Assembly: GCA_964613985.1 (NCBI GenBank)
Contig: CAZTJD010000002.1
Location: forward strand, 3,664-67,663
Length of the DNA: 64,000 nucleotides
From: an uncultured Anaerolineales bacterium
GTDB lineage: Bacteria; Chloroflexota; Anaerolineae; Anaerolineales; UBA11858
Reading direction: 5' to 3'
Both the position numbers and the translations under genes were made by a program. Of the stretch, positions 1-64,000 are shown piece after piece. The number at the start of each line of letters is the position of its first letter. Positions within the stretch are counted from its first letter, which is position 1. The notes below the pieces were generated by a model. The model was not told the origin of the DNA. It made no database searches and saw nothing but the letters and a program-made list of their open reading frames with translations.

Positions 1-1
1 A

Positions 2-406
2 GTACAAACCGACGGTCGAAAACGTGGTAAGTCAGATATACGAAATATCCTCTGTGTCTTCGATTACGACGGAATTACTGTCGCCCATCTTGGGAATATT
101 CGCAATGTCCCAAGCCAGTCCCAAGTTGAAGCTTTGGGAACCGTCAATATCGCTTTAGTCCCAGTCGGAGCTGGAAACAGTTTAAATGCAGCAAAAGCTG
201 CCGAGGTTGTCAGCTTGCTAGAACCTGGGATTGTTATCCCAATGCATTACAGCACCCCAGCAAGTAAAATCAAGCTTGATTCACTAGATAAATTTGTCAA
301 AGAAATGGGGTTGAGCAACTATGAACCCGAGCCATCCTTGAAAGTTGCCAAATCTGCTATCACTACAGAAACTAAGGTCGTCGTTTTAGAGTACAAAAAC
401 GATTAA
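2..406 (+). CDS. MBL-fold metallo-hydrolase, C-terminal part (5' end outside window)
   Basis: The frame is open from base 2. The translation ...DYDGITVAHLGNIRNVPSQSQVEALGTVNIALVPVG...IVIPMHY resembles the C-terminal half of beta-lactamase-fold Zn hydrolases. Confidence 0.6.
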   Translation, partial: VQTDGRKRGKSDIRNILCVFDYDGITVAHLGNIRNVPSQSQVEALGTVNIALVPVGAGNSLNAAKAAEVVSLLEPGIVIPMHYSTPASKIKLDSLDKFVKEMGLSNYEPEPSLKVAKSAITTETKVVVLEYKND

Positions 407-592
407 GGTTTATGCAAAATGTGCTTTGAGATAAGAAAAATTGGAAGAATGTAAAATTCTGTTACATGCTGAAAAATTGGTAATTCGTAGCTTAGGAATT
501 TTTAGCTTTCCACTTGAATAATCATTTATAAACACCCTTAGGAACTTAGGATTCCGGAACACCGAGAACTGCTATCTTAATGGAGAAATATT

Positions 593-895
593 GTGTCAGT
601 AAAACTGTTGATGACCTGGGACATTCTCCCAGGGCGTGAACAAGAGTATTTTGAATTTGTCGTGCGGGAATTTATTCCTGAGCTTCAAGAATTAGGGTTA
701 GAACCTACAGATGCTTGGGTGACGGTTTATGGTAACCAGCCTCAAATCCTTACATCTGCTAAAGCGGGAAACAACAAGTCATTGAGTAGCATTCTGATTT
801 CCAATGAATGGGATCAGCTATTAACCAAGCTTAGCGATTATGTTGAAAATTTGAAATTTAAGAAAGTTTACGAAAAACCAGGTTTCCAAATGTAG
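593..895 (+). CDS. hypothetical small protein
   Basis: A 100-codon ORF with a GTG start preceded by GGAG. I recognised no motif. Confidence 0.4.
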   Translation: MSVKLLMTWDILPGREQEYFEFVVREFIPELQELGLEPTDAWVTVYGNQPQILTSAKAGNNKSLSSILISNEWDQLLTKLSDYVENLKFKKVYEKPGFQM

Positions 896-966
896 AACTA
901 TTCAGCATTGAACTTAGGTCATCATCAATCATCAGGCATCATCAAATTCCCGAACCCAAATCACCC

Positions 967-2067
967 ATGCATTCCCCTTTTACAGAGAAACTGTTACGCT
1001 GGTATACATTAAATGCTCGAGAACTCCCCTGGCGCGGTCATCCAGACCCCTACGCGGTATGGGTCTCCGAAATCATGCTTCAACAGACCCGTATTGAAAC
1101 TGTCATTCCGTATTTTCAAAACTGGATACGTGAACTCCCTACGATCTCAAGGCTGGCTATGGCAAAACAGCAAGACGTCCTCAATTTATGGGAAGGGCTT
1201 GGGTATTACAGCCGGGCCCGAAATCTGCACCGAGCCGCAAAAATTGTTGTGGAAAAACATGATGGTCAGTTACCAGGAGAAGTAAAATCACTAATGAAGC
1301 TGCCCGGTATTGGTCGCTATACTGCCGCCGCAGTTGCTTCCATCGCTTTTGGAAGAGATGAACCAGCCTTAGATGGAAACATTCGACGCGTCTTATCACG
1401 GGCTTTCAATGTCGAAGATCCATCCGGATCAAACCAGGGCGAAAAAAAACTGTGGGAAATCGCCGCAAATAATCTACCACTGGGAAAAGCCAGTGAGTAC
1501 AACCAGTCTCTGATGGATCTCGGTGCTACAATATGCACGCCCAAGAACCCGACTTGTTCTAATTGTCCAATTGCAAAAGAATGCCTGGCAAATAACCTCG
1601 GAATCCAGGAAGAACGTCCTGTTCCAAAGCCAAAGAAGGTAATTCCCCATCACGTTGTCACTGCTGCAGTCATCCAACGAGCAGATAAAGTCCTGATTGC
1701 TCAACGACCCCAGAAGGGATTGCTAGGTGGGTTATGGGAATTCCCAGGTGGAAAACAGAAACCCAATGAAGACTTGATTTCGTGTCTTCATCGTGAGATT
1801 AGTGAAGAGCTAGGCGTAGATATCCGGGTAGGCGAGTCACTGGGTACTTACAACCATGCATATACCCACTTCCGAGTAACGCTGCATGCTTATCTTTGCA
1901 CCATGAATGGAGAACAGCCTGAACTTAAAGAACATGACAGCATTTACTTGGCAGATATCGAGGAACTTGATGGATTTCCAATGGGTAAAATTGACCGTCA
2001 GATCGCCAATCAACTGAAAATTACCGGTCTTGCAGAACATCATCAACAGCAAGGATTTATTTCTTAA
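967..2067 (+). CDS. mutY: A/G-specific adenine DNA glycosylase with C-terminal NUDIX-like domain
   Basis: LPWR...PYAVWVSEIMLQQT, an HhH-GPD region (LPGIGRYTAAAV), a 4Fe-4S Cys cluster (CTPKNPTCSNCPIAKEC) and a C-terminal MutT-like GGLWEFPGGK. Confidence 0.9.
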   Translation: MHSPFTEKLLRWYTLNARELPWRGHPDPYAVWVSEIMLQQTRIETVIPYFQNWIRELPTISRLAMAKQQDVLNLWEGLGYYSRARNLHRAAKIVVEKHDGQLPGEVKSLMKLPGIGRYTAAAVASIAFGRDEPALDGNIRRVLSRAFNVEDPSGSNQGEKKLWEIAANNLPLGKASEYNQSLMDLGATICTPKNPTCSNCPIAKECLANNLGIQEERPVPKPKKVIPHHVVTAAVIQRADKVLIAQRPQKGLLGGLWEFPGGKQKPNEDLISCLHREISEELGVDIRVGESLGTYNHAYTHFRVTLHAYLCTMNGEQPELKEHDSIYLADIEELDGFPMGKIDRQIANQLKITGLAEHHQQQGFIS

Positions 2068-2114
2068 TATTCCCTGGGATACGCTTAAGGAATTTTACGG
2101 TTTAAAGAAACCTG

Positions 2115-3200
2115 ATGATTATTATTGACGGACACCAAGACCTTGCCTGGAATATCCTTACGTTTGGTCGCAATTATACGAAATCTGCAACGGATATCCG
2201 GATAAGCGAACGAGGAACCGATATCCCTGCTATTAACGATGATACCCTGCTTGGCTGGCCAGAATACCAAAAAGGCCATGTCGCCGTTATTTTTGCAACT
2301 TTGTTTGCTGCGCCAAAACGAGCAAAATTAGGGGAATTTGATAGTCAAAACTATGTCGACGAAAATGAAGCCTATGATCTTTACCAGGCACAGCTTGATG
2401 CGTACTATCGTCTATCTGATGATAACCCGGAAAAATTTCGCCTGGTAACTCATCAAGTAGATTTGCAAGGAATCCTCTCTCACTGGGAAGATTCGTCAAA
2501 AACCAGTCACCCGGTCGGTTTAGTACCATTAATGGAAGGGGCTGAAGCCGTACGCCACCCTTCGGAATTGGAAGAATGGTGGTATCGAGGTGTACACATC
2601 ATCGGGCCCGCCTGGGCAGGAACACGTTTTTGTGGAGGCACTAGGGAGCCCGGCCCACTTACCAAGGAAGGGTTTGCTCTCCTGGAGGGTATGTCCTCAT
2701 TGGGTTTTGTATTAGATCTAAGCCACATGGACGAACTGGCTGTTTTACAATCCCTTGATGAATACCCTGGTCGGATTATTGCATCGCATGCTAATGCCAA
2801 AGCATTGCTCAATGGTACTGATAGTAACCGAAACCTATCTAACCGGGTAATCAGAGGCATTATTGACAGAGGCGGCGTCATCGGGGTAGTCCCCTTCAAC
2901 CGATTTTTAGTTGATGGATGGAAACCAAGTGATGGACGGCACCAAGTCAGTTTACACCATGTGGTTGCCCATATCGATCATATCTGCCAGATCGCTGGCA
3001 ATGTATTTCATGTTGGGATTGGCAGCGATTTCGATGGTGGTTTTGGATTGCAAAAGACACCCATAGAGATAGATACGATCGCCGATCTACAAAAACTTGT
3101 CCCACTTCTCGATGAGAAAGGGTATACTGACGCTGAGATAGAATCCGTGCTAAGTGGAAATTGGATCACTTTATTACAAAATTCACTACCGGAAAAGTAG
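2115..3200 (+). CDS. membrane dipeptidase (peptidase M19) family protein
   Basis: N-terminal IIDGHQDLAWN, an internal SHANA segment and C-terminal GIGSDFDGG, which is the typical renal-dipeptidase-family layout. Confidence 0.7.
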   Translation: MIIIDGHQDLAWNILTFGRNYTKSATDIRISERGTDIPAINDDTLLGWPEYQKGHVAVIFATLFAAPKRAKLGEFDSQNYVDENEAYDLYQAQLDAYYRLSDDNPEKFRLVTHQVDLQGILSHWEDSSKTSHPVGLVPLMEGAEAVRHPSELEEWWYRGVHIIGPAWAGTRFCGGTREPGPLTKEGFALLEGMSSLGFVLDLSHMDELAVLQSLDEYPGRIIASHANAKALLNGTDSNRNLSNRVIRGIIDRGGVIGVVPFNRFLVDGWKPSDGRHQVSLHHVVAHIDHICQIAGNVFHVGIGSDFDGGFGLQKTPIEIDTIADLQKLVPLLDEKGYTDAEIESVLSGNWITLLQNSLPEK

Positions 3201-3208
3201 AAGAAACC

Positions 3209-3658
3209 ATGAAAGATTCGCAAAAAAATAAGAGAAATATCCAGCGGCGATCTATTGTCGGAGTGTCTATTGCTATCTTCGGATTTATTCTCTTTATGAT
3301 GGGTATTTCTCCTGAATTATTCGCAATAGATCGTAGTCCAGTAGTAGGTTTTGTACAAATTACCGTGTTCTTGATTGGTTTAGCGATTATTTGCGTTGGA
3401 GGTTACCTTACTTTGATTTCAATGTGGAATAAGAAACCCAGGACCATTGCTGCTGATATTGGAGTGCGGTTGATTGCTACAGGTTACGTTGTAGCAGTGG
3501 CTTCAGGGATGGCTGATGTCTTCGGTTTTGGCAGCCAGCCTTGGCCTTATATTCCAAGTTTTGGGCATTGGCAGGCTCGTGGTGTTTTGATCGGAGAGAT
3601 CATTATTGCTATTGGTTTTTTGCTCTTATTACCACCTCGATCTTTCAAAAAGGAGTAG
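3209..3658 (+). CDS. hypothetical integral membrane protein
   Basis: Several hydrophobic segments. The ATG at 3209 is chosen over the overlapping upstream start in the track. Confidence 0.45.
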   Translation: MKDSQKNKRNIQRRSIVGVSIAIFGFILFMMGISPELFAIDRSPVVGFVQITVFLIGLAIICVGGYLTLISMWNKKPRTIAADIGVRLIATGYVVAVASGMADVFGFGSQPWPYIPSFGHWQARGVLIGEIIIAIGFLLLLPPRSFKKE

Positions 3659-3809
3659 GCTACAGTTTCGTAAGTGTTCAGTTAGCCTTTTAGCAAATCC
3701 TGGTTCGCACTGAGCCGGGATTTTACTTAATTTTTTAATTGATCTTGTTTAAAGTAAACCATTGGAATGTGATATAAAATACGCAAAAGATCAGATAACT
3801 GAGGACCGA

Positions 3810-5105
3810 ATGAGCAATAAAGTGACCCAACTTCGACTATCAAATGGCCTATGTGTCATGCTTAAAGAAATTCACACCGCTCCGATTATCAGCCATTGGA
3901 TTTGGTATCGGGTTGGCTCAAGGGATGAAATTCCTGGAATCACCGGCATATCCCATTGGGTGGAACATATGCAATTCAAAGGTACTGAAAAATTCCCTGC
4001 CGGCATCCTTGACAAAGCTGTCTCTCGTGATGGCGGGGTTTGGAATGCATTCACCTACTTGGATTGGACGACTTATTTTGAAACAATGCCGGCAACAAAG
4101 ATTGACCTTGGGCTCCAGTTGGAAGCAGACCGCATGGTAAACAGCCTGTTCAAGCCGGACGAAGTCTCCTCGGAACGAACTGTGATCATTTCTGAACGCC
4201 AGGGAAATGAAAATCAACCAATTTTCCGCCTTGGGGAGGCTTTACAGACGGCTGCATTCCGAGTACATCCTTACCACCACGAGATCATTGGGGATATGGC
4301 AGATTTGCGAACAATTTCACGGGATGACCTTTACCAGCATTACCAGACCTATTATTCTCCAAACAATGCCGTCCTGGTAGTAACGGGTGATTTCGATACA
4401 GCAACCATGAAAGAACGTATCGAATCCTTGTTTGAACCAATCGCCAGACGAAATGACATTACACGACAGATACGCCCAGAGACTCAGCAGAATGGTGAGC
4501 ACCGCCTGACTGTTGAAGGGCCTGGGGAGACCTGCTATATCCAGGATTGTTACCATGCCCCTTCCGCAATTGATCCTGATTTCTTCCCATTTGTGGTCCT
4601 AGACAGCCTCCTAACCGGTCCAAGCAGTCTTAATCTCTTTGGTGGCGGTATCTCTAATAAAACTTCGCGTATGTACCGAAGTCTGGTTGAAGGTGAGGTG
4701 GCTGTAGACGTTCAAGGTAGTCTTCCAGCGACCATCGATCCCTTCCTGTATATCATAACAATAACCGTCCATCCCGGACACAAACCTGAAGAAGCTGTCG
4801 CTATCCTGAATGACGAGATAAAACAAATCCAGGATGAAGCACCAAATAAAGAAGACCTACAACGAGCAGTAAAACAAGCGCGTGCCTTATTTGCTTACGG
4901 TAGTGAAAGCATCACCAACCAGGCTTTCTGGATTGGGTTTTCCGAGATGTTTGCTACTTATAACTGGTTCACATCCTATCTTGACAAATTGGAAGCGGTG
5001 ACTCCCGAGGACATACAGGCAGTAGCACAAAAATACCTGCGACCTCAGAACCGGGTCTTGGGTACATACCTTCCAACTGAAAATCAGTCTGAGGGGCGGC
5101 TATGA
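3810..5105 (+). CDS. M16 (pitrilysin/insulinase) family zinc peptidase, active-type subunit
   Basis: Inverted zinc motif HxxEH in GISHWVEHMQFKGT. GAGGA precedes the ATG at 3810. Confidence 0.85.
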   Translation: MSNKVTQLRLSNGLCVMLKEIHTAPIISHWIWYRVGSRDEIPGITGISHWVEHMQFKGTEKFPAGILDKAVSRDGGVWNAFTYLDWTTYFETMPATKIDLGLQLEADRMVNSLFKPDEVSSERTVIISERQGNENQPIFRLGEALQTAAFRVHPYHHEIIGDMADLRTISRDDLYQHYQTYYSPNNAVLVVTGDFDTATMKERIESLFEPIARRNDITRQIRPETQQNGEHRLTVEGPGETCYIQDCYHAPSAIDPDFFPFVVLDSLLTGPSSLNLFGGGISNKTSRMYRSLVEGEVAVDVQGSLPATIDPFLYIITITVHPGHKPEEAVAILNDEIKQIQDEAPNKEDLQRAVKQARALFAYGSESITNQAFWIGFSEMFATYNWFTSYLDKLEAVTPEDIQAVAQKYLRPQNRVLGTYLPTENQSEGRL

Positions 5106-6496
5106 AACACAAAACACCAAGCAATCCAACTTCAAAAACAGCCGCCCCTTCAGTCACCTCTCATCCAATCTTCAGGCAACCCAAAGAAAATATGCAGCAA
5201 CTATCCTTTAACAATCATTCATCGTCCATCCCTGGTCCTGACGATATTACCTACATCAAGCTAGATAATGGCATCACGATACTCACAAGGGCAAATTCTA
5301 ACAGCCCATCCGTCAGCATAAGCGGGTACCTGGCAACCGGGGCTTTATCCGACCCAGATGATAGACTTGGACTTGCAGATTATACAGCTTCCGCTCTAAT
5401 GCGAGGCACAACCAATCGAGATTTCTTGACCATTTATGATGAACTGGAATCGGTGGGGGCTTCTCTGGGATTTTCGGGCGCAACGCACACAACCGCATTT
5501 GGGGGAAAATCACTCGCAGAAGACCTGCCTCTGTTACTTGAGATACTGGCTGAAACCCTAATAAATCCCACTTTTCCCGGCCAACAGGTAATGCGATTAA
5601 GAGCCCAACTCCTCACCAACCTGGCAGTTCGCGCCCAGGATACGCACGAGATGGCCTCTCTGGCTTTTGACCAGATTATCTACCACGACCACCCTTACAG
5701 CCGCCCCGAAGATGGATACCCAGATACAATACAGAACATCTCACGCGAAGATCTGGTTTCTTTTCATGAAACCCATTATGGTCCTAGAGGTATGGTTATT
5801 TCCATTGTCGGTGCAGTTGACCCTCAAGTGGCAATCAGCCATGTTGAGAAAAACCTGGGAAAATGGCATAATCCCAAGCAGGTAGAACCACCCAAACTCC
5901 CTTCTGTTTCTCCCATCAAAGAAGTAGTAATTCAAAAAGTAGAGATTCCGGGGAAATCCCAGGCAGATATTGTCATGGGTGTTGTGGGTCCAGCCCGAAA
6001 ATCACCTGAGTATCTTGCAGCAATGTTGGGAAATAACATCCTTGGTCAATTCGGAATGATGGGACGGATTGGCGAGGTGGTTAGAGAGCAGGCGGGATTG
6101 GCTTATTATGCTTACAGCAGCGTAAGTGGAGGCCTTGGGCCGGGTCCATGGTCAGTACAGGCAGGAGTAAACCCTGAAAATATTAATCATGCAGTCGACT
6201 TAATCCGAAAAGAAATCCACCGCTTCAGGACAGAGCCAGTCTTTTCCGAAGAATTAAGTGATAGTAAATCTAATTTCATTGGTAGAATGCCCCTTACCCT
6301 GGAGACCAATTCGGGTGTATCGGGTGCCTTGCTTAATATTGAGCGGTACGATCTGGGTTTGGATTATTATCAGAGGTTTAGTGATTTAGTAAACGCAGTT
6401 ACAATAGAAGATGTGTTAAGAACTGCGGCGGAATACTTTAAACCGGATACTCTGGCAGTAGGAATCGCTGGATCTGGAATCCATACAAACGCTTAG
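5102..6496 (+). CDS. M16 family peptidase, non-catalytic-type subunit (no HxxEH)
   Basis: Has the M16 fold pattern but lacks HxxEH. Its ATGA start/stop overlaps the upstream M16 gene, which suggests a heterodimer pair. Confidence 0.8.
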   Translation: MKHKTPSNPTSKTAAPSVTSHPIFRQPKENMQQLSFNNHSSSIPGPDDITYIKLDNGITILTRANSNSPSVSISGYLATGALSDPDDRLGLADYTASALMRGTTNRDFLTIYDELESVGASLGFSGATHTTAFGGKSLAEDLPLLLEILAETLINPTFPGQQVMRLRAQLLTNLAVRAQDTHEMASLAFDQIIYHDHPYSRPEDGYPDTIQNISREDLVSFHETHYGPRGMVISIVGAVDPQVAISHVEKNLGKWHNPKQVEPPKLPSVSPIKEVVIQKVEIPGKSQADIVMGVVGPARKSPEYLAAMLGNNILGQFGMMGRIGEVVREQAGLAYYAYSSVSGGLGPGPWSVQAGVNPENINHAVDLIRKEIHRFRTEPVFSEELSDSKSNFIGRMPLTLETNSGVSGALLNIERYDLGLDYYQRFSDLVNAVTIEDVLRTAAEYFKPDTLAVGIAGSGIHTNA

Positions 6497-6544
6497 GTTG
6501 TTATATTAAAAAGGCATTTTGATGAGTCGTAAAACCCAGGATAG

Positions 6545-6919
6545 ATGGATATGAACATTACAACAGGGGTAGATTTGATCGAATTAATCCGAATCGAAGG
6601 GGCACTACAGAAACATGGGAAACAATTTTTGGAACGTATCTACACAAAGAAAGAGTTATCCCTTTTCAAGGAAAGTCTTGAATCCCTGGCTGTCCGGTTT
6701 GCAGCAAAAGAAGCTGTTAGCAAGGCACTTGGAAGTGGCATGGGGGTAATAAACTGGCAGGAAATCGAAATTCTACGTGACGATATGGATGCACCTGTAT
6801 TATACCTGCATGGAAGAGCCCAGCAACGCGCTGCCCTGCTTGGTTTTAAAAACTGGTCCGTTAGCCTGAGTCATACAGATCAATATGCACTTGCATTTGT
6901 AGTAGCGGTTGGTGAATAA
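6545..6919 (+). CDS. acpS: holo-[acyl-carrier-protein] synthase
   Basis: About 124 aa, with GVDLIELIRI...RFAAKEAVSKALG...SLSHT, typical of AcpS. Confidence 0.85.
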   Translation: MDMNITTGVDLIELIRIEGALQKHGKQFLERIYTKKELSLFKESLESLAVRFAAKEAVSKALGSGMGVINWQEIEILRDDMDAPVLYLHGRAQQRAALLGFKNWSVSLSHTDQYALAFVVAVGE

Positions 6920-7086
6920 AGTAATAAAGAAAGAAACTCAAAACATAACTTACACAGGTCTTTCGTGTTTTATGATAAGAACTGATATTTACAAAAATCA
7001 ATCAGAACTGAAAAAACGCCCAAATACCTAGTTCTAGCAATTTTTTAGAGCTCCCCTGGATTTTTAGAAAAATAGGAGGTATAGAT

Positions 7087-9612
7087 ATGTTAAAGAATAT
7101 TACTCGCTTAATAATCGGACTCCTGCTATTCGTAATCATCATTATCCTTTTCACGGCGATATTTGGTCCGGTTTGGACACATAAGACGGCTGAATATTCA
7201 TTTCCGCAAATCGATGGAGAGATCAAGCTGGCTGGCTTGGATGGGCCCGTGGAAATCTATCGAGATTCGATGGGGGTACCGCACATCTATGCCATGACAC
7301 AACATGATTTATTCTTCGCCCAGGGGTATGTCCACGCCCAAGATCGTTTCTGGCAGATGGATTTCTGGCGACACCAGGGAGCTGGTCGCTTGTCAGAACT
7401 TTTGGGTAAAAATTTGCTCGAAACCGATCGATTCCTGCGCACGATTGGGTGGGAGCGTGTTGCCCAGGAGGAATTACTGCTCCTGGATGCCGAATCACAG
7501 GCGATATTAGATTCTTATGCAGAAGGCGTCAACGCTTACCTGGAAGAAAATACTGGTAAAGCGTTAGCCCTGGAATACGCTTTTCTACCGATCCTTAACC
7601 GTGGTTACCAGCCAAAACCCTGGACAGCATTAAACACCATGACCTGGGCAAAAGCTATGGCGTGGGACCTTGGCGGCAATATGGATACCGAAATCAATCG
7701 AGCGCTGTTGTTCAAAATATTGAGTCTTGAACAGGTAGAACAATTATATCCGCCTTATCCTGATGACCGTCCTGTGATCGTAAACCATCCCCAGATCACA
7801 AAAGAAATAATGCCAATATCGCACTTTAACTCCGCTTTAATAGGCTCCATCCTGCCGGGGTTGGTTGAAGTCCAGGAAAAATTTTCTGGCATCGATATTA
7901 TAGCGGGGGGCAGCTCGGACGGGATCGGCTCCAATAGTTGGGTCATCTCTGGTGATTTGACAGATACTGGTATGCCGTACCTTGCCAACGATCCCCACCT
8001 TGGAGCTCAAATCCCTTCGATCTGGTATGAGGTGGGATTACACTGCATAACAAAAGGACCTGATTGCCAGGTGAATGTCACAGGGTTCTCATTTGCTGGT
8101 GCACCCGGGATCATCATTGGACATAACGATCGTATTGCCTGGGGATTCACCAATGTTGGTCCGGATGTGATGGACCTATACATTGAGAAAATCAATCCTG
8201 AGAACCCGAACCAATACGAGTTCCAAGGGAGCTGGGTGGATATGGAAATTATCACTGAAGAAATTCGGATAGCTGGTGGTGATCCCGTCCAACAAACGGT
8301 CCATCTGACTCGTCATGGTCCAATCATTACAGAGGTCTACGGGTTGGAGAATTTTGCACAAGAATCCAGCCTTGACTTACCAGAAAACTACGCAATTGCA
8401 CTCCGGTGGACCGCCCTGGAACCCTCCTGTATCTTCTGCGCAGTCTGGAAATTTGACAAGGCAAACAATTGGGAAGAATTCAGAGTCGCAGCTTCCCTGT
8501 TTGCTGTGCCCGCTCAAAACCTGGTCTTCGCAGATATTGAAGGCAATATAGGATATCAGACCCCAGGAAATATTCCCATCCGGACAGAAAGGCATGATGG
8601 CATGCTGCCGGTACCCGGTTGGACGGGAGAATACGAGTGGCTGGGTTATATCCCCTTTGAAGAACTGCCTTATACCTTCAACCCCATCGAGGGATATATT
8701 GTTACTGCAAACAATGCGGTGGTCGGGACTGAATACCCATACAGCATTTCTCGGCAATGGTCTTACGGTCAACGTGCCCAGGCAATCGTGGACATGGTGG
8801 AAAACACTCCTGGTCCTATCACCATCGACACCATCAAGGAAATGCAAGGGGATAATAGGATCCTGATTGCTGAAGACCTGCTTCCAGTGCTGATGAATAT
8901 CTCATTGGATGAAGAAACCCTGCAGGATGCTCGCAGCATCTTCACCGGATGGGACCACCAGATGGATATCGACTCTGCCCCAGGCACCTTGTTTGCTGTA
9001 TTTTGGAAGCACCTGCTATCTGCCACCTTTGAGGATGACTTACCGGAATCTCAATGGCCTAGTGGTGGGGATGACTGGATGGAGATCGTCCGACAGTTGA
9101 TCAATGAACCAGTCTCACCCTGGTGGGACAATCAGACTACAGTTGTGGTCGAATCTAGAGATGATATCTTCCACCAAGCTTTTAAGAGTGCGGTTTCAGA
9201 AATCCAAAAACTTCAAGGTAGAGACCCCGACGGTTGGACCTGGGGTGATTTGCATACCATCACCTTTGAGAATGCCGTGATGAGTAGCTTCCCAATCATC
9301 AAAAACGTTTTCAATCGAGGTCCCTTCCCCACCGCGGGAGGTAGCGCAATAGTGAATGCGACGGGATGGAGTACACTCCAGGGTTACCAGGTAAACCATG
9401 TCCCTTCCATGAGAATGATTGTTGACCTCAGCAACCTAAGTAACTCGTTGACCATGCACACCACCGGTCAATCTGGACATCCCTACCACCCTCATTATAT
9501 CGATATGGCAGACCCCTGGCGATTGATCCAATATTTCCCCATGTATTGGGAACGCAATGAAATCGAAACAAACGAAAGTGGTCATTTATCCCTGGTTCCT
9601 TTAGCCGAATAA
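7087..9612 (+). CDS. penicillin acylase (Ntn-hydrolase) family protein with N-terminal membrane anchor
   Basis: AGGAGG RBS, an N-terminal TM helix, a GSNSWVISG nucleophile-Ser context and a size of 841 aa. Confidence 0.85.
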   Translation: MLKNITRLIIGLLLFVIIIILFTAIFGPVWTHKTAEYSFPQIDGEIKLAGLDGPVEIYRDSMGVPHIYAMTQHDLFFAQGYVHAQDRFWQMDFWRHQGAGRLSELLGKNLLETDRFLRTIGWERVAQEELLLLDAESQAILDSYAEGVNAYLEENTGKALALEYAFLPILNRGYQPKPWTALNTMTWAKAMAWDLGGNMDTEINRALLFKILSLEQVEQLYPPYPDDRPVIVNHPQITKEIMPISHFNSALIGSILPGLVEVQEKFSGIDIIAGGSSDGIGSNSWVISGDLTDTGMPYLANDPHLGAQIPSIWYEVGLHCITKGPDCQVNVTGFSFAGAPGIIIGHNDRIAWGFTNVGPDVMDLYIEKINPENPNQYEFQGSWVDMEIITEEIRIAGGDPVQQTVHLTRHGPIITEVYGLENFAQESSLDLPENYAIALRWTALEPSCIFCAVWKFDKANNWEEFRVAASLFAVPAQNLVFADIEGNIGYQTPGNIPIRTERHDGMLPVPGWTGEYEWLGYIPFEELPYTFNPIEGYIVTANNAVVGTEYPYSISRQWSYGQRAQAIVDMVENTPGPITIDTIKEMQGDNRILIAEDLLPVLMNISLDEETLQDARSIFTGWDHQMDIDSAPGTLFAVFWKHLLSATFEDDLPESQWPSGGDDWMEIVRQLINEPVSPWWDNQTTVVVESRDDIFHQAFKSAVSEIQKLQGRDPDGWTWGDLHTITFENAVMSSFPIIKNVFNRGPFPTAGGSAIVNATGWSTLQGYQVNHVPSMRMIVDLSNLSNSLTMHTTGQSGHPYHPHYIDMADPWRLIQYFPMYWERNEIETNESGHLSLVPLAE

Positions 9613-10103
9613 AGAATTCGTGGTTTTCTATATAATAGGATAAATGCAAAAGGCATCCTGGTAGAAACAACGGAAATCCCAGGACAGATGCACTTCCGCC
9701 ATTATTTAAACCGCGGCTTTAAAATCATTTACGAAGACGGGCACCAGTAATTAATGTTCCTGCCCATTCGCAATGAAACAATTTTCTTTCACTGCTGGCA
9801 AGCTCGAGTTCAGTCTCGCCGAGGAATCCCTGTCGAAATCCTGATCTTGCGAGGGGTGAAACTTTTTACAATTTTCCCTAGCCACCTGACTGTTTCACCA
9901 GTTGGAACGTAGACGATCGTAGGCGCAAGCAGAATATCTTGAATATATCCATAAAACTGGTAATATTAAGCAAAAAATCATATAAATTTCCGTATTTTCA
10001 GCGTTGATCTTCGTAATATTTAACAATGTCGGACTGCAAAATTTTTCCCCTGATGAATTTTTTTGAACCAGCCAGATATTTAGGAGTTTTATGGAGGTAG
10101 GTG

Positions 10104-11495
10104 ATGCATGACCTTGTGATTTCAGGGGGGCTGCTGGTGCGTAGTGACACAACACTCAGGCTTGACATTGGAGTAACCGCTGGAAAAATCGCTGAGCTTG
10201 GTGAAAACTTGCCTGGACACCAAATAATTGATGCGGATGGTATGCTAGTACTCCCAGGAGCAATTGACCCGCATGTCCACCTGGAAATGCCGACGCCGGT
10301 TGCCACTTCCAGCGATAACTGGTTTACAGGTACATGTGCTGCCGCCTGTGGAGGTACAACCACGGTGATCGATTTTGTGGAAGCGGTACCCGGCGAACGA
10401 TTAATGGATGCCTTTGTATCTCGTAAAATCCTGGCTGAAAATCAGGCAGTGATCGATTTTGGATTGCACATGACCATCAACAGAGTTGATCGTGGCACGC
10501 TGAAGGAAATCCCAGAAATCGTTTCGTCTGGTTTACCATCATTCAAATGTTATACAACCTACGCAATGGCTCTTGATGATGCTCAACTATTAACGGCATT
10601 GGAGAAAATAAGGGAAGCTGGTGGTTTGACCATTGTACATTCCGAGAATGATGCAATGATCAAACACCTAAGAAAAAAATACATTCAAGCTGGAAAAACC
10701 GCACCGAAATACCATCCTGTTAGCCGTCCACCGGCTGCAGAAGGGGAAGCTATTGAGCGCGTTCTTTCCCTAGCCGAGGTAACAAAAGCGCCAGTTTACA
10801 TTGTCCACGTTTCCACCCAACGAGGCGCTGAAGCGATTGCTCGTGCGCAAGAACGAGGGCAGGCTGCTTTTGGAGAAACATGTCCGCAATACCTTGTTCT
10901 ATCAGACACCTGTTTTGATGCGCCAGGTTTTGAAGGAGCAAAATATATCTGTTCACCTCCTCTACGCAAAGAGACTGACCAGGAAGCACTTTGGCAGGCA
11001 TTAAATCAGGGAATTATTCAGACCGTCGGGACTGACCACTGCCCTTTTTTTTATAAGGGAACGAAGGATTTGGGTCGCACATTAGATAATCTACCACCTT
11101 TCACCGACATCCCGGGGGGAATCCCGGGAATAGAATCCCGTTTGGCTTTGATCTACACTTACGGGGTGCAAATGGGTCGCATTTCATTAAACCAATGGGT
11201 TGATGTCGTTTCAACAGGACCAGCGCAAATGTTCGGTCTTTATCCGAGAAAAGGGGGATTAGTGGTTGGGGCGGATGCGGACATCGTCATCTTTGATCCT
11301 GAGAAACGGGTAACGCTTTCGGTTGATATGCTGCATGAAAATGTTGACTACACCCCATATGAAAGCTTTAAACTGGAGGGGTATCCCATCATAACCCTGG
11401 CAAATGGTCGGATTATCGTCCAGGACATGGAATTTGTGGGTGACGAAATCCATGGTAAATTTCTACCTGGAAATCCTTTTTTGGCGAATCAATAA
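10104..11495 (+). CDS. D-hydantoinase / dihydropyrimidinase (cyclic amidohydrolase)
   Basis: GAIDPHVHLEMP metal motif, an SFKCYTTY carboxylated-Lys context, VHSEN and GTDHCPF. GGAGG precedes the ATG. Confidence 0.85.
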   Translation: MHDLVISGGLLVRSDTTLRLDIGVTAGKIAELGENLPGHQIIDADGMLVLPGAIDPHVHLEMPTPVATSSDNWFTGTCAAACGGTTTVIDFVEAVPGERLMDAFVSRKILAENQAVIDFGLHMTINRVDRGTLKEIPEIVSSGLPSFKCYTTYAMALDDAQLLTALEKIREAGGLTIVHSENDAMIKHLRKKYIQAGKTAPKYHPVSRPPAAEGEAIERVLSLAEVTKAPVYIVHVSTQRGAEAIARAQERGQAAFGETCPQYLVLSDTCFDAPGFEGAKYICSPPLRKETDQEALWQALNQGIIQTVGTDHCPFFYKGTKDLGRTLDNLPPFTDIPGGIPGIESRLALIYTYGVQMGRISLNQWVDVVSTGPAQMFGLYPRKGGLVVGADADIVIFDPEKRVTLSVDMLHENVDYTPYESFKLEGYPIITLANGRIIVQDMEFVGDEIHGKFLPGNPFLANQ

Positions 11496-12014
11496 ATCTA
11501 AATTGCAAATTTCACCCAAACTTGCTAGACTGCAAAAGTCCAGTTCGTTTACTAACCCAGCTGATAACTTTTAGTGGTTGAGGATGGCCTGGGAATAGTA
11601 CTTTTATTGATCCTGTTATCGTTTTTTTTGTACTTCGAGTAGTGCAGTGCAGACAATTGTTGTGGGAGGAGGACCAGGCAAAAAGTGACGCATTTATAAT
11701 GGTGGGTGAAAAGTTGCTATTGACTGAATGCCATCAGGGTTTAAAGTCACCACGCAGAAGAAATGGGGTTTATTAGTTCTATGGGATTAGAAATCCTTAA
11801 TCTTGATATTCTATGAATACAAACATCGTATAATGCTAGATCAGGCATAAACCATTAGGTGTCAATTAATTTATTTCTTACTTTAAATTATAATAAATCG
11901 GGTTACTAAAAAATTCTTGTAACTTCCGGTAAAATTAATCTTGATAAAGCTACCCAGAAAACGCTCTCATTGCGAATAACAACTTCAAAAAAACAATTGC
12001 GAAGGAGTATACGA

Positions 12015-13589
12015 ATGAATAAATTATTTAAATCCCTTTTGTTCATTCTAATTTTTACCCTGTTGAATATGACACTGGTCGCTTGCGGTGCTAAAGCACC
12101 CACAGCAAATGATCTCGCTCAACAAACAGCTGAAGCTGCAACGGCAAAACTGGCAGAAATGGAAGCCTCATTAGCTGAAGCGCAAGCCAAGGCAGAAGAA
12201 TTGGAATCGATGGCTGCTGACGAACTAGCTACTGCTCAGACAGAATTGGAAACTGCAAAGGTAGCACTTGATGCCGCTAAAGAAGCAGCCGCTGAAGCAG
12301 AAGCCAAAGCAGCCGAACTGGAGAACACCGAAAAGGATTTCCTGACCTGGTTCCAATATGATGAAACCAATGAAGACCCAGCCAGCGATGAGCGCGTCGG
12401 AAACGAATACCTCCGTAACACCATCCCACAGTTCAATAAAGCCTTCGAAGGGAAATGGAATTGGATTAACCGACCCAAGGCCTGGGATAGGATGAGTCAG
12501 GAATTACTTGCAGCTGTAATCGCTAACGGTACCGTACCGGATATTATTGAAATGGGGGGCGGTAGCTTTATGAAGTATTACCGGAATGGTGCCTTGCAGG
12601 ATCAATCAGAGTGGGCTAAAATCCAATCATGGTATCAAGATATGGATCCCGGGGCGTTGAAGTCCTGTACAGCACCAGACGGCAGCCTACTCTGTATTCC
12701 AATGGCAACTCGTCCTACCCTGGTCTATGTCTGGGGGGACAGATTCCCTAACGGATACCCTACGACCCCTGAAGAATTTGTCGTGGAAGCGGATCGGTTG
12801 AAAGCAGAGGGCCTCTACGCCTGGACTTATTTTGGTTCTACAGCTTATGGTGGGGCTGGAACGAGCCGTATGGTCTGGACACTGGTCTCCTCCTTCGGCG
12901 GCACCTTCGATGATGGAGAGGGCAATATGCAGCTCACCTCTCCTGAGACCGTGGCAGCGATTGAGTTCCTGCGCATGACTGTCCAGAAAGGGTACAACCC
13001 TGAGACCGTCTTCGCAGGTGGTTTTATCGAAGAGGATTCCTTTAAGGACGCTTCGGCAGGGTCGATCCCTACTGGTCTTTTCGGTTACCGTTACATCAAT
13101 CCCCTCACTGCACCTGATGGTACCAGGTACGAAAAGGGCAACGAGGAGGATATGCTCGATGCGATCGCTGCTGGGGATGTGGTCTTAGCGCCAATGTTCG
13201 CACCCGATGGAAAAACGCCGGGGTGTGGGAATGATATCTCAGGTTTTGGCATTCCGACGGGTGCTAAAAATGTTGAGGCTGCGCATGACTTTATTAATTG
13301 GATCATGAGCCCTCAACAAAACCCCGCTTTTGTAATAGGTCCTGGTGCAGGGTTCCCAGCCAACATAGCCATACTGGCAGACCCACAATTCCAGATTCCA
13401 TTTTATCAGGCAGCAGCCGAAGCTTTAAGTGGCAGTGTCTGTACCCCCTGGCATGGCACACTTGAGAATCGAGAAGTGGCAGCTGAAATGATCATGAATG
13501 TCGTGTATAAACTGATTAAAGAGGATCCAACCGCTGACATCATAACGGAACTGACCCGGGTTCAGGATGAGTACAACGCCAATTATTAA
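12015..13589 (+). CDS. ABC transporter extracellular solute-binding lipoprotein (sugar family) with Ala/Glu-rich coiled-coil stalk
   Basis: AAGGAG RBS and a signal peptide with lipobox LVAC. About 100 aa of AE-rich helical repeat is followed by an SBP family-1-like domain. Confidence 0.8.
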   Translation: MNKLFKSLLFILIFTLLNMTLVACGAKAPTANDLAQQTAEAATAKLAEMEASLAEAQAKAEELESMAADELATAQTELETAKVALDAAKEAAAEAEAKAAELENTEKDFLTWFQYDETNEDPASDERVGNEYLRNTIPQFNKAFEGKWNWINRPKAWDRMSQELLAAVIANGTVPDIIEMGGGSFMKYYRNGALQDQSEWAKIQSWYQDMDPGALKSCTAPDGSLLCIPMATRPTLVYVWGDRFPNGYPTTPEEFVVEADRLKAEGLYAWTYFGSTAYGGAGTSRMVWTLVSSFGGTFDDGEGNMQLTSPETVAAIEFLRMTVQKGYNPETVFAGGFIEEDSFKDASAGSIPTGLFGYRYINPLTAPDGTRYEKGNEEDMLDAIAAGDVVLAPMFAPDGKTPGCGNDISGFGIPTGAKNVEAAHDFINWIMSPQQNPAFVIGPGAGFPANIAILADPQFQIPFYQAAAEALSGSVCTPWHGTLENREVAAEMIMNVVYKLIKEDPTADIITELTRVQDEYNANY

Positions 13590-14077
13590 TTTGTGACATT
13601 CTGTAGAACTTCTGGTAAACTGCCGTTTTCTTTTTTTAATAGTCGTCTTTTGGTTTGTCAGCAATTTAGACCACTATAAAAACAACCCAACATTGATCAA
13701 GTCTCTCAAGATCGCAAGCCAAACGCCAGATTGTTTTCAAGCTACCAAAAAGGTGGGTGTGGCTACTTTGCTAGAAATCGATCAGATTTCTGCTTGAAAC
13801 TGGAAAAACCCCCGCACACATCGATTGTTCTTTCATGCTAAATTACACTCACAGTAAAAGCAAATTTCTTAACGGAGTCAACCTAGGCTGAAGAAGCCGG
13901 CAATGCTGGAAACTAAGCACGTAACCAGTTTATTTAATCACAAACCTTAAGGAAGAAGATAAGGTTACAAGAGTAAAAAACCTGTCTGTAAATTATCGTC
14001 ATCTGGTATGATTCTCCTTGAAGAATTCATCCTCAGTGAATGCCTCACTCAGATCTTTGGTTGTAAAAGGACAGCGC

Positions 14078-15022
14078 ATGAAAAAAAATTCTTCTGTTGA
14101 AGCCGTGCGTCTATGGTTTCGAAAATACCTGCCTTTTTGGTTGATCCTACCTACCGCCATTGTCTTGATTATTGTTCAGTTTTATCCAGCCTTCTATACG
14201 GCTTGGCTCAGTTTCCAGAAGCGCACCCCGCAAGGGTGGCAATACGTGGGTTTTGAGAATTTCACTCGTCTCTTAAAAACCAGCCTGTTTAACTCAAGTG
14301 TAGGCCATACGATCATCTTCCTGATGGGTTATACCGTGTTTACGGTAACCGCTGCTTTCATGATCGCTTATTTGCTCAAGCAGAATGTACGCTTATCTGG
14401 GCTTTACATCACCCTCCTCTTCATCCCCTGGATCATTTCCGACATCATCGCCGGCTTGGTTTTCCGCTTGCTAGTCGTCCCAGAATATGGTGTTTTAAAC
14501 AATGTTTTCGGCAATCCAAATTTATTCCCCCCGAACGGGATCTCGATCCTGACCGCCAATCGACCGGCGCCCTGGGTGGGAAATTTCCCCTTCCCTCCCT
14601 CCCCGGCGATGATTTACCTGATCCTGGCAGCTAGCTGGCGAGCCCTACCTTTTGTAACCCTTCTCATTTTAGCTGCTCTGCAAACCGTTCCCAAAGAAGT
14701 GGTCGAAAGCGCCAAAATTGATGGTGCAAATAGCCTTCGTCTTGCGCAGTACGTTACCATCCCCTTGATCCTGCCTGCTATGGTGGTCGCCATCTTTAAC
14801 CTGATCTTGGGCGGCATGAATGGGGTCGGAATGGTCTTTAGCCTTACAGGCGGTGGACCAGGTACCAACACCTATGTGCTTAGCTACCTGCTCTACACCC
14901 TAGGGTGGACCCGCTTTGAATTCGGTCAGGCTGCGGCTTTGGCCATTATCCTTGCCATTGTCAACTGGATCCTTATTATGGGTGTTCTGCGCATCACTCG
15001 TGTCAATGAAAGGAGCCGTTGA
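14078..15022 (+). CDS. carbohydrate ABC transporter permease (MalF/LplB-like)
   Basis: Multi-TM protein with an EAA-type loop (ESAKIDGANSLRLAQYVTIP). Confidence 0.85.
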   Translation: MKKNSSVEAVRLWFRKYLPFWLILPTAIVLIIVQFYPAFYTAWLSFQKRTPQGWQYVGFENFTRLLKTSLFNSSVGHTIIFLMGYTVFTVTAAFMIAYLLKQNVRLSGLYITLLFIPWIISDIIAGLVFRLLVVPEYGVLNNVFGNPNLFPPNGISILTANRPAPWVGNFPFPPSPAMIYLILAASWRALPFVTLLILAALQTVPKEVVESAKIDGANSLRLAQYVTIPLILPAMVVAIFNLILGGMNGVGMVFSLTGGGPGTNTYVLSYLLYTLGWTRFEFGQAAALAIILAIVNWILIMGVLRITRVNERSR

Positions 15023-15023
15023 C

Positions 15024-15962
15024 ATGTTAAACCTCACCAAATGGTCACGGACTGCCTGGATCAACCGCCTGGTTAATTTGGCTCTGATTGTAATTTGTTT
15101 TATTGCCATGATCCCAATTGCCACCACCATCATCATTTCTTTCAAAGAGCAGGCCGATATCACCCGTAAACCTCCGATCCTTTTCCCTTGTGACACGCCC
15201 ACCAGCAAATTCGAGCTCAGTGCCTGCCGTTGGGCAACAGAAGGGTACCAGCGAGTCTTCGCACTCAAGGCAGATGAAGACGCCCTCTTGGGTTTCAAAC
15301 TAACCGGCAGCATGCTCCGGATTTATATCCCTAACTCCTTCTTATACGCCTCCAGTACCGCCCTATTAGTTAGCCTACTTGCCAGCTTATCTGGTTATGC
15401 TTTCTCTCGATATCGATTCCGAGGGCATGATGCCTTGATGATCGCCATGTATGCCATTACAGGCGTCCCACTGTTGACCAATTTGTTAGCCATTTACCAG
15501 ATGGGTATCAACTTGCGAAAAGCCCTGCCCTTCTTTGATGACCGCCTATATCTGATCTTCATCTACATAGGTTTCTTCTTGCCAATCAGCGTGTGGATCA
15601 TGAAAGGCTTCTTTGATACCATCCCGGTGGAGATGGAAGAAGCTGCTCTAGTGGAAGGCTGTACCCATTTAGAGTCACTATTCCGAATCACCATCCCATT
15701 GTCTACCTCTGGGATTGTCTCGGTATTTTTAATGACCTTCGTGAGTGTATGGAACGAGTTCATCGTCGCTTACCTGTTGCTACCAGAAAACAAATTCAAA
15801 CCCGCCATGTTTGGCCTTTATGACTTTCTCAGTCAGAATATCATTAATCTACAGGTCATTGCTGCAGCTTGTATCATTATCGCCATGCCGATGGTCGTCG
15901 CTTTCCTCTTCACCCGGCACACCTTTTTCAGAGCCATGGTCGAAGGAGCGGTTAAGGGATAA
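15024..15962 (+). CDS. carbohydrate ABC transporter permease (MalG/LplC-like)
   Basis: AGGAG at 15011 precedes the ATG at 15024. EAA loop EEAALVEGCTHLESLFRITIP. The track's longer start overlaps the upstream gene. Confidence 0.85.
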   Translation: MLNLTKWSRTAWINRLVNLALIVICFIAMIPIATTIIISFKEQADITRKPPILFPCDTPTSKFELSACRWATEGYQRVFALKADEDALLGFKLTGSMLRIYIPNSFLYASSTALLVSLLASLSGYAFSRYRFRGHDALMIAMYAITGVPLLTNLLAIYQMGINLRKALPFFDDRLYLIFIYIGFFLPISVWIMKGFFDTIPVEMEEAALVEGCTHLESLFRITIPLSTSGIVSVFLMTFVSVWNEFIVAYLLLPENKFKPAMFGLYDFLSQNIINLQVIAAACIIIAMPMVVAFLFTRHTFFRAMVEGAVKG

Positions 15963-16127
15963 TGGAATATGAGCACAGGGTTTATTAATGGTCATAATCT
16001 GATTCGTAACAAAGTGATCCTGTTTTTTGATTAATAAGCCATCCTGGCACGTGCACGTGGGACTTGCGCGGACTTGTCTAGACGGGTGATAGTCATCATT
16101 GAACGAAAGACGAGGTGTCATTTACAA

Positions 16128-17150
16128 ATGGTTCAACCAAAAATCCGATTTGCCATCACTGGCCTCAACCACGGTCATATTTATGGACAGACTCAAAGTA
16201 TGCTGGATGTTTGTGCTGAGGCGGTTTGTTTTTTCGCCCTCGAGGATAATCTGGCGGCTCAGTTTTCTAAGGCTTACCCCCAGATCCTTCGCGTCCAAAC
16301 CCTGGAAGAAATATTGGAAGATGAAAGCATCCAGCTGGTACTCAACGCAGGCATCCCCGTCGAACGCGCTACTATGGGGATTCAAGTGATGCAGCACGGC
16401 AAGGATTATATGGTCGACAAGCCAGGCATGGTTACTTTAGAACAACTTGAGGAAGTTCGGCGCGTACAGACTGAGACCAGGCAGGTTTATTCGGTTTGCT
16501 ACAGCGAGCGATTCTGGAGTAGGGCAGCCACCAAAGCAGATGAACTCATTCAAGCAGGCACCATCGGGAAGGTGATCCAGACACTCAGCCTTGGACCTCA
16601 TCAGCGTAATTTACCCCAACGACCTGAGTGGTTCTTTATTAAAGAAAAATACGGTGGCATCCTTACTGATATAGGCTCCCACAACTTCGACCAGTTCCTG
16701 CACTTCTCCGGGTCAACTACCGCTGAGATCGTCTCCGCCCAGGTCGCAAATTTCCACCATCCGCAGTACCCTGAATTAGAAGACTTTGGTGATGTACTGG
16801 TGCGTGGCGATGACAGCGTGGGCTATATCCGGGTGGACTGGTTTACGCCAGACGGTTTGGGGGTCTGGGGCGATGGAAGGCTGTTCATCACCGGCACTGA
16901 GGGCTATATCGAACTTCGTAAATACATCGATATCGCTGGACGTCCCGGCAGAGAGCATCTCTTCCTGGTAAATAAACAAGGCATTCACTACCTCGATTGT
17001 AAAAATGAACCCCTTCCTTACGCTCCTGCGCTAGTGGACGATATAATCAACCGTACCGAGACCTCTATGAGCCAGGCCCATTCTTTCCTGGCAATGGAAC
17101 TAGCGATCAAGGCAGAGAACATGGCGAATCGTCTGGGAAATTTGAAATAA
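16128..17150 (+). CDS. Gfo/Idh/MocA family oxidoreductase
   Basis: N-terminal Rossmann-like IRFAITGLNHGHIY, a DKP motif (YMVDKPG) and a C-terminal alpha/beta domain. Confidence 0.75.
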   Translation: MVQPKIRFAITGLNHGHIYGQTQSMLDVCAEAVCFFALEDNLAAQFSKAYPQILRVQTLEEILEDESIQLVLNAGIPVERATMGIQVMQHGKDYMVDKPGMVTLEQLEEVRRVQTETRQVYSVCYSERFWSRAATKADELIQAGTIGKVIQTLSLGPHQRNLPQRPEWFFIKEKYGGILTDIGSHNFDQFLHFSGSTTAEIVSAQVANFHHPQYPELEDFGDVLVRGDDSVGYIRVDWFTPDGLGVWGDGRLFITGTEGYIELRKYIDIAGRPGREHLFLVNKQGIHYLDCKNEPLPYAPALVDDIINRTETSMSQAHSFLAMELAIKAENMANRLGNLK

Positions 17151-17209
17151 CACGAAGACAAGCGCTGATTTCCGCGGAAAAGAACATCCGCTTTCAATTG
17201 GAGCTAACA

Positions 17210-18376
17210 ATGACAAAAATAAAAGTTGGTGTAATTGGTGTAGGCGTAATGGGCAGCCTGCACGCCAGAGATATCAATGCCTTGGAAAACACGGAACTGG
17301 CAGCAATTTGCGATATCAACAAGGGTAAAGCGGATAAACACGCCAAGATGTATAGTGTCCCTTCGTACACCAGCCATGTTGAAATGCTGGATAAGTCAGC
17401 TCTCGACGCGGTGTTAATCGCCACCCCACATTATGACCATCCCACCATCGCAATAGATGCCTTTCAGCGCGGACTGCATGTCCTGATCGAAAAACCAATC
17501 GCTGTTCACGTCCAGGCAGCCCAGGAAATGATCAATGTATATGAAAGATCCTTAGAGGCACAGCCCAATCTGGTCTTCGCTGCCATGTTCCAACAACGCA
17601 CCTTTGGCTACTGGCAGAAGATCAAAGCCTTGATCGATGAGGGCGAACTGGGGCGTTTGGTCAGGGTGACCTGGATCATCACAGATTGGTTTCGAACCCA
17701 GCACTATTACGATAACGGTGGATGGCGCGCCACCTGGAAAGGCGAAGGGGGGGGCGTCTTACTCAACCAAAGCCCACATAACCTGGATTTGTTTCAATGG
17801 TTTGTTGGTATACCCAAGCGAGTAACTGGATTCGCTGCCATAGGTAAATATCACAAGATCGAAGTCGAAGATGAAGTCACCGCCTACATGGAATATGAAA
17901 ACGGTATGATTGGTCACCTGATCACTTCCACAGCGGAATCCCCCGGTACGAATCGGCTGGAAATTATCGGTGAGAGAGGGAAATTAGTCTTTGAAGACGG
18001 GTGCTTGATCTTCTACCGCAACCGTTATTCGATGTTCGAACAAATTGAGACCTCCAATAGTGGCTATGAACCAGTTGAGAACCTGCAAATTAAAGTACCA
18101 TACCAGCATCACGGGCAACCTGGTCATCGACTGGTCATTGAGAATTTTGCTAATGCCATCCGTAAAGGAGAAACACTTATTGCCCCGGCTATGGAAGGCA
18201 TACATTCACTCACCCTAGCCAACGCCATCATGCTGTCCTCCTTCCTGGGGCATCCCATCGAGATCCCCATGGATGACAAGGCCTATACCGCAAAATTACA
18301 ACAACTAATCCAAAATTCTCACTTCGCAAAAGTCGTAGTCGAGCGGGACATTACTGATCTGGAGAGCTCGATTTAA
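17210..18376 (+). CDS. Gfo/Idh/MocA family oxidoreductase
   Basis: IKVGVIGVGVMG Rossmann motif and VLIEKP. Confidence 0.8.
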   Translation: MTKIKVGVIGVGVMGSLHARDINALENTELAAICDINKGKADKHAKMYSVPSYTSHVEMLDKSALDAVLIATPHYDHPTIAIDAFQRGLHVLIEKPIAVHVQAAQEMINVYERSLEAQPNLVFAAMFQQRTFGYWQKIKALIDEGELGRLVRVTWIITDWFRTQHYYDNGGWRATWKGEGGGVLLNQSPHNLDLFQWFVGIPKRVTGFAAIGKYHKIEVEDEVTAYMEYENGMIGHLITSTAESPGTNRLEIIGERGKLVFEDGCLIFYRNRYSMFEQIETSNSGYEPVENLQIKVPYQHHGQPGHRLVIENFANAIRKGETLIAPAMEGIHSLTLANAIMLSSFLGHPIEIPMDDKAYTAKLQQLIQNSHFAKVVVERDITDLESSI

Positions 18377-18378
18377 AA

Positions 18379-19617
18379 ATGCTCCACATTGAACCGGATT
18401 TTATGGATCTGACGGTCGATCTTGACCCCCATACTTTCTGGAAAGAAAACCTGATTTGTACTAAATTAACCACCAAGAAGCCTCGCTGCGGTCTTCATTT
18501 CTCCCCCGATGACCACTGGCTATTCGAATTCATGGCGATCCCCTCCACTCTGCGCTACTACAATGAAAAAGCCTATCGCGATAGTTTACACCCCCAGGTT
18601 AACAAGATCACCGAAGAATACATTGGTTGCTCTTTTTTTGAGGAAGACACCTGGGAACACAACCCGAAACGGATTGAGAATCTGTTCGGCTGTAATTTTG
18701 AATACCACGATGGGCGTAAGCCCTGGCTCATACCGGTGACCACGGATCCGAAGGCGTTTTCTCGAATTTTAGACCGTGCCGAAAGCATAAACATGCAAAC
18801 CTGGGCTCTTCCAGTGCCATTCCTCAGGGAATGGGATGCTCGAAAGGATGCGGGAAAAGAGGTTCCCTTCTTGGGTACTGGTAGCCGCGGTCCGGTAACC
18901 ATCATGACCTCTGTACTGAATGCGGAAAAGATCTTCTTTTGGTATTATGACCATCCTGCGCTGATGAGACGTTTTTGAGATATCCTGGCTGAAAAAATGG
19001 TCGAGCTCAATACCATCCTACGAGTCTTCAGCGGTAATACCCAACCTGGGTGGTGGGTCACGGACGATAACTGCGCCTTGTTTAACCGAAAGCTATACCA
19101 GGAATATTGCGTGCCAGTTTTAGAGAAAGTACTTGATGCCATGGCACCTGGAGATGCTCCTCGCTATCAGCACTCCGATAGCGCCATGGGGCAACTGCTG
19201 GAAGACCAGTACGCTTTAGGAATTCGTGAAGTCAACTTTGGTCCAGAAGTCGCGGTTGCCTTGATTCGAGAGAAGATGCCAGACGCCATGATTCACGGTC
19301 ATGTACCCCCGTTTCTACTGCTTAATGGCGCTCCAGAAAAAATCAAGACCTGCATACTCGACAACTTTCGCGATGCGGGTCAAACTGGCGGCCTGGAGAT
19401 CACAACTGCTGGTTCCCTGGGCTGCCGGGACACAGGCGTCGGTCGTATGCGCTGGATGATGCAGGTTGTCCAGAAGCACTGCCGATATGAAGGAGCAACC
19501 CCCATGCCCAGAGATCAGGTAGATTCGCACCTGTTGGATCTGGACAGTCCCAATGTATTTCTATGCCACGACTGCCTGGATCGGTCTATCACAGAGGACA
19601 TGATTGCCTTCTTTTAA
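18379..19617 (+). CDS. uroporphyrinogen decarboxylase (URO-D) family protein, interrupted by an in-frame TGA at 18976-18978 (pseudogene or recoded gene)
   Basis: ORFs 18379..18978 and 18997..19617 share a frame and are separated by a single TGA. The joined sequence reads ...YYDHPALMRRF*DILAEKMVELN... with a URO-D/MtaA-like C-terminal half. Confidence 0.55.
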
Positions 19618-19646
19618 GATCATTCGAAAGGATTAATAGGATAGCT

Positions 19647-21011
19647 ATGACAGATTCTGGAATTTATATGAAGATCGCCTATATCGGTGGTGGTAGCCGC
19701 AGCTGGGCTCATATCATGATGAATGACCTGGCGCAATGTCGAGACCTGAACGGAGAAGTCCGCTTATACGATATCGATTTGGCAGCTGCCAAACTCAACG
19801 AAACCTTTGGGAATTGGATCCAGCAACTGGATGGTGTACATTCTCAATGGCAGTATCAAGCTGTGGAAACCATGGAATCTGCTTTGATTGACGCTGATTT
19901 CGTCTTCCTCTCCATCCAACCGGGTCCTTTGGAAATGATGGCGGATGAGATTGCGGTAGCCGAGAAACATGGCTTGTTCTTTCCTGTTGGGGATACAACG
20001 GGCGCTCCTGGTCTGATGAGAGGCCTGCGATCAGTCAAAATCTACACTCGTATTGCTTTAGCGATCGCTGACTATTGTCCAGATGCCTGGGTAATCAACT
20101 ATACCAACCCGATGACGATCTGCACCCGAACCCTGACCAGGGTAGCGCCTGGACTGAAGGTTTTCGGCTGCTGTCACGAGGTATTTGGCACCCAGCAATT
20201 GTTGGCAAGCCTGGCACGCCAATACCTATCCCTTTCCGAAACACCAGCTCGCGAAGATATCAGGGTCAACGTTTTTGGCATCAACCATTTTACCTGGATC
20301 AACCAGGCAAAATATCAAGGACAGGACCTGCTAGCTATCGTCAAGAAGCACATCCAAAAGCCAGGAGTGCTGCGACATTATACCCAGGAAGAAGTTGAGT
20401 CTGCTCGCAATTGGTTCCATGATGCGGATCAGATCAAGTTCGAACTTTTCAAGCGCTTTGGAATTTTAGCTGCCGCCGGAGACCGCCACCTGGCAGAATT
20501 TATACCAGGCTTTATCCACTCGCCAGAAGAACTCTTCCGTTGGGGCGTCATCCGCACCCCCGTTTCCTGGCGGATCGAACGGTGGCAGTGGATCCCGGAA
20601 ATGGTGCAGAACTATCTCTCCGGAGGATTGGAATGGAGTTTTCGCGATTCGGGTGAGGAAATGGCTCGCCAGATCCAAGCACTCCTTGGCCTTGGGGATT
20701 TTGTCACGAATGTAAATTTTGCCAACCGGGGTCAGATCGCCAACCTACCACTCGATGTTGTAGTAGAGACCAATGCCTTATTTAGCCAGGATCATGTTCA
20801 ACCACTAGCGGCTGGGAATCTACCTGATGGTGTACACGCCTTGGTCTCCCGCCACATCAGCAACCAGGAGATGATCATCGAAGCTGCCTTGGCAAATGAC
20901 AAAAACCTGGCATTCCAGGCTGTTTTAAACGACCCAACCACAGCTATTCCTATCGACCAGGCCTGGCAGATGTTCGAAGAAATGGGTTGGGAGGAAAATA
21001 TAGCCTTTTAG
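19647..21011 (+). CDS. glycoside hydrolase family 4 (NAD+/Mn2+-dependent glycosidase)
   Basis: MKIAYIGGGS Rossmann start, a NYTNPM motif and the GCCHEVFG catalytic Cys-His motif. An alternative start is at 19668. Confidence 0.85.
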   Translation: MTDSGIYMKIAYIGGGSRSWAHIMMNDLAQCRDLNGEVRLYDIDLAAAKLNETFGNWIQQLDGVHSQWQYQAVETMESALIDADFVFLSIQPGPLEMMADEIAVAEKHGLFFPVGDTTGAPGLMRGLRSVKIYTRIALAIADYCPDAWVINYTNPMTICTRTLTRVAPGLKVFGCCHEVFGTQQLLASLARQYLSLSETPAREDIRVNVFGINHFTWINQAKYQGQDLLAIVKKHIQKPGVLRHYTQEEVESARNWFHDADQIKFELFKRFGILAAAGDRHLAEFIPGFIHSPEELFRWGVIRTPVSWRIERWQWIPEMVQNYLSGGLEWSFRDSGEEMARQIQALLGLGDFVTNVNFANRGQIANLPLDVVVETNALFSQDHVQPLAAGNLPDGVHALVSRHISNQEMIIEAALANDKNLAFQAVLNDPTTAIPIDQAWQMFEEMGWEENIAF

Positions 21012-21351
21012 AACAAAGGGAAATTAAAAACCCTGGAGGAATAGCCTCACTAATTACCGATGGTAATGAACAGCTCATCTCTTTCCAGGGAACTAATATC
21101 GTGGGCGATCAGATTAAAACTAAAATGACCGGGCACGCTTGGAACTGCTAGAATTGGGGTGGGAAGATGTGGATCAGCATATCAAAATCGCCTGTTATGC
21201 GAAGGGCTTGACCATAACGATCAAAGTGTTCAGCTTAGTTCTCGCAGCTGTTCACCCTGTAGATGAAAAGGCGGTTAACATCAACCCCCATCATAGCATC
21301 TATTCGAGGTCGCACATCCCCATCATAGTCTACTCACCAGCGTAGAGGGAT

Positions 21352-22131
21352 TTAGCGCATTAGAAATAACGCACCAACTGTGAGCAGTCCGAAAAAAGCG
21401 CTAACGATGACAGCCCCCTGAATAATATCTTTGGATTCGCGGCGATCTTCTAACACAAATACCGGATACATCTCCTTCACATCAAGCAGTGGACCACTCA
21501 GCCAGGAAAAAATGACTCCACCCACTAATCCTCCAATATGACCCCAGTTATCTATTCCTGGACTCAAACCAATGATAAGGTTAACAACCGCAATGGTAAT
21601 AATGCCATTTAGAGCCTGTCGGACAGCGGGACCAAATATTTTCCGGTTATGATAATAAAATATGCCTTGGGCACCAATCAGACCAAAAATCGCTGTGGAA
21701 GAGCCCAATGAGGGTGCATCGGTGAACATCATCGAGAAGACATTGCCACCAAAACCACTGAGCAGGTAAAGTGTCAGGAAACGCCAGTGACCGTAATAAC
21801 GTTCCAAACGCGGTCCAAGGATGTGAAGAGCATACATATTGAAGGCGATATGAAGGATTGAACCGTGAAGAAATATGGGCGTGATTAAACGCCACAGTTC
21901 TCCTTGAAAAATCTTCTCGTTAATCTTCGCCCCATACAACACCAGAATGTCCGTCTGAAAAAAGAAATCCCCTGCTGATTGGAATAAAAAGACCAACACA
22001 GTTAATCCTAATAGGCTATAGGAAACCACTGGTCGAATATCTGGTAGTTTAACTGGTATTCGATTAGGAAACGTTGGACTGCTTCTTCGCGTTCCGTCGT
22101 TATCCTCCTGCGGCGGTGTTTGTTGACTCAA
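21352..22131 (-). CDS. rhomboid family intramembrane serine protease
   Basis: Multi-TM protein with a GSSTAIFGLIG catalytic Ser motif and HIGGLVGG His motif. The TTG start overlaps the gmk stop. Confidence 0.85.
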   Translation of the reverse strand: MSQQTPPQEDNDGTRRSSPTFPNRIPVKLPDIRPVVSYSLLGLTVLVFLFQSAGDFFFQTDILVLYGAKINEKIFQGELWRLITPIFLHGSILHIAFNMYALHILGPRLERYYGHWRFLTLYLLSGFGGNVFSMMFTDAPSLGSSTAIFGLIGAQGIFYYHNRKIFGPAVRQALNGIITIAVVNLIIGLSPGIDNWGHIGGLVGGVIFSWLSGPLLDVKEMYPVFVLEDRRESKDIIQGAVIVSAFFGLLTVGALFLMR

Positions 22132-22757
22132 ATCTGTACCTTACGATGTTTTACTCGATGGTGTTCCGCGTTGATGATTGCTTCAATTGTATCTACGGTT
22201 TCATCCAACTTTGAGTCGCGGTTTTCCACCACATAATCGAAATCAACAACACGTTTCAGTTCTTGCCGGGCCGTAGCGATCCGCAGCTTCAATCCCTCAG
22301 GTTTTTCAGTTTTTCGATCCTTAAGGCGATTTTCCAATTCTTCTTCGGTCCCTGTAACCAGGAAAATGAGTAAGGCATCAGGATAAATTTCTCGCACAGT
22401 AGCTGCCCCCTGTACATCCAGGCGCATAACAACATCTTTTCCGCTGTTGAAGGCCTTTCTGACCTGAGATTTGGGTATGCCTTTGAAATCATTGTAAACG
22501 ATTGCATACTCCAGAAGTTCACCTTGCTCGATCATATCCGCAAATTCGTCCTTGGAATAGAAGAAATAATCTTCCCCATGGGTCTCATCTTCCCGGGGGA
22601 GACGAGTGGTAGCAGTAATCACAAAATGGAAAAGCAAATGTCTCTCCGCCATACAATTGACAACACTGTCTTTTCCCACTCCCGAGGGACCGGATATCAC
22701 GATCAGCAAAGGCTCAGTATGATGTTGAAGCAACGGTTCTTTTAACTCAGAATTCAT
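22128..22757 (-). CDS. gmk: guanylate kinase
   Basis: P-loop GPSGVGKDS and a TTRLPREDE motif. Confidence 0.9.
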   Translation of the reverse strand: MNSELKEPLLQHHTEPLLIVISGPSGVGKDSVVNCMAERHLLFHFVITATTRLPREDETHGEDYFFYSKDEFADMIEQGELLEYAIVYNDFKGIPKSQVRKAFNSGKDVVMRLDVQGAATVREIYPDALLIFLVTGTEEELENRLKDRKTEKPEGLKLRIATARQELKRVVDFDYVVENRDSKLDETVDTIEAIINAEHHRVKHRKVQI

Positions 22758-22815
22758 ATAAATTCCTTTGTCCACGGATTATAATACTTTTTGATATAAA
22801 TGGTTGGAGGTACTA

Positions 22816-23229
22816 ATGCCCACATATGATTATCGATGTCTTAACTGCCGTAAGCGTTTTGAGTTGTTCTTGTCTTATGAAGAATATGGCACCCAAGAGG
22901 TTCATTGTCCTCATTGCGATAGCATAAAAGTGCAACGCAAAATCGGTCGCATCCGTATTGCCAAGTCGGAAGACAGCCGCATAGACGATCTGGCTTCGGA
23001 TTTTAGCGATCCATCAGCCCTGTCAGGGTTGGAAGATGATCCCAAAGCATTAGGACGTTTGATGCGCAAGATGAGCAATGAGATGGGGGAAGAAATGGGA
23101 CCAGAATTTGATGAGGTGGTCGATCGTCTGGAAAAAGGTCAAAGCCCCGAAGAAATCGAAGAAGCCTTGCCTGACCTGGGAGGCGATAGCAGCCCAGGTG
23201 GCAGACTTGGAGATCTAGATGATTTCTGA
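22816..23229 (+). CDS. FmdB family zinc-ribbon protein with acidic tail
   Basis: MPTYDYRCLNC...CPHC zinc ribbon. GGAGG RBS upstream. Confidence 0.75.
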   Translation: MPTYDYRCLNCRKRFELFLSYEEYGTQEVHCPHCDSIKVQRKIGRIRIAKSEDSRIDDLASDFSDPSALSGLEDDPKALGRLMRKMSNEMGEEMGPEFDEVVDRLEKGQSPEEIEEALPDLGGDSSPGGRLGDLDDF

Positions 23230-23307
23230 TTTCTACCGTTGCTTTGTCAATCCAGAATCTGTTATCGTTTCTTCCTTGCTGAAACTTACTACCCTTAGGT
23301 TTTAATC

Positions 23308-23754
23308 ATGCCAGATCTCCCACATGTAAAGATTTACACAGATGGTGCTTGCCGCAACAACCCAGGACGCGGTGGATGGGGAGCTTTACTTCGCTATGAT
23401 CAACATGAAAAGGAACTATCTGGAACAGAGAAAGATACCACCAACAATCGCATGGAACTTACTGCGGCTGTCAAAGCATTTGAGGCGCTCAAGCAACCTT
23501 GCCGGGTGGATTTTTATACCGACTCACAATATATGCGCCGTGGGATCACTGAGTGGCTGAAGAACTGGAAAGCAAAAGGATGGAAAACAGCAAATAACAA
23601 ACCCGTGAAGAATCAGGATCTATGGCGAGCCTTAGAAAGGGTAACAAAGAAACACGAAGTCTCCTGGCATTGGGTACGTGGTCATGGAGGACACCGTGAA
23701 AACGAGCGTGCGGACAAATTAGCCAGGAAAGCGATTACTAGAATAGTCGATTGA
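23308..23754 (+). CDS. rnhA: ribonuclease HI
   Basis: [12 protein letters not shown]...GGWG, TNNRMEL and SQY motifs, 148 aa. Confidence 0.9.
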
Positions 23755-23859
23755 AAAGTAACAAAGTTTCCAATTGTGATTGATTATATAAATACGAGAC
23801 AAGGTAAAAGCTGAATGTAATCCACACACCTATAACAATTCACTCTGAATTACAGGAAT

Positions 23860-23890
23860 AAAAAAGACGAGCCTATACAAGCTCGTCTTT
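23860..23890 (-). terminator. rho-independent terminator downstream of the tRNA operon
   Basis: Stem AGACGAGC/GCTCGTCT with an 8-nt loop. On the minus strand it is followed by a T run (an A run on the plus strand). Confidence 0.7.
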
Positions 23891-23897
23891 CTATCTG

Positions 23898-23968
<71 letters not shown>

Positions 23969-24049
23969 AAAAAAAATTACTGATCGTATCATGAAGATTG
24001 CCGATAACGATCAATCCACAACCTACAATCTACAATCAGCAATCTCTTG

Positions 24050-24121
24050 AGCGGGCGACGGGATTCGAACCCGTGGCCTTCTGCTTGGCAAGCAGACGTT
24101 ATACCACTTAACTACGCCCGC
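24050..24121 (-). tRNA. tRNA-Gly(GCC)
   Basis: Acceptor GCGGGCG/CGCCCGC, anticodon stem-loop TCTGC-TTGCCAA-GCAGA, T-loop TTCGAAT. Confidence 0.9.
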
Positions 24122-24141
24122 AAATCGGTCAAACCCGATAG

Positions 24142-24214
24142 TGCCGAGAGCCAGAATCGAACTGGCGACACCGCAATTTTCAGTCGCGTGCTCTACCAAC
24201 TGAGCTATCTCGGC
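24142..24214 (-). tRNA. tRNA-Phe(GAA)
   Basis: Acceptor GCCGAGA/TCTCGGC, D-arm GCTCAGTTGGTAGAGC, anticodon loop CTGAAAA, T-loop TTCGATT. Confidence 0.9.
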
Positions 24215-24246
24215 CTGGTAACAAAGTGCCTCAAAAGGCAGGGGAC

Positions 24247-24275
24247 ATTTTACTCGCACCAGAATGGATTGTCAA
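24247..24275 (-). promoter_or_regulatory. sigma70-type promoter of the tRNA operon (TTGACA-17-TAAAAT)
   Basis: On the minus strand, TTGACA (24275-24270), a 17-nt spacer and TAAAAT (24252-24247), about 30 nt upstream of the tRNA-Phe 5' end. Confidence 0.6.
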
Positions 24276-24360
24276 GCGACTCAAGCCAATGCTCAAGGTA
24301 GGGTCATAAGTTCAAGTGATTCATATTCAGTTAACCTGGTCATGATAAAATCTGTTCGAG

Positions 24361-25653
24361 ATGTTAATTCTTGCAAACCTCTGGCAAACAACAAAAAAAA
24401 TCGCCTGTTTGGTATTCATCGTCCTGGCTGGCGTTATCTTATTACAACGTAGTGATGTCAAAATTGAGAACCAGCTAGAGAAAATAAGGTCCTTTACCAG
24501 GCAGATCGAGTTCGATTTCGTAACCTGGACTTTTGATGCCCTTGGAATCAAGTTGCAGCAAATGAGTCTGGGCACAGCGAATTATCTGCCTCAAGAAGAA
24601 CTTTCCAAGTTCGTCCTTGACTATCTGGCGCTCAATAACCAGATCCAACAGGTAGAGACTCAGATTTACGATATATACTCAAATCCAGTAATATCAGATC
24701 CCAAATCATCATCTACCCTTCTTCGGAAACAACTCCAAGATCTAAACATCCAAAGAGAGGCGCTTGCCCCGTTGGCTGAGTCGATTTTACAGGACCAGGT
24801 GAGCGAAATAATATCTGACCTTGGATTGACAATCCTTGGACAGTCAGTTCCTCCTGTTTTGTACCACATCAGTGCAGTGCCACGTGGGCTTGTGGTTTCC
24901 CCTAGAAATGTCATCCGTCAAGATGCCAATATCGCTATCGATCCCGAAATCACTATCGCAGGCATGGAAGCGCTTGAAAATGAGGTGGAAGAATCACTTG
25001 ACGTATCATCATTGGTCGTTGGCTTAGGAGGAATAGGATTGTATCCAACGATGGTCATGGAGACAAGCAATATTAATTGGTTAGCAGAGGTTGTATCCCA
25101 CGAGTGGGTGCACAATTTCCTAACCCTCAGACCACTCGGAGCGAGTTATAGCACCAGTCCTGAATTAAGGATAATCAATGAAACTGTTGCGAATCTTTCC
25201 GAAAAAGAGATCGGCGGGGCTGTGATCGAACAATTTTATCCAGGCTTTGTACCTCTGCCACCAACGCCTTCAACAGAAAACAGCGAAGAAAACGACCTTC
25301 CTCCAAAAACCCCTTCTTTTGATTTCAGATCAGAGATGCACGAAACCCGCTTGATGACTGATGAGCTCCTGTTGAAAGGAAGAATTAAAGAGGCAGAAGC
25401 TTATATGGAAGCACAACGACAGATGTTCTGGGAACATGGTTATCATATACGCAAGTTAAACCAGGCATACTTTGCCTTTTATGGTGCTTACGCAGACGAA
25501 CCAGGCGGCCACGCTGGAGCAACAGAAGATCCTATTGGTGATGCAGTGCGTAGACTTCGCGCCCAGAGTTCATCCCTCGCCGTCTTTCTTAACCGTATAT
25601 CCTGGATGTGGTCACTTGACCAGCTTATGAACGCAGTGGAAGCAGGAGAATAA
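24361..25653 (+). CDS. membrane-anchored hypothetical protein with HExxH zinc-metallopeptidase motif
   Basis: N-terminal TM helix and EVVSHEWVHNF (HExxH). I recognised no further family. Confidence 0.55.
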   Translation: MLILANLWQTTKKIACLVFIVLAGVILLQRSDVKIENQLEKIRSFTRQIEFDFVTWTFDALGIKLQQMSLGTANYLPQEELSKFVLDYLALNNQIQQVETQIYDIYSNPVISDPKSSSTLLRKQLQDLNIQREALAPLAESILQDQVSEIISDLGLTILGQSVPPVLYHISAVPRGLVVSPRNVIRQDANIAIDPEITIAGMEALENEVEESLDVSSLVVGLGGIGLYPTMVMETSNINWLAEVVSHEWVHNFLTLRPLGASYSTSPELRIINETVANLSEKEIGGAVIEQFYPGFVPLPPTPSTENSEENDLPPKTPSFDFRSEMHETRLMTDELLLKGRIKEAEAYMEAQRQMFWEHGYHIRKLNQAYFAFYGAYADEPGGHAGATEDPIGDAVRRLRAQSSSLAVFLNRISWMWSLDQLMNAVEAGE

Positions 25654-25747
25654 GGTTATTAGGAGGATCTTTAAGCAGAAATTGTGCAATGATAATAAAC
25701 TCTAATCCTGGTAAAATGAGCGGATATTGGCCAAATTTGGAGCAAAA

Positions 25748-27061
25748 ATGAGAAAAGGTTTATTCATCTTATCAGTATTGATCAGTCTCCTATCGAATGC
25801 CTGCAGCGGAATCCATGGGTATACGCCTAGGGTAACCACGAATACTCCATCAAGCACAGTCGTTGGAACAACAGTAACAGAACTTGCCGGACCCAGCCCA
25901 AATCAAGGGCCAGAAAGTGGAGCTGGTTCTGCGGTTCAGCCAATAAATGGTTTGATGAGTGAATGTACTCTGGTCAGCTCATCCACCAAGCAATCTTCAG
26001 GCCAGGCAAATATTTTTTTAATTTCTGAAGATGATTGGACTCTTGGACCAGATGATGCTGCAGTAACCATAATTGAGTACGGAGATTTCCAGTGACCATA
26101 CTGTGCCCAATCTGCTTCCGTGCTGAAGCAGCTCAAGAATCAGTTCCCGGATGATCTTCGAATTGTTTACCGCTATTTCCCTTTAGCCAGTATCCACGAT
26201 AAGGCTTTGTTAGCCTCTCAGGCCGCAGAAGCGGCGGGGCTACAGGACATGTTTTGGGAAATGCACGACTTTCTTTTTGAAAACCAAAAGGTTTGGTCCT
26301 CACTTACTGAGGACGAGTTCGAAACCTGGCTAGTGAACACGGCTGCCTACAGGATCCACCTGGACACTGAAAAGTTTGCAGTAGATTTAAAAAGCGAGGG
26401 AATCGTTTCGTATGTCCAGAAAACCTGGGAATATGGACAGTCCCTCGGCCTCCCGGGAACCCCTTTTTTTGTTCTTAACGGTTCCCCCTATAACGGACCT
26501 TTAGATGAATACAGCATCCAATCCATCATCCAGTTACAGGCATTGGAAGAAATCCAATACAGCGAATGCCCACCGGTCGTAATTGACCCACTTAAAAATT
26601 ATATTGCCACCATCCGGACAGAGAAAGGTGATATCGTAGTACAGTTATTCCCAGATATTGCCCCTCTGGCGGTCAATAGCTTTGTATTCCTGGCAAAAAA
26701 TGGCTGGTTTGATGGGGTAATATTCCACCGAGTACTCCCTGGATTTGTAGCCCAGGCAGGGGATCCAACTGGTACTGGCTTAGGTGGGCCAGGTTATGCC
26801 TTCAAAAATGAAACGACTCCCGATCTTGTCTTTGACCGGGAGGGCTTACTTGCCATGGCAAATGCCGGTCCGGATTCTAATGGCAGCCAGTTCTTTATCA
26901 CCTTGGGACCAGCCGAACATCTTAATGGAGCCTATACCATATTCGGTGAAGTCATTGAAGGAATGAAAGTTGTTAAAAATCTGACAGCACGAGATCCATC
27001 CCAGGGTTCTAATCTGCCACCCGGGGACATGATCATCACAATCACGATCGAAGAGAAATAA
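25748..27061 (+). CDS. predicted selenoprotein: DsbA-like thiol:disulfide oxidoreductase (UxxC) fused to cyclophilin-type peptidyl-prolyl isomerase, lipoprotein
   Basis: GGAG RBS and lipobox LLSNAC. An in-frame TGA at 26093-26095 gives IIEYGDFQ-U-PYCAQ, with a downstream hairpin. The DsbA-like body follows (FWEMHDFLFENQ, GTPFFVLNG), then cyclophilin motifs (FHRVLPGFVAQAGDP, NGSQFFIT). Confidence 0.8.
26112..26131 (+). promoter_or_regulatory. candidate bacterial SECIS hairpin
   Basis: CUGCUUC-CGUGCU-GAAGCAG is a perfect 7-bp stem. It starts 16 nt after the UGA, and the loop contains GU. Confidence 0.6.
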
Positions 27062-27131
27062 CCTACCCGAAAATCCAAGCTTCCCATATGAGATTCGCGG
27101 ATCATCCAAGGGTGCCAAAGAACCATAAGAT

Positions 27132-28502
27132 ATGATGCAGCAATCGTCAGTAAAAATGCCCCAAAACAAACCAAATCAGAAAGAACAATCTGTCCGTTGG
27201 CTTTCTATCTGGCAGCTTCTCCTCAGTCTTTTTGGTATATTGGTCTTTTGGGGCTTAGCCTTCACGTTGTTGCTGATGATATTACAGTCGACCATCAATG
27301 CACCAGGGTTGATGAGTGATTCAATCGCTCTGCTGCTGATGGTTGCAGGGTTCGCGTTTATAGGGGTTTTGATGATCCCTTCTGCGGTACTTTCCTCGCT
27401 CAGTTTATTTAATAAACCGGTGCAGGGCACATTCCGAATCCCCCGGCCTGCCTCCCTTTTTTTTCTCTTCACTGTGTTACTGGGTTTGGGATACCTGGCA
27501 GCGAAACAATCAAACATTGTTTGGGTCGTCCTTCCACCAATCCATGTAATTGCGATTGGGATCGCCATCCTATGGATGATCAAACTAGGGACTCGCGGCT
27601 TGCCGACAGGGTCAGCTCAACGCCAGTGGGGAATATTCAACCTGGGGTTGGTAGCCGCGCCTGTGCTTAGCCTGTTAATTGAATTTGTAGTAATTATTAT
27701 TGTCGGTTTTATGGGCATCGCCTACCTAGGACGTGAACCGGGTTTCTCTGCTGAGCTTTCCCAACTCTATCAGGGCTACCTGGCGAACCCGAATCTTTCT
27801 TTGGATACAATTATCACGACCCTGGAACCTTACCTAATGCAGCCTGTGGTAATTTATGTCGGATTGGTTGTTATCGCCTTGCTGGTACCGTTGATTGAGG
27901 AGACGATAAAACCTATTGGAGTATGGCTGCTTGCTGGACGCAAGCCCACACCAGCACATGGTTTTGCAGCCGGTGTGTTAAGTGGCGGAGGGTTTGCCTT
28001 GTTTGAAAACTTGACCCTTTCCGCAACTTCAGGGGAGGATTGGGCTCTGGTTGTTGCCTCCCGTATTGGAACAAGTATCATTCACATCATCACCACAGGA
28101 CTCACCGGTTGGGCTCTTGCCTCTGCATGGAGTCAGAAAAAATATCTTCGCCTTGGTGCATCCTTCCTCGCCGCTGTTGCTATCCATGCTTTGTGGAATG
28201 GACTTGTCATCCTTTCGATCGTGCCGGAATTTTTCCCTGGACTGAACAACTATCCAGATATTTTAGAGAATATCGGCCTTGCTTCTCCCCTCGGTTATCT
28301 ATTACTCTTGGTAGGTAGCTTCATTCTACTCTTCCGAGGCAATTATTCACTCAGAAATGCTATAATTCCGCCCGTTGTGGAACCAGAAATCTGGAAATCT
28401 CAGGATCCAGAAAATCACTTCTCAAAGCAAACCATTAAACCAATCCCGCCCAGGCTAGAGGAAGAAAGTGAAAGCACTACTGCGGTGGGAGAGGAAAAAT
28501 AG
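27132..28502 (+). CDS. PrsW-like intramembrane metalloprotease family protein
   Basis: Polytopic protein with an EETIKP motif, FALFEN and a HIITTGLTG His motif, as in PrsW-type proteases. Confidence 0.6.
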   Translation: MMQQSSVKMPQNKPNQKEQSVRWLSIWQLLLSLFGILVFWGLAFTLLLMILQSTINAPGLMSDSIALLLMVAGFAFIGVLMIPSAVLSSLSLFNKPVQGTFRIPRPASLFFLFTVLLGLGYLAAKQSNIVWVVLPPIHVIAIGIAILWMIKLGTRGLPTGSAQRQWGIFNLGLVAAPVLSLLIEFVVIIIVGFMGIAYLGREPGFSAELSQLYQGYLANPNLSLDTIITTLEPYLMQPVVIYVGLVVIALLVPLIEETIKPIGVWLLAGRKPTPAHGFAAGVLSGGGFALFENLTLSATSGEDWALVVASRIGTSIIHIITTGLTGWALASAWSQKKYLRLGASFLAAVAIHALWNGLVILSIVPEFFPGLNNYPDILENIGLASPLGYLLLLVGSFILLFRGNYSLRNAIIPPVVEPEIWKSQDPENHFSKQTIKPIPPRLEEESESTTAVGEEK

Positions 28503-28515
28503 GATTAACTAGAAA

Positions 28516-29172
28516 ATGGAAATCATCACCTATATTATTGAATTCGTCCTTCACCTGGATGAGCATCTGGCAACAATCATCGCCAATTATGGGACCTGGA
28601 CGTACGCAATTCTTTTCTTTGTAATTTTTATAGAAACTGGTTTTGTGGTCACCCCTTTCTTACCAGGTGATTCGCTTTTATTTGCAGCAGGTAGTTTTGC
28701 TGCCCTCGGCTCACTCGATCCCTGGGTAATTTTCGGGCTTATGGGATTTGCGGCTATCCTCGGGGATACGGTCAACTACTCGATCGGTAGCTATATTGGT
28801 GAACGTGCCTTCAGCGGTAATATCCGCTGGCTGAAGAAAGAGTACCTTGACCGCACTGAAGCATTTTACGAAAAACATGGCGGCAAGACGATCATTCTAG
28901 CCCGTTTCGTACCGATCATCCGTACATTTGCACCTTTTGTCGCCGGGGTCGGCTCGATGACTTATGGACATTTTATCGCCTACAATTTCATCGGAGGAAT
29001 CTCCTGGGTAGCGATATTCACCTTCTTGGGTTACTTTTTCGGGAACCTTCCCTTCGTAAAGAGGAATTTTGAACTGGTAATCTTCGCCATTATCTTCATC
29101 TCCCTGCTGCCACCGTTGTTTGAATATTTCAAAGCCCGCAAAGAAACCAAGATAAAAAACATAAAAGCATAA
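28516..29172 (+). CDS. DedA family membrane protein
   Basis: The [16 protein letters not shown] motif and a size of about 218 aa are typical of DedA/SNARE-associated proteins. Confidence 0.85.
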
Positions 29173-29175
29173 AAA

Positions 29176-29204
29176 AATCGGTATCAAGTTGATACCGATT
29201 TTTC
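29176..29204. terminator. bidirectional rho-independent terminator
   Basis: A 10-bp stem ATCGGTATCA/TGATACCGAT with a 3-nt loop. It is flanked by an A run upstream and TTTT downstream, between convergent genes. Confidence 0.8.
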
Positions 29205-29256
29205 ATTGATTCAAAAGAGGGATCGTTCCAATGAAATATCACCAATAGATACCGAT

Positions 29257-29619
29257 TTAACAGGTAATATGGAACAACCCAATGGTTCCATCTCCTGCCA
29301 GGTTCCAGGCATCAAGCGCTTCTGGTGTGGGTAAAACATCCACTTGACAATGTCGCCCTTTGAAGAACTCGGCAGCATCTTCGGAAAGGTTTAACATACC
29401 ATATTGTCCTGCACCCAGGATCAAGGTACCAGCTCCCTCTTCATATACATATTCTGCTTCCTCCAGAGAAATAGTGTGCGAGGTGCCGTAAATTACCTTG
29501 GATAATTTCTTCTTCCGTTTTTCCACATCCCCGTTCAGGTGAATAAGGACATCATGAGCATAGGTCTTCCCGTCAATAGTGATCGAGCCAAATTTTGTAC
29601 TTTCGATTCTAGGTTTCAT
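29257..29619 (-). CDS. Mth938-like (DUF498) domain protein
   Basis: FGSITIDGKTYAHDVLI...DVLPTPEA pattern. GGAG RBS before the ATG at 29619. Confidence 0.6.
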   Translation of the reverse strand: MKPRIESTKFGSITIDGKTYAHDVLIHLNGDVEKRKKKLSKVIYGTSHTISLEEAEYVYEEGAGTLILGAGQYGMLNLSEDAAEFFKGRHCQVDVLPTPEALDAWNLAGDGTIGLFHITC

Positions 29620-29908
29620 GGCAAGTCTCCATTTTAAACAATCGCAAGGAGAAACCAACCTGATTCTCCCTTAAGTATAACTTAACGTAGCACGTTTTTC
29701 ACTCTGGCATAGCTTCCTGGCCATCATCCCGGATGGCGATGTTTTTATGTAAAAAGGAAATGATTCATCACAGTTGTGAAGGAATCTGTTAAATTACCTT
29801 AGACGATCGGTGATTGTCTTCATTGGGCTGTTTTGAGATAACCTCATAGACACTATCAAAAAACAACTTCGTTTTCCATCCATATATTGACAATTATATG
29901 ACAAATTA

Positions 29909-29937
29909 TTGACAATAAGGGCAAATCGGTTTATAAT
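29909..29937 (+). promoter_or_regulatory. consensus sigma70 promoter TTGACA-17-TATAAT
   Basis: TTGACA at 29909-29914, a 17-nt spacer and TATAAT at 29932-29937, about 70 nt upstream of the 30008 start. Confidence 0.7.
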
Positions 29938-30007
29938 AATCAAATATAGCTGTCTATGAATCCAAAAGTAAATTCACAAGCAAGTTTATAACAATCTGGA
30001 GAAACTT

Positions 30008-30454
30008 GTGGAAATATTTGAATACGAATTTCTAGTAAATGCCTCATTGGAAAAGGTACGGATTTTCCACTATGATAGCAGCGTCCTCAAGAAGCTTAAC
30101 CCACCTCCTTTTTTTGTCCAGGTGCACCACTTCGATCCTATGGGCGAAGGTTCTATCTCCGACTTCACCCTGTGGATGGGACCATTACCAGTCCACTGGC
30201 GCGCTGTCCATAGTCAAGTAAGTGATCAAGGCTTCACGGACAATCAGGAAAGTGGACCAATGGCGCTTTGGCGACACACCCATCGTTTTGAGGCAATAAA
30301 CAACCATACCACCCTGATTCGTGAGCATATTGAATACAACCATTTTCCCGGTTGGCGCGGTCTGCTTACCAGGCTACTCTTTAGCCCCTTGCCCCTCCGA
30401 GTCTTATTCACCTACCGCAAATGGGCTACCCGACGAGAACTTAGGACTGGTTAA
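30008..30454 (+). CDS. SRPBCC (START/cyclase-like) superfamily protein
   Basis: GTG start after GGAG. About 148 aa with an LWRHTHRF pattern seen in SRPBCC ligand-binding proteins. Confidence 0.55.
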   Translation: MEIFEYEFLVNASLEKVRIFHYDSSVLKKLNPPPFFVQVHHFDPMGEGSISDFTLWMGPLPVHWRAVHSQVSDQGFTDNQESGPMALWRHTHRFEAINNHTTLIREHIEYNHFPGWRGLLTRLLFSPLPLRVLFTYRKWATRRELRTG

Positions 30455-30652
30455 CTTGAACAACCGGTGATCTGAAACTTTTGTGTTTCACTGGCTAGAA
30501 TACCGACAATTCTGGAATTCAAGCCTAAGGGTTATTAAAATAAAATTGGTTGGCAACATTGAACTGCCATTAATCATTTTTCCACATAAATCTGCCTTGA
30601 TCAGCGTCAGATAATATTTGAAGGTCGCAGCTAAGAACAGGAGAATACAACA

Positions 30653-31138
30653 ATCACTAAAGTACAACTGGACACCCCAGCCCCTGATTTTACTCTTGAA
30701 GATTTCAACGGCCAAAAGGTGACACTATCCGATTTTAAAGGTCAGAAGCAGGTCTTGCTGGTCTTCAACCGCGGTTTCGTCTGACCGTTCTGCCGCCGGC
30801 ACATGGCGCAGTTGCGCCAGGATCATGACAAGTTTAAGGAAGTTGGGGCTGAGATCCTGGTCGTAGGCCCGGAAGATAGCGACACTTTTAAAAAATACTT
30901 CCATGAGAACGACCTACCGTTTTACGGTCTCCCCGACCCAAAACACAGCGTATTGAAGCTTTACGGTCAGGAGATCAAGTTATTTAAATTCGGCCGTATG
31001 CCGGCGATGGTCATCATCGACAAAGCGAGCATGGTACGTTTCGTGCACTACGGTCACGCCATGTCCGACATCCCTGAGAACGCAGAGGTGTTAGCCACCC
31101 TGGAAGCCCTACAGGGTGAAAGGGAAGATAGACAATAA
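30653..31138 (+). CDS. predicted selenoprotein: peroxiredoxin-like (AhpC/TSA/redoxin) protein with UxxC motif
   Basis: The frame is open from 30635. The translation is ...TPAPDFTLEDFNGQKVTLSDFKGQKQVLLVFNRGFV-U-PFCRRHMAQL..., with TGA at 30782-30784 on the redox Cys position and a GC hairpin 19 nt downstream. The 5' end is uncertain because there is no ATG/GTG/TTG upstream of the conserved N-terminus. ATC at 30653 lies 9 nt after AGGAG. Confidence 0.75.
30804..30819 (+). promoter_or_regulatory. candidate bacterial SECIS hairpin
   Basis: UGGCGC-AGUU-GCGCCA is a 6-bp GC-rich stem. The apical loop contains GU and begins 25 nt after the UGA. Confidence 0.55.
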
Positions 31139-31542
31139 GAAAAGGTTCCCCCACCCTTTCACATTTTTCCTTACTTCTTTTTATTCAATCCTTCTTCCTT
31201 CAGTAAGCTTCGGATAGACTCCAGCAGCAAAGGGTATAAGTTCAGCCTTTGGCATCAGTTGACCCCCATTAGCGCCAGCGGTTCGGGCTGCCTCCAAAGC
31301 CATAAAGCTGGATAAAACCTGTTGATTTTTTTTTACCTACAGACTAAGGAAATAAACGACTCGTAGCTGAGATTTCGGGATGAAAACCTCGGAAACGCTA
31401 ATACGAAACCGCCATTCGAAGATCGGACCCTGTTACGATGAAACGAATTCATCAATCTTGTTTAATACATAACGAGAATCAAATAAAAAATTTTGGGGAA
31501 TTTGCTTCCGCAATTTACAGTATTCCCAAAAAAATTTTTGCT

Positions 31543-34500
31543 CTATTGAAACGTAATCGGTTCGATACGGACGTTATCCGTGCCAACCAGTTCCGCGATC
31601 TGGGCGATTAGGTCTTTGCAGATGCCGGTGGTTAGGTTGGGAAATTCAAGCAGGTGCCCTTTACCATGTTCGAAGATCTGAAAGGCGAAGCGGTCCACCC
31701 CTGGCCGGCAAATCAGCATCCCAAAAATTCGACGAAGAAGCAACTTATCCCTGGTCTTGTCATGACGGGGTCGCAGGATAATTGTGATCATCTGGATATC
31801 TTCAGAACCCCCAGGCCGCATCGGTGGTAGGATCGGCTTGAGTACCTTTTCTGAAATTTCCACTGGTGCCAGGGGTAGGGATTGATCCTCCTCTTCAACC
31901 TCTTCCGCTCTAATAGGAGAAGATACGGCGGAAGGAATAGTCTCCTTAATCATTGGATCACTTTCTGAAATATTTTCCTGGTCGAGTCCTTCAGCTTCGG
32001 GAGATTCATCATCTACGATTGCCATGGGTTGAGACTCTGTTCCTTGCGGATTACGAATAGATTCAGATCTACTCTCCAAGACTGTTGGTTCCTGGGTCGT
32101 GGCTTTATCATCCCAACCGAAGGGGGATTCTTCAGGCGGTGGAGGAATGAGTTTATTTTCCAAATCTGTGACGAAACCTACCAGCAGATCATCCTCCATC
32201 AGGGAGTCAGGTTCCAAAGCATGATCGGGCTTGGCGACTCCAGGTGAGGGTGCTGGCTTAGAAACGCTTGGCTTTAGCGGTCGCTGAGATGGAACAGGTT
32301 TTCGGGTTCCGAAAGTTTCCAACGGGGTTATCTGGTCGAATTCTGTGGTGATACGATCGACAAGCACTTTCGGTTCAGCCCCACGGTTATCGACCTTGCC
32401 ATCCACCATAATAATATTGTCCCATTGGATAAGCTGCTGGTATTTGGCATAGGTTCGGGGGAAGATAACCAGGTCAATCTCTCCCTGGATATCTTCGATA
32501 GTCGCAAAGGCCATGGCATCACCCCTCTTGGTAGTATGCGATCGAATACGGGTGATCAGACCAGCAACTCGTACGAGTTGTCTATCTTCTACTTCATCTA
32601 ATTCACTAGCGGAATGAGTAATATTCTTACGGATCACCTCCATCACTGGACTGAGCGGATGATCGGAGACATAAAGTCCTATGAGATCGCGTTCCCAATT
32701 GAGCTGCTCGCGGCGGGTGACATCCACACTCGTCGCTTGCAACACGATCTTCTCAACCAAGCCCATCTTTGAGCTAAAAAAAGACATCTGTCCTGTGTCC
32801 GCAGCTTTAAAGTGTGAAGCACTAATGGACATAATCCTGTCCAGGGCATCTAACAAGGCAGTGCGGTGCCCAAAGGCAGTAAATGCACCTACCTTTACCA
32901 GGCACTCCAGGGCTCTCTTTCCAACTTTACGCAGGTCTACCCGGCGTACAAAATCATTCAAACCTTGAAAAGGTCCTTCCTCTCGCCCTTCAAGGATATA
33001 GTCCACCGGTCCATGCCCAACATTCTTAACCGCTCCCAAGCCGAAACGGATCGATGAAGTACCGTCTTCATGGTCTTCTATGGTGAAATCCCAACCACTT
33101 TTATTAATATCTGGCGGTAGCACTTCAATTCCCATTCGGTGGCAGTCAGCGACATAAAGAGCAACCTTTTCTGTGTTATTCTGCTCGACTGCCAGCAAGG
33201 CGGTCATATATTCCACCGCATAATGGGTTTTCAGATAAGCAGTCTGGACCGCAATGACGCCATAATCCGCAGCATGTCCCTTGGGGAACCCGTATCGAGC
33301 AAAAGCTTCCCACTGATTAAAGATATCGTCAGCGATCTCGGCTGAAACACCATTTTGAACAGCACCACTTACAAAACGATCCCTTTGTTTGAGCAGTTCT
33401 TGTTCTTTCTTTTTCGCTACGGTCTTACGCAGGAAATCAGCTTCCGAAGCAGTGTAATTTGCCAGGTCCATGGCAGTATACATGATTTGTTCCTGGTAGA
33501 CCGTGATACCATATGTCTCTTCCAGGATCGGTTCTAATTTTGGATCCAGGTATTCGATTTCTTGCTCACCATGCATCCGAGCAATATAATCGGGGATGAA
33601 ATCCATTGGCCCAGGACGAAAAAGTGCAACCATGGCAATCACGTGGTCAAGATTCTGTGGCTTCATCTCCATCAAATAACGCCGCATTCCTGACCCTTCT
33701 ACCTGGAAAACACCGGCTGTCTCCCCACGACCTAAAAGTTCGAAAGTTTCAGGATCGTCACGGGGGATATTATCTAGGTTAAATTCCACCCCGTGTCGTT
33801 CGCAGATCAAATCACAGGCACGAGCCATGACCGTTAAAGTGGATAGTCCGAGAAAATCGACTTTGAGTAAACCCTGCTCATCGATAACAGACATGGCAAA
33901 CTGGGTTACTGTCTTAATTGGTGAATCCTGGGCAGAACCCGTTGGACGATGCAGAGGCAGGTACTCAATTATTGGCTTATCAGTAACTACCACACCGGCA
34001 GCATGGGTACCAGCATTACGAACCACCCCCTCCATACCCTTGGCTGTATCGATCAATTCACTGATATACGGGGCTGAGTTATAAGCCATCTTAAATTCGG
34101 GCACGGTTTCTAGGGCGTCCCCAATGGTGACTGGCTTCCCAGGGATATTGGGGATCAGCTTGGCAACCCGATCCACCTCAGGAAGGGGCACATCCTGCAC
34201 CCTGCCCACATCGCGTATCGCCGCCCTTGCTTTCATGGTGCCAAATGTTATGATCTGGGCAACTTTGTCGTCGCCATATTTCATGGCGCAGTATTCCATC
34301 ATCTCTGCTCGGCGGTCATCTCTGAAGTCCAGATCAATGTCAGGCATGGAAACGCGGCCGGGATTAAGAAAACGCTCAAAAATCAGGCCGTGTTCGATGG
34401 GATCAACCAGGGTTATATAAAGTGAATAGGCAACGATAGACCCTGCTGCAGAACCACGAGCGTTGTACCAAATTCCATGCTTCCGGGCATAAACGCATAA

Positions 34501-35529
34501 ATCCCACACGATCAAGAAATAAGCGTCAAATCCCATCTTGTTGATGATGTCTAATTCGTATTCCAGTCTCTGGCGAATGACAGGGTCTTGTACGCGATCA
34601 CCATAGCGACTGACCAAGCCATCTTCACATTGCTTGCGAAGGTAGTTCGCAGCGTCAAAACCCTCGGGGACAGGGAAATCGGGCAGATGGTAACCCTTGA
34701 AGTCCAGGTCAATATTACATCGTTCTGCAATCCACAATGTATTGCTGATGGCTTCCGGCACATCCGAGAAGATGTCTGCCATCTCCTGTGCTGTCCGAAG
34801 ATAATATGTTGCGCTTGACATCTTCATCCGATTCGGGTCACTCAATAAAGACCCGGTCTGTACTGCCAGTAAGATGTCTTGCAATTTTGCATCCTCTGCT
34901 TGTATATAATGAACGTCATTGGTTGCTACATACCTGGCCTGGTAGTGGGGACCAAACTCCAATAAGACTTTATTGATATTTAATAGCTCGGGGATGTCAT
35001 GCTCTTGCAGTTCAAGAAAGAAATTATCTGGTCCAAACACATCGTAATACCAATCCAGTTTCTTTCTCGCCTCGGCAATCTGTCCTCGTTCAATGGCACG
35101 AGGAATTTCCGCAGACATGCATCCGGATGTGGCAATCAATCCCTCTGAATGGGTAGCCAGGAACTCATGATCAATTCGGGGGTAATAGTAAAAGCCCTCC
35201 AGCTGGGCTGCTGAAGCAATCTTGAGCAAATTTTGGTAGCCTGTCTGGTTTTCCGCCAACAGCAAGAGATGGCTTGATTTCTTATCCAAGCGGGCGTCAC
35301 GGTTTTGCATCCGCCGGGCGGCCAGATAAGCCTCAACACCAATGATCGGTTTGACCCCTCTTCTTTTTGCTGCATTGTAGAAATCGATCACACCAAACAT
35401 CGTGCCATGATCGGTGATGGCAAGGGCAGGCATCTCTAGTTCAGCAGCGCGAGCAACTAATTTTTGGATATTGCTGAAGCCATCTAAAAGAGAATATTCG
35501 GTATGAACGTGGAGATGGGCAAATGACAT
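31543..35529 (-). CDS. dnaE: DNA polymerase III alpha subunit with long C-terminal extension
   Basis: PHP domain MSFAHLHVHTEYSLLDG, palm/fingers motifs and an OB fold. These are followed by about 170 aa of P/E/S-rich linker and a roughly 95-aa terminal domain. Total length is 1328 aa. Confidence 0.95.
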   Translation of the reverse strand: MSFAHLHVHTEYSLLDGFSNIQKLVARAAELEMPALAITDHGTMFGVIDFYNAAKRRGVKPIIGVEAYLAARRMQNRDARLDKKSSHLLLLAENQTGYQNLLKIASAAQLEGFYYYPRIDHEFLATHSEGLIATSGCMSAEIPRAIERGQIAEARKKLDWYYDVFGPDNFFLELQEHDIPELLNINKVLLEFGPHYQARYVATNDVHYIQAEDAKLQDILLAVQTGSLLSDPNRMKMSSATYYLRTAQEMADIFSDVPEAISNTLWIAERCNIDLDFKGYHLPDFPVPEGFDAANYLRKQCEDGLVSRYGDRVQDPVIRQRLEYELDIINKMGFDAYFLIVWDLCVYARKHGIWYNARGSAAGSIVAYSLYITLVDPIEHGLIFERFLNPGRVSMPDIDLDFRDDRRAEMMEYCAMKYGDDKVAQIITFGTMKARAAIRDVGRVQDVPLPEVDRVAKLIPNIPGKPVTIGDALETVPEFKMAYNSAPYISELIDTAKGMEGVVRNAGTHAAGVVVTDKPIIEYLPLHRPTGSAQDSPIKTVTQFAMSVIDEQGLLKVDFLGLSTLTVMARACDLICERHGVEFNLDNIPRDDPETFELLGRGETAGVFQVEGSGMRRYLMEMKPQNLDHVIAMVALFRPGPMDFIPDYIARMHGEQEIEYLDPKLEPILEETYGITVYQEQIMYTAMDLANYTASEADFLRKTVAKKKEQELLKQRDRFVSGAVQNGVSAEIADDIFNQWEAFARYGFPKGHAADYGVIAVQTAYLKTHYAVEYMTALLAVEQNNTEKVALYVADCHRMGIEVLPPDINKSGWDFTIEDHEDGTSSIRFGLGAVKNVGHGPVDYILEGREEGPFQGLNDFVRRVDLRKVGKRALECLVKVGAFTAFGHRTALLDALDRIMSISASHFKAADTGQMSFFSSKMGLVEKIVLQATSVDVTRREQLNWERDLIGLYVSDHPLSPVMEVIRKNITHSASELDEVEDRQLVRVAGLITRIRSHTTKRGDAMAFATIEDIQGEIDLVIFPRTYAKYQQLIQWDNIIMVDGKVDNRGAEPKVLVDRITTEFDQITPLETFGTRKPVPSQRPLKPSVSKPAPSPGVAKPDHALEPDSLMEDDLLVGFVTDLENKLIPPPPEESPFGWDDKATTQEPTVLESRSESIRNPQGTESQPMAIVDDESPEAEGLDQENISESDPMIKETIPSAVSSPIRAEEVEEEDQSLPLAPVEISEKVLKPILPPMRPGGSEDIQMITIILRPRHDKTRDKLLLRRIFGMLICRPGVDRFAFQIFEHGKGHLLEFPNLTTGICKDLIAQIAELVGTDNVRIEPITFQ

Positions 35530-35961
35530 GATAGGTCGTTTACTCAGTGGTGGCTTGGTTTGCTCCCATGACTTATCTTCTGGCTAATGACAAATTTGAT
35601 TATAGCATGGACGCCCTGTTTTCTATATCCATTGGTCTTAAAGTTTCCAATATTTTAAGAGAGGGGGGGATAGTTGCCAAGTGTTGCCGTAATTGGATAG
35701 ATTTTCAGAAAATTAACCTGGTTTGATACCGATATATTTAACGAGTTCTCACTAAAATCATATAAATTTGGCCTAAGATATCATGTAATAAATAAATAAC
35801 TCACAATTCTACATTTGGAGCAACACTTCACAGCGATATTAAGGACGGGTTATAGGAAATACCAAGATCAGCACCCTTGTTCTGCTGTGGTAAGATAAAA
35901 CTGGTGGAAAGGTTGCAGTCAAGAGCATTCGGTTTTTCCAACCTGATAGAGGAGTACTACA

Positions 35962-36915
35962 ATGAAAGTTGGCATAATTGGCGCTGGGGCGGTGGGTGCA
36001 TCAACGGCTTTCGCTATGGTGATGCGCGGTATTGCCCGAGAAATTATCCTTGTCGACATTAACCGGGAACGTGCCCAGGCCGAAGCAGATGATATCCTAC
36101 ACGCTGTCCCTTTCGCACACCCGACAAGGGTGTCTGCTGGTGGATATGAACAGTTAAGCGGCAGCAAGGTGGTGATTATCACCGCTGGAGCTGCACAAAA
36201 AGAAGGGGAAAACCGCCTGGAATTGTTGGCGCGCAATGCAACTATTTTCCGAAAATTAGTACCCAGTATCTTTGAGTATAGCCAGGATGCGATTATCCTG
36301 ATCTCCACTAACCCAGTAGATGTACTCACCCATCTGACGGCTGATATTGCCGATGACTATGGCATCCACCACTCACGGGTCATCGGTTCAGGAACCACCC
36401 TCGACACAGCTCGTTTTCGGGCTTTATTAGGACAGCACCTGGGCATTGACCCACCCCATATACACGGTTACGTGTTAGGAGAACACGGCGATTCAGAGGT
36501 ATTCCCCTGGTCAATGGTCACGGTTGGCGGTGTTCCCCTTGATGTCTTTTGTGACCAATGGAATATATGTACAGATGAAGATGTACGGAAAGATATCGAG
36601 GCCCGTGTCCGTGGTGCAGCAAACAGGATTATCGCAGGTAAAGGGAACACCTCCTATGGAATCAGCAGTGCCCTCACCCGAATCGTAGAAGTGATCCTGC
36701 ACGATCAGCGATCCCTGCTTACGGTTTGTTCACCGGTTCCTAAAGTTGTCGGGGTTAGCAATGTGACCATTTCTGTGCCTCACCTTGTCGGCGGAAAAGG
36801 TATCCTAGATACAATATTGCTTCCCCTTTCCCTCTCGAAGATTGAGGAATCTCTCCTCAGGACCAGCGCGAAGGTCGTGAAACAGGCTTATGAAGGTATC
36901 AACAAGGAAAAATAA
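35962..36915 (+). CDS. ldh: L-lactate dehydrogenase
   Basis: MKVGIIGAGAVG, a substrate-loop Gln in AGAAQKEGENRLEL (LDH type rather than MDH type) and GEHGDSE. Confidence 0.85.
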   Translation: MKVGIIGAGAVGASTAFAMVMRGIAREIILVDINRERAQAEADDILHAVPFAHPTRVSAGGYEQLSGSKVVIITAGAAQKEGENRLELLARNATIFRKLVPSIFEYSQDAIILISTNPVDVLTHLTADIADDYGIHHSRVIGSGTTLDTARFRALLGQHLGIDPPHIHGYVLGEHGDSEVFPWSMVTVGGVPLDVFCDQWNICTDEDVRKDIEARVRGAANRIIAGKGNTSYGISSALTRIVEVILHDQRSLLTVCSPVPKVVGVSNVTISVPHLVGGKGILDTILLPLSLSKIEESLLRTSAKVVKQAYEGINKEK

Positions 36916-38331
36916 ATGACCCCTGCGATCTGGTGGATTCGGCGTGATCTACGATTACTGGACAATCCGGCTTTACAAGCTAGCCTGGAAAGCGCTTCAA
37001 GTATCATCCCGGTCTTTATATTAGACCCAATCCTCATTGAATCCCCTAAAATCTCCAGGTCAAGGCTTTCTTTCCTTTATGGAGGGCTGGAACAGCTACA
37101 AGCAGACCTCTCTTCATGTGGCAGCCGTCTGATCATCCGGAAGGGAATTCCGACATTTGTTTTGAATGAGCTCTTTCAGGAAAGTGGTGCTATTGGGATC
37201 TTTGCCGAAGCAGATTACACCCCTTACGCCCAAAAACGCGATAAAGAGGTGGGTGCCAAACTCCCGCTGGTATTGACAGGAGGTTCAAGCTTCAGCCACC
37301 CAGAGGTAGTTATGAAAGCAAATGGAACCCCCTATACCGTATTTACGCCCTTTATGCGCTCATGGAAAGGCATTCACCATCCAACTGCTGCCAATTTAAT
37401 CCATAGACCGAAAGAGATTCCTACCCCAATGGATATCATCAGCGATCCGATACCGAAGCTATCTCCATCGGAGGAAAGCCAAACAAGCTTTCCCCCGGGA
37501 GAAGCGATCGCACAGCAGCGGCTGAAACTGTTCACCACCGGGGAGGGAGCACCAATCTACCAGTACACAGACTTGCGGAACTGTATGGATCTGGAGGGCA
37601 CCTCCCAACTCTCCCCTTACCTTCATTTCGGGATGATCTCGGTTAGAGCTGCGTTCATGGCAGCAAACAAAGCCATATCCCAAGCATCAGATGACCAATC
37701 TCGCCTTGGTGCTGAGACCTGGTTAAATGAGTTAATTTGGAGGGAATTTTACATCTCAATTCTGTATCATTTTCCTCATGTTCTCAGGCAAAGCTTCAGA
37801 CCAGATTACAGGCGAATTCCATGGTTAAATAACCAAGACGAATTCCTTACCTGGTGTCGGGGGAATACAGGCTATCCGATTGTCGACGCAGCCATGCACC
37901 AACTGGCAAAGACGGGCTGGATGCACAACCGGGCACGGATGATTACTGCATCTTTCTTAGTCAAAGACTTGCTGATTGATTGGCGCTGGGGAGAGCGTTG
38001 GTTTCTGCAGAACCTTGTCGATGGAGATTCAGCAGCTAACAATGGTGGCTGGCAGTGGACAGCAGGAACTGGAACGGACGCTGCGCCTTATTTTCGAATC
38101 TTCAATCCCATCCTGCAGGGGAAGAAATATGATCCAGATGGTGTTTACATCCGCAGGTGGCTTCCTGCATTGACTAATGTCCCCAATAAGTATATCCATA
38201 CCCCCTGGGAGATGCCGGAAGGTTTCCAAAGCAAATCTAACTGTATAATTGGTAAGCATTATCCACCCCCCATTATAGACCATGCTTTCGCCAGGCAGCG
38301 CGCTTTAGAGGCATTCAAAGCTGTCAAATAA
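36916..38331 (+). CDS. phr: deoxyribodipyrimidine photolyase / cryptochrome family protein
   Basis: WWIRRDLRLLDN N-terminus. C-terminal FAD-binding motifs WREFY, GWMHNRARM and DGDSAANNGGWQW. Confidence 0.9.
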   Translation: MTPAIWWIRRDLRLLDNPALQASLESASSIIPVFILDPILIESPKISRSRLSFLYGGLEQLQADLSSCGSRLIIRKGIPTFVLNELFQESGAIGIFAEADYTPYAQKRDKEVGAKLPLVLTGGSSFSHPEVVMKANGTPYTVFTPFMRSWKGIHHPTAANLIHRPKEIPTPMDIISDPIPKLSPSEESQTSFPPGEAIAQQRLKLFTTGEGAPIYQYTDLRNCMDLEGTSQLSPYLHFGMISVRAAFMAANKAISQASDDQSRLGAETWLNELIWREFYISILYHFPHVLRQSFRPDYRRIPWLNNQDEFLTWCRGNTGYPIVDAAMHQLAKTGWMHNRARMITASFLVKDLLIDWRWGERWFLQNLVDGDSAANNGGWQWTAGTGTDAAPYFRIFNPILQGKKYDPDGVYIRRWLPALTNVPNKYIHTPWEMPEGFQSKSNCIIGKHYPPPIIDHAFARQRALEAFKAVK

Positions 38332-38341
38332 CACCAGAGGT

Positions 38342-39148
38342 TCAATCCTTTACAGCTGTAAATAAACCGCTTTCTTTCTTTACGTGAATTACGCCGCCAC
38401 TAGCTGCCATTTGTAGCATAAGATAGTTTGCCAACGCTTCATCCCTGCCCTCAACCTGATCAAAGCGAACTGTTGAGAGGATATAAGCTACGAGGGGTTC
38501 TATCTCAGTAATGAGTAGAGAATCCGGGTAGCGGTCGATCTTAACCTGGTTAAACCAATCCAGGAGTTGTGCCTTGCCGTTCTCCAGGGTAAACGGTCTG
38601 TCATCACTTTTAAAAACATCAATAACGGCTGGGTCAAATCGTTCCACAAGATTAGATATTTCTTCAAGATGGTTTTCACCGATGGTGGTTGCATAAAACC
38701 AACCTCCTGGTTTCAATACCCGGTGAATCTCTGCAAGTGCCTTTTGACAGTCGGGGACGTGGTAAAGGAAGTGGTTAGCAATCACAGCATGGAACTTTTC
38801 TTCCCCAAAGGGTATCGATTGGGTATCTATAACGCTGAAGAAATATTCGGGGGCTTGCTCAGTGAGGTTATTACGGGCTTGAGACACCATCCCTTTAGAA
38901 AAATCCGACAGGGTAATCTTCGAATCCGCCGGAACGCGGTGAGAATTCTGCAGCCAAAGATCACCAGGACCACAACCTAACTCTAGGACATGGGCTTTCC
39001 CACCAAACGTAAAATGGTCAAAAACCCATTTGAACCAGCCGTAATCATTGGCGCTAAATTGCGAGTGCAAGGTTATACGGGCATTCAGATTTTCTGAAGT
39101 ATGATATTGCTCGTTTTGTAGATATTTGGTATCTTGGAGTTTCGACAT
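38342..39148 (-). CDS. class I SAM-dependent methyltransferase
   Basis: VLELGCGPGDLW motif I and LKPGGWF post-motif. The ATG at 39148 is preferred over the longer track start. Confidence 0.8.
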   Translation of the reverse strand: MSKLQDTKYLQNEQYHTSENLNARITLHSQFSANDYGWFKWVFDHFTFGGKAHVLELGCGPGDLWLQNSHRVPADSKITLSDFSKGMVSQARNNLTEQAPEYFFSVIDTQSIPFGEEKFHAVIANHFLYHVPDCQKALAEIHRVLKPGGWFYATTIGENHLEEISNLVERFDPAVIDVFKSDDRPFTLENGKAQLLDWFNQVKIDRYPDSLLITEIEPLVAYILSTVRFDQVEGRDEALANYLMLQMAASGGVIHVKKESGLFTAVKD

Positions 39149-39192
39149 AAATCTTCGAAAAAATATCCGTAACAGAGGAAATCCAACTATTA

Positions 39193-39879
39193 TCAACGGA
39201 ATGGCGTGGCTAAAGCTCCTGAGGCGACCAAGACCCAGGCATAAGACCTGCTATCCTGCATCCCAGGTGTGACCCCTACTCGAATGAATGTCCCTGTTAG
39301 AGTAGCCTTCCAGGAGTCCAATTCGATATCATCTACTTGCTTGGCAGCAAAAGAAAATCCCTGAACATCAAATTCCTCAATCTGCGACTCGATAAATTCA
39401 TAGTTGGTGAGACCGGGAAAAGAACTCATAATCAGGCTAAGTGCCGTTGTCGCATCTTCGGGAACGCCTTGATCCTGCCGGACTGCATAAATCCCGATGG
39501 TACCTCCCTGGACATCGGCAACCCAATCGCCAGTGATTGTTGAATCGCCAACACTCAAAGATCCAAATCCTTGTTTCCAGAAACCAAAATAGGTCGTCCC
39601 AGCCATATCAAATACGGCATCCAGTCCTTCCTGGGTATTGATGGGCAGATTCACCTCTCCCGACTTACCCCCCGCCATCAAATCCTCAATGGTCAAACCC
39701 AAAACATCCTTAGCATATGTCTGGATAGCTTCTTTAGCATCTACCTGTGGGATTGGCGCACCACCTTCAAACGCCACTGTTCCAGCAAGGCGAGGAGACT
39801 GATTCCCTGGCGGGCTGGTGCAAGCCAGAATTCCAAAAAATAAAGCAACAATCGCATACAGATAGTGGAATTTCTTCAT
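39193..39879 (-). CDS. hypothetical lipoprotein
   Basis: AAGGAG RBS and signal peptide MKKFHYLYAIVALFFGILAC (lipobox ILAC). I recognised no domain. Confidence 0.55.
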   Translation of the reverse strand: MKKFHYLYAIVALFFGILACTSPPGNQSPRLAGTVAFEGGAPIPQVDAKEAIQTYAKDVLGLTIEDLMAGGKSGEVNLPINTQEGLDAVFDMAGTTYFGFWKQGFGSLSVGDSTITGDWVADVQGGTIGIYAVRQDQGVPEDATTALSLIMSSFPGLTNYEFIESQIEEFDVQGFSFAAKQVDDIELDSWKATLTGTFIRVGVTPGMQDSRSYAWVLVASGALATPFR

Positions 39880-40285
39880 TCCAGGCTCCTTATCGATAGG
39901 ATCCAATTAGCATTTAGAAACACTTAATCGATTAGTTAAACCTTCTTTTATCTTCCAAAGAGAATCCAAAGCTTTATAAATATACATAATCGGTAGACTT
40001 ACCTGTAAAATTTGTTGTTTAGGCTTCCAAAGGTACTTCTATATAAGTCGTAAACGAATTTTACCTTTTCCTTCGACACAGAATTAATAGAATTTCTTAA
40101 GTTTATTACAGTCATAAATCACTTTGATGCAACTAATAATTCAGGAAAGGTCCTTGACCGGTATACACCATCTATATCCCAAATAGATATGGACTTGTAA
40201 ACCTTAAACCACAGGCTAACAAGCCAGATATCCAAGCACAGATGTGTTGTTCTAGTAATTATTGGATTTGCCCCTCCTTACAGCA

Positions 40286-40320
40286 CAAGAAAAGTGAAGG
40301 ACTCGCTAGTCCATCACTTT
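40286..40320 (-). terminator. rho-independent terminator after the S10 peptidase gene
   Basis: On the minus strand, stem AGTGATGGACT/AGTCCTTCACT (one mismatch) with a 4-nt loop, followed by TTTTCTT. Confidence 0.6.
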
Positions 40321-40342
40321 CGTCTTCAACAGGCAGGCTCCT

Positions 40343-41848
40343 CTAGGAAGTTGATTTAATCACAAATTCAGCTAGGTCTGCTTTCAGCTTTGCTAAGGAG
40401 GGCATGTGGATGTACATCATGTGCCCGGCTTCATAAAAGGTCATGGTGTAATTACTTCGCAGGCTCTCGTCCAAGTCCATGTGGTTGAAAGTATAGACTG
40501 TAGCCAGGTAGGGTGTTGCCAGGTCGTAGAATCCATTGGCGACTAACACCTTCAGATGAGGATTGATCGACATCGCTTTTCGAAGGGTTTCGGCAACATT
40601 GATATACTGGTTCTGGTAGGATTCATAGCTCCAGGGGTGGACCCGTTGGGTAAGTACTTCATAAGGCAGGTCCGACTCGAAATTAAGCTCCGTTCGGACA
40701 TAATCGTTAAGAGTGGCCGTATAAGGTCCCATGATGGCGCTCAGGCTGGGGTCATGCTCCCAGGTCTCGCCAGCAGCATTGCGATCAATACCTTTAAAAC
40801 GCGAGTCCAAACGGCCTGTAGTTCGACGCTCATCGCGTAGCAATTCCTTGGTGAAGCGCATAATATTGATACGTAAGTTTGTTTGTTCGATATATTCTGG
40901 TCGCAAACCTGTATAGTAGGCCAAAAGATCCACGATGCGGTCATGTTCGTCTTGAGAGAGAGAATCTCCCTTCATTAGGGCATGAGCATATTCACCTTGG
41001 GCAAAAGTCTCTACTTCTTCCAGGGTTTGTCGCAGGTCCCGTCCTAAAGCCGGGTCGAGCCTGTCATGGTACCAGGCAGTGGCTGTGTAAGTGGGTAAGA
41101 AAAGAACATAAGGTAGGTCGTTACCGGGGGTGAACCTGGCTGTCTGGAAATTCAAAATAGAAGAAACTAGCATAATCCCATTGAGATACATACCATGGCG
41201 TTCTTGCAGGTAACCAGATAAACCAGCACTGCGGGTCGTGCCGTAACTTTCGCCGATGAGGAACTTAGGAGATGTCCAGCGGTTATAACGGGTGGTGTAT
41301 AGGCGAATAAAATCCCCTACGGAGGAGATATCCTTTTCAAAATCATGGAACTGTTTAGGATTTTCGCCAACTAACACCCGGCTGAAACCAGTGGTTACAG
41401 GATCGATAAAGACGAGGTCAGTAACATCGAATAGCGAAAATTTATTATCCTCCAGATGGTAAGGGGGAGGTAAAAGGTTTCCCACATCGCCCATCTCCAC
41501 TCGTCGAGGACCAAGCAAACCAAGATGTAGCCAGACAGAGGAAGATCCTGGTCCACCGTTGAAAGAAAATGTTATCGGACGCTCCTGGCGGTGCACGGCA
41601 TCTGGCACGGAATTATCTCGGTCCAACGTGTAGGCAATGAAGAATATTTCCGCTTTAGGCTTATCCCCTTCATTCTCGTTTTTTGTCTCGCCCCCAGTTT
41701 CTGATTCTTCTTTGAGGATCATCGTGCCAGTTGTGGCAGTGTACCTGTATTCTTTCTCCCCAACCACTAATGAATGCTGGGTGATCGAGATATTATCTTG
41801 TGGTTCCTTCTTGATATTTTTTACATCATTTATAATTTCTTCTGTCAT
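40343..41848 (-). CDS. peptidase S10 (serine carboxypeptidase) family protein
   Basis: FNGGPGSSS and GESYG catalytic Ser motifs. An alternative TTG start is at 41875. Confidence 0.8.
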   Translation of the reverse strand: MTEEIINDVKNIKKEPQDNISITQHSLVVGEKEYRYTATTGTMILKEESETGGETKNENEGDKPKAEIFFIAYTLDRDNSVPDAVHRQERPITFSFNGGPGSSSVWLHLGLLGPRRVEMGDVGNLLPPPYHLEDNKFSLFDVTDLVFIDPVTTGFSRVLVGENPKQFHDFEKDISSVGDFIRLYTTRYNRWTSPKFLIGESYGTTRSAGLSGYLQERHGMYLNGIMLVSSILNFQTARFTPGNDLPYVLFLPTYTATAWYHDRLDPALGRDLRQTLEEVETFAQGEYAHALMKGDSLSQDEHDRIVDLLAYYTGLRPEYIEQTNLRINIMRFTKELLRDERRTTGRLDSRFKGIDRNAAGETWEHDPSLSAIMGPYTATLNDYVRTELNFESDLPYEVLTQRVHPWSYESYQNQYINVAETLRKAMSINPHLKVLVANGFYDLATPYLATVYTFNHMDLDESLRSNYTMTFYEAGHMMYIHMPSLAKLKADLAEFVIKSTS

Positions 41849-41989
41849 GGTTTCTTCTCTATCTAAAATCCTCAATTCACTCTGAGCCTAAAAGCGCATT
41901 TCCTTGTAACCTTGATCAACCAAAAATTTTCTCCCACCAGAACTGGATCAAGTTAAGACAACTTTTCATTTTTCTACCAGACATAATAT

Positions 41990-42733
41990 TCAATCTTCAT
42001 AACGGGAGTCTTCGATGATTTGTTTAAACTTCTCATCTTCCGATGGGATCTTGATTGTACCCGGATTCTCGGCTGCATACCTTTTTTCTGCTGCATCAAG
42101 GGCTTCAGCCGAGGCACGCGGCACAATAGCCCACTTCCCACAATGAGGACAACGCTCCAATTTTCCAAGTACTATATTCGGGGAGAGCATGTTCCTGGAA
42201 TAAGGGAAGGTGCAGCGAGGGCAAATCGCCCCACCAGCCGCGCTATAAACCCCTGGGGTATACTGCTTCTTTCGTCCTAACAGAACAGGAACAAGCACAC
42301 CAAGCAGGGTTGCTAACCCCACCAGGACCAGGATTGGAACAAGTATATCCCCGACATTACTCCAAGCATTGTCTGCGGATAAGAAGTTACGGCTGAATTC
42401 CGTGGCATGGACTTCGGTTCCATCTGCTTTGTAACCAATGGCATTAAATGTGTGGCGACCTTCAGGAAAATTAGCGGTGTTAAATTGCCATTTAAAGGGA
42501 GGTTCAGCACCTTCATAAACAAGTTTTCCATCGAGGTAGTACTCAACACGAACCAGATCCTCAGGAGAGATTACCTTTAGGCTAAAACGCCCCTGGATAT
42601 CCCCTCCAAAACCACCGTAACCAAAATCGCGGTTGAAGTCCAATACCAGCGATTCTTCTCCCTCTTGGGCTGAAACCGGTAATGCAAATATAAAACATAC
42701 GAGTAAGACAAAAAAAATAGACCATTTTTTCAT
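41990..42733 (-). CDS. single-pass membrane protein: secreted Ig-like domain, TM helix, cytoplasmic zinc ribbon
   Basis: Signal peptide ...ALPVSAQE, a beta-rich ectodomain, TM segment ILVPILVLVGLATLLGVLVPVLL, then CPRC...CPHC. Confidence 0.6.
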   Translation of the reverse strand: MKKWSIFFVLLVCFIFALPVSAQEGEESLVLDFNRDFGYGGFGGDIQGRFSLKVISPEDLVRVEYYLDGKLVYEGAEPPFKWQFNTANFPEGRHTFNAIGYKADGTEVHATEFSRNFLSADNAWSNVGDILVPILVLVGLATLLGVLVPVLLGRKKQYTPGVYSAAGGAICPRCTFPYSRNMLSPNIVLGKLERCPHCGKWAIVPRASAEALDAAEKRYAAENPGTIKIPSEDEKFKQIIEDSRYED

Positions 42734-42766
42734 GGATTTACTCCGGGAAAAAAATGCAAAGGGGGA

Positions 42767-43564
42767 TTATTTCCAGCGAGTGAGGATGGTCTCACGCTGG
42801 AATAACTGGGTCGCAAATGCGAACAACGCCAGGTCCAAAACAAATAAACCTGCCGCCATCCAAAGGATTATTGATTCATTTATGAAGATTAAACCGGTTG
42901 ACTGACCAACAAACAACCCGATTAGGGGTAGGACAAAGACAGCTGAGATCTGTTCTGCCACTCGTGGATCATTGACGCGTGACGAGATCATCACCGCAAT
43001 GCTAACACCAGCGATCGCTAGCAAGGGTCCTACTACAAAGATGGCGATCAACCAGATTGCATCGAAGAGCTTATCAGTCACCGCTGGGCTGACAGCCATA
43101 ATCATAGTACCCATGGCGTAAAGCAAAAAACTCGCCCAGGTCGCCAGCACAGCAGGTAGAGTTGCTGCTAACGCTTTCCCCAATAGCAGTTCAAAAGTAG
43201 AGATCGGAGTTGCTAGAAGGGGTTCCAAGGTATGGGTGGACTTCTCGCCAACAATGCTATACGAAGCAAAAGTGATCGGCACAATCATTGGCACCATCAT
43301 GAAAAGCAACATAAATTGTGAAACAATAAAATACTGCATGCATTCTTGCCCAGTCATCTCGCCGCAGAGTTTAGCGAATGAGGGGGGCAGATCCGAGACT
43401 AGGGAAGCATCCCCGCCCAAGTCATCTGCAGAACCTGTGAAATATAGAATCACCAAAGGCATCACAGTAAATAATAGGGGTAAGAAGGCCACACTAAAAA
43501 GGACAAAACGATTCTTAAACACTTCTGTCCATTCTTTACGAACAAGAACCCATATTTTCTTCAT
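42767..43564 (-). CDS. ABC-2 type transporter permease
   Basis: Six hydrophobic segments, immediately downstream of the ABC ATPase gene. Confidence 0.7.
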   Translation of the reverse strand: MKKIWVLVRKEWTEVFKNRFVLFSVAFLPLLFTVMPLVILYFTGSADDLGGDASLVSDLPPSFAKLCGEMTGQECMQYFIVSQFMLLFMMVPMIVPITFASYSIVGEKSTHTLEPLLATPISTFELLLGKALAATLPAVLATWASFLLYAMGTMIMAVSPAVTDKLFDAIWLIAIFVVGPLLAIAGVSIAVMISSRVNDPRVAEQISAVFVLPLIGLFVGQSTGLIFINESIILWMAAGLFVLDLALFAFATQLFQRETILTRWK

Positions 43565-43572
43565 GGTTTCAC

Positions 43573-44484
43573 CTATGCCTGCACCAGCTGCAGGTATACA
43601 TCTTCCAGGCGATGCCGGAGTTCCCCAACAAACTGGATCTCTGCACCAGATTCAACCAGGGCGCGAATTAGCTCGGGATTATGAGCCTCAGGATCATCAA
43701 GGTTGACTACCAACTTATTATCCATCCTTTCAACTGATTTCACAAAATCAAATGTCTTTAAGATATTCACTTGAGACGGAAAAGTCTCCCGCAGGTGAAA
43801 GACGACGGCGCGTCCAAAAAGCTTTTGCCGTAACATCCTTGGCGAATCCAGGGCAAGTAAATTGCTTTTGAAAACTGCGATTCGGTCACATAAGCGGTCC
43901 GCCTCGTCCAGATTGTGAGTACACATTAAGATGGTGCGTCCCTCCTCGCGCAAATCAGAAATAAATTGGCGTACCAATTGAGCTGCTTCAGGGTCAAGAC
44001 CACTAGTCGGCTCATCAAGGAAAAGCACTTTTGGCTCATGTAGTAAAGCACGGGCAATCGCCAGCTTTTGACGCATTCCCTTAGAGAATGTGGCAACAGG
44101 TTCATGCCTTCGCTCCCATAATCCCAACATCCGCAGGTAGCGCTCAACCTGTCCAGGGATATCTTGTACTTCATACATTTCACCATAGAACGAAAGGTTG
44201 CGTTCAGCGCTTAGCTGGTCATAAAGCCCTGGTGCTTCGGTAAGGATACCGACATTACAACGAATTTCATTGTCGTCTTTACCGATCTGATAACCGACCA
44301 CCCAGGCTGTACCACTAGTCGGGCTGATTAAGGCGCTAAGCATCCGGATTGTCGTTGTCTTCCCAGCACCGTTAGGACCTAGTAATCCGAAAATCTCGCC
44401 AGTTCCAACGGTCAAAGATAAGTCTTCTACTGCTGTGACAGTTTTAAATTTCTTGGTTAGTTTTTGTAAAATTATCGCATCCAT
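43573..44484 (-). CDS. ABC transporter ATP-binding protein
   Basis: Walker A GPNGAGKTT, signature FSKGMRQKL and Walker B LFLDEPTSGLD. Confidence 0.9.
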   Translation of the reverse strand: MDAIILQKLTKKFKTVTAVEDLSLTVGTGEIFGLLGPNGAGKTTTIRMLSALISPTSGTAWVVGYQIGKDDNEIRCNVGILTEAPGLYDQLSAERNLSFYGEMYEVQDIPGQVERYLRMLGLWERRHEPVATFSKGMRQKLAIARALLHEPKVLFLDEPTSGLDPEAAQLVRQFISDLREEGRTILMCTHNLDEADRLCDRIAVFKSNLLALDSPRMLRQKLFGRAVVFHLRETFPSQVNILKTFDFVKSVERMDNKLVVNLDDPEAHNPELIRALVESGAEIQFVGELRHRLEDVYLQLVQA

Positions 44485-44576
44485 TATTTCTGTTTAACTC
44501 TTGAATATTGGTAATCCTTATAGGAACAAACCTGCTCTGTCGAGGTGCTATTCTGGATGGACAGTATTGATAAAAA

Positions 44577-45449
44577 TTAAATATACCGGCTGTCATCCAG
44601 GCTTTCTTCGGATATCAGGTTTGGTTTGACTTGAAGTTCTTCATCTGCGGATTGGGTTTCACCAGCTGATTCATGTCGACCATAATTTTCTTCATCCGTT
44701 GATCTCAGGACAAGTACAACGCCCAGGCTCAAGATTCCCATCCCCAGTATGATGGCTTCGGTCACGTAAGGATTCCAGGTTTGAGAAGCGAAAACAGCAG
44801 TAGCGTCCACCAGGGCATGCCACAGGACTGTCAGGACAAGCCACAGTATATTCCTCCTGGAAAAGGATTGCAATACCAAAACTGTAGCGCTTAGGTGAAA
44901 AATGATTGTTGCAAGCCGCTCTACTGCACCTAAAATGGCAAGATGCCACGGTGCTGCCCAATAGGCAGCAAGCTGTGCCTTAACCAGTTCTATCTGATCC
45001 ACAGCGACAACAGTACTCAGGTCTACATTCGACAAAGCAATGGCCTGAATGAAGGCATATAAGGCTATTCCGCCTAAAAGGATTGATTCGATTCCCCCGT
45101 GCCCGGCGCCATACATCAAAGCCGATTTCCAGGTACGGTTCTGCCGTATCCATAATTTGTATCCAAAGTAGCGGGTAATCTCCTCAAAAACACCAGCAGA
45201 AAGTCCATATATCAAGCTATAGACTGCCAGATCAAACCCCTGCTGGATATCTAATGCCCAATTATTTACCGCGGGTGTCAAAACCCAAGTATTAAAAGGG
45301 ATATGAACCACCTGGGAAAGGATAAAGGTAATCACCCCAATTCCAAAAAGAGACCAGGTTGTTTTAAATTTTCTCACTAAATAGATTGCCAACCCAAATG
45401 GCATGGCGATCATCAGGGAAAAGTTTACTACTCGAGCAACTATGTCCAT
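44577..45449 (-). CDS. YhfC-family intramembrane metalloprotease-like protein
   Basis: Polytopic protein with a GVFEEITRY (EExxR) motif and later conserved His residues (GAGHGGIE, FHLS). Confidence 0.6.
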   Translation of the reverse strand: MDIVARVVNFSLMIAMPFGLAIYLVRKFKTTWSLFGIGVITFILSQVVHIPFNTWVLTPAVNNWALDIQQGFDLAVYSLIYGLSAGVFEEITRYFGYKLWIRQNRTWKSALMYGAGHGGIESILLGGIALYAFIQAIALSNVDLSTVVAVDQIELVKAQLAAYWAAPWHLAILGAVERLATIIFHLSATVLVLQSFSRRNILWLVLTVLWHALVDATAVFASQTWNPYVTEAIILGMGILSLGVVLVLRSTDEENYGRHESAGETQSADEELQVKPNLISEESLDDSRYI

Positions 45450-45504
45450 AACATCCTAGATCTGTTTTTCAGTGGCGCGCAGAACCTATCCTGATTTTTT
45501 AACC

Positions 45505-45559
45505 TGTTCCACGTGAAACAATCGAACCCTTAATGGATGTTATTGTTTCACGTGAAACA
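45505..45559. promoter_or_regulatory. pair of 16-bp palindromic operator-like sites
   Basis: TGTTCCACGTGAAACA (45505-45520) and the perfect palindrome TGTTTCACGTGAAACA (45544-45559). Centres are 39 bp apart, 56-110 nt upstream of the YhfC start. Confidence 0.65.
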
Positions 45560-45668
45560 GCTAATAAATACTTCTAAAAAGTACCTCTCATTATTTTCAG
45601 GTTAAATATACCCTTGTTTCTTCATATTGATAAGATAATAATCCCAGAGGAAACCAGCTCACCTGAGT

Positions 45669-45896
45669 TTACCATGATTGCCCAGGTTGACTTCGACGTC
45701 GTCGTGTGTCTCTAGTTATAGAACGCTTAGCAGTAATCCAAATCTGGTTGCTACTGTGAGGTTGGTGAACACTGACCACTTCCCATCCATCCAGACCCAA
45801 TTCATTAAGGAAAACCTCCAACTTCTCGGGTTTCATACCTCGAAAGGCAGAACCAAGCACCTCAATTTTGTATTCCCATTGCATATTTTCTGACAT
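45669..45896 (-). CDS. DUF4177-like small protein
   Basis: WEYKIEVL...LNELGLDGWEVVSV pattern, 75 aa. Confidence 0.6.
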   Translation of the reverse strand: MSENMQWEYKIEVLGSAFRGMKPEKLEVFLNELGLDGWEVVSVHQPHSSNQIWITAKRSITRDTRRRRSQPGQSW

Positions 45897-46300
45897 TATT
45901 CTATCCTTATTTGTCCATTAAAGTTACTTCTATTGACGTGTTTCCCTGGCATGTTCTCCCGGGAAAATTACATTATTGATCTCTAAAATCATATTGAATT
46001 CCGTAATTTTTCTTTTATTTCGTCATAAAAACAAATAATGCTACACCAATTTCCAACAATAATGCCACAAGAAGGCCAATTAGAACCATGATATTCCGGC
46101 TGCTGTATGATCTATAATGTGTGCAGTAAGGATTAATATAGTTTGGAAGCATAGGATCTTGCTTTCTCCTTCTTGTTTTTGGCGTTCATCATCAAGTGCT
46201 GCAAAAACCGTAGCATGGATGTTTAACATCTTTAATCCTTATTATCCTGCTCCCAAACAGGATGGGTTCCCTGGACGGGAGCAGGATTTGGTTTTCAGAA

Positions 46301-47263
46301 TCAATCTTTTTTCTGTGCATTCTGTGCTAAAGAGACCATTCCGCTCAAGCCACCCAGGTTCATCGTGTCAACTGCACTGCTTGGGACAATGACCATAGCA
46401 CCTTTTTCCTTAAGACCTTCAAAGAGCATGTTCATCGCTCGAAGATGAAGGGCTGTGGGATTGTTAATGTAAGCCCGAGAAGCTTCGGCGAAGGAATCAG
46501 CGATCTGCTTCTCTGATTCTCCCAGGATGACCCGGGCTTGTCGTTCTCGCTCAGCCTGAGCTTGTCGCGACATGGCATCTTCCAATTCCTGTGGTATGAC
46601 GATATCACGGATCTCAACTGATTGCACTGTGATCCCCCATGGTGTGGTGCGTTCATCAATGGTTTTTTGCAAATCAGCATCCATTCGAGCACGGCCGATC
46701 AAGATATTGGCGAGGTCCATCTGCCCGAGAACCTCACGTAAGGCAGTCTGTGCAGCCCACGCAATAGCAGTCCGGTAACATTCCACTTCCAGGGCTGCTT
46801 TTTCTGCATCCCAAACCATCCAAAACAGGACCGCATCGACATCTACGGGGACTGTGTCCTTGGTCAGGGTTTTCTCAGCGCTAAAGGAGGTGACCATCAC
46901 CCGATGATCAATCCACTCAGGTATCGTCTCCACAATGGGTATAATCCAAAACAGCCCAGGACCGAATAAACCATGGAATTTCCCAAAACGCAAGACAATG
47001 GCTTTTTCCCACTGTGAGGCAATCTTAATCGCCATCAAAAAATAAATTCCAGCGAGGCACATAATCACTGCGTATGCCACAACCCAAAATACTTTCACAC
47101 CCCAAATTACTAAAAAAGGCGTGACAACGGCTGCCAGGATGATAAAAACAGTGAACATAAAACCAGCTACGCCACTTACACGGAGATTCGTTTGCCCAGA
47201 TTGGGCTAAAAAATTTTGCGTTTTATATCTTTGACTCATGATGATCCTCTCTTTCCGTTTCAT
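46301..47263 (-). CDS. SPFH/band-7 (stomatin-like) family membrane protein
   Basis: N-terminal TM helices, an SPFH core (VPVDVDAVLFWMVWDAEKAALEV) and an A/E/R-rich coiled coil. The start ATG abuts the GntR stop (TAAATG). Confidence 0.85.
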   Translation of the reverse strand: MKRKERIIMSQRYKTQNFLAQSGQTNLRVSGVAGFMFTVFIILAAVVTPFLVIWGVKVFWVVAYAVIMCLAGIYFLMAIKIASQWEKAIVLRFGKFHGLFGPGLFWIIPIVETIPEWIDHRVMVTSFSAEKTLTKDTVPVDVDAVLFWMVWDAEKAALEVECYRTAIAWAAQTALREVLGQMDLANILIGRARMDADLQKTIDERTTPWGITVQSVEIRDIVIPQELEDAMSRQAQAERERQARVILGESEKQIADSFAEASRAYINNPTALHLRAMNMLFEGLKEKGAMVIVPSSAVDTMNLGGLSGMVSLAQNAQKKD

Positions 47264-47677
47264 TTATTCATTATGTTCTGGTGCTGGAGAACCAGATTCA
47301 ACCCACAGATTAATATATTCTTCCAAAATCTGACCAACGTCTTGCGCCGTATAACCCAATTGGGCAACTTCGTTGAGATAATGACGAGTCAACCAATCCA
47401 GGTCTTGCTGGCGCAATAATTCGCCGTTCTTTTCGGATGGCAGGGGTAGGATATAAGTGCCTCTGCCGTGTTGGGTGGATATTAAGCCTTCTTCATCTAA
47501 CATACGATAAGCCCTCGCAATAGTATTGAAGTTCACTCGCAAATCAGTAGCCAATTGCCTTACAGTGGGTAGCTGATCATCGGGATGTAGTACTCCGGTG
47601 GCAATCATATGTTTTACCTGGTCAATGATTTGCACATAAATAGGGATTTTCGAGGTGAGATCAATTTCTATCTGCAT
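47264..47677 (-). CDS. GntR family (YtrA-like, short) transcriptional regulator
   Basis: Winged HTH LPTVRQLATDLRVNFNTIARAYRML with a short C-terminal domain (137 aa in total). Confidence 0.85.
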   Translation of the reverse strand: MQIEIDLTSKIPIYVQIIDQVKHMIATGVLHPDDQLPTVRQLATDLRVNFNTIARAYRMLDEEGLISTQHGRGTYILPLPSEKNGELLRQQDLDWLTRHYLNEVAQLGYTAQDVGQILEEYINLWVESGSPAPEHNE

Positions 47678-47700
47678 CCAGCCTCCTTTCGTAATTGTAT

Positions 47701-47754
47701 CTTTGTATTATTGTGCCTTTGTATTATTGTATAAATGTATCTTTGTATTATTGT
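47701..47754 (-). promoter_or_regulatory. three direct repeats CTTTGTATTATTGT in the GntR promoter region
   Basis: Identical 14-mers at 47701-47714, 47717-47730 and 47741-47754, 24-77 nt upstream of the GntR start codon. Confidence 0.7.
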
Positions 47755-48150
47755 ATACGCCTTTTCATGTCTTGTCAAGTACTAACTTTTAAAATTACGG
47801 TTTTAAGATCGAGGTTTATCACCTGTTTCACCAGTTCAAGAGGTTCTTTTTTTTTATTCATGCGGGATAATTCATTCAGAAAAGAATTACTACCTCCCAC
47901 TTTATCGTTTGGATAAAATCGTCTATACTTTGGAGGGAATAAATCAATCACAATTAATTTTTTCTCTATCCTGTAAACAATAATGAACCTTGGGATGCAA
48001 TACAATAAACTATAATTAAATGGAGGTCTGGTTTTATTACAGTATTGTATTGCTGCTTTCAAGATTCGATGATTTCTCAAAGATTAGCGGCTGTCATAAC
48101 GGACCAATATTAAGCCTTGTCTCACATAAAACAAACGAAGGAGATTATCA

Positions 48151-49335
48151 ATGATCAATCTTACACCAGCGCAAGTAGCAGGGTTCTCACCAGAACGACT
48201 GAACCGAATCACAGAAACCATGGCCGATTATGTCACCCGAGGTGACCTCGCAGGAGTAATCACTCTGGTCGAAAGGCATAGGGAAACCGTACACCTGAAT
48301 AAATGCGGCTATTGCGATCTTTCTCAAAAAAAACTAATCGAATTCGACACACTCTTTCGTATCTATTCAATGACCAAGCCAATCACCAGCGTAGCCTTGT
48401 TAATGCTTTACGAACAAGCCCGGTTCCAACTTAACGATCCGGTTCATAAATACCTGCCAGAATTCAAGGGGATCAAAGTCCTGGGCGAAAACGGGAAACT
48501 TGAGCAACCTAAAACGGATATTAGCATTCATCACCTGCTTACCCATACAGCGGGACTGACTTACGGTGTATTCCTAGAGTCGCCTGTTGACAAGATGTAC
48601 CAGGAAGCCAATATATTCGATAAGACTATTCCATTGGAAGAAATGGTACGGCGAATCGCCAACCTACCACTTTACTGCCATCCCGGGGAGAGATGGGTTT
48701 ACAGTGTAGCTACAGATTTGATCGGACGACTTGTGGAGGTGCTGGCGGGGATAAGCCTGGCGGATTATTTCCAAGAGAAGATTTTTAATCCCTTGGGCAT
48801 GGTTGACACCACTTTCTCTGTTTCATCAGAAAAAATTGGACGCCTTTCAACCTGCTACTCCGAAACAGAGAAGGACAAACTGGCTGTTCAAGACCAAGCA
48901 GAAAACTCTGCTTTCACAAATGTTAATCTGTTTTCTGGTGGTGGTGGTTTATTATCGACGCTGGAAGATTACTTGAAGTTTGCCCGAATGTTGCGAAATC
49001 AAGGAGAACTAGAGGGAACCCGCTTGCTGGGGCGAAAAACCTGGGAACTAATGACTTGCAATCACCTTCCAGCCTCCTTGTTGCCCATGCGCAACCTGCA
49101 AACCATGCCTGGGTTGGGTTTCGGCCTTGGTGTTTCGGTATTGTTGGATGTCACGGCCTTCGAGGCTTTAGGTTCTGTGGGATCTTTCGGCTGGTCAGGG
49201 ATGGCAAGCACGACCTTTTGGGTAGATCCAAAAGAAGACCTGATTGCTATCCTGCTGACCCAATATATCGCCTTGGAACCTAAACCGCTGCACTTCGAAT
49301 TCCAAAACCTTGTCTATCAAGCGCTAGTGGACTAA
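48151..49335 (+). CDS. serine hydrolase, beta-lactamase (class C/esterase) family
   Basis: SxxK motif in FRIYSMTKPITS and the overall family pattern. AAGGAG RBS upstream. Confidence 0.8.
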   Translation: MINLTPAQVAGFSPERLNRITETMADYVTRGDLAGVITLVERHRETVHLNKCGYCDLSQKKLIEFDTLFRIYSMTKPITSVALLMLYEQARFQLNDPVHKYLPEFKGIKVLGENGKLEQPKTDISIHHLLTHTAGLTYGVFLESPVDKMYQEANIFDKTIPLEEMVRRIANLPLYCHPGERWVYSVATDLIGRLVEVLAGISLADYFQEKIFNPLGMVDTTFSVSSEKIGRLSTCYSETEKDKLAVQDQAENSAFTNVNLFSGGGGLLSTLEDYLKFARMLRNQGELEGTRLLGRKTWELMTCNHLPASLLPMRNLQTMPGLGFGLGVSVLLDVTAFEALGSVGSFGWSGMASTTFWVDPKEDLIAILLTQYIALEPKPLHFEFQNLVYQALVD

Positions 49336-49413
49336 GAGGAGTCAATTATTTTGACACCTTAGGATGCGGGAGAGAGACACTGAGGAGATAATATTTCCAG
49401 TTTGGAGCTAAAA

Positions 49414-50196
49414 ATGGATCAAATCAGCAGCACAAACCGTAAGCGTTGGAATGCTTTAGCTAGAGCTAATGTAGAATGGTCTCAGCCTTTCCTGGATTTC
49501 ACCTATGAACGAGCCAAAGCGTATATCTGCCGTTATAATATTATCAAAGATGCTGCCAGGAAAAACGTGCTCTGTCTTGCCAGCGGCGGTGGACAGGATT
49601 CAGTAGCTTTTGGCTTGTTGGGTGCCAGCGTGACGGTTATGGATCTTTCTGATATCCAACTAGAGCGAGACTGGAAAGGGGCTGAACACCACAATCTGCG
49701 AGTGCAAACTATCCAGGGGGATATGCGCGATCTCTCGATTTTCGAAACAAACCACTTTGATATCGTCTGGCAGCCGTATTCAGTTAACTTTGTCCCCTCC
49801 GTAGAACTCGTTTTTAAAGAAGTTGCTCGGGTGCTGAAGCCTGCAGGAATCTACTATTTGGGATTTGCCAATCCCTTTGTCCAGTCCATCGATGATGATG
49901 CTTGGGATGGAGCTGCTTATCCTCTCAGCCGAGTTTATATTGATGGGGAGGACACAAGCCTATATTTCCCCCATTGGGATGTCTGGCAGCCGGACGGCAC
50001 CTCAATCAAAGTGGATAGCCCTCACGAGTTCCGACACACCTTGAGTACAGTCTTGAACACCATGGTGAAGAATGGCTTTATCCTGCTTCACTTGCAGGAG
50101 TACATAATAAAGGAGGAAAAACCTGAGCCTGGTTCCTGGGCTCATTTCACCCAAGTGGCTCCACCCTGGTTCGATTCATTCTGGCAATTGAAATAA
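49414..50196 (+). CDS. class I SAM-dependent methyltransferase
   Basis: VLCLASGGGQDS motif I and LKPAGIYY. GGAG precedes the ATG at 49414. Confidence 0.75.
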   Translation: MDQISSTNRKRWNALARANVEWSQPFLDFTYERAKAYICRYNIIKDAARKNVLCLASGGGQDSVAFGLLGASVTVMDLSDIQLERDWKGAEHHNLRVQTIQGDMRDLSIFETNHFDIVWQPYSVNFVPSVELVFKEVARVLKPAGIYYLGFANPFVQSIDDDAWDGAAYPLSRVYIDGEDTSLYFPHWDVWQPDGTSIKVDSPHEFRHTLSTVLNTMVKNGFILLHLQEYIIKEEKPEPGSWAHFTQVAPPWFDSFWQLK

Positions 50197-50514
50197 ATAA
50201 CTTAAATTTCAAATGGCTTAATTTTGAATTATTATATGAATAGCAACAGCTAACCAGAATATCGCACCACCTTGCGATAATCTATTTATGGTTAATCACC
50301 ATCGTTCTATCGTCATAACCTATAAGTAAAATGAAACGTCTTGAGGATCAAGAAACGGATTTTGCATATTGACAATCCCAATCCCATTCTGCTCAGCGAA
50401 CAATTCCCATAAATCCTTTTTCTCTGACGATCCACTTATTCCGATAATATCGTTTTTAGAACATTTGTGTTATAATTATATTGTAAATACCTGCCATTTT
50501 CGGAGGAATTTTTT

Positions 50515-50859
50515 ATGTCAACTCAACTTCTAGCTTCCTGCGGATTAGATTGCGGCCATTGTCCGGCATTTATCGCCACTCAGGCAAATGATATTGCGAA
50601 ATTAACATCGTTGGCGGCTGAATGGTTCGATGGATCGAATGATCACACCATCATCCTATGTGATGGAGGTAAGCCTAACGGTAGCGACGCTCGAATCATG
50701 AAGTGGTGTTCTGAATGCCCGATTCGAGCTTGCGTTTTTGAACGCAACCTGGAAAACTGTGCCTACTGCGTAGACTATGGTTGTGAAAAACTGCTTAAGG
50801 TTTTCGAGAATTCAGAGCAAGCGAAAGCGAACCTGGACCAGATACGAGCCTCTCTCTGA
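50515..50859 (+). CDS. DUF3795-like Cys-rich protein
   Basis: CGLDCGHCPAF...CSECPIRAC...CAYCVDYGC pattern. GGAGG RBS upstream. Confidence 0.65.
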   Translation: MSTQLLASCGLDCGHCPAFIATQANDIAKLTSLAAEWFDGSNDHTIILCDGGKPNGSDARIMKWCSECPIRACVFERNLENCAYCVDYGCEKLLKVFENSEQAKANLDQIRASL

Positions 50860-50955
50860 AATTCCTTCCACCTGGGAACACAAGAAGCTTGAAAAAATAT
50901 ATTTCTGCATTCAAGTTGCGTTCCACAGTCAATATCTGAACATAGGAAGAATAAA

Positions 50956-51333
50956 ATGACCAAGCGTATCATTATCGAACCTTATGACAAATATGACATC
51001 TCAACCTTCGTCATTCATAGGGGTACTGTCCACAGCGGACATTTTGGTGGAATATATGACAATGACGGTAAAAAGCTACTCACCATTGAAGATCAAACCT
51101 ATCAAACGTTTATGAACCTCAAATCGGCACTTAGTGAAATTCACCTGGATCTGGTTAATCTACTCAAAGTTACCGTAATCTTGAAGGATATCGCCGACTT
51201 TCAGGGGATGCATATTGTCTGGAAACGGATTTTCAATGGTTGCTATCCCGCCAGGACCACAATCACCAGTCAATTTGTGGATGCAGATTGCCTGATCCAG
51301 ATTGAGGCAGTCGCTGCCATTGGCAAGGGTTAA
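50956..51333 (+). CDS. RidA/YjgF family protein
   Basis: QTYQTFMNLKSAL...KVTVILKDIADF...PARTTI...IQIEAVA pattern. Confidence 0.75.
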   Translation: MTKRIIIEPYDKYDISTFVIHRGTVHSGHFGGIYDNDGKKLLTIEDQTYQTFMNLKSALSEIHLDLVNLLKVTVILKDIADFQGMHIVWKRIFNGCYPARTTITSQFVDADCLIQIEAVAAIGKG

Positions 51334-51343
51334 GGAGGTTGAC

Positions 51344-51949
51344 GTGAAGATTCAAGATTGTATTGGTTGTATTTCTTTCCCCTGCCTTGATGTGAACCAC
51401 AGCGGTTATATTCTACCTGAAATCGATTTACAACCTGAAAGAGTGTCCCTGGTCGTCATCTCTGAAGCCGCACCAGAGGATCCTATAGATTATTACTATG
51501 CTCCAGGGCAGTCCCTATTCCAGCAAAATACGATGCAGGCATTTAAGTTAGGCGGAGTGGATGTTGATTCCTTTCAAAAACTATTGGCAATGGGTATATA
51601 TTTCACTACCGCAGTGAAATGTGCCAAGACGGGATATGGTATCAAGTCGGGTACGATCAAGGAATGCAGTGCCATCCTGGAACAGGAACTCGATCTTTTT
51701 CCCAGGGTAAAAACCTTCTTGTTAATGGGGGATGTAGCGATCAAGGCTGTAAATTACATCGCTAGGCGTAGAGAAGGGGAACATGCGGTAACACCAGGAT
51801 CAACCTACAAGATCCGAGGTGGAAAATTTTATTTTCGCGGCGCTCGAGTCTTTCCTTCTTACCTGCAAGTTGGACCAAGTTTCGGTATTGAAAAGAGTAA
51901 GCAGAAGATGATTGGGGAAGATATCGCCGCAGCGATTTCTCTGTTATGA
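51344..51949 (+). CDS. uracil-DNA glycosylase superfamily protein (non-canonical motif A)
   Basis: GGAGG followed by GTG at 51344. VVISEAAP stands in place of GEAPG. Also IYFTTAVKC and LLMGDVA. Confidence 0.55.
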   Translation: MKIQDCIGCISFPCLDVNHSGYILPEIDLQPERVSLVVISEAAPEDPIDYYYAPGQSLFQQNTMQAFKLGGVDVDSFQKLLAMGIYFTTAVKCAKTGYGIKSGTIKECSAILEQELDLFPRVKTFLLMGDVAIKAVNYIARRREGEHAVTPGSTYKIRGGKFYFRGARVFPSYLQVGPSFGIEKSKQKMIGEDIAAAISLL

Positions 51950-52254
51950 CCCTCTACACCTATCTCATTCCTCGCTGCGCGTGGTTCCAGTATTTGCGGG
52001 AAACGGAGAAGCTGCCGGGATTACAGCAACCTGGGATGTGTAACAGGGCATATCTCCACGCAAGGTTGATTGAAAATAATTGAAGGAAGCGGTTTTTTCG
52101 ATTGAGAACCAAATGTCAAAGTATAATTCTTTGATCCTGAGCATCACACAACAAGGCTAAAGAGATATAATAACCATATTTGAACATAAGCGATCCAGGT
52201 TAGATGTGGTTTTTCTCGAAAATCAAAGGATAATAACGAACAGCGGAGGTCATT

Positions 52255-53028
52255 GTGGATAGAAAAGCATATGCAACCCAGATTTGGCCTTTCCGGGTAT
52301 CTTTTGGAAAAGATATGCCCGGAACCATGGAGAAAATTGCCCAAATCGGATTTTCCGGTGTGGAACTGTGCCGTTGGTTCGACTGGACAGATTTATTTGA
52401 TAAATGGACTGCTGAAGAGATCCTTGACAATAGCAAACGGGTGGGATTAGAGATCATCAGCGCTCATATTCCCTATTACATGATCCTGAAGGACAGGCTA
52501 GATGAACTAACCGATTTTTGCCAAATTATGGGGATGAATTTCGCCGTAGTTGCATCGCTGCCACATGATTCATACGCATCAAAATTTACACTGGAAGAAG
52601 TCGCAGCTACATTCAATAAGGCTTCCTCGATCTTAAATCCCAGAGGAATTCGTATCGGATACCACTGTCACGGCGGTGATTTTATAACGATTGAGGGGGC
52701 AATTCCTTGGGAAATCATCTTTGACAACACCAACCCGGATATTGTCATGCAGCTGGATATTGGCAATACTCTTCATGGAAATGCAGATCCAATTTTTTAT
52801 CTACAAAAATACCCGGGGAGGGCAACACTAGTGCACTTGAAAGAGTATCACCCGCAGACACCCCCTGCTGCACTTGGGGATGGCATAATCGATTGGTCGA
52901 AAGTGCTCACCCTTTGTGAGGATCTCCATCAGCCAGCCTGGTACATTATCGAACAGGAAGAAGAAGAATACGATCCCTGGTATTGCGCTGAACGGAGTCT
53001 TGAATACCTACGGTCAATAGGCTGGTAA
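52255..53028 (+). CDS. sugar phosphate isomerase/epimerase (xylose isomerase-like TIM barrel)
   Basis: GFSGVELC...GIRIGYHCHG...VHLKE pattern. GGAGG RBS and a GTG start. Confidence 0.7.
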   Translation: MDRKAYATQIWPFRVSFGKDMPGTMEKIAQIGFSGVELCRWFDWTDLFDKWTAEEILDNSKRVGLEIISAHIPYYMILKDRLDELTDFCQIMGMNFAVVASLPHDSYASKFTLEEVAATFNKASSILNPRGIRIGYHCHGGDFITIEGAIPWEIIFDNTNPDIVMQLDIGNTLHGNADPIFYLQKYPGRATLVHLKEYHPQTPPAALGDGIIDWSKVLTLCEDLHQPAWYIIEQEEEEYDPWYCAERSLEYLRSIGW

Positions 53029-53075
53029 TTTTCCTTAAAAAATTACCTGTGGGGAGGAAAATAGGGGCAATGTGG

Positions 53076-53249
53076 TCATCCAGAAAACAACTGACAAGCA
53101 TCTTCAACACATTCTAATGAACCGACAATCGTAATGTGGTCACCAAGACCCAATTTTGTTTCCCCTTTAGGAACCATTAGCTGCTCATCCTTACGTAAAA
53201 CTGCTATCATCAAATCCCCAGGAAGGTCCAAAACATTCTTTTCAGAAAT
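53076..53249 (-). pseudogene. orphan TrkA-C (RCK C-terminal) domain fragment
   Basis: The minus-strand frame reads ISEKNVLDLPGDLMIAVLRKDEQLMVPKGETKLGLGDHITIVGSLECVEDACQLFSG*. TAA and TAG codons lie directly upstream and there is no N-terminal part. Confidence 0.55.
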
Positions 53250-53312
53250 CTATTAATTCGGATGTTTTTTTATCCTGGTCGATATTATCTTTTCATTTTT
53301 AATTGGATTAAC

Positions 53313-53665
53313 TTATCCATGTGTATTAAATAGATATATTAGTAGTCATAGTAGGTATTGGGGATATGTGGATTGATGAACTAGAATGAGCTAATGCTCC
53401 TAATTATGGGAGGACGCAGAAATTTTGCCTCATATGTGGGGGTTAGAGATACTTTGTTTATCCACACTCAAACATGGGATAAAGTTTTATTATTTTTCTG
53501 CCTAATCCACAAAGAAAGCATATTTTGGATATTTGGTGGATGAAAACTTACCCCTCCTATATATGGGGGTTGTGCTGGAAAATTTCATTGAACAAAATGG
53601 ACAAGTTTTCCCCAATTAATCTTAGTTATCCACAGTTTTTTGCTAGTTATCCACATATTTTTCAA
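53313..53665 (+). promoter_or_regulatory. DnaA-box cluster in an AT-rich intergenic region (candidate oriC or DnaA-titration/regulatory site)
   Basis: Perfect TTATCCACA at 53458-53466, 53636-53644 and 53657-53665. One 1-mismatch box is at 53503-53511. Three 2-mismatch boxes are at 53313-53321, 53367-53375 (rc) and 53535-53543 (rc). Confidence 0.6.
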
Positions 53666-53811
53666 TAAAAGAAGGGTGTTTTTTCTTCTAGCTACCTACA
53701 ATTAACGAAAGAGTAGGGGGATGTTGCAAATGGAATTTAACCATTTACAGGAGAAAGGTAAGTAAGTATAATGTAATTAGATAAATATCTAAATTTGATT
53801 ATTACCTAATT

Positions 53812-54873
53812 ATGAAGCATCAAGAAATACTTTGGGATTGGGGAACTGCGTATGATCTTTTTTGCAGCCTGCGTGTTTTACACGAACCAGGGCATTATGG
53901 TCTGCGACCCTCCTGGGCAGCAGGTGTTCGCTCGCGGCTTCCAAACGAACATCGCAAAATATTAGAACAGGTACATAGCTTCTTGTTTGTCCCTAAAAAA
54001 TGGATTTATGGTCTACCATTGCAAGAAGAAGATACGCCAAAAGATGGGAATACGATTCTATGGTTCTTGAGTCAATTACCCCCTGAAGATCGTTTGATTC
54101 ATTTAATAGCAAGCAGCGGTTCAACAAAGGATGTTGTAAATATCTTGCAAGAAATTTCTCTTCATAGATCTTTTTCATCCAATGATCTGGATAACTTACG
54201 AGATGCTTATTCCCCCGATAAAACCAGGCCTCGCTTAAAAAGTATTACAGAAATGGCGGGGCTGGTTTCTCAAGCCGCAGAATCAGGAGTTAATTATCTA
54301 AATGCCTTGAGAGCATATCAAAGAGTCTTTTTTGCAGAAGAAGAAAATCGAATCAAACCAGCTCTAAAAAGGTCAATGTTAGAGGCGAAAAAACAGGCAT
54401 CACGACTATCTCTAGAAGACTTAATCGAATCATTATCGCGTGGAGTTCGAATCGGGATAGAACCTGCGATCAAACAACTGGTTTTTATCCCCTCTTATTG
54501 GATTTCTCCATTAGTTTCTTTCGACCGGGTATATGGTGATACGGCATTTTTCATTTTTGGAGGACGACCTGCGGATGTGTCCTTGGTTCCAGGAGACATG
54601 ATCCCGGAAGGTTTACTGCGATCGTTCAAAGCAATGGGAGATCCTACCCGGTTGCGGATCCTAAAGTACTTGGCACAGGAGAATATCACACCAGCAGAAA
54701 TAGCACGAAGGTTACGATTACGGGCACCTACAGTAACTCATCACCTAAATGTCCTTCGGTTGGCTGGGTTGGTGAACCTGACTCTTCTTGAAGAGGGAAA
54801 TGAGAGGCATTACACGGCTAGAAAAGAATCGATGAAAGATATACTAACCGATTTGGATTCCTTTCTGGAATAG
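53812..54873 (+). CDS. ArsR/SmtB family transcriptional regulator with large N-terminal domain
   Basis: C-terminal wHTH FKAMGDPTRLRILKYLAQENITPAEIARRLRLRAPTVTHHLNVLRLAGLV. Confidence 0.8.
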   Translation: MKHQEILWDWGTAYDLFCSLRVLHEPGHYGLRPSWAAGVRSRLPNEHRKILEQVHSFLFVPKKWIYGLPLQEEDTPKDGNTILWFLSQLPPEDRLIHLIASSGSTKDVVNILQEISLHRSFSSNDLDNLRDAYSPDKTRPRLKSITEMAGLVSQAAESGVNYLNALRAYQRVFFAEEENRIKPALKRSMLEAKKQASRLSLEDLIESLSRGVRIGIEPAIKQLVFIPSYWISPLVSFDRVYGDTAFFIFGGRPADVSLVPGDMIPEGLLRSFKAMGDPTRLRILKYLAQENITPAEIARRLRLRAPTVTHHLNVLRLAGLVNLTLLEEGNERHYTARKESMKDILTDLDSFLE

Positions 54874-54955
54874 AATTCAGACTATTAACTTGCCTTATTG
54901 AGATGTGGGTTATTTGAACTGATGTTACCTAAGTTACTCAGCGCTTCGCCAACGA

Positions 54956-55534
54956 ATGTCATTCATGATTATATCGGAACTGCGCATGTTTCGATTGAAT
55001 GCTCGCTTGTACCTGTTCAATGTTGTTGTTTCAGGCGTTTCTATGGGCGTATATAGGCTTTTATTTAATTTTTAAGCCCTTAGTTTAGGTTTTGATGAAG
55101 CAATCTTGGGTCGTCTGGTAATGACAAGCAGTTTAACTTCCTTGTTGGTGGCTCTACCGGTGGGATACTTGGCTGACATTTTGGGACGCAAACGATCTCT
55201 GATGATTCTGGGATTTTCACCTTGGTTTTGGTTAAGCGCTGGTGCTTATTATGTCCGGTTAACGTTAATGAACTTAAGAAACCCCGTATACCAGACCTTT
55301 GTCATAGAAAATGCGGACCCTGAAGCCCGCGCTACGGTTGCCAGCCTGACCAGTATTGCCTGGAGTTTTGGGTGGGCTTTCAATCCAACGATTAGTGGTG
55401 AATTTCAGATTGCGAATGGATTTGGTCCACCTTTTCTCGGCATAATTATCTTATACAGCTTTGCTAATTTCCTTTACTGGATTTTCTTTTGGGGACGAAA
55501 GCCGAAGGGGGAAATAGCGTCTGTTACCAAGTAA
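54956..55534 (+). pseudogene. decayed MFS transporter paralog (premature TAA plus large internal deletion)
   Basis: Reads MSFMIISELRMFRLNARLYLFNVVVSGVSMGVYRLLFNF*ALSLGFDEAILGRLV..., collinear with the N-terminus of the downstream MFS gene. It then jumps directly to its C-terminal segment (LGFSPWFWLSAGAYYVRLTLMNLRNPVYQTF...). The stop is at 55073-55075. Confidence 0.75.
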
Positions 55535-55575
55535 AGAATATTGGCTGAAAATATTCTCGAGGAACTCAAGAATAA

Positions 55576-56856
55576 ATGATAAACGAATTTAAAAATAGGG
55601 TTGGAAATTTCCTACAGGAATATATATACCAGATCAGGCTTTTCAAGAAAAATGCCAGGCTTTACCTGCTTACGGTCTTGATAACTGGGGCGACGATGGG
55701 CGTTTACCGCTTGTTGTTTAATTTTTATGTTCTCAGTCTTGGACATGATGAAGCAGTCTTGGGTAATCTGATTACCACGAACCAGATGACGGCCCTGCTG
55801 CTGGCATTACCCATGGGGTTTGTAGTTGATCGTTTTGGAAGAAAAAAGGCCTTAATAACTCGTAGTCTTTTTTTAACAAGCTCTATTTTGGGAGTTGCCT
55901 TGTTCCCGACACTCGCTGTTTTCTATGCTATGAATGTAGTTTTTGGCGTGGTGCAAAGTTTGTCAGCTGTAGCTACCGCACCTTTCTTAATGGAGAACAG
56001 TGGGGAGGAAGAACGCACCTACCTATTTAGCTTCACTTCGGGGTTGCAGATGGGTTCTGTTTTTGTAGGGAATTGGTTGGGTGGGTATTTACCATCCTGG
56101 GTGGGTGCATTTCGAGGGTTTGACCCAACCAGCAGTTTCGCTTACGGTGGTTCCCTACTCGCAGTCTCTTTGGTGGCGATCATAGGTTTCATTCCTCTCA
56201 TATTTATAAGACCGGTTAAGTTGCATGGGAGGCAGAACAAGAACTTTTCTCCTCTGGAATTTACACGCAACCATCCCAAACTTTTAAGCAAAATCCTAAT
56301 TCCTACGCTTTTTATTTCAATAGGGGCGGGTTTATTCATCCCCTTCATGAATGTGTTCTTCCGGGTTGTGCATGGCCAGTCAGACCAGGTAATCGGTACA
56401 TTATTTGCTTGGGGGTCGTTAGCAATGGGCATTGGCTTAATGATTGCACCACCGATAGCAGAGAGGCTTGGAAAAATCCAGCTTGTGATGCTTACCCAGG
56501 GGCTTGCAATTCCCTTTATGATTTTATTGGGATTCTCACCGGTTTTTGGAATGAGTGCTGGCGCTTACTACATCCGAATGGCTTTAATGAATATGAGCAA
56601 TCCCATTTACCAGACCTTCATAATGGAACAGGTCGATGCAACCTCTAGAGCTACCGTTGCCAGCCTTTACAGTATGGTCTGGAGTTTTGGAAGGGCTTTT
56701 AGCCCAAGCATCAGTGGTTGGTTACAAGTGACATATGGGTTTGACCCTGTATTTGGAGGAGCGATTGTACTTTATGCAATTGCGATTACTTTATATTGGG
56801 TTTTCTTCTTGCGTCCGGTTCAGAAGAGAGAGACTCTGACCTTGCAGGGGGATTAG
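55576..56856 (+). CDS. MFS transporter
   Basis: About 12 TM segments and a DRFGRKK motif between TM2 and TM3. Confidence 0.85.
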   Translation: MINEFKNRVGNFLQEYIYQIRLFKKNARLYLLTVLITGATMGVYRLLFNFYVLSLGHDEAVLGNLITTNQMTALLLALPMGFVVDRFGRKKALITRSLFLTSSILGVALFPTLAVFYAMNVVFGVVQSLSAVATAPFLMENSGEEERTYLFSFTSGLQMGSVFVGNWLGGYLPSWVGAFRGFDPTSSFAYGGSLLAVSLVAIIGFIPLIFIRPVKLHGRQNKNFSPLEFTRNHPKLLSKILIPTLFISIGAGLFIPFMNVFFRVVHGQSDQVIGTLFAWGSLAMGIGLMIAPPIAERLGKIQLVMLTQGLAIPFMILLGFSPVFGMSAGAYYIRMALMNMSNPIYQTFIMEQVDATSRATVASLYSMVWSFGRAFSPSISGWLQVTYGFDPVFGGAIVLYAIAITLYWVFFLRPVQKRETLTLQGD

Positions 56857-57041
56857 GCTGTTCGGTACTAGGCTAATTCTCACGAAATAGTGGTCAATGG
56901 ATACATCATCTTAGATTAAAAAACCATGGATAGGCTTAACCAATCAATCAAATTTTGTAACCTTTTCCATGGTTTTGCATCCGAAGTTATAATGGCACCC
57001 AAGGTGCCTGGACAAAACAAACAATCTTGGAGGTTTCTTTT

Positions 57042-57449
57042 ATGGAAATGGTAATTGATTTCCCAGGTGGGGCTCGCGTTGACGCTCACTTTAACTCATA
57101 CACAGTGAAAACGGACCAATCTCCAATGGGTGGAGGCGATGGTTCAGCCCCAACCCCCTTTTCAATATTTCTGGCTTCGTTGGGGACCTGTGCTGGAATT
57201 TACGTATTGGGATTCTGCAAACAAAGAGGTATATCCACTGATGGAATCCGGATCGTGCAAAGGGACATCCCAGACATCGTCAATCACGGCATGGTAGGTA
57301 CGGTGCAATTAGAGATTCAAGTACCGCCAGAGTTTCCTAAAAAGTATTTTGATGCTTTGGTCCGATCCGCAGAACAATGTGCAGTAAAGAAACACCTGGA
57401 AAAACCACCCGTATTTGAGATTTATACAAAAGCAGTGGAGTTAGCTTAG
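57042..57449 (+). CDS. OsmC family protein
   Basis: APTPFSIFLASLGTCAGIY and a second Cys region (AEQCAVKKHL). GGAGG RBS upstream. Confidence 0.75.
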   Translation: MEMVIDFPGGARVDAHFNSYTVKTDQSPMGGGDGSAPTPFSIFLASLGTCAGIYVLGFCKQRGISTDGIRIVQRDIPDIVNHGMVGTVQLEIQVPPEFPKKYFDALVRSAEQCAVKKHLEKPPVFEIYTKAVELA

Positions 57450-57469
57450 TTTTTACCCCTAACCTTTAG

Positions 57470-57500
57470 CCCCTCTCCAACCGGGAGAGGGGGTTTATAT
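57470..57500 (+). terminator. hairpin CCCCTCTCC/GGAGAGGGG followed by a T-rich tract (terminator; also a member of a short repeat family)
   Basis: A 9-bp GC stem with a 5-nt loop, followed by GTTTATATTT, directly after the OsmC stop. Confidence 0.6.
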
Positions 57501-57571
57501 TTAAGTGGGCTTGAGACACCAAAATTCTAGAAATAATAACCCGTTTTACCACGTACTGATAAATTCTATTC

Positions 57572-58864
57572 CTAATCTCCTTTTGCCCCATTCATTTCTC
57601 TCTCTGGTGCGATGACAGCGCCGGATGGGATCACGGAGCGCTTTGGAATGACAACGAGTCCATCTCGGATCACCCAATCATCTCCGTCAACGTTTGTACC
57701 TAATGGGAAAGGTTTTATGATCACACCCTCACCGATGCGAGCATTTTTATCGATCAAAGCACCTTGGATGATACTATTCTTGCCAATCCCAATTGGAACA
57801 CCACTCCTTTGCATTTCTTCTTGGGAGTCGTAGTAATCAGCCCCCATCAACACAGTATCGCGAATCACGGCGCCATCCTTAATCTCACTGCGAAGGCCAA
57901 TTATGGCATTTTCTATTTCTGCTTTCCCTACCCTGCAGCCATCAGCAATCATTACATTTTCCAGGGTTGCACCATCAACCTTGGTACCGGGAAGGAATCT
58001 TGGACGAGAATAAATGCGTTTCTCGTAACTGTAGAAATCGAAAGGAGAATCATGAGAAGCCAGTTTTAGGTTAACTTCGTAGAAGGAACGGATGGTGCCG
58101 ATATCCTCCCAATATCCGTCGAAATCGAAGCCACAGACTTTATGGCTTCTGATGGCTTTTGGTATCACTTCACCACCGAAGTCGTCATCGGTAGTGTTTT
58201 CCAGGACTTCGAACAAGGCATCGATATTGAAGAAGTAGATACCCATGGAGCCCAGGTAAGGTCGTTCTTCTTCATCCCGGCTGACAAACTTCTTCAAAAC
58301 TTTTGCATCAGTTGGTTTTTCAACAAAATCGGTGATCAGGTAGCCTTCATCCTGGCGTTTTAAAAGTCCAAAACGTCCTGCATCATCTGGTGAGATAGGC
58401 TGGACAGCAACAGTGATGTCGGCATTTTGTTCCCAATGTTGCCGGGCCATTTCCGAGTAGTCCATCTGGTAGATATGGTCCCCAGCGAGGATGAGTATAT
58501 ATTCAGCGCGGGTGGACTTGATTTCGAAGAGCTGTTTGCGAACAGCGTCGGCGGTCCCCTGGTACCAGGCGTCATCATGCCGTAAGGTTTGCTCAGCAGC
58601 CCAAATTTGCACATAGCCGCGATGGAAGGAATCAAAATTGTAAGTTTGGGTAATATGGCGATGTAGGGATACGGAGTTGAATTGGGTCAGGACAGCAATA
58701 TTATGGATCCCTGAGTTGATACAATTGCTGATGGGAATATCGATCAAGCGGTATTTACCAGCGATCGGTACTGCCGGTTTAGCCCGATCTCGGGTTAGTG
58801 GATAAAGGCGGGTGCCCCGTCCACCACCCATAATTACCCCAAGGATATTACTGATAGACGGCAT
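57572..58864 (-). CDS. glgC: glucose-1-phosphate adenylyltransferase
   Basis: GGGRGTRLYPLT N-terminal motif, FVEKP and a C-terminal left-handed beta-helix repeat region. Confidence 0.9.
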   Translation of the reverse strand: MPSISNILGVIMGGGRGTRLYPLTRDRAKPAVPIAGKYRLIDIPISNCINSGIHNIAVLTQFNSVSLHRHITQTYNFDSFHRGYVQIWAAEQTLRHDDAWYQGTADAVRKQLFEIKSTRAEYILILAGDHIYQMDYSEMARQHWEQNADITVAVQPISPDDAGRFGLLKRQDEGYLITDFVEKPTDAKVLKKFVSRDEEERPYLGSMGIYFFNIDALFEVLENTTDDDFGGEVIPKAIRSHKVCGFDFDGYWEDIGTIRSFYEVNLKLASHDSPFDFYSYEKRIYSRPRFLPGTKVDGATLENVMIADGCRVGKAEIENAIIGLRSEIKDGAVIRDTVLMGADYYDSQEEMQRSGVPIGIGKNSIIQGALIDKNARIGEGVIIKPFPLGTNVDGDDWVIRDGLVVIPKRSVIPSGAVIAPEREMNGAKGD

Positions 58865-58968
58865 GGGATTTCCTCCAATCTGTAATAAGCAGCATGGTTT
58901 TCTATATTATATGATGAATTTTATAAAAACAAGGAAATCTGCTATGGTGAATATATTCCCCCCTCACC

Positions 58969-58999
58969 CTTGCCCCTCTCCTGTCGCGAGAGGGGCAAG
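58969..58999. repeat. 12-bp-stem palindromic element related to the 57470 hairpin
   Basis: CTTGCCCCTCTC-ctgtcgc-GAGAGGGGCAAG. The upstream flank CCCCTCACCC parallels ACCCCTAACC at 57455. Confidence 0.55.
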
Positions 59000-59061
59000 A
59001 ATGTATTTGAACTTAAGGAGGACGTCCTTTGATTTCTTTTACAAAGTGATTATGTTCCTCT

Positions 59062-59466
59062 TTATTTCTTCCTGTTGGGATCAAAATCCAAGGCTGCAGA
59101 GTTGATGCAGTAACGCAATCCTGTCGGCTGGGGACCATCCTTAAAGACATGGCCCAGGTGCGCGTTGCAGCGCTCACAGAGCACCTCGGTACGAACCATA
59201 CCCTGACTCGTGTCCGTTTCGGTGAGGATTTTTGAGTCCTCAGCTGGCTGGTAGAAACTTGGCCAACCACTGCCTGAGTTGTATTTAGCCGTGGAGTTAA
59301 AAAGTACTGCCCCGCACCCTATGCATCGGTAGACACCGTCTTCTTTAAACTCGTTGTATTTCCCTGTGAATGGTTGCTCAGTGCCTTTCTGGCGGGCGAC
59401 ATGATACTGAAGGTCGGTAAGCAGCTGTTTCCATTCTTCGTCGGATTTTTTAAATTTATCGTCCAT
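59062..59466 (-). CDS. msrB: peptide-methionine (R)-S-oxide reductase
   Basis: CxxC...CxxC zinc site (RCIGCG, CERC), GWPSF and the catalytic RYCINS. Confidence 0.9.
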
Positions 59467-59853
59467 TTTGATCTCCTGATAGAATCGTTTTTTATTGGGA
59501 TTCTATGGTTTGGTTGATTTTTCTAGATCCATAATATTATATCATTTCTGCCTAAATAGTCCTATTTTTTTGACGATCTTAGGAACCATAAACTTACCTT
59601 TTATCAGTGAATCTTTGTTCTAATTGAGAGATGTCTTCAACAGCTTGGTAAACCCCATCTTCTGTCCGGTTTTCCTTCCCAATAGCGGAATGCTGACCTT
59701 CGCATACCTTTGTTTGTAACTGCCTTTCTTATTGCCTCTGCCGGTTGACGACGGCATGACGTTTTCTCGGTATCCTGTGTCTTCGGGAGTAGAGGAAGTG
59801 GTGGAGTCAGCACCAGAAAAGCCGGGTGATTTTAAATGGACGAACACGGATCT

Positions 59854-60648
59854 CTAAATGTATAAATCGCGTTTGTTGTAAGTCCAATAAGCAATCAGCA
59901 TGCTGGCGATGATAATAACCGCTGAAAGAAGCAGGTATGTACCATCCATCCGGTTGGTGCGGAAGAGTTCACCGGCGTCGTAATATTTAAAGGGAGTGAG
60001 GTATTTAAGAAAATTCAAATCCTGCTGCATACTGGTTAATATGGACAGGAAATAGGTCACCAGGATAATGGATATGGCGACGGAACTGGCACGTTTGTAT
60101 TGCTTCATTGTACAGCCTAACAAGAGTCCAATGGCAAGAAAAATCAGTTCAATCATGAACATCGCCTGCATTTCAAGAGCGAGAAATTTATAGAAAACCT
60201 GGTCAGGGGAGTAGCTTTGCACTGCGATAATGGATACCACCCAGGTTATTAATACGTAAGCGATGCAGTTAATTAAGGCAGCCAGGGCTTTAGCAGTGAT
60301 GACTTTGCTGCGAGATACGGGCAGGACGAGTGAAAATTCCACCGTTTTGTCTCGCTCTTCTTTAGAGATAATATCACTACCCCACATCGCCGCCGCGATA
60401 GCGCCCATTAAACCAAAATAAGTGAACATTATTCCGTAAAAACCACTCAGCGTAGTCAGGTTAAAGGCACGCATGTTAAGGCTCTCCATCAGCGCATCGG
60501 GCATGGAATCCAGGATAGTCAGCATTTCAGGGGTGTCAAAAAAGGCAGAAAATTTGGTTGTACCAATAATGATCAATAGTGTGACGATGACACTCCAGAT
60601 CAGCAGTGATTTAAGGTTGGCTTTTAATTCACGCAAGAAAATATTCAT
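59854..60648 (-). CDS. ABC-2 family transporter permease
   Basis: Six predicted TM segments, last gene of a three-gene ABC operon. Confidence 0.7.
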   Translation of the reverse strand: MNIFLRELKANLKSLLIWSVIVTLLIIIGTTKFSAFFDTPEMLTILDSMPDALMESLNMRAFNLTTLSGFYGIMFTYFGLMGAIAAAMWGSDIISKEERDKTVEFSLVLPVSRSKVITAKALAALINCIAYVLITWVVSIIAVQSYSPDQVFYKFLALEMQAMFMIELIFLAIGLLLGCTMKQYKRASSVAISIILVTYFLSILTSMQQDLNFLKYLTPFKYYDAGELFRTNRMDGTYLLLSAVIIIASMLIAYWTYNKRDLYI

Positions 60649-60660
60649 AGGATTGCCTCT

Positions 60661-61470
60661 TTACACAACAGCTGGAATATCGCGATGGATGTACAGCCAA
60701 TAACTTGCCACCAGGGAAAACAGGGTGATTGATATATTGAGTAGTATTAATGGGAGATCATATCCGACATGCTGAACAATGTAGGTTGGGTTCAGGTGCT
60801 TAAAGGGCGTAATGAACTCCAACACGGAAACGCCTTCCATTTCGCTGAATGCACTGAGCACATACATTCCAAAGCCTAAGCCAAGGGAATAAGGCGTCAC
60901 GCTGCGTACACGTTTAACCAACAAGGAGATGACCAGCCCCACACTCAAGAAAAACAATTGAAAAATCACGATGCTGGACAGCAGTAAGAACAAGGTGCGT
61001 GTTTCGAAATCACGGCCGTTGCGAAAAGCCAGGATGGCTGTAAAGCCACTTATCCACACAACCAGATTGCTGATTGTGAGGCTGGTGAATGCTGCCAGCA
61101 GTTTGCTGTTTAAAATTTGCCCGCGGCTGACCGGTTTACTTATTAGGAAGTCCGCCGTTAGTTCGCTTTCTTCAATTGAGACCAGTCCAAAACCATAGTT
61201 ACCAGCCTGGATTGCCAGACAAACCTGGGCGAAGAGAAAGATGAAACTATAAAATCCCAGTACGGTAGATAAATCTACTCCGTTCATGCCGAAAGCAGAT
61301 AGGAGTTCGGGTGGAAATCTGGCCATCATTTCATTTGCCAGGGCAGCTTCATCAGCAAAAGTTGGAAAGATGGAAAAGAAAACAAGGTTAATCGCTGCCA
61401 GTGCAATCGACCAGGCGATGACTGATTTCAGACGAATGCGGAATTCGTGTCTGTAGATATTTGTTTTCAT
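60661..61470 (-). CDS. ABC-2 family transporter permease
   Basis: A paralogous polytopic protein downstream of the ATPase. Confidence 0.7.
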   Translation of the reverse strand: MKTNIYRHEFRIRLKSVIAWSIALAAINLVFFSIFPTFADEAALANEMMARFPPELLSAFGMNGVDLSTVLGFYSFIFLFAQVCLAIQAGNYGFGLVSIEESELTADFLISKPVSRGQILNSKLLAAFTSLTISNLVVWISGFTAILAFRNGRDFETRTLFLLLSSIVIFQLFFLSVGLVISLLVKRVRSVTPYSLGLGFGMYVLSAFSEMEGVSVLEFITPFKHLNPTYIVQHVGYDLPLILLNISITLFSLVASYWLYIHRDIPAVV

Positions 61471-61482
61471 AGTCTTAACCCG

Positions 61483-62355
61483 TTATTCATAATAGTGCAT
61501 AAAGATTTCTTCTAATGTTGGTTCCTCGATAGTGACATCGACAACATGCAGAGGGTTGATTTTTTGCAGGATGGTATTAATATCACCCTTAAAGAAAAAA
61601 CGCACCGTATTGTTTTCAACCTGTAGATTCGTCACCCCTTGGATATCAAAGGAGGTCAGGTGCAGGTCATCAGCTACGATGCGTACCTTCTTATAATTGT
61701 TTTGCTGCAATGTACGGATATCAGAAATTTCCACGATCCTACCTTCTCGAATGATGCCCACCCGGGTGCATAGTCGTTGTACTTCACTTAAAATATGAGA
61801 GGAGAAGAAGACAGTTACCCCGCGGCTGTTCTCTTTACGGATCAGGTCGAAGACCTTGCGCTGCATGAGTGGATCGAGGCCGCTGGTAGGTTCATCAAGA
61901 AACAGAAGATTGGGTCTATGTAATAACCCCTGGACGATCCCGACCTTCTTCTTGTTGCCGTAGGACAGGTCATCAATGCGCCGATGAAGGTCCAATTCCA
62001 TGTAGTCTGCCAATTCGCGGATACGCTGGTCACAATCGCAATCATAAAAACTGGCAGAATACTTGAGTAAGTTTATCACCTTCATGCCTTCGTAGTAAAA
62101 AACTTCCGAAGGTAAATAGCCAATATTATGACGAATTTCCGGCCCTTGAGTGACCACATCCTTGCCATAGACTTTAGCACTACCTTTGGTTGGATAAATG
62201 AGTGAAAGGAGCAGGCGGATAGTGGTGGATTTCCCAGCGCCATTCGGTCCAATGAAACCGAAGATTTCTCCTTCTTCCACATTAAAAGAAACATCCACGA
62301 TTCCGCGTGCTTTACCGTAAAATTTTGTCAGGTTGGAAACTTCGATAATACTCAT
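61483..62355 (-). CDS. ABC transporter ATP-binding protein
   Basis: Walker A GPNGAGKST, signature LSYGNKKKV and Walker B LFLDEPTSGLD. Confidence 0.9.
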   Translation of the reverse strand: MSIIEVSNLTKFYGKARGIVDVSFNVEEGEIFGFIGPNGAGKSTTIRLLLSLIYPTKGSAKVYGKDVVTQGPEIRHNIGYLPSEVFYYEGMKVINLLKYSASFYDCDCDQRIRELADYMELDLHRRIDDLSYGNKKKVGIVQGLLHRPNLLFLDEPTSGLDPLMQRKVFDLIRKENSRGVTVFFSSHILSEVQRLCTRVGIIREGRIVEISDIRTLQQNNYKKVRIVADDLHLTSFDIQGVTNLQVENNTVRFFFKGDINTILQKINPLHVVDVTIEEPTLEEIFMHYYE

Positions 62356-62747
62356 AAGTACACTCCTTTACCGGATTCAGTGATCGTGTTCTGAAGTTAG
62401 CAGGATAGTCAAAAATGATGTCACCAGGAGATCCGTAAAGACTCAATGGTTTCTGCGGTTCGTAATTGGTTTACAAATGCGTGAAGTCTATCCCCTATGA
62501 ATATTTCTGTCAAATAAGATCACTGGTATTTGCGCAGGTATTCAAGTAATCAATCAGAGTCATAATACGATCTACCAGTTAATTGGATACCAGCATTTTT
62601 TCTAGCTGTACCAATCTCCTTGTTGATCCTTTTTTGTAGTTCATGAAGTTTGAGTGGCTTTATATTGGAAAACTCATCCTATCAGATCAAGGTTAATCCC
62701 TGTGGATTTTGCAACTCAAGCCAAACCAGTTCTCTATTCTCCCTCAG

Positions 62748-62780
62748 ATAAAAGCTGCTCTGGTTCACACCAGAGCAGCT
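62748..62780 (-). terminator. rho-independent terminator after tRNA-Leu
   Basis: An 11-bp stem AGCTGCTCTGG/CCAGAGCAGCT with a 6-nt loop, followed on the minus strand by TTTTAT. Confidence 0.7.
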
Positions 62781-62793
62781 TCAGCATTGTCTG

Positions 62794-62876
<83 letters not shown>

Positions 62877-63200
62877 AACTACAGAAACTTGAAGTGAACC
62901 AATTTTAACGAAATCCTCTTCTCTGTCAAGAAGCTCATTATGTTTTTCCTATAAAAGACCTTTTTTCAGTTTCGTAGTATAATCTACTGGGGTAGAGCCT
63001 GGGAAATTTCTTTTTAGAAGAAAATTTAGGAATACGCTATCAAAATGGGTTTAAATAACTTTCTAAAGATGGATAAACCTTAGTTACCTTATCAGTAACT
63101 GTCCCGACTCGGAAACCCTTCTTTTTCTAATATGTTGTGGCATGAATCGATATAATACTATATGCCCATCCATTAGACCAACTTATTTAAGGAGATCGAT

Positions 63201-63398
63201 ATGGCTTACAGTCACACAAATTCAAAGGGGAATACCTATTACCTGCATTCGAAGATCACGGTGTTAAAGAATGGTCGCGAGCAAAGGCTATATTATTTTG
63301 CAAAAACCATAAAGGATGGAGCACTGAATGCTGTTCCCGCCGGGTACATCGTGTCAGAATCGAAGAATGGGCTACCTGTACTCAAGAAGGCTGGATAA
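63201..63398 (+). CDS. hypothetical small protein
   Basis: AAGGAG RBS 7 nt upstream of the ATG, 65 aa. Confidence 0.5.
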   Translation: MAYSHTNSKGNTYYLHSKITVLKNGREQRLYYFAKTIKDGALNAVPAGYIVSESKNGLPVLKKAG

Positions 63399-63592
63399 AC
63401 ACGGTTGAGGAAGGTAAGGGGAGTTTAGATATTTTGGGAATTTAAACCACAGGAAAGAAAAACATGATGCCTCCTGGTAGGGGGCACCATATTATTTAAG
63501 CTGAAGTTTGTGGAGTAGAAGATTGAGTAAATGTTTCGGTTTTGTTGTGGTAATATAGGAATCCGATGTGTTCAGAAATAACGGATAGAATT

Positions 63593-64000
63593 ATGCCGTC
63601 AATTTACCCATTTACAGCCATTGTCGGTCAGGAACGCATGAAGCGAGCCCTGGTATTAAACGCCGTCGACCCCCGAATCGGTGGGGTTTTGATCCGTGGA
63701 GAGCGTGGTACAGCTAAGTCGACTGCAGCTAGAGCGCTTGCTGCTTTACTGCCAAATGTAAAGGTCATTCGCAACTGTCGTTTCGGGTGCGACCCTGATC
63801 GGCCACATACCTGGTGTACAGAATGCCGCGAACGCAATGTCTCTGACTTCAATCTTCGTCCTACCCCTTTTGTTAACTTGCCGGTTTCTGCCACAGAAGA
63901 TCGTGTCGTGGGTACACTGGATATCGAGATAGCCATCCAGAAAGGGGAACGTCATTTTGAACCGGGCGTGCTGGCAGCTGCAAATCGTGGTTTACTATAT
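63593..64000 (+). CDS. magnesium-chelatase subunit I (BchI/ChlI-type AAA+ ATPase), 3' end outside window
   Basis: [40 protein letters not shown] (Walker A context) and a Cys-rich insert CRFGCDPD...CTEC. The frame is open to the window end. An alternative ATG is at 63566. Confidence 0.8.

Follow-up and report, generated by a model that had tools for sequence, protein, structure and literature searches.

A probable Arg-to-stop mutation, rather than selenocysteine recoding, at an in-frame TGA in a URO-D-like gene of an Anaerolineales sugar cluster

A gene of the uroporphyrinogen-decarboxylase (URO-D) superfamily in an uncultured Anaerolineales bacterium is interrupted by one in-frame TGA, and a hairpin can be drawn a few nucleotides downstream of it, raising the question of whether the codon is a nonsense mutation or is recoded as selenocysteine (Sec). 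The window referred to throughout is the whole stretch of DNA that was analysed, 64,000 nucleotides of contig CAZTJD010000002.1 (assembly GCA_964613985.1). The ORF list places ORFs 18379..18978 (199 aa) and 18997..19617 (206 aa) in a single reading frame, and translation of 18379..19617 yields 413 codons with the TGA at 18976-18978 as the sole internal stop, confirming the original prediction of two ORFs in the same frame that are split by one TGA. The features of the frame and its surroundings are the following.

11970..21011, + strand: co-directional sugar cluster (Pfam).
18379..19617, + strand: gene frame of the URO-D superfamily, very probably a pseudogene now, with 412 sense codons and one internal TGA (Pfam, homologs, AlphaFold, Foldseek).
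18976..18978, + strand: premature TGA at codon 200, in a mostly-Arg column within F-R-D (protein and genome-locus alignments, further assemblies).
18997..19617, + strand: orphaned C-terminal half, a 206-codon ORF from ATG 18997 (ORF list, predicted secondary structure).
19492..19617, + strand: C-terminal extension of 41 residues, predicted to be disordered (alignment, stops of relatives, pLDDT < 50 for residues 372-412).

Family and genomic context of the interrupted gene

Joined across the TGA, the 412-aa product scores 60 bits against the Pfam URO-D profile PF01208 (cutoff, as gathering score, 23.9; E 2.7e-16), and a protein search with it returned 826 homologs, the best of them at 74% identity. 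The best 120 of the 826 are full-length proteins of ~370 aa at 65-74% identity, which align end to end and originate mainly from Chloroflexota/Anaerolineae MAGs. The AlphaFold model of the joined product is a (beta/alpha)-barrel (pTM 0.77, core pLDDT 80-97) that Foldseek matched with probability 1.00 to 4ay8, 6w2o and 1r3y (TM about 0.5-0.65, 13-15% identity), the closest solved folds being the M. mazei MtaA-like methyltransferase 4ay8 and HemE-type decarboxylases. Combined, the profile score and the modelled barrel place the product in the URO-D superfamily (PF01208), in agreement with the continuous URO-D/MtaA-like fold that had been read from the two ORFs.

The likeness to the characterised members of this superfamily (HemE; the MtaA/CmuA/MtbA corrinoid methyltransferases) lies in the PF01208 score and in the superposition of the predicted (beta/alpha)-barrel. 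The window gene differs from HemE and MtaA-CmuA in its low identity to them and in subfamily scores far under the cutoffs: the NCBIfam MtaA/CmuA model gave 28.9 bits against a cutoff of 235.4 and PRK06252 gave 29.9 against 244, no NCBIfam HemE model matched the joined product, and the family profile (A1) found none of the PDB sequences at E <= 0.01. Lacking both a solved sequence relative and an NCBIfam name, the URO-D-like family is therefore regarded as one of uncharacterised sugar-cluster enzymes. The context differs as well, being sugar catabolism (GFO/IDH/MocA, AP_endonuc_2, GH4) for the window gene versus haem synthesis or methanogenesis for HemE and MtaA.

According to Pfam, the cluster contains a solute-binding protein, two ABC permeases, two GFO/IDH/MocA oxidoreductases, the URO-D-like pseudogene and a GH4 glycosidase. 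Neighbours of the family in relatives are GFO_IDH_MocA, AP_endonuc_2, GH4, UxaC and more URO-D paralogs, so the sugar-cluster setting originally described holds both from the window and from the neighbourhoods of relatives. Exact synteny with the window is sporadic, with GFO2 present at 8 of 80 loci. The loci L082 (contig_58634, 386110-403222), L084 and L085 illustrate this arrangement, the family lying beside GFO_IDH_MocA, AP_endonuc_2 (a xylose-isomerase-like TIM barrel), GH4 and UxaC, and URO-D paralogs occur there up to three in tandem (L085) or inside 8 kb (L082). Additionally, the GH4 gene of L082 (15003-16378) was called as three fragments of 107, 137 and 117 aa, probably reflecting indel errors of a long-read MAG assembly, not biology. 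Within the 64-kb window no intact paralog of the URO-D-like gene was detected, and a promoter and terminator scan returned counts at chance level. Overall, sugar clusters of the Chloroflexota type are a recurrent setting for this uncharacterised URO-D-like family.

The family usually stops just past C-R-Y-D/E, the natural stops of relatives falling at about residues 367-380, and the window frame runs 41 codons further. This frame ends about 30 nt upstream of the GH4 start, and variable C-terminal tails are also seen in a few relatives.

Residue at the TGA and further lesions in the frame

In a protein alignment of 22 sequences, the TGA column is occupied by Arg in 21 of 21 homologs (F-R-D). 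The site was also mapped codon by codon at 80 loci from a species-representative genome collection, with the following residues at the TGA column.

Arg, 66 of 80 loci: CGC 42, CGG 14, CGT 6, AGA 2, AGG 1, CGA 1.
Ser, 9 of 80 loci: AGC 8, AGT 1.
Thr, 2 of 80 loci: ACT 1, ACG 1.
Cys, 2 of 80 loci: TGC 2.
Ala, 1 of 80 loci: GCG 1.

TGA was found at the aligned column in 0 of the 80 genome loci, and none of the 80 relatives has an internal stop anywhere in the gene; the stops that tblastn crossed in relatives are natural ones, located directly past C-R-Y-D. The AlphaFold model places residue 200 in the short linker that connects helices 193-198 and 202-218, a position that is tolerant and non-catalytic as modelled. 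The predominance of Arg, the rarity of Cys and the linker location agree with the original prediction that the interrupted position is not an obvious redox Cys. The same prediction had proposed an ortholog alignment as a check for Leu, Trp or Cys at the TGA and had offered TTA or TGG as the ancestral codon; the alignment returned predominantly Arg, so the nonsense mutation at a sense position stands and the Leu or Trp ancestry does not. Among Arg codons, CGA accounts for 21% in the window and for 6 of 24 in the URO-D-like gene. Since CGA is a common Arg codon here, a single C-to-T transition (CGA to TGA) is the simplest origin, with AGA to TGA likewise requiring one step.

Two observations concern truncated homologs. 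P0123 (207 aa, Logan), which falls in the same 90% cluster as P0168 (371 aa), has F-W-D at the TGA-aligned column, followed by RSKPLE and a stop; this divergence, in an unrelated lineage and close to the same spot, looks like a frameshift or contig artefact from its sequence. Homologs of ~190-208 aa on long contigs were considered as possible sharers of the stop and were rejected, having scattered ends, frameshifted tails or contig ends.

A pattern scan of metagenome contigs, in which the TGA codon was left free, returned one contig, JGI Ga0315534_1041194 (1,998 bp; 3300031585; L081/L086), which corresponds to window positions 17481-19478 at 99.8% identity and carries the TGA. The same gene fragment is present in the Logan assembly of run SRR9700687 (SRR9700687_949092, L087), and a base-by-base comparison found the TGA at 18976-18978 in all three sequences. 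The JGI and Logan contigs share three departures from the window, namely G18356A (GFO2 D387N), G18535T (URO-D A53S) and G19454A (URO-D W359 to TAG), and all of these reproducible differences of the sister population are non-synonymous. A fourth, G17828T (GFO2 G211, GGA to TGA), is confined to the JGI contig and absent from Logan; at all four L081 differences the window has G and the contig has T or A. Operon-wide decay starting from a GFO2 nonsense mutation at 17828 was considered and dropped, the Logan assembly being without it. The 199-aa fragment belongs to a protein cluster of only two members, and no relatives between 74% and ~99% identity are on record. Both contigs begin exactly at window position 17481, which may be a strain-variable junction or a coverage break.

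Two further lesions bear on the state of the frame.

19419..19434, + strand: compensated frameshift (codon-level comparison with L001, L002, L013 and others).
19453..19455, + strand: codon W359 (TGG), which is TAG in the sister population (JGI and Logan assemblies, family alignment).

W359 is near-invariant, being kept in at least 90% of family sequences. At the compensated frameshift, the near-invariant T-A-G-S-L-A-A-G-T-G-V-G reads T-A-G-S-L-G-C-R-D-T-G-V-G in the window (L-A-A-G-T-G to L-G-C-R-D-T-G). The window has CTG-G-GCTGCCGGG-AC-ACA-GGC versus CTG GCT GCC GGG ACA GGC in relatives, corresponding to an insertion of one G in a G-run (+1) and, nine bases on, of two bases in an AC/CA repeat (+2) that restores the frame. 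This indel pair is common to the window and L081, and residues 346-349 form the sole core stretch with pLDDT < 50 in the AlphaFold model. Additionally, where a column is conserved in 95% or more of the sequences, the window copy departs from it privately 12 times, compared with a mean of 2.0 (sd 2.1) in relatives. Among five other sequences at a nearest-neighbour identity of 0.70-0.75, four have 3-5 private deviations and the intact L031 also has 12, so the excess is suggestive and not proof, being partly a long-branch effect. Downstream versus upstream enrichment of private changes was not significant (9/77 vs 3/75, P = 0.13). Combined, the indel pair, the private deviations (in part branch length) and the change of W359 to TAG in the sister population point to relaxed constraint, and the open 412-codon frame with its frame-restoring indel pair fits either recent inactivation or residual selection before inactivation. 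The earlier description of a young pseudogene therefore holds for the pseudogene and less well for its youth: with an indel pair, 12 private changes and a sister-population stop at W359, the copy does not look pristine or very young.

The TGA falls at codon 200 of ~370, and in 80 of 80 relatives the gene is uninterrupted, at this site and over its whole length. It very probably represents an Arg-to-stop nonsense mutation in an ordinary decaying pseudogene of a URO-D-like gene, not Sec recoding; a pseudogene arising by nonsense mutation is an already known kind of event. A single-base substitution at codon 200, most simply the C-to-T change described above, would have replaced Arg by TGA, and ribosomes would terminate there and free a 199-aa N-terminal fragment. 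In the model, the part beyond the stop contains five barrel strands together with the motifs WWxTDDN, QHSDS and TTAGS; since the fragment would be without these strands and the most conserved motifs of the family, the enzyme is presumably inactive. Unlike genuine starts in the window, ATG 18997 is not preceded by a GGAG-type Shine-Dalgarno sequence, suggesting that the second half is probably not translated usefully. Drift at the locus is suggested by the indel pair, the private substitutions and the second stop of the sister population. Downstream, GH4 starts from its own ATG (19647 or 19668) and may stay expressed and functional.

Nonsense pseudogenes in bacterial catabolic operons show the same single premature stop, with full-length homologs having a sense codon there, and the same secondary lesions (indels, private substitutions, a second stop in a sister strain) with no recoding signal. 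The window copy does not differ substantively from these typical cases; it is lightly damaged, with one stop in an otherwise open frame. In annotation, the interval 18379..19617 is best marked as a pseudogene belonging to an uncharacterised URO-D-like family.

An unlikely alternative is that the gene remains functional, either as a split gene, in which translation would terminate and reinitiate at ATG 18997 and the two halves would form the barrel, or through a leaky stop with near-cognate readthrough of the UGA. An in-frame ATG does lie 19 nt past the stop, but it is the one without a Shine-Dalgarno sequence, and a protein restarted there would lack the six residues DILAEK, with the barrel broken between helices. 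Of the stop codons, UGA is in general the most prone to readthrough, and the remaining window frame is open, whereas in the sister population the C-terminal half is cut short at the invariant W359. Likewise, the frame-restoring indel pair suggests past selection on the frame, yet it leaves a near-invariant motif rewritten. Among the relatives, 0 of 80 are split at this point, and truncated homologs end at scattered positions.

A sequencing or assembly error, in which the true base would be C (CGA) and the gene intact, is very unlikely. One base would suffice, the window probably derives from a metagenome-assembled genome, and the change at 17828 in L081 is not reproduced by Logan, which shows that this material does contain errors at the level of assembly. 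However, the same TGA is present in two further assemblies, and is therefore no private error of the window assembly; given the three reproducible differences, the JGI and Logan contigs do not represent the same consensus as the window. The other lesion shared within the gene, the indel pair, also argues against an error, and the TGA is thus real at the level of the assemblies.

Downstream hairpin and UGA recoding, with a DsbA-like site as internal control

Before Sec recoding is weighed against the Arg-to-stop reading, two features require description.

25727..27061, + strand: candidate selenoprotein, with TGA at 26093-26095 and a hairpin at 26112-26131.
18988..19032, + strand: hairpin after the TGA of the URO-D-like gene, incidental and not a SECIS (folding, background, covariation).

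The first of these serves as an internal positive control. TGA 26093-26095 joins ORF 25727..26095 to ORF 26120..27061 in one frame, whose product combines a lipoprotein-like N-terminus, a DsbA/Thioredoxin_4 domain and a cyclophilin PPIase, and whose junction reads EYGDFQ-TGA-PYC. In an alignment to solved DsbA-like proteins (3gyk DYNCPYC, BdbD DYKCPSC, 4pwp DFECPFC), this TGA corresponds to the first Cys of the C-P-x-C redox motif. Sixteen nt separate it from a perfect 7-bp stem (CUGCUUC/GAAGCAG, starting at 26112) with the 6-nt loop CGUGCU, a stem matched at that distance by only 1.2% of in-gene positions. DsbA-like UxxC is a listed bacterial selenoprotein family (PMC1088965; table in PMC9312934). 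The UPYC site at 26093 is, as judged from sequence, a credible Sec site in a candidate selenoprotein, and it lends plausibility to the original prediction that this genome decodes UGA as Sec elsewhere; because the genome probably decodes Sec, the machinery for UGA recoding may be present. The site illustrates a positive case, its TGA falling in the column of a catalytic Cys and its hairpin being compact and rare, whereas the URO-D-like site has none of these selenoprotein attributes.

In the hairpin of the URO-D-like gene, the outer stem pairs GCUGAA (18988-18993) with UUCAGC (19027-19032), and the inner stem pairs AUGGU (18997-19001) with ACCAU (19012-19016) around the 10-nt loop CGAGCUCAAU. 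RNAfold, applied to the 57 nt past the TGA, returned exactly this structure at -7.6 kcal/mol, so the stems and loop noted originally are present. The shuffle z-score of the hairpin is +0.90, with 162 of 200 shuffles folding at least as well. Shuffle z-scores are non-discriminating, as the credible Sec site at 26093 itself has z = -0.23, and they were replaced by an empirical background taken from in-gene positions and by a geometric measure of the stem. At least as good a fold was found at 77% of 4,772 in-gene window positions, and a 5-bp apical Watson-Crick stem with a 10-nt loop at SECIS distance was equalled at 20% of 14,115 in-gene positions. Over the 80 relatives, none of which has the TGA, pairs form in 65.8% of cells versus 65.7% in column shuffles, and the covariation score is 0.097 versus 0.099. 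The proposed check for relatives with a TGA plus a conserved hairpin therefore gave no TGA and no covariation; the pairing potential tracks the conserved codons GCN-GAR (Ala-Glu) and TTC-AGC (Phe-Ser). An Rfam search of the 64-kb window returned four tRNAs only; neither a SECIS nor a tRNA-Sec was among the hits, and sel genes were likewise not found in the window.

A published screen for bacterial selenoproteins (PMC1088965) asks for at least 2 Cys homologs, TGA/Cys pairs in > 50% of homologs, and a SECIS-like stem-loop with a small G-containing apical loop. At the URO-D-like site, Cys occurs in 2 of 80 relatives (2.5%) versus the > 50% required, the hairpin is neither beyond chance nor conserved, and the TGA occurs at 0 of 80 loci, being shared only by the 99.8%-identical sister population.

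It is highly improbable that, in a Sec-decoding genome, the UGA at this Arg position is partly read through or followed by reinitiation without a canonical SECIS, giving a functional two-piece or low-level full-length enzyme. Were this the case, the locus would be a snapshot of a gene tolerating, or starting to exploit, an internal UGA.

Sec recoding proper, with the UGA read as Sec, the hairpin at 18988-19032 acting as a bacterial SECIS and a full-length selenoprotein as the product, is extremely improbable. The gene does resemble bacterial selenoprotein genes such as DsbA-like UxxC in its in-frame UGA, in a probable Sec-decoding genome (the UPYC site implies that the machinery may exist) and in a hairpin loop that begins 23 nt past the UGA, contains G and lies within loose bacterial SECIS geometry; Cys also occupies the column in two relatives. 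However, the UGA differs from theirs in aligning with Arg (66 of 80, with Ser 9, Thr 2, Cys 2, Ala 1 and no TGA) instead of a conserved redox Cys, and Sec/Cys orthologs are not dominant. The modelled helix-helix linker is no redox or active-site residue, the hairpin is at chance level against the in-gene background, without covariation or an Rfam SECIS, and the sister population has TAG at the invariant W359, which would not be tolerable if the full-length protein mattered. The recoding option that had been left open thus fails on the Cys and TGA counts and on a hairpin at or below chance, in favour of the Arg-to-stop mutation. The locus is thus useful as a clear negative example: even where the genome probably decodes Sec, an in-frame TGA with some complementarity is insufficient to call recoding. 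Finally, an alternative code in which TGA is a sense codon is rejected, because TGA closes 9 of 41 long ORFs in the window.

Follow-up and report, generated by a model that had tools for sequence, protein, structure and literature searches.

A probable envelope protein-maturation cluster and a separate cytoplasmic gene pair, each with a predicted selenoprotein, lie side by side in an Anaerolineales genome

Two genes encoding UxxC-type thiol oxidoreductases, each with an in-frame UGA codon, lie on the same strand of a 64,000-nt stretch of DNA from an uncultured Anaerolineales bacterium (the window), and the locus raises the question of whether their proximity reflects a shared function. The preliminary description of this interval placed both genes correctly and gave their distance as about 4.7 kb (the TGA codons are 4,689 bases apart), proposing a coordinated envelope function dependent on selenium. 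The analysis reported here indicates, with high but not full confidence, that the interval consists of a conserved envelope cluster (24361-29172, + strand; Unit 1) and a separate cytoplasmic pair (29909-31160, + strand; Unit 2). Unit 1 would be an Anaerolineales envelope protein-maturation and quality-control cluster of four probably co-transcribed genes, encoding an HExxH protein that resembles zinc proteases and is anchored in the membrane facing outwards, a foldase lipoprotein, a PrsW-family protease and a DedA protein. Unit 2 would comprise a cytoplasmic 148-aa protein and a Prx-like UxxC selenoprotein, expressed from their own consensus promoter.

A hydrophobic-segment scan revealed export or membrane signals only in the four Unit 1 products, whereas neither a signal peptide nor a hydrophobic segment was found in the Prx-like protein, the 148-aa protein or the DUF498 protein encoded between the two units; the earlier count of five envelope genes thus holds for four, the Prx-like gene being the exception. 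The first gene (24361-25653, +) encodes a protein of 430 amino acid residues with a single N-terminal transmembrane helix (residues 10-28) and an HEWVH motif. In the alignment of its family, H247, E248, H251, N252, N273, E274 and T275 are all invariant, giving an HEWxHN motif and, further downstream, a NET motif, a combination that reads as gluzincin-like and suggests protease activity. The protein has no match in Pfam, NCBIfam or PDB, Foldseek comparison of its structure model (pLDDT 72, moderate) with PDB found nothing, and no relative of known function was detected for this family of 1,443 clusters at 50% identity. The third gene (27132-28502, +) encodes a polytopic PrsW-family intramembrane protease with approximately eight hydrophobic segments (Pfam PF13367, 61.6 bits vs cut-off 23.5), and the fourth (28516-29172, +), starting after a gap of only 13 nt, a DedA-family membrane protein (Pfam VTT_dom, 74.7 bits; NCBIfam NF008102, 282.8 bits vs cut-off 236). 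Their closest known counterparts are PrsW, which acts as site-1 protease in the sigma-W pathway, and the DedA-family membrane proteins YqjA/YghB and UptA, and the two window proteins pass the cut-offs of the Pfam PrsW-protease and NCBIfam DedA models; however, no gene for a sigma or anti-sigma factor lies next to them, and the UptA equivalog models score far under their cut-off for the window DedA protein (52 vs 300).

The second gene (25748-27061, +; likely start ATG 25748, mechanical ORF start TTG 25727) encodes a fusion of a DsbA-type domain (Pfam Thioredoxin_4, 73 bits; DSBA, 53 bits) and a cyclophilin domain (Pro_isomerase, 146 bits), preceded by a lipoprotein-type N-terminus, MRKGLFILSVLISLLSNAC. 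Lipobox-type N-termini are present in every Sec-containing orthologue and in Cys homologues too. The putative Unit 1 foldase accordingly combines thiol:disulfide oxidoreductase and prolyl isomerase domains on one protein, and a role in folding exported proteins is plausible from this architecture. Monoderm bacteria have extracytoplasmic foldase lipoproteins, two examples from Bacillus subtilis being PrsA, which is a PPIase, and BdbD, an oxidoreductase of the DsbA type. Like these, the window protein is predicted from its domains and lipobox to be a membrane-tethered catalyst folding exported proteins at the outer surface of the cytoplasmic membrane, with the same two predicted activities; unlike them, it carries both on one polypeptide, with a cyclophilin instead of a parvulin and Sec in place of Cys. 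No gene for a DsbB, VKOR or CcdA partner was found in the window, and no description of a DsbA-cyclophilin fusion was found in the literature searched.

The in-frame TGA codons could also be true stops, produced by pseudogenisation or gene splitting, with no selenoprotein at all. Neither selA, selB, selD nor tRNA-Sec was found in the window, the single-sequence hairpin energies resemble those of shuffled sequence (z = -0.7 and +0.2), and a URO-D-like window gene is likewise broken by an in-frame TGA, at 18976, with no hairpin. Nevertheless, we regard this reading as extremely unlikely, given that TGA coincides precisely with the catalytic Cys in two different families. In the DsbA domain, the codon (26093-26095, +; context EYGDFQ-U-PYC, first CxxC position) aligns with the Cys of EYSDFQ-C-PxC in full-length homologues, and protein similarity runs on across it in related loci. 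At the DNA level, 11 related loci, representing 9 distinct sequences, have TGA at this position, whereas others have TGY. The preliminary description suggested testing for Sec/Cys alternation, and it was observed among syntenic orthologues, which carry Sec (TGA), Cys (TGY) or Ser at the active site. Among the best 120 matches to the DsbA-PPIase protein, 66 are fragments of 305-316 aa called just past the Sec codon. In the window, TGA also serves as an ordinary stop, ending 10 of the 49 genes.

Selenocysteine insertion is further indicated by a SECIS-like hairpin (26112-26131, +) with a 7-bp stem and a CGUGCU loop, located 19 nt past the U of the UGA. Its consensus structure contains four covarying pairs; 98.4% of the alignment cells are paired, with 12 double-change cells, against at most 54% in slid controls, and none of 500 shuffles reached its covariation score. 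The hairpin is missing from six of the seven Cys orthologues, its presence thus tracking TGA versus TGY. UGA 26093 is therefore convincing, at the sequence level, as a selenocysteine codon; Sec, decoded via this hairpin, would be the nucleophile at the first position of the DsbA CxxC motif.

The Prx-like protein (30653-31138, +) belongs to the AhpC/TSA fold (Pfam AhpC-TSA, 89.3 bits; Redoxin, 67.2 bits), its best NCBIfam match, 'SelL-related redox protein', being under the cut-off of that model. Its apparent start, ATC 30653, aligns with the ATG of orthologues. The TGA codon (30782-30784, +; context GFV-U-PFC), at the first UxxC position of a U-P-F-C motif, recurs at the same codon in six loci (L089, L092, L097, L098, L099 and L100). 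These cover a range of 51-81% identity, and the proteins remain similar before and after the codon. Some homologues are true Cys forms (GFACPFC); close relatives are mostly Sec forms. A SECIS-like hairpin (30804-30819, +; UGGCGC-AGUU-GCGCCA) starts 22 nt past the U of the UGA, and there a 25-nt stretch, ATGGCGCAGTTGCGCCA.GA, is invariant in five orthologous loci, synonymous sites included; no covariation is seen because nothing varies. UGA 30782 is likewise a convincing candidate selenocysteine codon. Both families are moreover catalogued selenoproteins with the same UxxC motif (PMC1088965, PMC13188914), and selenium would be expected to be incorporated at both codons.

Whether the two genes belong together was examined in a small sample of 20 related DsbA loci on metagenome contigs, two pairs of which have identical genes, and in four independent Prx contexts; a scan of a genome collection returned no close relative, its output being swamped by generic cyclophilin matches. 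A test suggested by the preliminary description concerned the order HExxH, DsbA-PPIase, PrsW, DedA: Anaerolineales relatives retain it down to approximately 43-50% protein identity, while the flanks change. It is complete in L002, L004, L081, L083, L095 and L096 and partial in L001, L003, L005, L007, L014, L084 and L085, and the DsbA/PPIase-PrsW pair also occurs in L006, L008, L009, L011 and L012. In 14 of the 20 loci the DsbA-PPIase gene has the HExxH gene immediately upstream, and in 14 it has the PrsW gene immediately downstream; DedA stands at the cluster end in 11. The order might instead reflect only the shared ancestry of close genomes, with the genes acting independently: the loci are all drawn from a single group at about the level of an order, Anaerolineales with related Chloroflexota, PrsW is missing in L003 and L084, DedA in L001 and L005, and the HExxH gene in L006 and L008-L014. 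This appears unlikely, since the block persists despite replaced flanks and at only 43-53% HExxH protein identity. Only L081 and L083 retain the Rhomboid-Gmk-ZnRibbon-RNaseH flank, which is absent within 10 kb of upstream sequence in L001, L004 and L005, and in L084 the upstream flank is PadR/HAAS/MFS with the block still in place. In addition, the cluster genes lie on one strand, with short intergenic gaps or overlaps in relatives, and all four products are located at the membrane or outside. Co-transcription of the four genes as one cluster is probable.

The Prx-like and 148-aa genes do not share this conservation: none of the 20 related DsbA loci has them, not even that of the closest relative (L095; DsbA protein 74% identical). 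Orthologues of the Sec-Prx gene were found instead in four contexts (L089-91, L092/93, L097 and L098/99), neighboured by photolyase, Pyr_excise, SDR or Rieske genes and by the 148-aa orthologue; no DsbA-cluster gene was found in these photolyase/UV-repair contexts. The 148-aa gene (30008-30454, +) has orthologues (59-65% identical) in the Prx/photolyase clusters of L089, L090, L092 and L093. Its protein has no Pfam, NCBIfam or PDB sequence match, so that the SRPBCC label formerly attached to it is unsupported and its family unconfirmed; the sole basis for the label is a neighbouring gene in relatives that has weak Polyketide_cyc2 matches and to which the 148-aa gene shows 28-29% similarity. 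In relatives, the photolyase gene directly follows and overlaps the stop of the Sec-Prx-like gene. The window photolyase (36916-38331, +; Pfam, and tblastn to L089, L091, L092 and L093), 55% identical to those photolyases, lies 5.8 kb from the Prx-like gene, with dnaE (- strand) and an Ldh/Mdh gene between. The Unit 2 genes would thus derive from a photolyase/UV and oxidative-stress cluster, which suggests a stress role for the Prx-like protein, and a rearrangement would have placed the pair beside Unit 1 and shifted the photolyase 5.8 kb away.

Predicted transcription signals also separate the two units. Immediately after the DedA stop lies a palindromic hairpin (29172-29204) with a 15-pair stem and A- and T-runs on either side, the T-run being on the - strand and TTTTC following on the + strand; it is the terminator of the convergent DUF498 gene and probably also serves the + strand cluster. 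That gene (29257-29658, -; Pfam PF04430, 47.7 bits vs cut-off 33) is the convergent Mth938-like gene recognised previously; of the related loci, only those of L095 and L096, the two closest relatives, still have it behind DedA. Between it and the 148-aa gene, 70 nt upstream of the latter, lies the best promoter-like site in the region, a sigma-70-type consensus (29909-29937, +; TTGACA-17-TATAAT, 12/12 matches), and a terminator-like hairpin (31139-31160) separates the Prx-like stop from the convergent dnaE. Because these calls are consensus matches only, and the scan gave 22 promoter-like sites where shuffled sequence would yield 12.6, transcription may run on from DedA into the genes that follow.

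A single selenium-dependent envelope oxidative-folding module including both selenoproteins would agree with two UxxC thiol oxidoreductase genes on one strand, 4.7 kb apart, with the true envelope nature of the four neighbouring genes, and with the occasional occurrence of selenoprotein operons, such as Prx-like with AhpD-like (PMC13188914); in principle, a Prx-like reductant in the cytoplasm could supply the envelope with electrons via a membrane carrier encoded elsewhere. It is nonetheless very improbable in view of the missing Prx-like gene in related DsbA loci, the photolyase/UV-repair contexts of the Prx orthologues, the lack of a signal peptide, the terminator, convergent gene and promoter downstream of DedA, and the Cys and Ser DsbA forms in the same cluster. 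Nor is the closeness of the two genes clearly beyond chance: by our own arithmetic, assuming a genome of ~4 Mb, the expected number of Sec-gene pairs within 4.7 kb would be ~0.1 for a genome with 10 selenoprotein genes or ~0.45 for one with 20. As the link to the Prx-like gene fails on both synteny and predicted transcription units, a coordinated envelope function of the two selenoproteins is unsupported. Since Unit 1 is conserved without the Prx-like gene and Prx orthologues are linked to photolyase, the proximity is therefore incidental, the result of lineage-specific rearrangement and not of shared function.

Both selenoprotein families are already catalogued. The 'DsbA-like protein form 1' (PF01323, UxxC), whose original prediction came from the Sargasso Sea selenoproteome (PMC1088965; PMC13188914), shares with the window protein a DSBA/thioredoxin-fold domain, Sec at the first CxxC position, a short SECIS hairpin just downstream whose loop contains G, and widespread Cys homologues. 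The C-terminal cyclophilin PPIase of the window protein may set it apart from the catalogued representative, NIP15863.1; further differences are its lipoprotein signal and the place of its gene in a conserved cluster with HExxH, PrsW and DedA genes. As in the Prx-like selenoprotein family (PF00578, UxxC; PMC1088965), most close relatives of the second window protein are Sec forms, but it differs by the photolyase/UV-repair linkage in relatives, of which no mention was found in the reviews consulted, and by the apparent ATC start of the window copy. Known selenoprotein operons, namely grdA-grdB, prdB-prdC, frhA-frhD-hdrA and Prx-like with AhpD-like (PMC13188914), likewise contain closely spaced selenoprotein genes on one strand, whereas the window pair is neither conserved in relatives nor one predicted transcription unit, adjacency alone supporting a shared pathway.

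The occurrence of Cys or Ser at the Sec position of DsbA orthologues implies that Sec does not define the cluster but is a catalytic upgrade that can be exchanged; as such forms stand in the same cluster, the cluster itself needs no selenium. Selenium dependence within the envelope cluster would accordingly be limited to the DsbA-PPIase protein, and two elements of the locus are less familiar, namely the Sec-DsbA/cyclophilin fusion and the HExxH family that accompanies its gene and has no annotation.

Open reading frame listing and translation, together with Pfam and NCBIfam searches, revealed four consecutive genes on the forward strand (24361-29172), all encoding membrane or exported products. 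The first (24361-25653) encodes the HExxH protein, 430 residues long, which has a single hydrophobic helix at its N-terminus, an HEWVH motif and no match to any family in these databases. The second (25727/25748-27061) encodes a lipobox-containing fusion of a Thioredoxin_4/DSBA domain with a cyclophilin (DsbA-PPIase; Pro_isomerase, 146 bits), interrupted by an in-frame TGA at 26093-26095; the DsbA domain scores above curated thresholds in both of its matches (PF13462, 73.1 bits, cut-off 23.2; PF01323, 53.1 bits, cut-off 25.6). The two remaining genes belong to the PrsW protease family (27132-28502; PF13367, 61.6 bits against a gathering score of 23.5) and the DedA family (28516-29172; VTT_dom PF09335, 74.7 bits; NF008102, 282.8 bits against 236), respectively. 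They are followed by a DUF498 gene (Mth938 family) on the reverse strand (29257-29658; 47.7 bits) and, on the forward strand, by a 148-aa ORF without a match (30008-30454) and an AhpC/TSA gene (Prx-like; 30653-31138; PF00578, 89.3 bits, cut-off 26), whose in-frame TGA (30782-30784) lies 4,689 bases from that of the DsbA-PPIase gene. A Kyte-Doolittle scan and inspection of N-termini assigned one transmembrane segment to the HExxH protein and about eight to PrsW, confirmed the lipobox and the membrane character of DedA, and detected no hydrophobic segment in the Prx-like, 148-aa and DUF498 proteins. Thus, of the five envelope genes listed in the preliminary description, the first four retain this designation and the Prx-like gene loses it. 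The SRPBCC label of the 148-aa ORF also lacks support, since Pfam, NCBIfam and PDB sequence searches gave no match even at E values up to 10; its sole link to this superfamily is a tblastn similarity of 28-29% to a neighbour gene in relatives with weak Polyketide_cyc2 matches.

Directly upstream of the four genes, a tRNA-Cys/tRNA-Gly/tRNA-Phe cluster (23897-24214, reverse strand) is located between the RNase H and HExxH genes, and a near-consensus promoter at 24275-24247 belongs to this cluster. An FmdB-type zinc-ribbon protein with a CxxC...CxxC pattern is encoded at 22804-23229 (forward strand); the family is counted among predicted UxxU selenoproteins (PMC13188914) and is present in the window in its Cys form.

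In the DsbA-PPIase gene the TGA falls within EYGDFQ-TGA-PYC, and the same alignment column reads EYSDFQ-C-PxC in full-length homologues. Among the best 120 database matches, 66 are C-terminal fragments of 305-316 residues starting just past the TGA codon; another 44 span the full length and include the motif (43 with Cys and one with Ser). At the DNA level the codon is TGA in the related loci L002, L003, L014, L081-L085, L095 and L096; it is TGT or TGC in L001, L004, L006, L008, L009, L010 and L013 and specifies Ser or Arg in L005, L007 and L012; the proposed alternation of Sec and Cys forms is therefore borne out at one and the same codon. Similarity in tblastn continues uninterrupted through the TGA. 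Downstream of it, at +19 to +38, lies a hairpin of the bacterial SECIS type, with G in a small apical loop; its stem comprises 7 bp and its loop reads CGUGNU. Across nine Sec-form sequences, that of the window plus those of eight relatives, 98.4% of the cells of this hairpin were paired, and four pairs carried compensatory changes (12 cells), a covariation score reached by none of 500 shuffles; with sliding partners as a control, pairing fell to 54% or less, and a comparable hairpin was missing in six of the seven Cys orthologues. Single-sequence hairpin energies did not differ significantly from shuffles in either candidate selenoprotein gene, so the SECIS evidence amounts to the covariation and the TGA/TGY contrast. 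An Rfam scan at gathering thresholds returned tRNAs only, and neither hairpin matched any family.

One Cys-form orthologue with C-A-S-C at the active site (L010, 6086-6133) has kept a stable hairpin (-10.9 kcal/mol) where the SECIS lies in Sec forms, which is consistent with a recent Sec-to-Cys conversion. The Ser/Arg forms have gained a Cys four residues upstream, in Y-C-D-F-Q-S-x-x-C (L005, 10142-10396; L007, 3399-3656; L012, 10283-10540), and their redox pair may have shifted. Two further Cys residues of the DsbA-PPIase protein (window 25748-27061) are conserved in the alignment outside CxxC, one in an S-E-C-T-L-V-S-S motif of the linker preceding the DsbA domain and the other, C281 (E-C-P-P), between the DsbA and cyclophilin domains; these may form a structural disulfide.

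The active-site motif of the Prx-like protein, GFV-U-PFC, is UxxC and not TxxU on an AhpC/TSA fold, and the codon is kept as TGA in L089, L092 and L097-L100. A SECIS-type hairpin (UGGCGC-AGUU-GCGCCA) lies at +22 to +37 after the UGA; its DNA is identical, synonymous sites included, across five orthologous loci, which makes covariation uninformative. Many 'full-length' homologues (P0121-P0183, e.g. L100 180-668) carry Trp at the Sec position. The one such homologue checked in DNA has TGA there, so the gene caller had applied a code with TGA as Trp; with the Trp calls read in this manner, about 105 of the best 120 Prx-like matches are Sec forms, alongside a few true Cys forms. A wholesale reassignment of TGA (code 4 or 25) in the window itself is ruled out, since 10 of its 49 genes end in TGA as an ordinary stop, which points to site-specific recoding under an unchanged genetic code. 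Taken together, the sequence evidence makes a convincing case that the TGA codons of both genes are Sec codons. No selA, selB, selD or tRNA-Sec (selC) gene was found within the 64-kb window.

The start of the Prx-like gene is unusual, in that the segment 30632-30712 contains no ATG, GTG or TTG between the in-frame stop at 30632-34 and a GTG at 30710. In the alignment, the ATC at 30653 coincides exactly with the ATG at which the orthologues start, and an AGGAG precedes it by 9 nt, suggesting a non-canonical ATC start. A third in-frame TGA (18976-18978) splits a URO-D-like gene (18379-19617, forward strand), the upstream and downstream halves of which match positions 80-178 and 204-314 of Pfam URO-D. 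It was rejected as a further selenoprotein: with neither a hairpin (z = +1.35) nor a Cys-type redox motif at the TGA, the split gene is probably a pseudogene or the product of a sequencing error.

Conservation of the four-gene cluster was analysed by tblastn against the window in 20 related loci carrying the DsbA-cyclophilin fusion, of which L081/L082 and L084/L085 have identical genes. A scan of a genome collection with the DsbA-PPIase alignment drew generic cyclophilin patterns; among the matches listed, the fusion was present in 14 of 80 loci and there was no close relative. The order HExxH - DsbA/PPIase - PrsW - DedA, noted in the preliminary description, recurs in full in six loci (L002, L004, L081, L083, L095 and L096). 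Partial versions comprise HExxH - DsbA/PPIase - PrsW (L001 and L005), HExxH - DsbA/PPIase - DedA (L003, L084 and L085), DsbA/PPIase - PrsW - DedA (L014) and DsbA/PPIase - PrsW only (L006, L008, L009, L011 and L012). The order is maintained at identities to the window as low as 43-53% (HExxH protein) and 29-40% (PrsW), and the flanks lack conservation: outside the window, the Rhomboid/Gmk/Zn-ribbon/RNase H block that precedes the cluster was found only in L081 and L083, PadR/HAAS/MFS genes take its place in L084, and none of the flanking genes of the window was found within 10 kb upstream in L001, L004 and L005. The cluster genes of the relatives are closely spaced or overlapping, with overlaps between PrsW and DedA (L083 and L096) and between the HExxH gene and the DsbA N-terminal ORF (L096). 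In the window, PrsW and DedA are separated by 13 nt, and the terminator scan gave no credible forward-strand terminator between the four genes. Such a pattern is the one expected of an operon under selection.

In the cultured Ornatilinea apprima (L011, 9011-11792), the region ahead of PrsW holds three reading frames in tandem, related to DsbA and/or cyclophilin, which suggests a local duplication of the foldase gene. Upstream in the window, genes for an M19 peptidase, two M16 peptidases, ACPS and a penicillin amidase (2115-9612, forward strand) correspond to genes located downstream of DedA on the opposite strand in relatives (L081, 13764-20942; L083), a displacement indicating that an inversion or rearrangement has occurred, with a breakpoint where the envelope cluster ends.

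The Prx-like gene behaves differently from this cluster. Directly 3' of the DedA stop lies a 15-pair palindromic hairpin flanked by A- and T-runs (29172-29204), a predicted terminator, followed by the convergent DUF498 gene and a 12/12 match to TTGACA-17-TATAAT (29909-29937), which ranks highest among the promoter matches of the region and precedes the 148-aa gene by 70 nt. These predictions argue against a single transcription unit for the two Sec genes. Their co-localisation is not conserved either: the Prx-like and 148-aa genes are absent from all 20 related DsbA-PPIase loci, and no DsbA-cluster gene occurs in any of the four Prx-like contexts. In the two closest relatives by DsbA protein (L095, 74% identical; L096, 66%), an MFS transporter gene or sulfatase genes come after DedA and the convergent DUF498 gene. 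The Sec-Prx-like orthologues (69-75% identical) come from four independent contexts. In three of them (L089-91, L092/93 and L098/99) a DNA photolyase gene directly follows and overlaps the stop of the Prx-like gene, a 148-aa orthologue (59-65% identical) or paralogue accompanies it, and Rieske/VanA_C, SDR/DUF2867, DUF1295 and DegV genes are also present; in the fourth (L097) the genes after it encode an epimerase/SDR protein and a pyrimidine-dimer glycosylase. A photolyase gene is also present in the window (36916-38331), 55% identical to these neighbours and separated from the Prx-like gene by dnaE (reverse strand) and an Ldh/Mdh gene. The simplest reading of the Prx-like position is that a cytoplasmic photo-oxidative/UV stress cluster was broken up, its 148-aa/Prx-like part having presumably landed beside the envelope cluster in this lineage. 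The observations of the preliminary description were largely correct and its interpretation holds for the four-gene envelope core; its proposal of a selenium-dependent envelope module with two selenoproteins fails at the link between them. The consensus promoter is set within repeated ATTGACAAT / ATATGACAAAT motifs (29885-29940), which may represent the operator of a regulator.

The HExxH protein has no peptidase family match in Pfam or NCBIfam, and a Foldseek search of the PDB with its model (pLDDT 72) gave nothing with E below 0.4, the domain-only model being poor. Its HEWxH and NET (E274) motifs are invariant in 23 sequences; the distance between HEWxHN and NET resembles that between zinc ligands in gluzincins, and basic residues precede its single helix, which suggests a putative outward-facing zinc protease. 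The family comprises 1,443 clusters at 50% identity, without annotation. Judging from its domains, the DsbA-cyclophilin lipoprotein would be tethered on the outer face of the cytoplasmic membrane and would join thiol:disulfide exchange (U/C-x-x-C) to prolyl isomerisation, the two slow steps in the folding of exported proteins. Sec takes the place that the exposed, nucleophilic Cys holds in DsbA-type enzymes, where a selenolate should accelerate exchange reactions; the occurrence of Cys or Ser there in orthologues with the same gene neighbours implies that Sec is optional. PrsW would contribute an intramembrane protease and DedA a protein of membrane homeostasis. Genes for a DsbB, VKOR or CcdA partner are absent from the window. 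A speculative joint reading, which we regard as rather unlikely, is that the four genes constitute a dedicated extracytoplasmic maturation and quality-control operon of Anaerolineales, built around an undescribed family of membrane-anchored metalloproteases, in which repeated Cys/Ser/Sec switching of the foldase nucleophile tunes disulfide exchange to low-oxygen habitats and the selenolate-based foldase lipoprotein of the Sec form might dispense with a classical DsbB/VKOR partner.

The predictions of the Sargasso Sea selenoproteome (PMC1088965) comprise a 'DsbA-like protein' (UxxC) and a 'Prx-like protein' (UxxC in place of TxxU), and both are included in a 2026 review that also describes true selenoprotein operons (PMC13188914). 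The DsbA-cyclophilin protein shares with DsbA-like selenoprotein form 1 the DSBA/thioredoxin fold, UGA at the first Cys of CxxC and a SECIS, and the Prx-like protein shares with the Prx-like thiol:disulfide oxidoreductase selenoprotein the AhpC/TSA fold, UxxC and a downstream SECIS hairpin. Both thus belong to known families, the DsbA protein representing a new variant in its domains and its operon. Compared with true selenoprotein operons, the Sec pair of the window does not qualify, given its predicted separate units and non-conserved co-localisation, and with the failure of the two-selenoprotein module there is no new kind of selenoprotein operon to record. In the literature covered (PMC13188914 included), which is partial and offers absence of evidence only, there was no mention of the Sec-DsbA/cyclophilin fusion, the conserved gene cluster that includes the unannotated HExxH family or the photolyase linkage of the Prx-like gene, and nothing relevant on Anaerolineae selenoproteomes.

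Public gene calls systematically misannotate both selenoproteins, most DsbA-PPIase proteins being cut after the TGA and Prx-like relatives being either cut or given Trp; the Sec-DsbA/cyclophilin lipoprotein is widespread in Anaerolineales, yet systematically cut short by gene callers. These miscalls and the following two points are of modest value. The constant place of the HExxH family beside an envelope foldase and an intramembrane protease provides a testable functional lead, and the Sec, Cys and Ser orthologues, at one catalytic position and in the same gene context, form a natural series suited to studying the replacement of Cys by Sec in exported oxidoreductases and its reasons.

Follow-up and report, generated by a model that had tools for sequence, protein, structure and literature searches.

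An in-frame UGA codon predicts a selenocysteine-containing DsbA-cyclophilin lipoprotein in the Anaerolineales

Introduction

The Anaerolineales are abundant bacteria of sediments and digesters and are poorly cultured. Thioredoxin-fold selenoproteins in which selenocysteine (Sec, U) occupies the first position of a UxxC motif are well known, and Sec-containing enzymes have been described in other Chloroflexi (PMC1794560; PMC5736913). Two entries of a 2026 catalogue of 119 selenoprotein families are of particular relevance here. One is the DsbA-like selenoprotein form 1 (PF01323, UxxC), which came to light in the metagenome of the Sargasso Sea (PMC1088965; PMC13188914 Table 1), and the other is the UxxC-containing “DsbG-like protein,” curated as NCBIfam NF041057, the “Rcas_1661 family thioredoxin-like (seleno)lipoprotein” (PMC13188914).

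Within the 64-kb stretch of Anaerolineales DNA analyzed here (hereafter, the window), two open reading frames (ORFs), 25727..26095 and 26120..27061, share one frame and are divided solely by the TGA at 26093-26095. Does this TGA end a gene, or is it a codon within one? A sequence-only reading had taken the two ORFs for a single split gene in which the UGA stands for the N-terminal Cys of a DsbA-type CxxC and is followed by a hairpin that would direct the insertion of Sec. The arrangement of the two ORFs proved to be exactly as that reading described it. Here, we analyze the conservation of the codon, the protein and the hairpin among the relatives of this locus, and we weigh the Sec interpretation against its alternatives.

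Results

The UGA Codon and the Gene That Contains It

Translation from ATG 25748 across the TGA gives ...TIIEYGDFQ-(TGA)-PYCAQSASVLKQLK..., which places the codon at the N-terminal Cys of the DsbA CxxC as had been claimed (table 1). This 437-residue product can be aligned over its whole length with full-length Cys homologs. If the UGA replaces a catalytic Cys, such homologs should have Cys in its column, and every one of them does: in 17/17 and 42/42 full-length homologs the column of the TGA is the first Cys of a CPxC, and it is the first Cys of the CxxC also in the DsbA-family proteins of the PDB. The comparison was extended to 43 related species-representative genomes (Anaerolineales/Chloroflexota), whose proteins are only 54-69% identical to that of the window; the identical codon is TGA in 34 of these and Cys in eight. 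Across these relatives the TGA lies within a conserved ...EYxDFQ-U-PYC... motif, and the conservation of the flanking protein sequence runs across it. The in-frame ORFs upstream of the TGA in the orthologs carry a signal peptide and a lipobox, and the sequence downstream is under strong purifying selection, 78 columns being invariant. Since the TGA is conserved and is preceded in frame by the signal peptide and lipobox, the locus is one gene and not two. Sec, as read from this codon, predominates throughout a large Anaerolineales clade; the Cys forms occupy basal branches or a few nested ones.

Table 1. Features of the DsbA-cyclophilin gene, in positions of the window
Feature	Position	Strand	Description	Basis
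Candidate ribosome-binding site, GGAG	25739..25742	+	5 nt upstream of ATG 25748; putative function	Read from the sequence
DsbA-cyclophilin selenolipoprotein CDS (predicted)	25748..27061	+	437 residues including Sec116; stop TAA 27059-27061	Translation, Pfam
Predicted signal peptide	25748..25804	+	Ends in lipobox Cys19 (MRKGLFILSVLISLLSNAC)	Hydrophobic N-terminus, ortholog lipoboxes
Low-complexity tether	25805..25960	+	Thr/Ser/Pro/Gly-rich, residues ~20-71	Unconserved in alignment
Cys73	25964..25966	+	N-terminal to the DsbA domain	Invariant in 43 sequences
DsbA-like thioredoxin-fold domain	26030..26533	+	Residues 95-262	Pfam PF13462, PF01323
In-frame UGA	26093..26095	+	Codon 116, N-terminal nucleophile of U-P-Y-C (26093-26104)	Homolog alignment
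Candidate bacterial SECIS hairpin	26112..26131	+	7-bp stem (26112-26118 / 26125-26131)	Fold, covariation
Thr238-Pro239	26459..26464	+	cis-Proline loop of the thioredoxin fold	Invariant
Cys274	26567..26569	+	Linker between the DsbA and cyclophilin domains	Invariant in 43 sequences
Cyclophilin-type peptidyl-prolyl isomerase domain	26609..27004	+	Residues 288-419	Pfam PF00160

The gene order HExxH protein, DsbA-cyclophilin gene, PrsW-like protease and DedA is kept around both the Sec and the Cys forms, and because of this conserved order the two forms can be considered orthologs. The sequence-only reading would fail if the close homologs were two separate genes; the Cys orthologs in the same neighborhood are single ORFs of ~430 residues. 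Over 25991-26160, TGA included, the window does not differ by a single base from two further assemblies (JGI Ga0307444_1019256; Logan SRR8557365_1843492), which may derive from the same sample.

Database annotation of the family begins, in most instances, on the wrong side of the UGA. Among the best 120 database homologs, 66 are annotated as proteins of 305-316 residues that begin just past this codon, and every one of these 120 with at least 65% identity is in the short form. On the Sec interpretation, public databases systematically misannotate this putative DsbA-cyclophilin selenoprotein family as a 313-residue “cyclophilin.”

Domains and Conserved Residues of the Protein

The architecture that had been proposed, a lipoprotein with DsbA-like and cyclophilin domains, holds for both domains, which Pfam recognizes, and the position of the lipobox is supported through the orthologs; the window's own lipobox, LSNAC, is atypical in that it does not conform to the L-[AST]-[GA]-C consensus. 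Almost all orthologs have a canonical one (LAAC, LAGC, LSGC and similar) at the equivalent place, and Cys19 is kept in at least 90% of homologs.

The window protein scores 73.2 bits with PF13462 (Thioredoxin_4; cut-off 23.2) and 53.1 bits with PF01323 (DSBA; cut-off 25.6). The relatives of its redox domain in the PDB include BdbD (3eu3), 3gyk, MdbA (4pwo) and the Staphylococcus aureus DsbA (3bci). U116-P-Y-C119 aligns with the CxxC of 3gyk and BdbD, and Thr238-Pro239 aligns with the GTP of 3gyk and the TP of BdbD. The two other invariant cysteines, Cys73 and Cys274, could possibly form a structural disulfide.

As a structural proxy for the window protein we used an AlphaFold model of P0012, a Cys homolog that is 58% identical to it (pLDDT 83.5, pTM 0.74); in this model, confident DsbA and cyclophilin domains follow a disordered tether; the tether-equivalent residues 20-67 have a pLDDT <50. 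Strands 95-141 and 238-246 lie around helices 151-231, all with pLDDT >90, an arrangement that the model thus presents as a thioredoxin fold with an inserted helical domain.

The cyclophilin domain (PF00160, Pro_isomerase) scores 145.9 bits against a cut-off of 21.7. Its top PDB match is the Mycobacterium tuberculosis PpiA (1w74; E 4e-41), with which it shares FHRV..GF.AQ.GDP and MANAGP..NGSQFFIT, and Foldseek returned cyclophilins in many matches at a TM-score of ~0.8. The catalytic residues of human CypA (Arg55, Phe60, Gln63, Asn102, Phe113 and His126) can be compared with the invariant segments FHR328VLPGF333VAQ336 and MAN372AGPDSNGSQFF383, both of which align with the M. tuberculosis PpiA and with PPIL1. 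The equivalent of His126 is Tyr396, and that of CypA Trp121 is a His, likewise in the M. tuberculosis PpiA. By its sequence, the domain appears to retain the catalytic residues of a cyclophilin-type PPIase. We identified no redox partner (e.g., DsbB, VKOR or CcdA) in the vicinity of the DsbA-cyclophilin gene.

A Hairpin That Accompanies the UGA

A perfect 7-bp hairpin with GU in its loop had been said to begin 16 nt past the UGA, and this description is exact. The sequence CUGCUUC-CGUGCU-GAAGCAG is the minimum-free-energy fold and, folded alone, has an energy of -8.4 kcal/mol; its 6-nt loop, CGUGCU, occupies 26119-26124, and the distance from the UGA to the loop is 23 nt. [quoted passage not shown] The hairpin lies within all of these limits, its loop having G at position 2 followed by U. 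Rfam has no match to a SECIS family in the whole window at gathering thresholds or in 25900-26300 at E up to 10. The sole Rfam match is a chance snoRNA.

A hairpin of this kind is in itself of little significance. Loose bSECIS hairpins follow 5-6% of all window positions and likewise of TGA triplets, and the z-score of this single sequence against shuffles (-0.7) is no better than chance; for this reason it is the comparative data that carry the significance of the hairpin. All seven pairs form in the window and in 33/34 TGA orthologs, with six of the seven in the remaining one, and only 2-4 of the seven form in the eight Cys orthologs. Compensatory double changes are seen at 6/7 pairs. In the alignment, 99.5% of cells are paired vs 22-57% in slid controls and none of 500 shuffles is as good, counts that are phylogenetically non-independent in that the consensus is common to many close relatives. 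The covarying stem bases alter the encoded residues (S..K, L..A, P..E, P..A). In the loop, C27, G28, U29, G30 and U32 are invariant, and of these C27 and G30 are the third positions of a Pro and a Val codon, respectively. The folding analysis thus agrees with the SECIS proposal on the published model, and it adds that the hairpin co-occurs with the TGA and covaries.

Other UGA Codons and the Sec Machinery

A scan of both strands of the window found only two TGA codons in real gene frames with redox motifs, 26093 and 30782. The second lies 4.7 kb from the DsbA-cyclophilin gene in a Prx-like UxxC gene, in which the codon is TGA in 76/76 metagenomic relatives and the hairpin is invariant. With such a neighbor, decoding of Sec by this genome is very probable. 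In several database homologs of the Prx-like protein the UGA has been translated as Trp, for which an artefact of code-4 gene calling is the simplest explanation. No instance of synteny between the Prx-like and DsbA genes was found in other genomes. Both encode thioredoxin-fold UxxC proteins with an in-ORF hairpin; however, Prx-like selenoproteins (PF00578, UxxC) belong to the AhpC/TSA/ResA-like subfamily, have no signal peptide that could be seen and no PPIase domain, and their hairpin is of unrelated sequence.

TGA is the ordinary stop of 9/45 window genes, and a genome-wide reassignment of UGA was therefore rejected. A URO-D/MtaA-like gene with TGA 18976 was considered as a third selenoprotein and also rejected: at this position its homologs show R, R, R, C, F, V, F and S, and no hairpin is present. 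It has the appearance of a true nonsense mutant.

Genes of the Sec machinery were sought in the window and in related loci. ARAGORN found no tRNA-Sec in the 64-kb window or in 43 related loci, tblastn with the Escherichia coli SelA, SelB and SelD found no selA, selB or selD in the window plus ~1.4 Mb of related loci, and Pfam found no sel genes among 50 window ORFs.

Relation to Known Proteins

The closest curated relative among selenoproteins is NF041057, which takes its name from a gene of a member of the Chloroflexi (Roseiflexus). This family, too, consists of lipoproteins in which Sec or Cys comes first in the CxxC of a DsbA/thioredoxin-like domain, and residues 10-251 of the window protein align to positions 3-234 of the 247 in the family's profile. 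The score, however, is 77.1 bits, and because this is well under the curated cut-off of 190 the window protein falls outside the family. NF041057 is, moreover, a single domain of ~247 residues, whereas the 437-residue window protein has an extra C-terminal cyclophilin domain (~150 residues) and two extra invariant cysteines.

With the DsbA-like form 1, the window gene shares the DsbA-like thioredoxin fold, the N-terminal Sec of UxxC, a SECIS immediately downstream in the coding region and widespread Cys homologs; like that form, the predicted product combines a PF01323 domain with Sec in UxxC. The Sargasso family is COG2761 (PMC1088965), whereas the window domain scores best with PF13462 and resembles the extracytoplasmic DsbAs of the BdbD/MdbA type; unlike the Sargasso form, the window protein has a predicted lipid anchor and a PPIase fusion. 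The solved structures closest to its redox domain are the Bacillus subtilis BdbD, the Corynebacterium diphtheriae MdbA and the S. aureus DsbA. These proteins are membrane-tethered oxidants of exported proteins in hosts without a classical periplasm. Their CxxC and cis-Pro loop align with those of the window domain, but all three have Cys, none is fused to a PPIase and the similarity is modest (E ~1e-13 to 1e-9).

The Cys DsbA-cyclophilin fusions of the Chloroflexota have the same architecture, length (~410-460 residues), lipobox, invariant residues and gene neighborhood and are 50-62% identical to the window protein; they differ in having TGC or TGT in place of TGA and in lacking the hairpin. 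In IMG they are labeled [quoted passage not shown]

The sequence-only reading had considered the DsbA-like UxxC class to be established and had not recognized the fusion among described selenoproteins. The comparison bears this out: the 119 families catalogued in 2026 include neither the DsbA-cyclophilin architecture nor any cyclophilin or PPIase selenoprotein (PMC13188914), and a search of the literature for a DsbA-cyclophilin selenoprotein found nothing relevant.

Discussion

Judged from its sequence and that of its relatives, the segment 25748-27061 is very likely one undivided gene, and its product a lipid-anchored foldase outside the cytoplasm with a U-P-Y-C active site of the DsbA type. 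The Sec interpretation has strong comparative support in the pairing of TGA with Cys, the TGA of 34/43 relatives and the covarying hairpin.

There are several other ways in which a TGA could come to lie at this position. It is only one base from TGC or TGT, and the window has, in the URO-D-like gene with TGA 18976, an apparent genuine nonsense mutant; the TGA could thus have arisen by error, in sequencing or in assembly, or by a recent nonsense mutation of a Cys codon, and the gene could be an artefact or a pseudogene. Such an accident would hardly recur at the same codon in 34/43 species-level genomes at 54-69% protein identity, nor would it be shared by two further assemblies of identical sequence, leave strong purifying selection (78 invariant columns) past the TGA or be tracked by a covarying hairpin; this explanation is vanishingly improbable and for practical purposes refuted. 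The TGA could instead be a true stop between two genes, a small N-terminal lipoprotein that ends at 26095 and a 313-residue “cyclophilin” that starts from GTG 26120, and this is exactly the split that gene callers yield and that the 66 short entries (305-316 residues) among the best 120 homologs reproduce. That split, however, would separate strand beta-1 from the CxxC helix within the thioredoxin fold and leave the 313-residue piece without active site and signal peptide; its GTG is located in the loop of the hairpin and is preceded by no ribosome-binding site, the stop does not interrupt the conservation, and the Cys orthologs of the same neighborhood are undivided. We regard the two-gene explanation as highly improbable. 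Much the same can be said of the idea that the hairpin is no RNA element but a by-product of amino-acid conservation (A-P-V-L/M-A/E-Q). It does sit in a conserved protein stretch, and the close relationship of many of the sequences weakens the counts. Nevertheless, the paired positions change together and in doing so alter the residues (GCU UCC..AAG CAG, GCG CUC..GCG CAG, GCU CCC..GAG CAA, GUG CCC..GCA CAA), the loop third codon positions C27 (Pro) and G30 (Val) are invariant, and Cys orthologs of similar peptide, such as L029 (APVLKQ), form only 4/7 pairs, all of which makes this idea very improbable.

The alternative with the largest, if still small, probability is that the UGA is read through without Sec: a near-cognate or suppressor tRNA would insert Cys or Trp, or the Sec machinery itself would insert Cys for want of selenium, the hairpin being a general stimulator of read-through. 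It is established that the bacterial Sec pathway can place Cys at UGA if selenium is limiting, and that read-through can be stimulated by stem-loops. The absence of Sec machinery from the window and ~1.4 Mb of related loci also speaks for this alternative, as do the Prx-like homologs translated with Trp, insofar as these are not the code-4 artefact that they most simply appear to be. But a UGA placed exactly on the redox-active Cys is the signature of Sec/Cys pairs, a second gene of the same signature lies within the window, and TGA terminates 9/45 ordinary genes. Trp or Gly as the nucleophile would, furthermore, inactivate the DsbA site, and the geometry of the hairpin with its loop G-U fits the SelB-dependent bSECIS model (PMC13188914). 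Read-through without Sec is therefore improbable, and insertion of Sec is the reading that we prefer.

The proposed decoding of UGA116 as Sec is entirely conventional in its mechanism. The ribosome would meet the UGA while SelB-GTP-Sec-tRNA(Sec) is bound to the hairpin inside the coding region, and, following insertion of Sec, 321 further codons would be translated, as one may suppose from the conservation of the RNA and from what is known of the pathway in bacteria. The protein would then be exported and lipidated on Cys19, and its disordered tether of ~50 residues would hold it at the outer face of the cytoplasmic membrane. There, the DsbA-like domain could exchange its Sec116-Cys119 selenenylsulfide with the cysteines of unfolded exported proteins, and the fused cyclophilin domain could isomerize the prolyl bonds of these same proteins. 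Disulfide chemistry and proline isomerization, the two slow folding steps, would thus be joined in one tethered enzyme, and the low pKa, high nucleophilicity and leaving-group ability of Sec lead one to expect a faster exchange than that of the Cys form.

On balance, the evidence tips modestly toward an uncatalogued selenoprotein family, the first with a prolyl isomerase domain, in which a foldase of the Anaerolineales uses a selenenylsulfide instead of a disulfide. Such a family leaves the understanding of Sec decoding unchanged. It would add a new domain architecture (lipoprotein, DsbA with UxxC, cyclophilin) to the prokaryotic selenoproteins and place Sec in a predicted extracytoplasmic catalyst of protein folding. 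The 66 short entries among the best 120 lose the active site, the signal peptide and the lipid anchor, and a dedicated family model would mend the annotation across Anaerolineales genomes. The orthologous Sec and Cys forms in the same gene neighborhood are a natural experiment on what Sec contributes to DsbA-type chemistry. For the organisms themselves, the gene leads one to predict that envelope biogenesis requires selenium in an abundant and poorly cultured lineage, and, if the interpretation is true, the folding of envelope proteins in a large clade of the Anaerolineales would depend on the supply of selenium.

A conserved in-frame TGA codon

The two ORFs into which the DsbA-cyclophilin gene had been divided lie in one frame with a TGA as their sole separator, as the sequence-only reading had described, and read-through translation around this codon gives ...AAVTIIEYGDFQ-[TGA]-PYCAQSASVLKQLK.... 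We consider it very probable that this TGA is read as selenocysteine (Sec116) and that the locus is a real selenoprotein gene. The features discussed here are collected in the table.

Coordinates of the features discussed, in window positions
Feature	Position	Strand	Remarks
URO-D/MtaA-CmuA-like gene	18379-19617	+	split by in-frame TGA 18976-18978 (RRF*DIL)
tRNA-Cys(GCA), tRNA-Gly(GCC), tRNA-Phe(GAA) cluster	23897-24214	-	about 1.5 kb upstream of the DsbA-cyclophilin gene
Conserved four-gene Anaerolineales block	24361-29172	+	
HEWVH-motif protein	24361-25653	+	430 residues, no Pfam match
ORFs of the DsbA-cyclophilin gene	25727..26095 and 26120..27061	+	same frame, separated only by TGA 26093-26095
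Upstream GGAG	25739-25742	+	
DsbA-cyclophilin selenolipoprotein gene	25748-27061	+	ATG start 25748; read-through product of 437 residues
Hairpin CUGCUUC-CGUGCU-GAAGCAG	26112-26131	+	minimum-free-energy structure of the region
PrsW-like intramembrane protease	27132-28502	+	
DedA/VTT protein	28516-29172	+	
Prx-like (AhpC/TSA/ResA-like) thioredoxin-fold selenoprotein gene	30653-31138	+	motif GFV-U-PFC
Hairpin UGGCGC-AGUU-GCGCCA of the Prx-like gene	30804-30819	+	

A protein search returned thousands of homologs, and two groups can be described from the best 120. The first consists of full-length proteins (about 410-460 residues, 50-62% identity), all of which carry C-P-x-C and align its first Cys with the TGA, the alignment that the sequence-only reading had proposed as a check. 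The second (66 of the best 120) includes every match of at least 65% identity; its members are annotated with 305-316 residues and start immediately past the TGA position, the pattern expected if those genes also have a stop codon there. In-frame translation of 43 loci, on contigs from one genome per species (Anaerolineales/Chloroflexota MAGs, except for L042 from a bin labelled Propionivibrio), revealed a TGA at exactly the same codon in 34, within the motif ...(I/V)EY(S/G/A)D(F/Y)Q-*-P(Y/F)CA...; eight others have TGC or TGT, and the motif of L042 is divergent. Where the TGA is present, the upstream in-frame ORF starts about 100-120 codons ahead of it, with a signal peptide and a lipobox of canonical type (LAAC, LAGC, LSGC or similar).

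The gene order (HExxH protein, DsbA-cyclophilin gene, PrsW-like protease, DedA/VTT protein, all on the same strand) is common to the Sec and Cys forms, which are therefore orthologs of one gene. Among the 43 loci the HEWVH protein is present in 16, the protease in 32 and the DedA/VTT protein in 36, and the block suggests a putative cell-envelope module. In locus L001, from the closest genome, the tRNA cluster lies in the corresponding place (7705-8040).

A TGA inside a gene could also be a sequencing error or the mark of a recent pseudogene, or the annotation of two genes could be correct. The conservation of the TGA, the upstream ORFs with their signal peptides and lipoboxes, and the neighbourhood shared with the Cys forms rule out all three, and the full-length Cys homologs speak in particular against the two-gene interpretation that the sequence-only reading had itself named as a possible refutation. 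Two short contigs from other assemblies (L169, JGI 3300031360; L170, Logan SRR8557365) are identical to the window base for base across the TGA site; since the underlying reads may be the same, they carry little weight as independent support for it. These contigs come from different pipelines and share an end base, window position 25991, about 20 nt before an A/T-rich run. Reassignment of the code is excluded because TGA is the ordinary stop of 9 of the 45 window genes.

A neighbor-joining tree places the Sec forms in one large clade and the Cys forms on basal branches, a few (L010, L034) being nested; this topology fits a Sec state of long standing in which Sec and Cys were occasionally switched.

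A probable SECIS hairpin

The hairpin that had been claimed downstream of the UGA is present, is the region's minimum-free-energy fold and falls within every limit that the published model of bacterial SECIS elements sets (PMC13188914): a loop of 3-9 nt (here 6), a stem of 4-16 bp (7), a G in the first two loop positions (at position 2, followed by U), a UGA-to-loop distance of 16-37 nt (23) and a folding energy of at most -7.5 kcal/mol (-8.4 for the hairpin alone). In this one sequence the hairpin is by itself unremarkable (z-score versus shuffles -0.7); a hairpin allowed by loose bacterial SECIS rules follows 5-6% of the window's positions and an equal share of its TGA triplets. An Rfam search found no family matching the hairpin downstream of the UGA.

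The comparison among orthologs is more informative. When stretches of 66 nt beginning at the TGA or Cys codon were taken in register from the window and the loci, the position of the hairpin was identical in every TGA sequence. Of the 35 TGA sequences, 34 (the window plus 33 orthologs) form the complete seven-pair stem and one forms six pairs; the eight Cys orthologs reach only two to four. In the alignment of the 35 TGA sequences (A2), 99.5% of cells are paired versus 22-57% with the 3' arm slid by 1-3 columns, and none of 500 shuffles matched the observed values. Six of the seven stem pairs have changes on both sides, counts that come from related sequences and are thus non-independent events; the slid controls and the clean TGA/Cys split address this concern. 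The stem variants comprise CUGCUUC/GAAGCAG, CUGCGCU/AGCGCAG, UUGCGCC/GGCGCAA, UUGUGCC/GGCACAA, UUGCUCC/GGAGCAA and UCGCUCC/GGAGCGA, and these compensatory changes alter the encoded residues (Ser..Lys, Leu..Ala, Pro..Glu, Pro..Ala). The loop bases C27, G28, U29, G30 and U32 are invariant, including C27 and G30, the third positions of a Pro and a Val codon. Residue-altering compensation and invariant third positions together indicate selection on the RNA and not on the peptide only.

Domain architecture and proposed function

A Pfam search with Cys substituted at the TGA recovered both domains of the architecture claimed earlier: Thioredoxin_4 (PF13462, 73 bits, residues 95-262), with DSBA (PF01323, 53 bits, residues 107-250) inside it, and the cyclophilin domain Pro_isomerase (PF00160, 146 bits, residues 288-419). 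The claimed lipobox calls for a qualification: the hydrophobic N-terminus, MRKGLFILSVLISLLSNAC, is a predicted signal peptide closing at Cys19, and the lipobox, canonical in orthologs, is slightly atypical in the window's own copy. Residues about 20-71 form a Thr/Ser/Pro-rich tether that is not conserved; an AlphaFold model of P0012, a 58%-identical Cys homolog (mean pLDDT 83.5, pTM 0.74), shows disorder over the corresponding stretch.

The nearest solved structures of the redox domain are extracytoplasmic DsbA-family oxidoreductases (B. subtilis BdbD 3eu3, 3gyk, C. diphtheriae MdbA 4pwo and S. aureus DsbA 3bci), whose CxxC and cis-Pro loop align with those of our protein; its own cis-Pro loop (T238-P239) is invariant. 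The cysteines flanking this domain, C73 (25964-25966) and C274 (26567-26569), do not vary across 43 homologs; a structural disulfide between them may link the N-terminal strand to the interdomain linker. The C-terminal domain is a complete cyclophilin: its best PDB match is M. tuberculosis PpiA (1w74, E 4e-41), Foldseek TM-scores are about 0.8 against many cyclophilins, and none of the catalytic residues Arg, Phe, Gln, Asn and Phe varies, while Tyr is the counterpart of His126 in human CypA.

In the mechanism that we propose, UGA116 would be recoded by SelB-Sec-tRNA(Sec) on the in-ORF hairpin, a step supported by the RNA conservation, and the protein would then be exported, lipidated and anchored on the membrane's outer face. 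In that position the Sec116-Cys119 selenenylsulfide would swap with substrate thiols, whether mainly as an oxidant, as an isomerase or as a reductant, while the fused cyclophilin would speed prolyl isomerisation in the same unfolded clients. Selenocysteine has a low pKa and is both a good nucleophile and a good leaving group, so the Sec form should exchange faster than the Cys form. No redox partner was seen near the gene.

Sec decoding and a probable second selenoprotein gene

There is no tRNA-Sec among the four tRNAs of the window, Pfam scans of 50 window ORFs found no sel genes, and tblastn with E. coli SelA, SelB and SelD gave no match in the window or any of the fetched loci. What doubt is left about the Sec reading concerns mainly this machinery. 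The indirect evidence that the organism decodes Sec is good: TGA keeps its normal role as a stop elsewhere in the window, Sec-containing proteins have been reported in Chloroflexi (PMC1794560; PMC5736913), and the window has a second gene with the same signature, an in-frame TGA on a CxxC Cys followed by a hairpin.

This Prx-like gene reads ...LLVFNRGFV-[TGA 30782-30784]-PFCRRH..., with the TGA on the first Cys of the ResA CxxC in the PDB alignment; 76 of 76 metagenomic relatives examined have both the TGA and an invariant AUGGCGCAGUUGCGCC hairpin. In NCBIfam its product comes nearest to the model for the SelL-related redox protein (NF040769; 88 bits versus a cut-off of 120). The ORF list contains only a 111-residue tail. 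The codon aligned with the ATG of every relative is ATC (30653-30655), with a GGAG (30640-30643) 9 nt ahead of it, and no ATG, GTG or TTG occurs from the upstream stop to the conserved N-terminus; the gene either starts at a rare AUC or has lost its start codon. Database homologs have Cys at the TGA column, are truncated there or show 'W'. The Trp lies exactly at the Sec column (NRGFVWPFC) in seven full-length proteins (P0121, P0122, P0124, P0125, P0127, P0130 and P0139) and most likely reflects gene callers using genetic code 4 on short contigs, an artefact that masks selenoproteins as apparent Trp variants.

The URO-D/MtaA-CmuA-like gene was rejected as a third candidate: in its homologs the site is occupied by Arg, Arg, Arg, Cys, Phe, Val, Phe and Ser, and the TGA, with no hairpin after it, probably arose through nonsense mutation (CGA to TGA) or through an error.

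Relation to known selenoproteins

The commonest predicted bacterial selenoproteins are of the UxxC thioredoxin-fold kind, and DsbA-like (PF01323, UxxC) and DsbG-like families have been on record since 2004-2005. Among curated families, NCBIfam NF041057 (Rcas_1661 family thioredoxin-like (seleno)lipoprotein) comes closest, and the 2026 catalogue (PMC13188914) equates it with the DsbG-like protein. Our protein aligns with NF041057 over the lipoprotein and DsbA parts, whereas the cyclophilin domain is extra; given this domain and a score of 77 bits against a cut-off of 190, it is not a member. Fusions of this kind with Cys are common, and their automatic IMG annotation reads 'cyclophilin family peptidyl-prolyl cis-trans isomerase/protein-disulfide isomerase'. 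The belief that the fusion had not been described as a selenoprotein was borne out, since neither the 119 families and subfamilies of the catalogue (PMC13188914), which counts distinct architectures apart, nor our literature searches yielded a selenoprotein with a cyclophilin or PPIase domain; some earlier survey may nevertheless have counted such genes under 'DsbA-like'.

The gene represents a new architecture, a selenolipoprotein joining DsbA to a cyclophilin, and its decoding mode is that of all other bacterial UxxC selenoproteins. Many Anaerolineales species keep it, and public annotation systematically cuts it short; it makes a sound and useful addition, if conceptually no surprise.

Follow-up and report, generated by a model that had tools for sequence, protein, structure and literature searches.

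The 'basal unwinding system' (BUS) of the incC region of the Bacillus subtilis oriC, with which the locus analyzed here can most readily be compared, consists of DnaA-box#6/#7, the DnaA-trios, and an AT-rich region (Richardson 2019; Pelliciari 2021; PMC8287927, PMC6669920). According to the published rules, one DnaA box carries no more than 2 mismatches and a second box no more than 4, the spacer is at most 16 bp long and contains a GC part of about 4 bp (described as a 'GC-rich region (4 bp on average)'), and at least three NAN triplets with consensus 3'-GAT-5' make up the trios (PMC8287927, PMC6669920). BUS entries for Deinococcus maricopensis and Anaerolinea thermophila UNI-1 are found in the supplementary table of Pelliciari 2021 (DoriC ORI94010802 and ORI94030346). 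The A. thermophila entry, which is the only one for its class, is a weak prediction: its one box has 2 mismatches, its spacer is 16 bp long, and its trios score low. Full-text searches of the literature for an oriC of Anaerolineae or Chloroflexi turned up no description specific to this group. To our knowledge, no origin has been characterized in the Anaerolineales.

Our analysis concerns a stretch of 64,000 nucleotides (hereafter the window) from an uncultured Anaerolineales (Chloroflexota) bacterium. Judging from the sequence, it is quite likely that positions 53262-53655 are the DnaA-dependent oriC of this organism, without linkage to dnaA, and the chromosome would then have no other origin. 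The initial annotation of the region had put a candidate origin away from dnaA/dnaN as its first reading, and such reading is favored both by a trio/box-pair/AT-tract module at 53280-53375 and by the conservation of the element next to differing flanking genes. The complete origin-unwinding module, at 53340-53375, was absent from that annotation. In it, five DnaA-trio triplets (TAGTAGTCATAGTAG) are separated by a 4-bp spacer from a tandem pair of reverse DnaA boxes (Table 1). Because this is the standard bacterial origin-opening module, the cluster is a known kind of element, and had been correctly caught. What is new here is the putative Anaerolineales origin; BUS-type origins as such are already known.

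Four of the five triplets match the trio consensus, against a BUS minimum of three, and the order along the strand (5'-(TAG)n, spacer, TGTGGATAA-type boxes-3') agrees with the published BUS table, which is written 3'->5'. The proximal boxes TGGGGATAT and TGTGGATTG each differ from TGTGGATAA at two positions and lie 4 bp and 12 bp from the trios, respectively, within the 16 bp of the BUS rule; the distal DnaA boxes that a BUS also comprises are found beyond the core, starting at 53458, 53503, 53606, 53626, and 53647. The spacer has the average BUS length, but its composition is not GC-rich in the window, unlike that of the relatives. In orientation and spacing, the predicted module agrees with the published rules. 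The AT-rich tract that had been pointed out to the left of the boxes is real, with an AT content of 80% over the 60 bp beyond the trios (53280-53339) versus 55% for the whole window, and the equivalent tract in most relatives is 72-83% AT. When we searched the window with a strict pattern (four or more of five [T/A]A[G/A] triplets, a spacer of 0-7 bp, and a tandem pair of 9-mers that each differ from TGTGGATAA at no more than 2 positions), the only match in 64 kb was the one at 53340-53375, and none was seen in 200 dinucleotide-preserving shuffles.

Table 1. Features of the putative origin and of its immediate surroundings, in window positions.
Feature	Coordinates	Strand	Comment
TrkA_C relic, C-terminal domain of a Na+/H+ exchanger-TrkA gene	53076-53231	-	Pfam TrkA_C, E = 2.6e-6
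AT-rich tract, putative DNA unwinding element (DUE)	53262-53339		Position AT-rich in relatives, sequence not conserved
DnaA-trio array TAG TAG TCA TAG TAG	53340-53354	+	3'-GAT-5' read away from the boxes
Trio-to-box spacer, 4 bp	53355-53358		GTAT in the window; GGGC, GGCT or GGGT in relatives
Tandem reverse DnaA-box pair, TGGGGATAT (53359-53367) and TGTGGATTG (53367-53375)	53359-53375	-	1-nt overlap
First palindrome-like motif copy GCCTCATATGTGGGGG	53427-53442		Degenerate in the window
Perfect DnaA box TTATCCACA	53458-53466	+	Conserved in most relatives
Reverse DnaA-box-like site ATGGGATAA	53474-53482	-	Relatives' consensus TGGGGATAA; inverted pair with the 53458 box
DnaA box TAATCCACA, 1 mismatch	53503-53511	+	Relatives' consensus TTTTCCACA, moderate conservation
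C5-N6-G5 palindrome ACCCCTCCTATATATGGGGGTT	53550-53571		Relatives' consensus CCCCCATATATGGGGG
Variant DnaA box TTTTCCCCA followed by AATTAA	53606-53619	+	First of phased triple array
Perfect DnaA box inside TAGTTATCCACAGTTTT	53626-53634	+	Second of phased triple array
Perfect DnaA box inside TAGTTATCCACA	53647-53655	+	21 bp past the previous box
Promoter and operator of the ArsR-type gene	53744-53809	+	Separate from the putative origin

The clustering of DnaA boxes is genuine and not a chance effect. Four perfect TTATCCACA boxes are present in the 64-kb window, where 0.59 would be expected, and four or more were never obtained in 100 shuffles; three of them, all on the + strand, fall inside 200 bp, while the fourth, at 61050, is within an ABC-2 permease gene. 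The 21 boxes with one mismatch found across the whole window, versus 18.5 expected, are not above chance, and the signal therefore resides in the local cluster rather than in a scarcity of box-like 9-mers. The initial annotation had the number and orientation of the three clustered perfect boxes right, as well as the first position (53458), but placed the other two at 53636 and 53657, each 10 bp too high (53626 and 53647). It was correct on the 21-bp spacing of the last two boxes and on the extended repeat TAGTTATCCACA that they have in common, and both the 1-mismatch box TAATCCACA at 53503 and the three boxes with two mismatches that it had listed are indeed there (53313 on the + strand, and 53367-53375 and 53535-53543 in reverse); among these last three, only the reverse box at 53367 is kept in relatives, and that at 53313 is not conserved. 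As for the background, local clustering holds true, but the claim of a single near-match elsewhere does not, given the perfect box at 61050 and 17 more boxes with one mismatch outside the cluster.

An element of about 320 bp, extending from the trios to the box pair, keeps its spacing at the level of the single base in more than 15 metagenomic loci of Anaerolineales type. These loci are L045, L047, and L071, plus 16 loci (L052-L067) identified by pattern scan, with L051 carrying a partial element. The distance from the trios to CCCCAATTAA is 268-272 bp in nearly all of the strict-pattern loci (281 bp in L058), and the boxes at the right end are spaced by 20 and 21 bp across loci; the variant box at 53606, in particular, precedes the next one by 20 bp in all of them, and the whole TTTTCCCCA plus AATTAA segment is identical in L045, L047, and L071, which were found independently of the search pattern. 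Few blocks of the alignment are as conserved as the trio array (TAGTAGTCnTAGTAG, with five TAG in L059 and L064), and the proximal box pair reads TGTGGATAAGTGGATAA in the relatives. Because the trios, the 4-bp spacer, the orientation of the boxes, and the AT tract are what is most conserved, in sequence or in composition, the comparison indicates that selection would have acted on unwinding across these relatives.

The genes that flank the element differ from locus to locus, and include ArsR, OsmC, LacI-type, kinase, and Na/H exchanger genes, with the downstream position being taken by ArsR, OsmC, a LacI-type regulator, or a Ser/Thr or His kinase. The ArsR protein linked to the element is only 43-70% identical. 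L051 has its element inverted and about 10 kb away from ArsR, and the ArsR genes of L050 and L051, which are more distant orthologues, have no element upstream. Loci L070-72, which include the L071 already listed, were reached through a relative, P0247, in a homology search with the L051 exchanger. In L068 and L069, centered on more distant GlgC homologues, synteny was lost and no element was seen. A scan of the genome collection with the ArsR protein returned only distant HTH-domain matches from unrelated phyla; the protein P0001 is 100% identical to the ArsR of the window. The element had no match in plasmid, phage, and viral-contig collections, and a mobile-element reading was rejected on this basis.

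The gap between the two genes that border the cluster (53029-53811) had been described simply as a gap, but it holds a relic of a TrkA_C gene. A complete exchanger gene adjoins the element in relatives, and the relic lies outside the putative origin and marks a deletion beside it. The absence of adjacent dnaA, dnaN, parAB, and gidAB genes, already remarked upon in the initial annotation, was borne out by Pfam scans of 50 ORFs, which included nearly all those of at least 120 aa: none of these genes is found in the 53 kb on the left of the element or the 10 kb on its right, nor in the related loci, and neither a Bac_DnaA nor a DNA polymerase III beta domain turned up in the scanned ORFs of the window or in those loci. 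Adjacency to dnaA and dnaN is typical of BUS origins, but does not define them. GC skew provided a weak signal, which changes sign as expected for an origin, from -0.043 in the pooled left flanks to +0.033 in the pooled right flanks. The window's cumulative G-C curve has its minimum at 48.5 kb, some 5 kb away from the element. Sequence on the left side of an origin should have a negative skew, which the first 28 kb of the window lack, and local skew is confounded with gene orientation, which is head-on to the left of the element in the window; in L045 and L070-72, genes point away from the element.

Within the element, C5-N6-G5 palindromes occur in up to three copies, with 24 matches in 7.8 kb of elements versus 7 in 154 kb outside of them, and the best conserved one keeps, with few exceptions among the loci, a fixed place 54 bp before CCCCAATTAA. 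The repeated motif ATGTGGGGGTT/ATATGGGGGTT of the initial annotation is real and is found at about 53431-53445 and 53561-53571. These palindromes and the CAATTAA tail are parts of the element. The single-strand hairpin that the palindrome could form in the window is weak (-3.6 kcal/mol, z = -0.87), and a hairpin reading was rejected, as predicted folds are no better than those of shuffles (z = -0.9 to +0.25). A tentative possibility is that the palindromes and the invariant CAATTAA tail are sites for a lineage-specific origin-binding protein of the Anaerolineales, be it a regulator, a helicase-loading factor, or an architectural factor. If true, this would be a BUS-type origin with an extra and undescribed layer of control, in a group for which we know of no characterized origin control.

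Other explanations for the locus deserve to be weighed against a replication origin. In the window, as in several relatives, the boxes lie upstream of ArsR, in the same direction, and it could be argued that they mediate DnaA-driven transcriptional control of the ArsR-MFS-MFS-OsmC unit, an alternative that the initial annotation raised for an ArsR-MFS unit. We consider this extremely unlikely. A strong promoter-like site (TTTACA-17-TATAAT, 53744-53772, with a promoter scan score of 11/12) has its -35 89 bp past the end of the last box and is followed by an operator palindrome of its own (TTAGATAAATATCTAA, 53777-53792, with a degenerate second copy at 53794-53809); that palindrome is kept upstream of the ArsR orthologues of L050 and L051, where the box cluster is absent, and the element is also found without ArsR, upstream of unrelated genes. 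Varied flanks, ArsR orthologues devoid of the element, and a promoter and operator belonging to ArsR itself thus indicate that the boxes are not part of ArsR regulation, which would in any case leave trios and AT tract unexplained; the comparative evidence is strongly against it. A long conserved intergenic sequence with palindromes might also suggest a structured non-coding RNA in which the boxes are incidental, but this is barely credible, as the conserved blocks are in fact DnaA boxes in both orientations plus the trios, and the arms of the palindromes never vary and hence provide no covariation. A search of the region against Rfam, at the gathering threshold and at E <= 1, found no match.

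It is also unlikely, though less so, that the element is a DnaA-binding locus other than an origin, devoted to titration or to modulation of DnaA-ATP in the manner of datA, DARS, or the B. subtilis clusters, or else a retired second origin, with the active oriC residing elsewhere, for example beside dnaA. In support of this are the lack of dnaA and dnaN nearby, the degenerate proximal boxes of the window, with two mismatches each, a box survey of this genome that spans the 64-kb window, and the BUS entry for A. thermophila, which is DoriC-derived and placed at genome positions 420-460 (Pelliciari 2021 table). The position of that entry implies that other Anaerolineae may have their origin elsewhere. 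Titration, however, requires only double-strand boxes, whereas the conserved trios, spacer, orientation, and AT tract beside them point to unwinding, and the datA/DARS-like alternative of the initial annotation, which leaves trios and unwinding tract unexplained, is therefore disfavored; a retired origin, in turn, would not remain intact while ArsR diverges down to 43-52% identity. That the element could serve a secondary replicon or an integrated element as its origin, and not the main chromosome, would be compatible with the lack of dnaA linkage and with a view limited to 64 kb of one contig, but is very improbable, since the same contig carries housekeeping genes (dnaE, four tRNAs, mutY, gmk for guanylate kinase, rnhA for RNase H, and glgC) and the related loci with the ArsR-MFS-OsmC-GlgC block have no plasmid or phage genes.

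If the element is indeed a chromosomal origin, its operation can be pictured on the model of the B. subtilis BUS, for which Richardson 2016 is reportedly among the sources. DnaA would bind the phased forward boxes on the right (53606, 53626, and 53647), plus those at 53458 and 53503, as well as the tandem reverse boxes on the left (53359-53375); an ATP-DnaA oligomer would then grow from the proximal pair onto one strand of the DnaA-trios (53340-53354) and stretch it, so that the 80% AT tract (about 53262-53339) would open, and the helicase would be loaded there. Architecture, orientation, spacing, rarity by chance, and conservation independent of neighbors can be read directly in the window and its relatives; DnaA binding and DNA unwinding at the element are what we infer by analogy. 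With such an element, the Anaerolineales, which are abundant and mostly uncultured, gain a concrete and sequence-defined origin model. Being conserved, the element could be used as an anchor for replication-rate (peak-to-trough) estimates from metagenomes, and could help orient and close assemblies of this clade. It also adds to the evidence that an unwinding module made of box pair, trios, and AT tract is ancestral across bacteria, and leaves the general picture of how origins work unchanged.

With the B. subtilis incC, the element shares the tandem box pair, the spacer of about 4 bp, the 3'-GAT-5' triplets, and the AT-rich tract, in that order, along with more distal boxes about 100-300 bp away and the same orientation of the boxes relative to the trios. 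Unlike incC, it is not located between dnaA and dnaN and is not bipartite, its third trio is usually TCN, it contains the variant boxes TTATCCCCA and TTTTCCCCA, and it has the additional C5-N6-G5 palindromes and a triple array phased by 20/21 bp. In the E. coli oriC, the reverse box R1 (TGTGGATAA) sits beside the DUE, with oppositely oriented boxes at the far end. The putative origin described here resembles it in lying away from dnaA, but GATC/SeqA clustering and 13-mer repeats were not seen in the element, neither gidA nor mioC is a neighbor, and the trio array is far more regular. The E. coli datA and DARS loci and the DnaA-box clusters of B. subtilis are likewise clusters of boxes away from dnaA, but they lack a trio array and an oriented pair beside an AT tract, and they do not take part in opening DNA. 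The A. thermophila entry has the variant box TTTTCCCCA in common with the element of the window. The D. maricopensis BUS, finally, reads 5'-...TAGTAG...GGGC TGTGGAAAC TGTGGATAA-3' (Pelliciari 2021 table), and with its two tandem boxes, GGGC spacer, and TAG/TAA trios, in the same strand orientation as in the window, it is nearly the consensus layout of the Anaerolineales-type relatives.

Directly left of the cluster of DnaA boxes described in the initial annotation, and overlooked there, lies a module (53280-53375) whose sequence layout is that of a bacterial "basal unwinding system" (BUS), in which a box pair, a spacer and DnaA-trios adjoin AT-rich DNA that gets opened (PMC8287927; PMC6669920). 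The published search rule asks for a box with up to 2 mismatches, optionally a second one with up to 4, for no more than 16 bp of spacer including a GC part of about 4 bp, and for at least three NAN triplets (PMC8287927); the window sequence conforms to it in boxes, trios and spacer length, the 4-bp spacer itself reading GTAT. A stricter pattern (at least four of five triplets of the form [T/A]A[G/A], 0-7 bp of spacer and two boxes in tandem with no more than 2 mismatches each) matched the window once, at this module, and was absent from all 200 dinucleotide-preserving shuffles. Having what appears to be a textbook unwinding module, the element (about 320 bp, from the trios to the right-hand box pair, 53340-53655) is a probable oriC in an understudied lineage, and we consider it quite likely to be the chromosomal replication origin, not linked to dnaA.

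Features of the candidate origin and of the adjoining ArsR promoter region, with the blocks conserved in the alignment of related loci
Feature	Window coordinates	Strand	Sequence	Remark
AT-rich tract	53280-53339			80% AT
Trio array	53340-53354		TAG TAG TCA TAG TAG	
Spacer	53355-53358		GTAT	
Proximal box	53359-53367		TGGGGATAT	
Second box	53367-53375		TGTGGATTG	
Perfect box	53458	+	TTATCCACA	exact match
Perfect box	53626	+	TTATCCACA	exact match
Perfect box	53647	+	TTATCCACA	exact match
Predicted promoter	53744-53772		TTTACA-17-TATAAT	near-consensus, upstream of ArsR gene
Palindrome	53777-53792		TTAGATAAATATCTAA	after promoter; kept in L050, L051
Conserved block			TAGTAGTCnTAGTAGG..cTG[G/T]GGATA[T/A]GTGGAtAA	trio array and reverse box pair
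Conserved block			TTATCCACA...GGGGATAA	inverted box pair
Conserved block			CCCCCATATATGGGGG	palindrome
Conserved block			AGTTTTCCCCAATTAA	
Conserved block			TTATCCACAGTTTT..c.AGTTATCCACA	two boxes

The boxes occupy a gap (53029-53811) flanked on the left by a xylose-isomerase-like TIM-barrel gene (52255-53028, +) and on the right by a gene for a 353-aa protein (53812-54873, +) with an ArsR-type HTH at its C-terminus and a weak N-terminal match to DUF5937. The three perfect boxes announced in the initial annotation do exist, the first of them where it was placed, while the coordinates given for the other two (53636 and 53657) were 10 bp too high. Four perfect boxes were seen in the whole window against 0.59 expected, and none of 100 shuffles held four or more. 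The impression that box-like words are rare elsewhere was not borne out, as 1-mismatch boxes occur across the window at about the chance level (21 against 18.5 expected), and what stands out is therefore the local cluster and not a scarcity of such words. The fourth perfect box (61050-61058, +) is isolated within an ABC-2 permease gene (60661-61470, -) and is probably a chance occurrence. A variant with C at position 7 (TTATCCCCA or TTTTCCCCA, reverse TGGGGATAA) coexists with the canonical box in this clade, being found at 53359-53367 and 53606-53614 and throughout the relatives.

Conservation of the boxes in related genomes, on which the initial annotation had made its proposal depend, was found with fixed spacing across related metagenomic loci. 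Two of these, identified through the ArsR protein (L045, 70% identity; L047, 61%), share the box pair and its 21-bp spacing; the third box is also present in L045, about 169 bp upstream of the pair, and L047 has instead a reverse box in the trio-side block. Scanning metagenome contigs for a piece of the element, CCCCAATTAA-N4-8-TTNTCCACAGTTTT, yielded 16 further loci; this part of the alignment is conserved by construction in L052-L067. Loci reached by way of their proteins (L045, L047, L071) are likewise identical in it. The distance from the trios to CCCCAATTAA is 268-272 bp in nearly all strict-pattern loci (L058: 281 bp), the spacings between the three boxes on the right are 20 and 21 bp in the aligned loci, and, locus by locus, nearly all exact TT[A/T]TCC[A/C]CA words fall within the element. 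Beyond the trios the tract is 72-83% AT in most loci and its sequence is not conserved, as expected of an unwinding element.

An invariant CAATTAA follows the TTTTCCCCA box. A C5-N6-G5 palindrome (consensus CCCCCATATATGGGGG) is found at 53550-53571, in a fixed position (-54 relative to CCCCAATTAA) that recurs in L047, L053-L064 and L071; it is also present at 53427-53442, and many loci hold second and third copies. Its density inside the elements (24 matches in 7.8 kb) exceeds that outside (7 in 154 kb) about 67-fold. Its arms are invariant and its centre is variable, without strict symmetry, and the window copy makes a weak hairpin; a site for a dimeric origin-binding protein and a structural role appear equally plausible.

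Control of ArsR transcription by DnaA, which the initial annotation had offered as an alternative, is contradicted by the neighbourhood of the element. The gene downstream is ArsR in some loci (L052, L054, L061, L063, L064, L066), but others have OsmC directly (L059, L062), a LacI-type regulator (L053, L057), a Ser/Thr kinase (L060), a histidine kinase (L065) or other genes (L055, L056, L058). The module of trios and boxes in L051 is inverted and some 10 kb away from ArsR, next to a Na+/H+ exchanger-TrkA gene. ArsR orthologues with about 50% identity, in L050 and L051, are preceded by short regions that have no boxes; the palindrome TTAGATAAATATCTAA, often in two copies (window 53777-53809; L050 9961-9984; L051 9906-9935) and probably the operator of the regulator itself, is kept there. 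The ArsR unit thus has its own predicted promoter and operator, at least 89 bp past the last box. A titration or reactivation locus (datA, DARS or DnaA-box-cluster type), likewise proposed at the outset, is also disfavoured; double-strand boxes would suffice for it, and selection on the trios, spacer, box orientation and AT tract would be left unaccounted for. An RNA gene is not supported: there is no Rfam match at E <= 1, predicted folds are no better than those of shuffles, and the conserved blocks are predicted protein-binding words in both orientations. Nor is a mobile or plasmid origin, given the housekeeping context, the stable neighbourhood and the lack of any match in plasmid, phage and viral collections.

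The gene content of the window is that of a chromosome, with housekeeping genes (dnaE, four tRNAs, mutY, guanylate kinase, RNase H); its GlgC has its closest named homologues, at 77% identity or less, in 'Anaerolineales bacterium' and 'Chloroflexi bacterium' MAGs, the same two groups that provide the named matches of the ArsR-type protein (about 49-50%). The dnaE gene (DNA polymerase III alpha subunit; 31543-35529, -) lies about 18 kb from the candidate, and no other replication-initiation gene was found in the window; in agreement with the initial annotation, Pfam scans of 50 window ORFs, including nearly all of at least 120 aa, revealed no dnaA, dnaN, parAB or gidAB. Less probably, the active origin lies elsewhere, for instance beside dnaA, the element then being a second or former origin. 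The initial suggestion of a candidate origin is the one supported by the unwinding module, the conserved spacing and the independence from neighbouring genes. In L045 all eight left genes point leftward and the four nearest right genes rightward, and in L070-72 the genes on either side diverge from the element, with the ArsR-MFS-MFS-OsmC unit on one side and a 124-aa ORF together with the exchanger and further genes on the other, which is consistent with forks leaving the site. Cumulative G-C in the window declines from about 13.5 kb onwards, reaches its minimum at 48.5 kb and rises to the end; over up to 10 kb per side in 16 non-redundant loci, pooled skew is -0.043 on the left and +0.033 on the right (right positive in 14/16 loci, left negative in 11 of the 14 with left-flank sequence). 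This sign change, expected for an origin and not a terminus, is weak evidence, as only short flanks are covered, gene orientation confounds skew and the window minimum lies about 5 kb off.

On the left, the window differs from its relatives in having an exchanger relic followed by unrelated rightward genes: a 51-aa ORF inside the gap (53076-53231, -) is a TrkA_C relic, the last ~50 codons of the Na+/H+ exchanger-TrkA gene, which is intact (625 aa) beside the element in L051, L070-72 and the locus of P0033, a relative's protein. About 1.7 kb was thus lost in the window lineage, indicating a deletion or rearrangement adjoining the AT-rich tract. Of the two MFS genes that follow the ArsR-type gene, the first is broken (54900-55575): what is left is a 142-aa ORF (55106-55534) and out-of-frame similarity at 54971-55354, whereas in relatives both genes are intact, at about 425 aa each. 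In the distant relative L050, an IS3-type insertion sequence (8332-9445; HTH_Tnp_1 and rve genes), directly upstream of the ArsR-type gene, occupies the position of the element in closer relatives.

By analogy with the B. subtilis model, DnaA would fill the phased boxes at 53606, 53626 and 53647 together with those at 53458 and 53503, which would raise the DnaA level locally at the proximal pair (53359-53375), whose boxes face the other way. From that pair an ATP-DnaA oligomer might extend onto the TAG-repeat strand (53340-53354) and open the AT tract leftward, the presumed site of helicase loading. The two box groups point towards each other, an arrangement that may be likened to the two halves of E. 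coli oriC. In the published BUS table, the Anaerolinea thermophila UNI-1 entry (genome positions 420-460) is weak, with a single box that has 2 mismatches, 16 bp of spacer and a low trio score (PMC8287927); its variant box, TTTTCCCCA, is shared with the clade of the window. The Deinococcus maricopensis entry, written 3'->5' in that table, corresponds to 5'-...TAGTAG...GGGC TGTGGAAAC TGTGGATAA-3', and its strand orientation agrees with that of the window.
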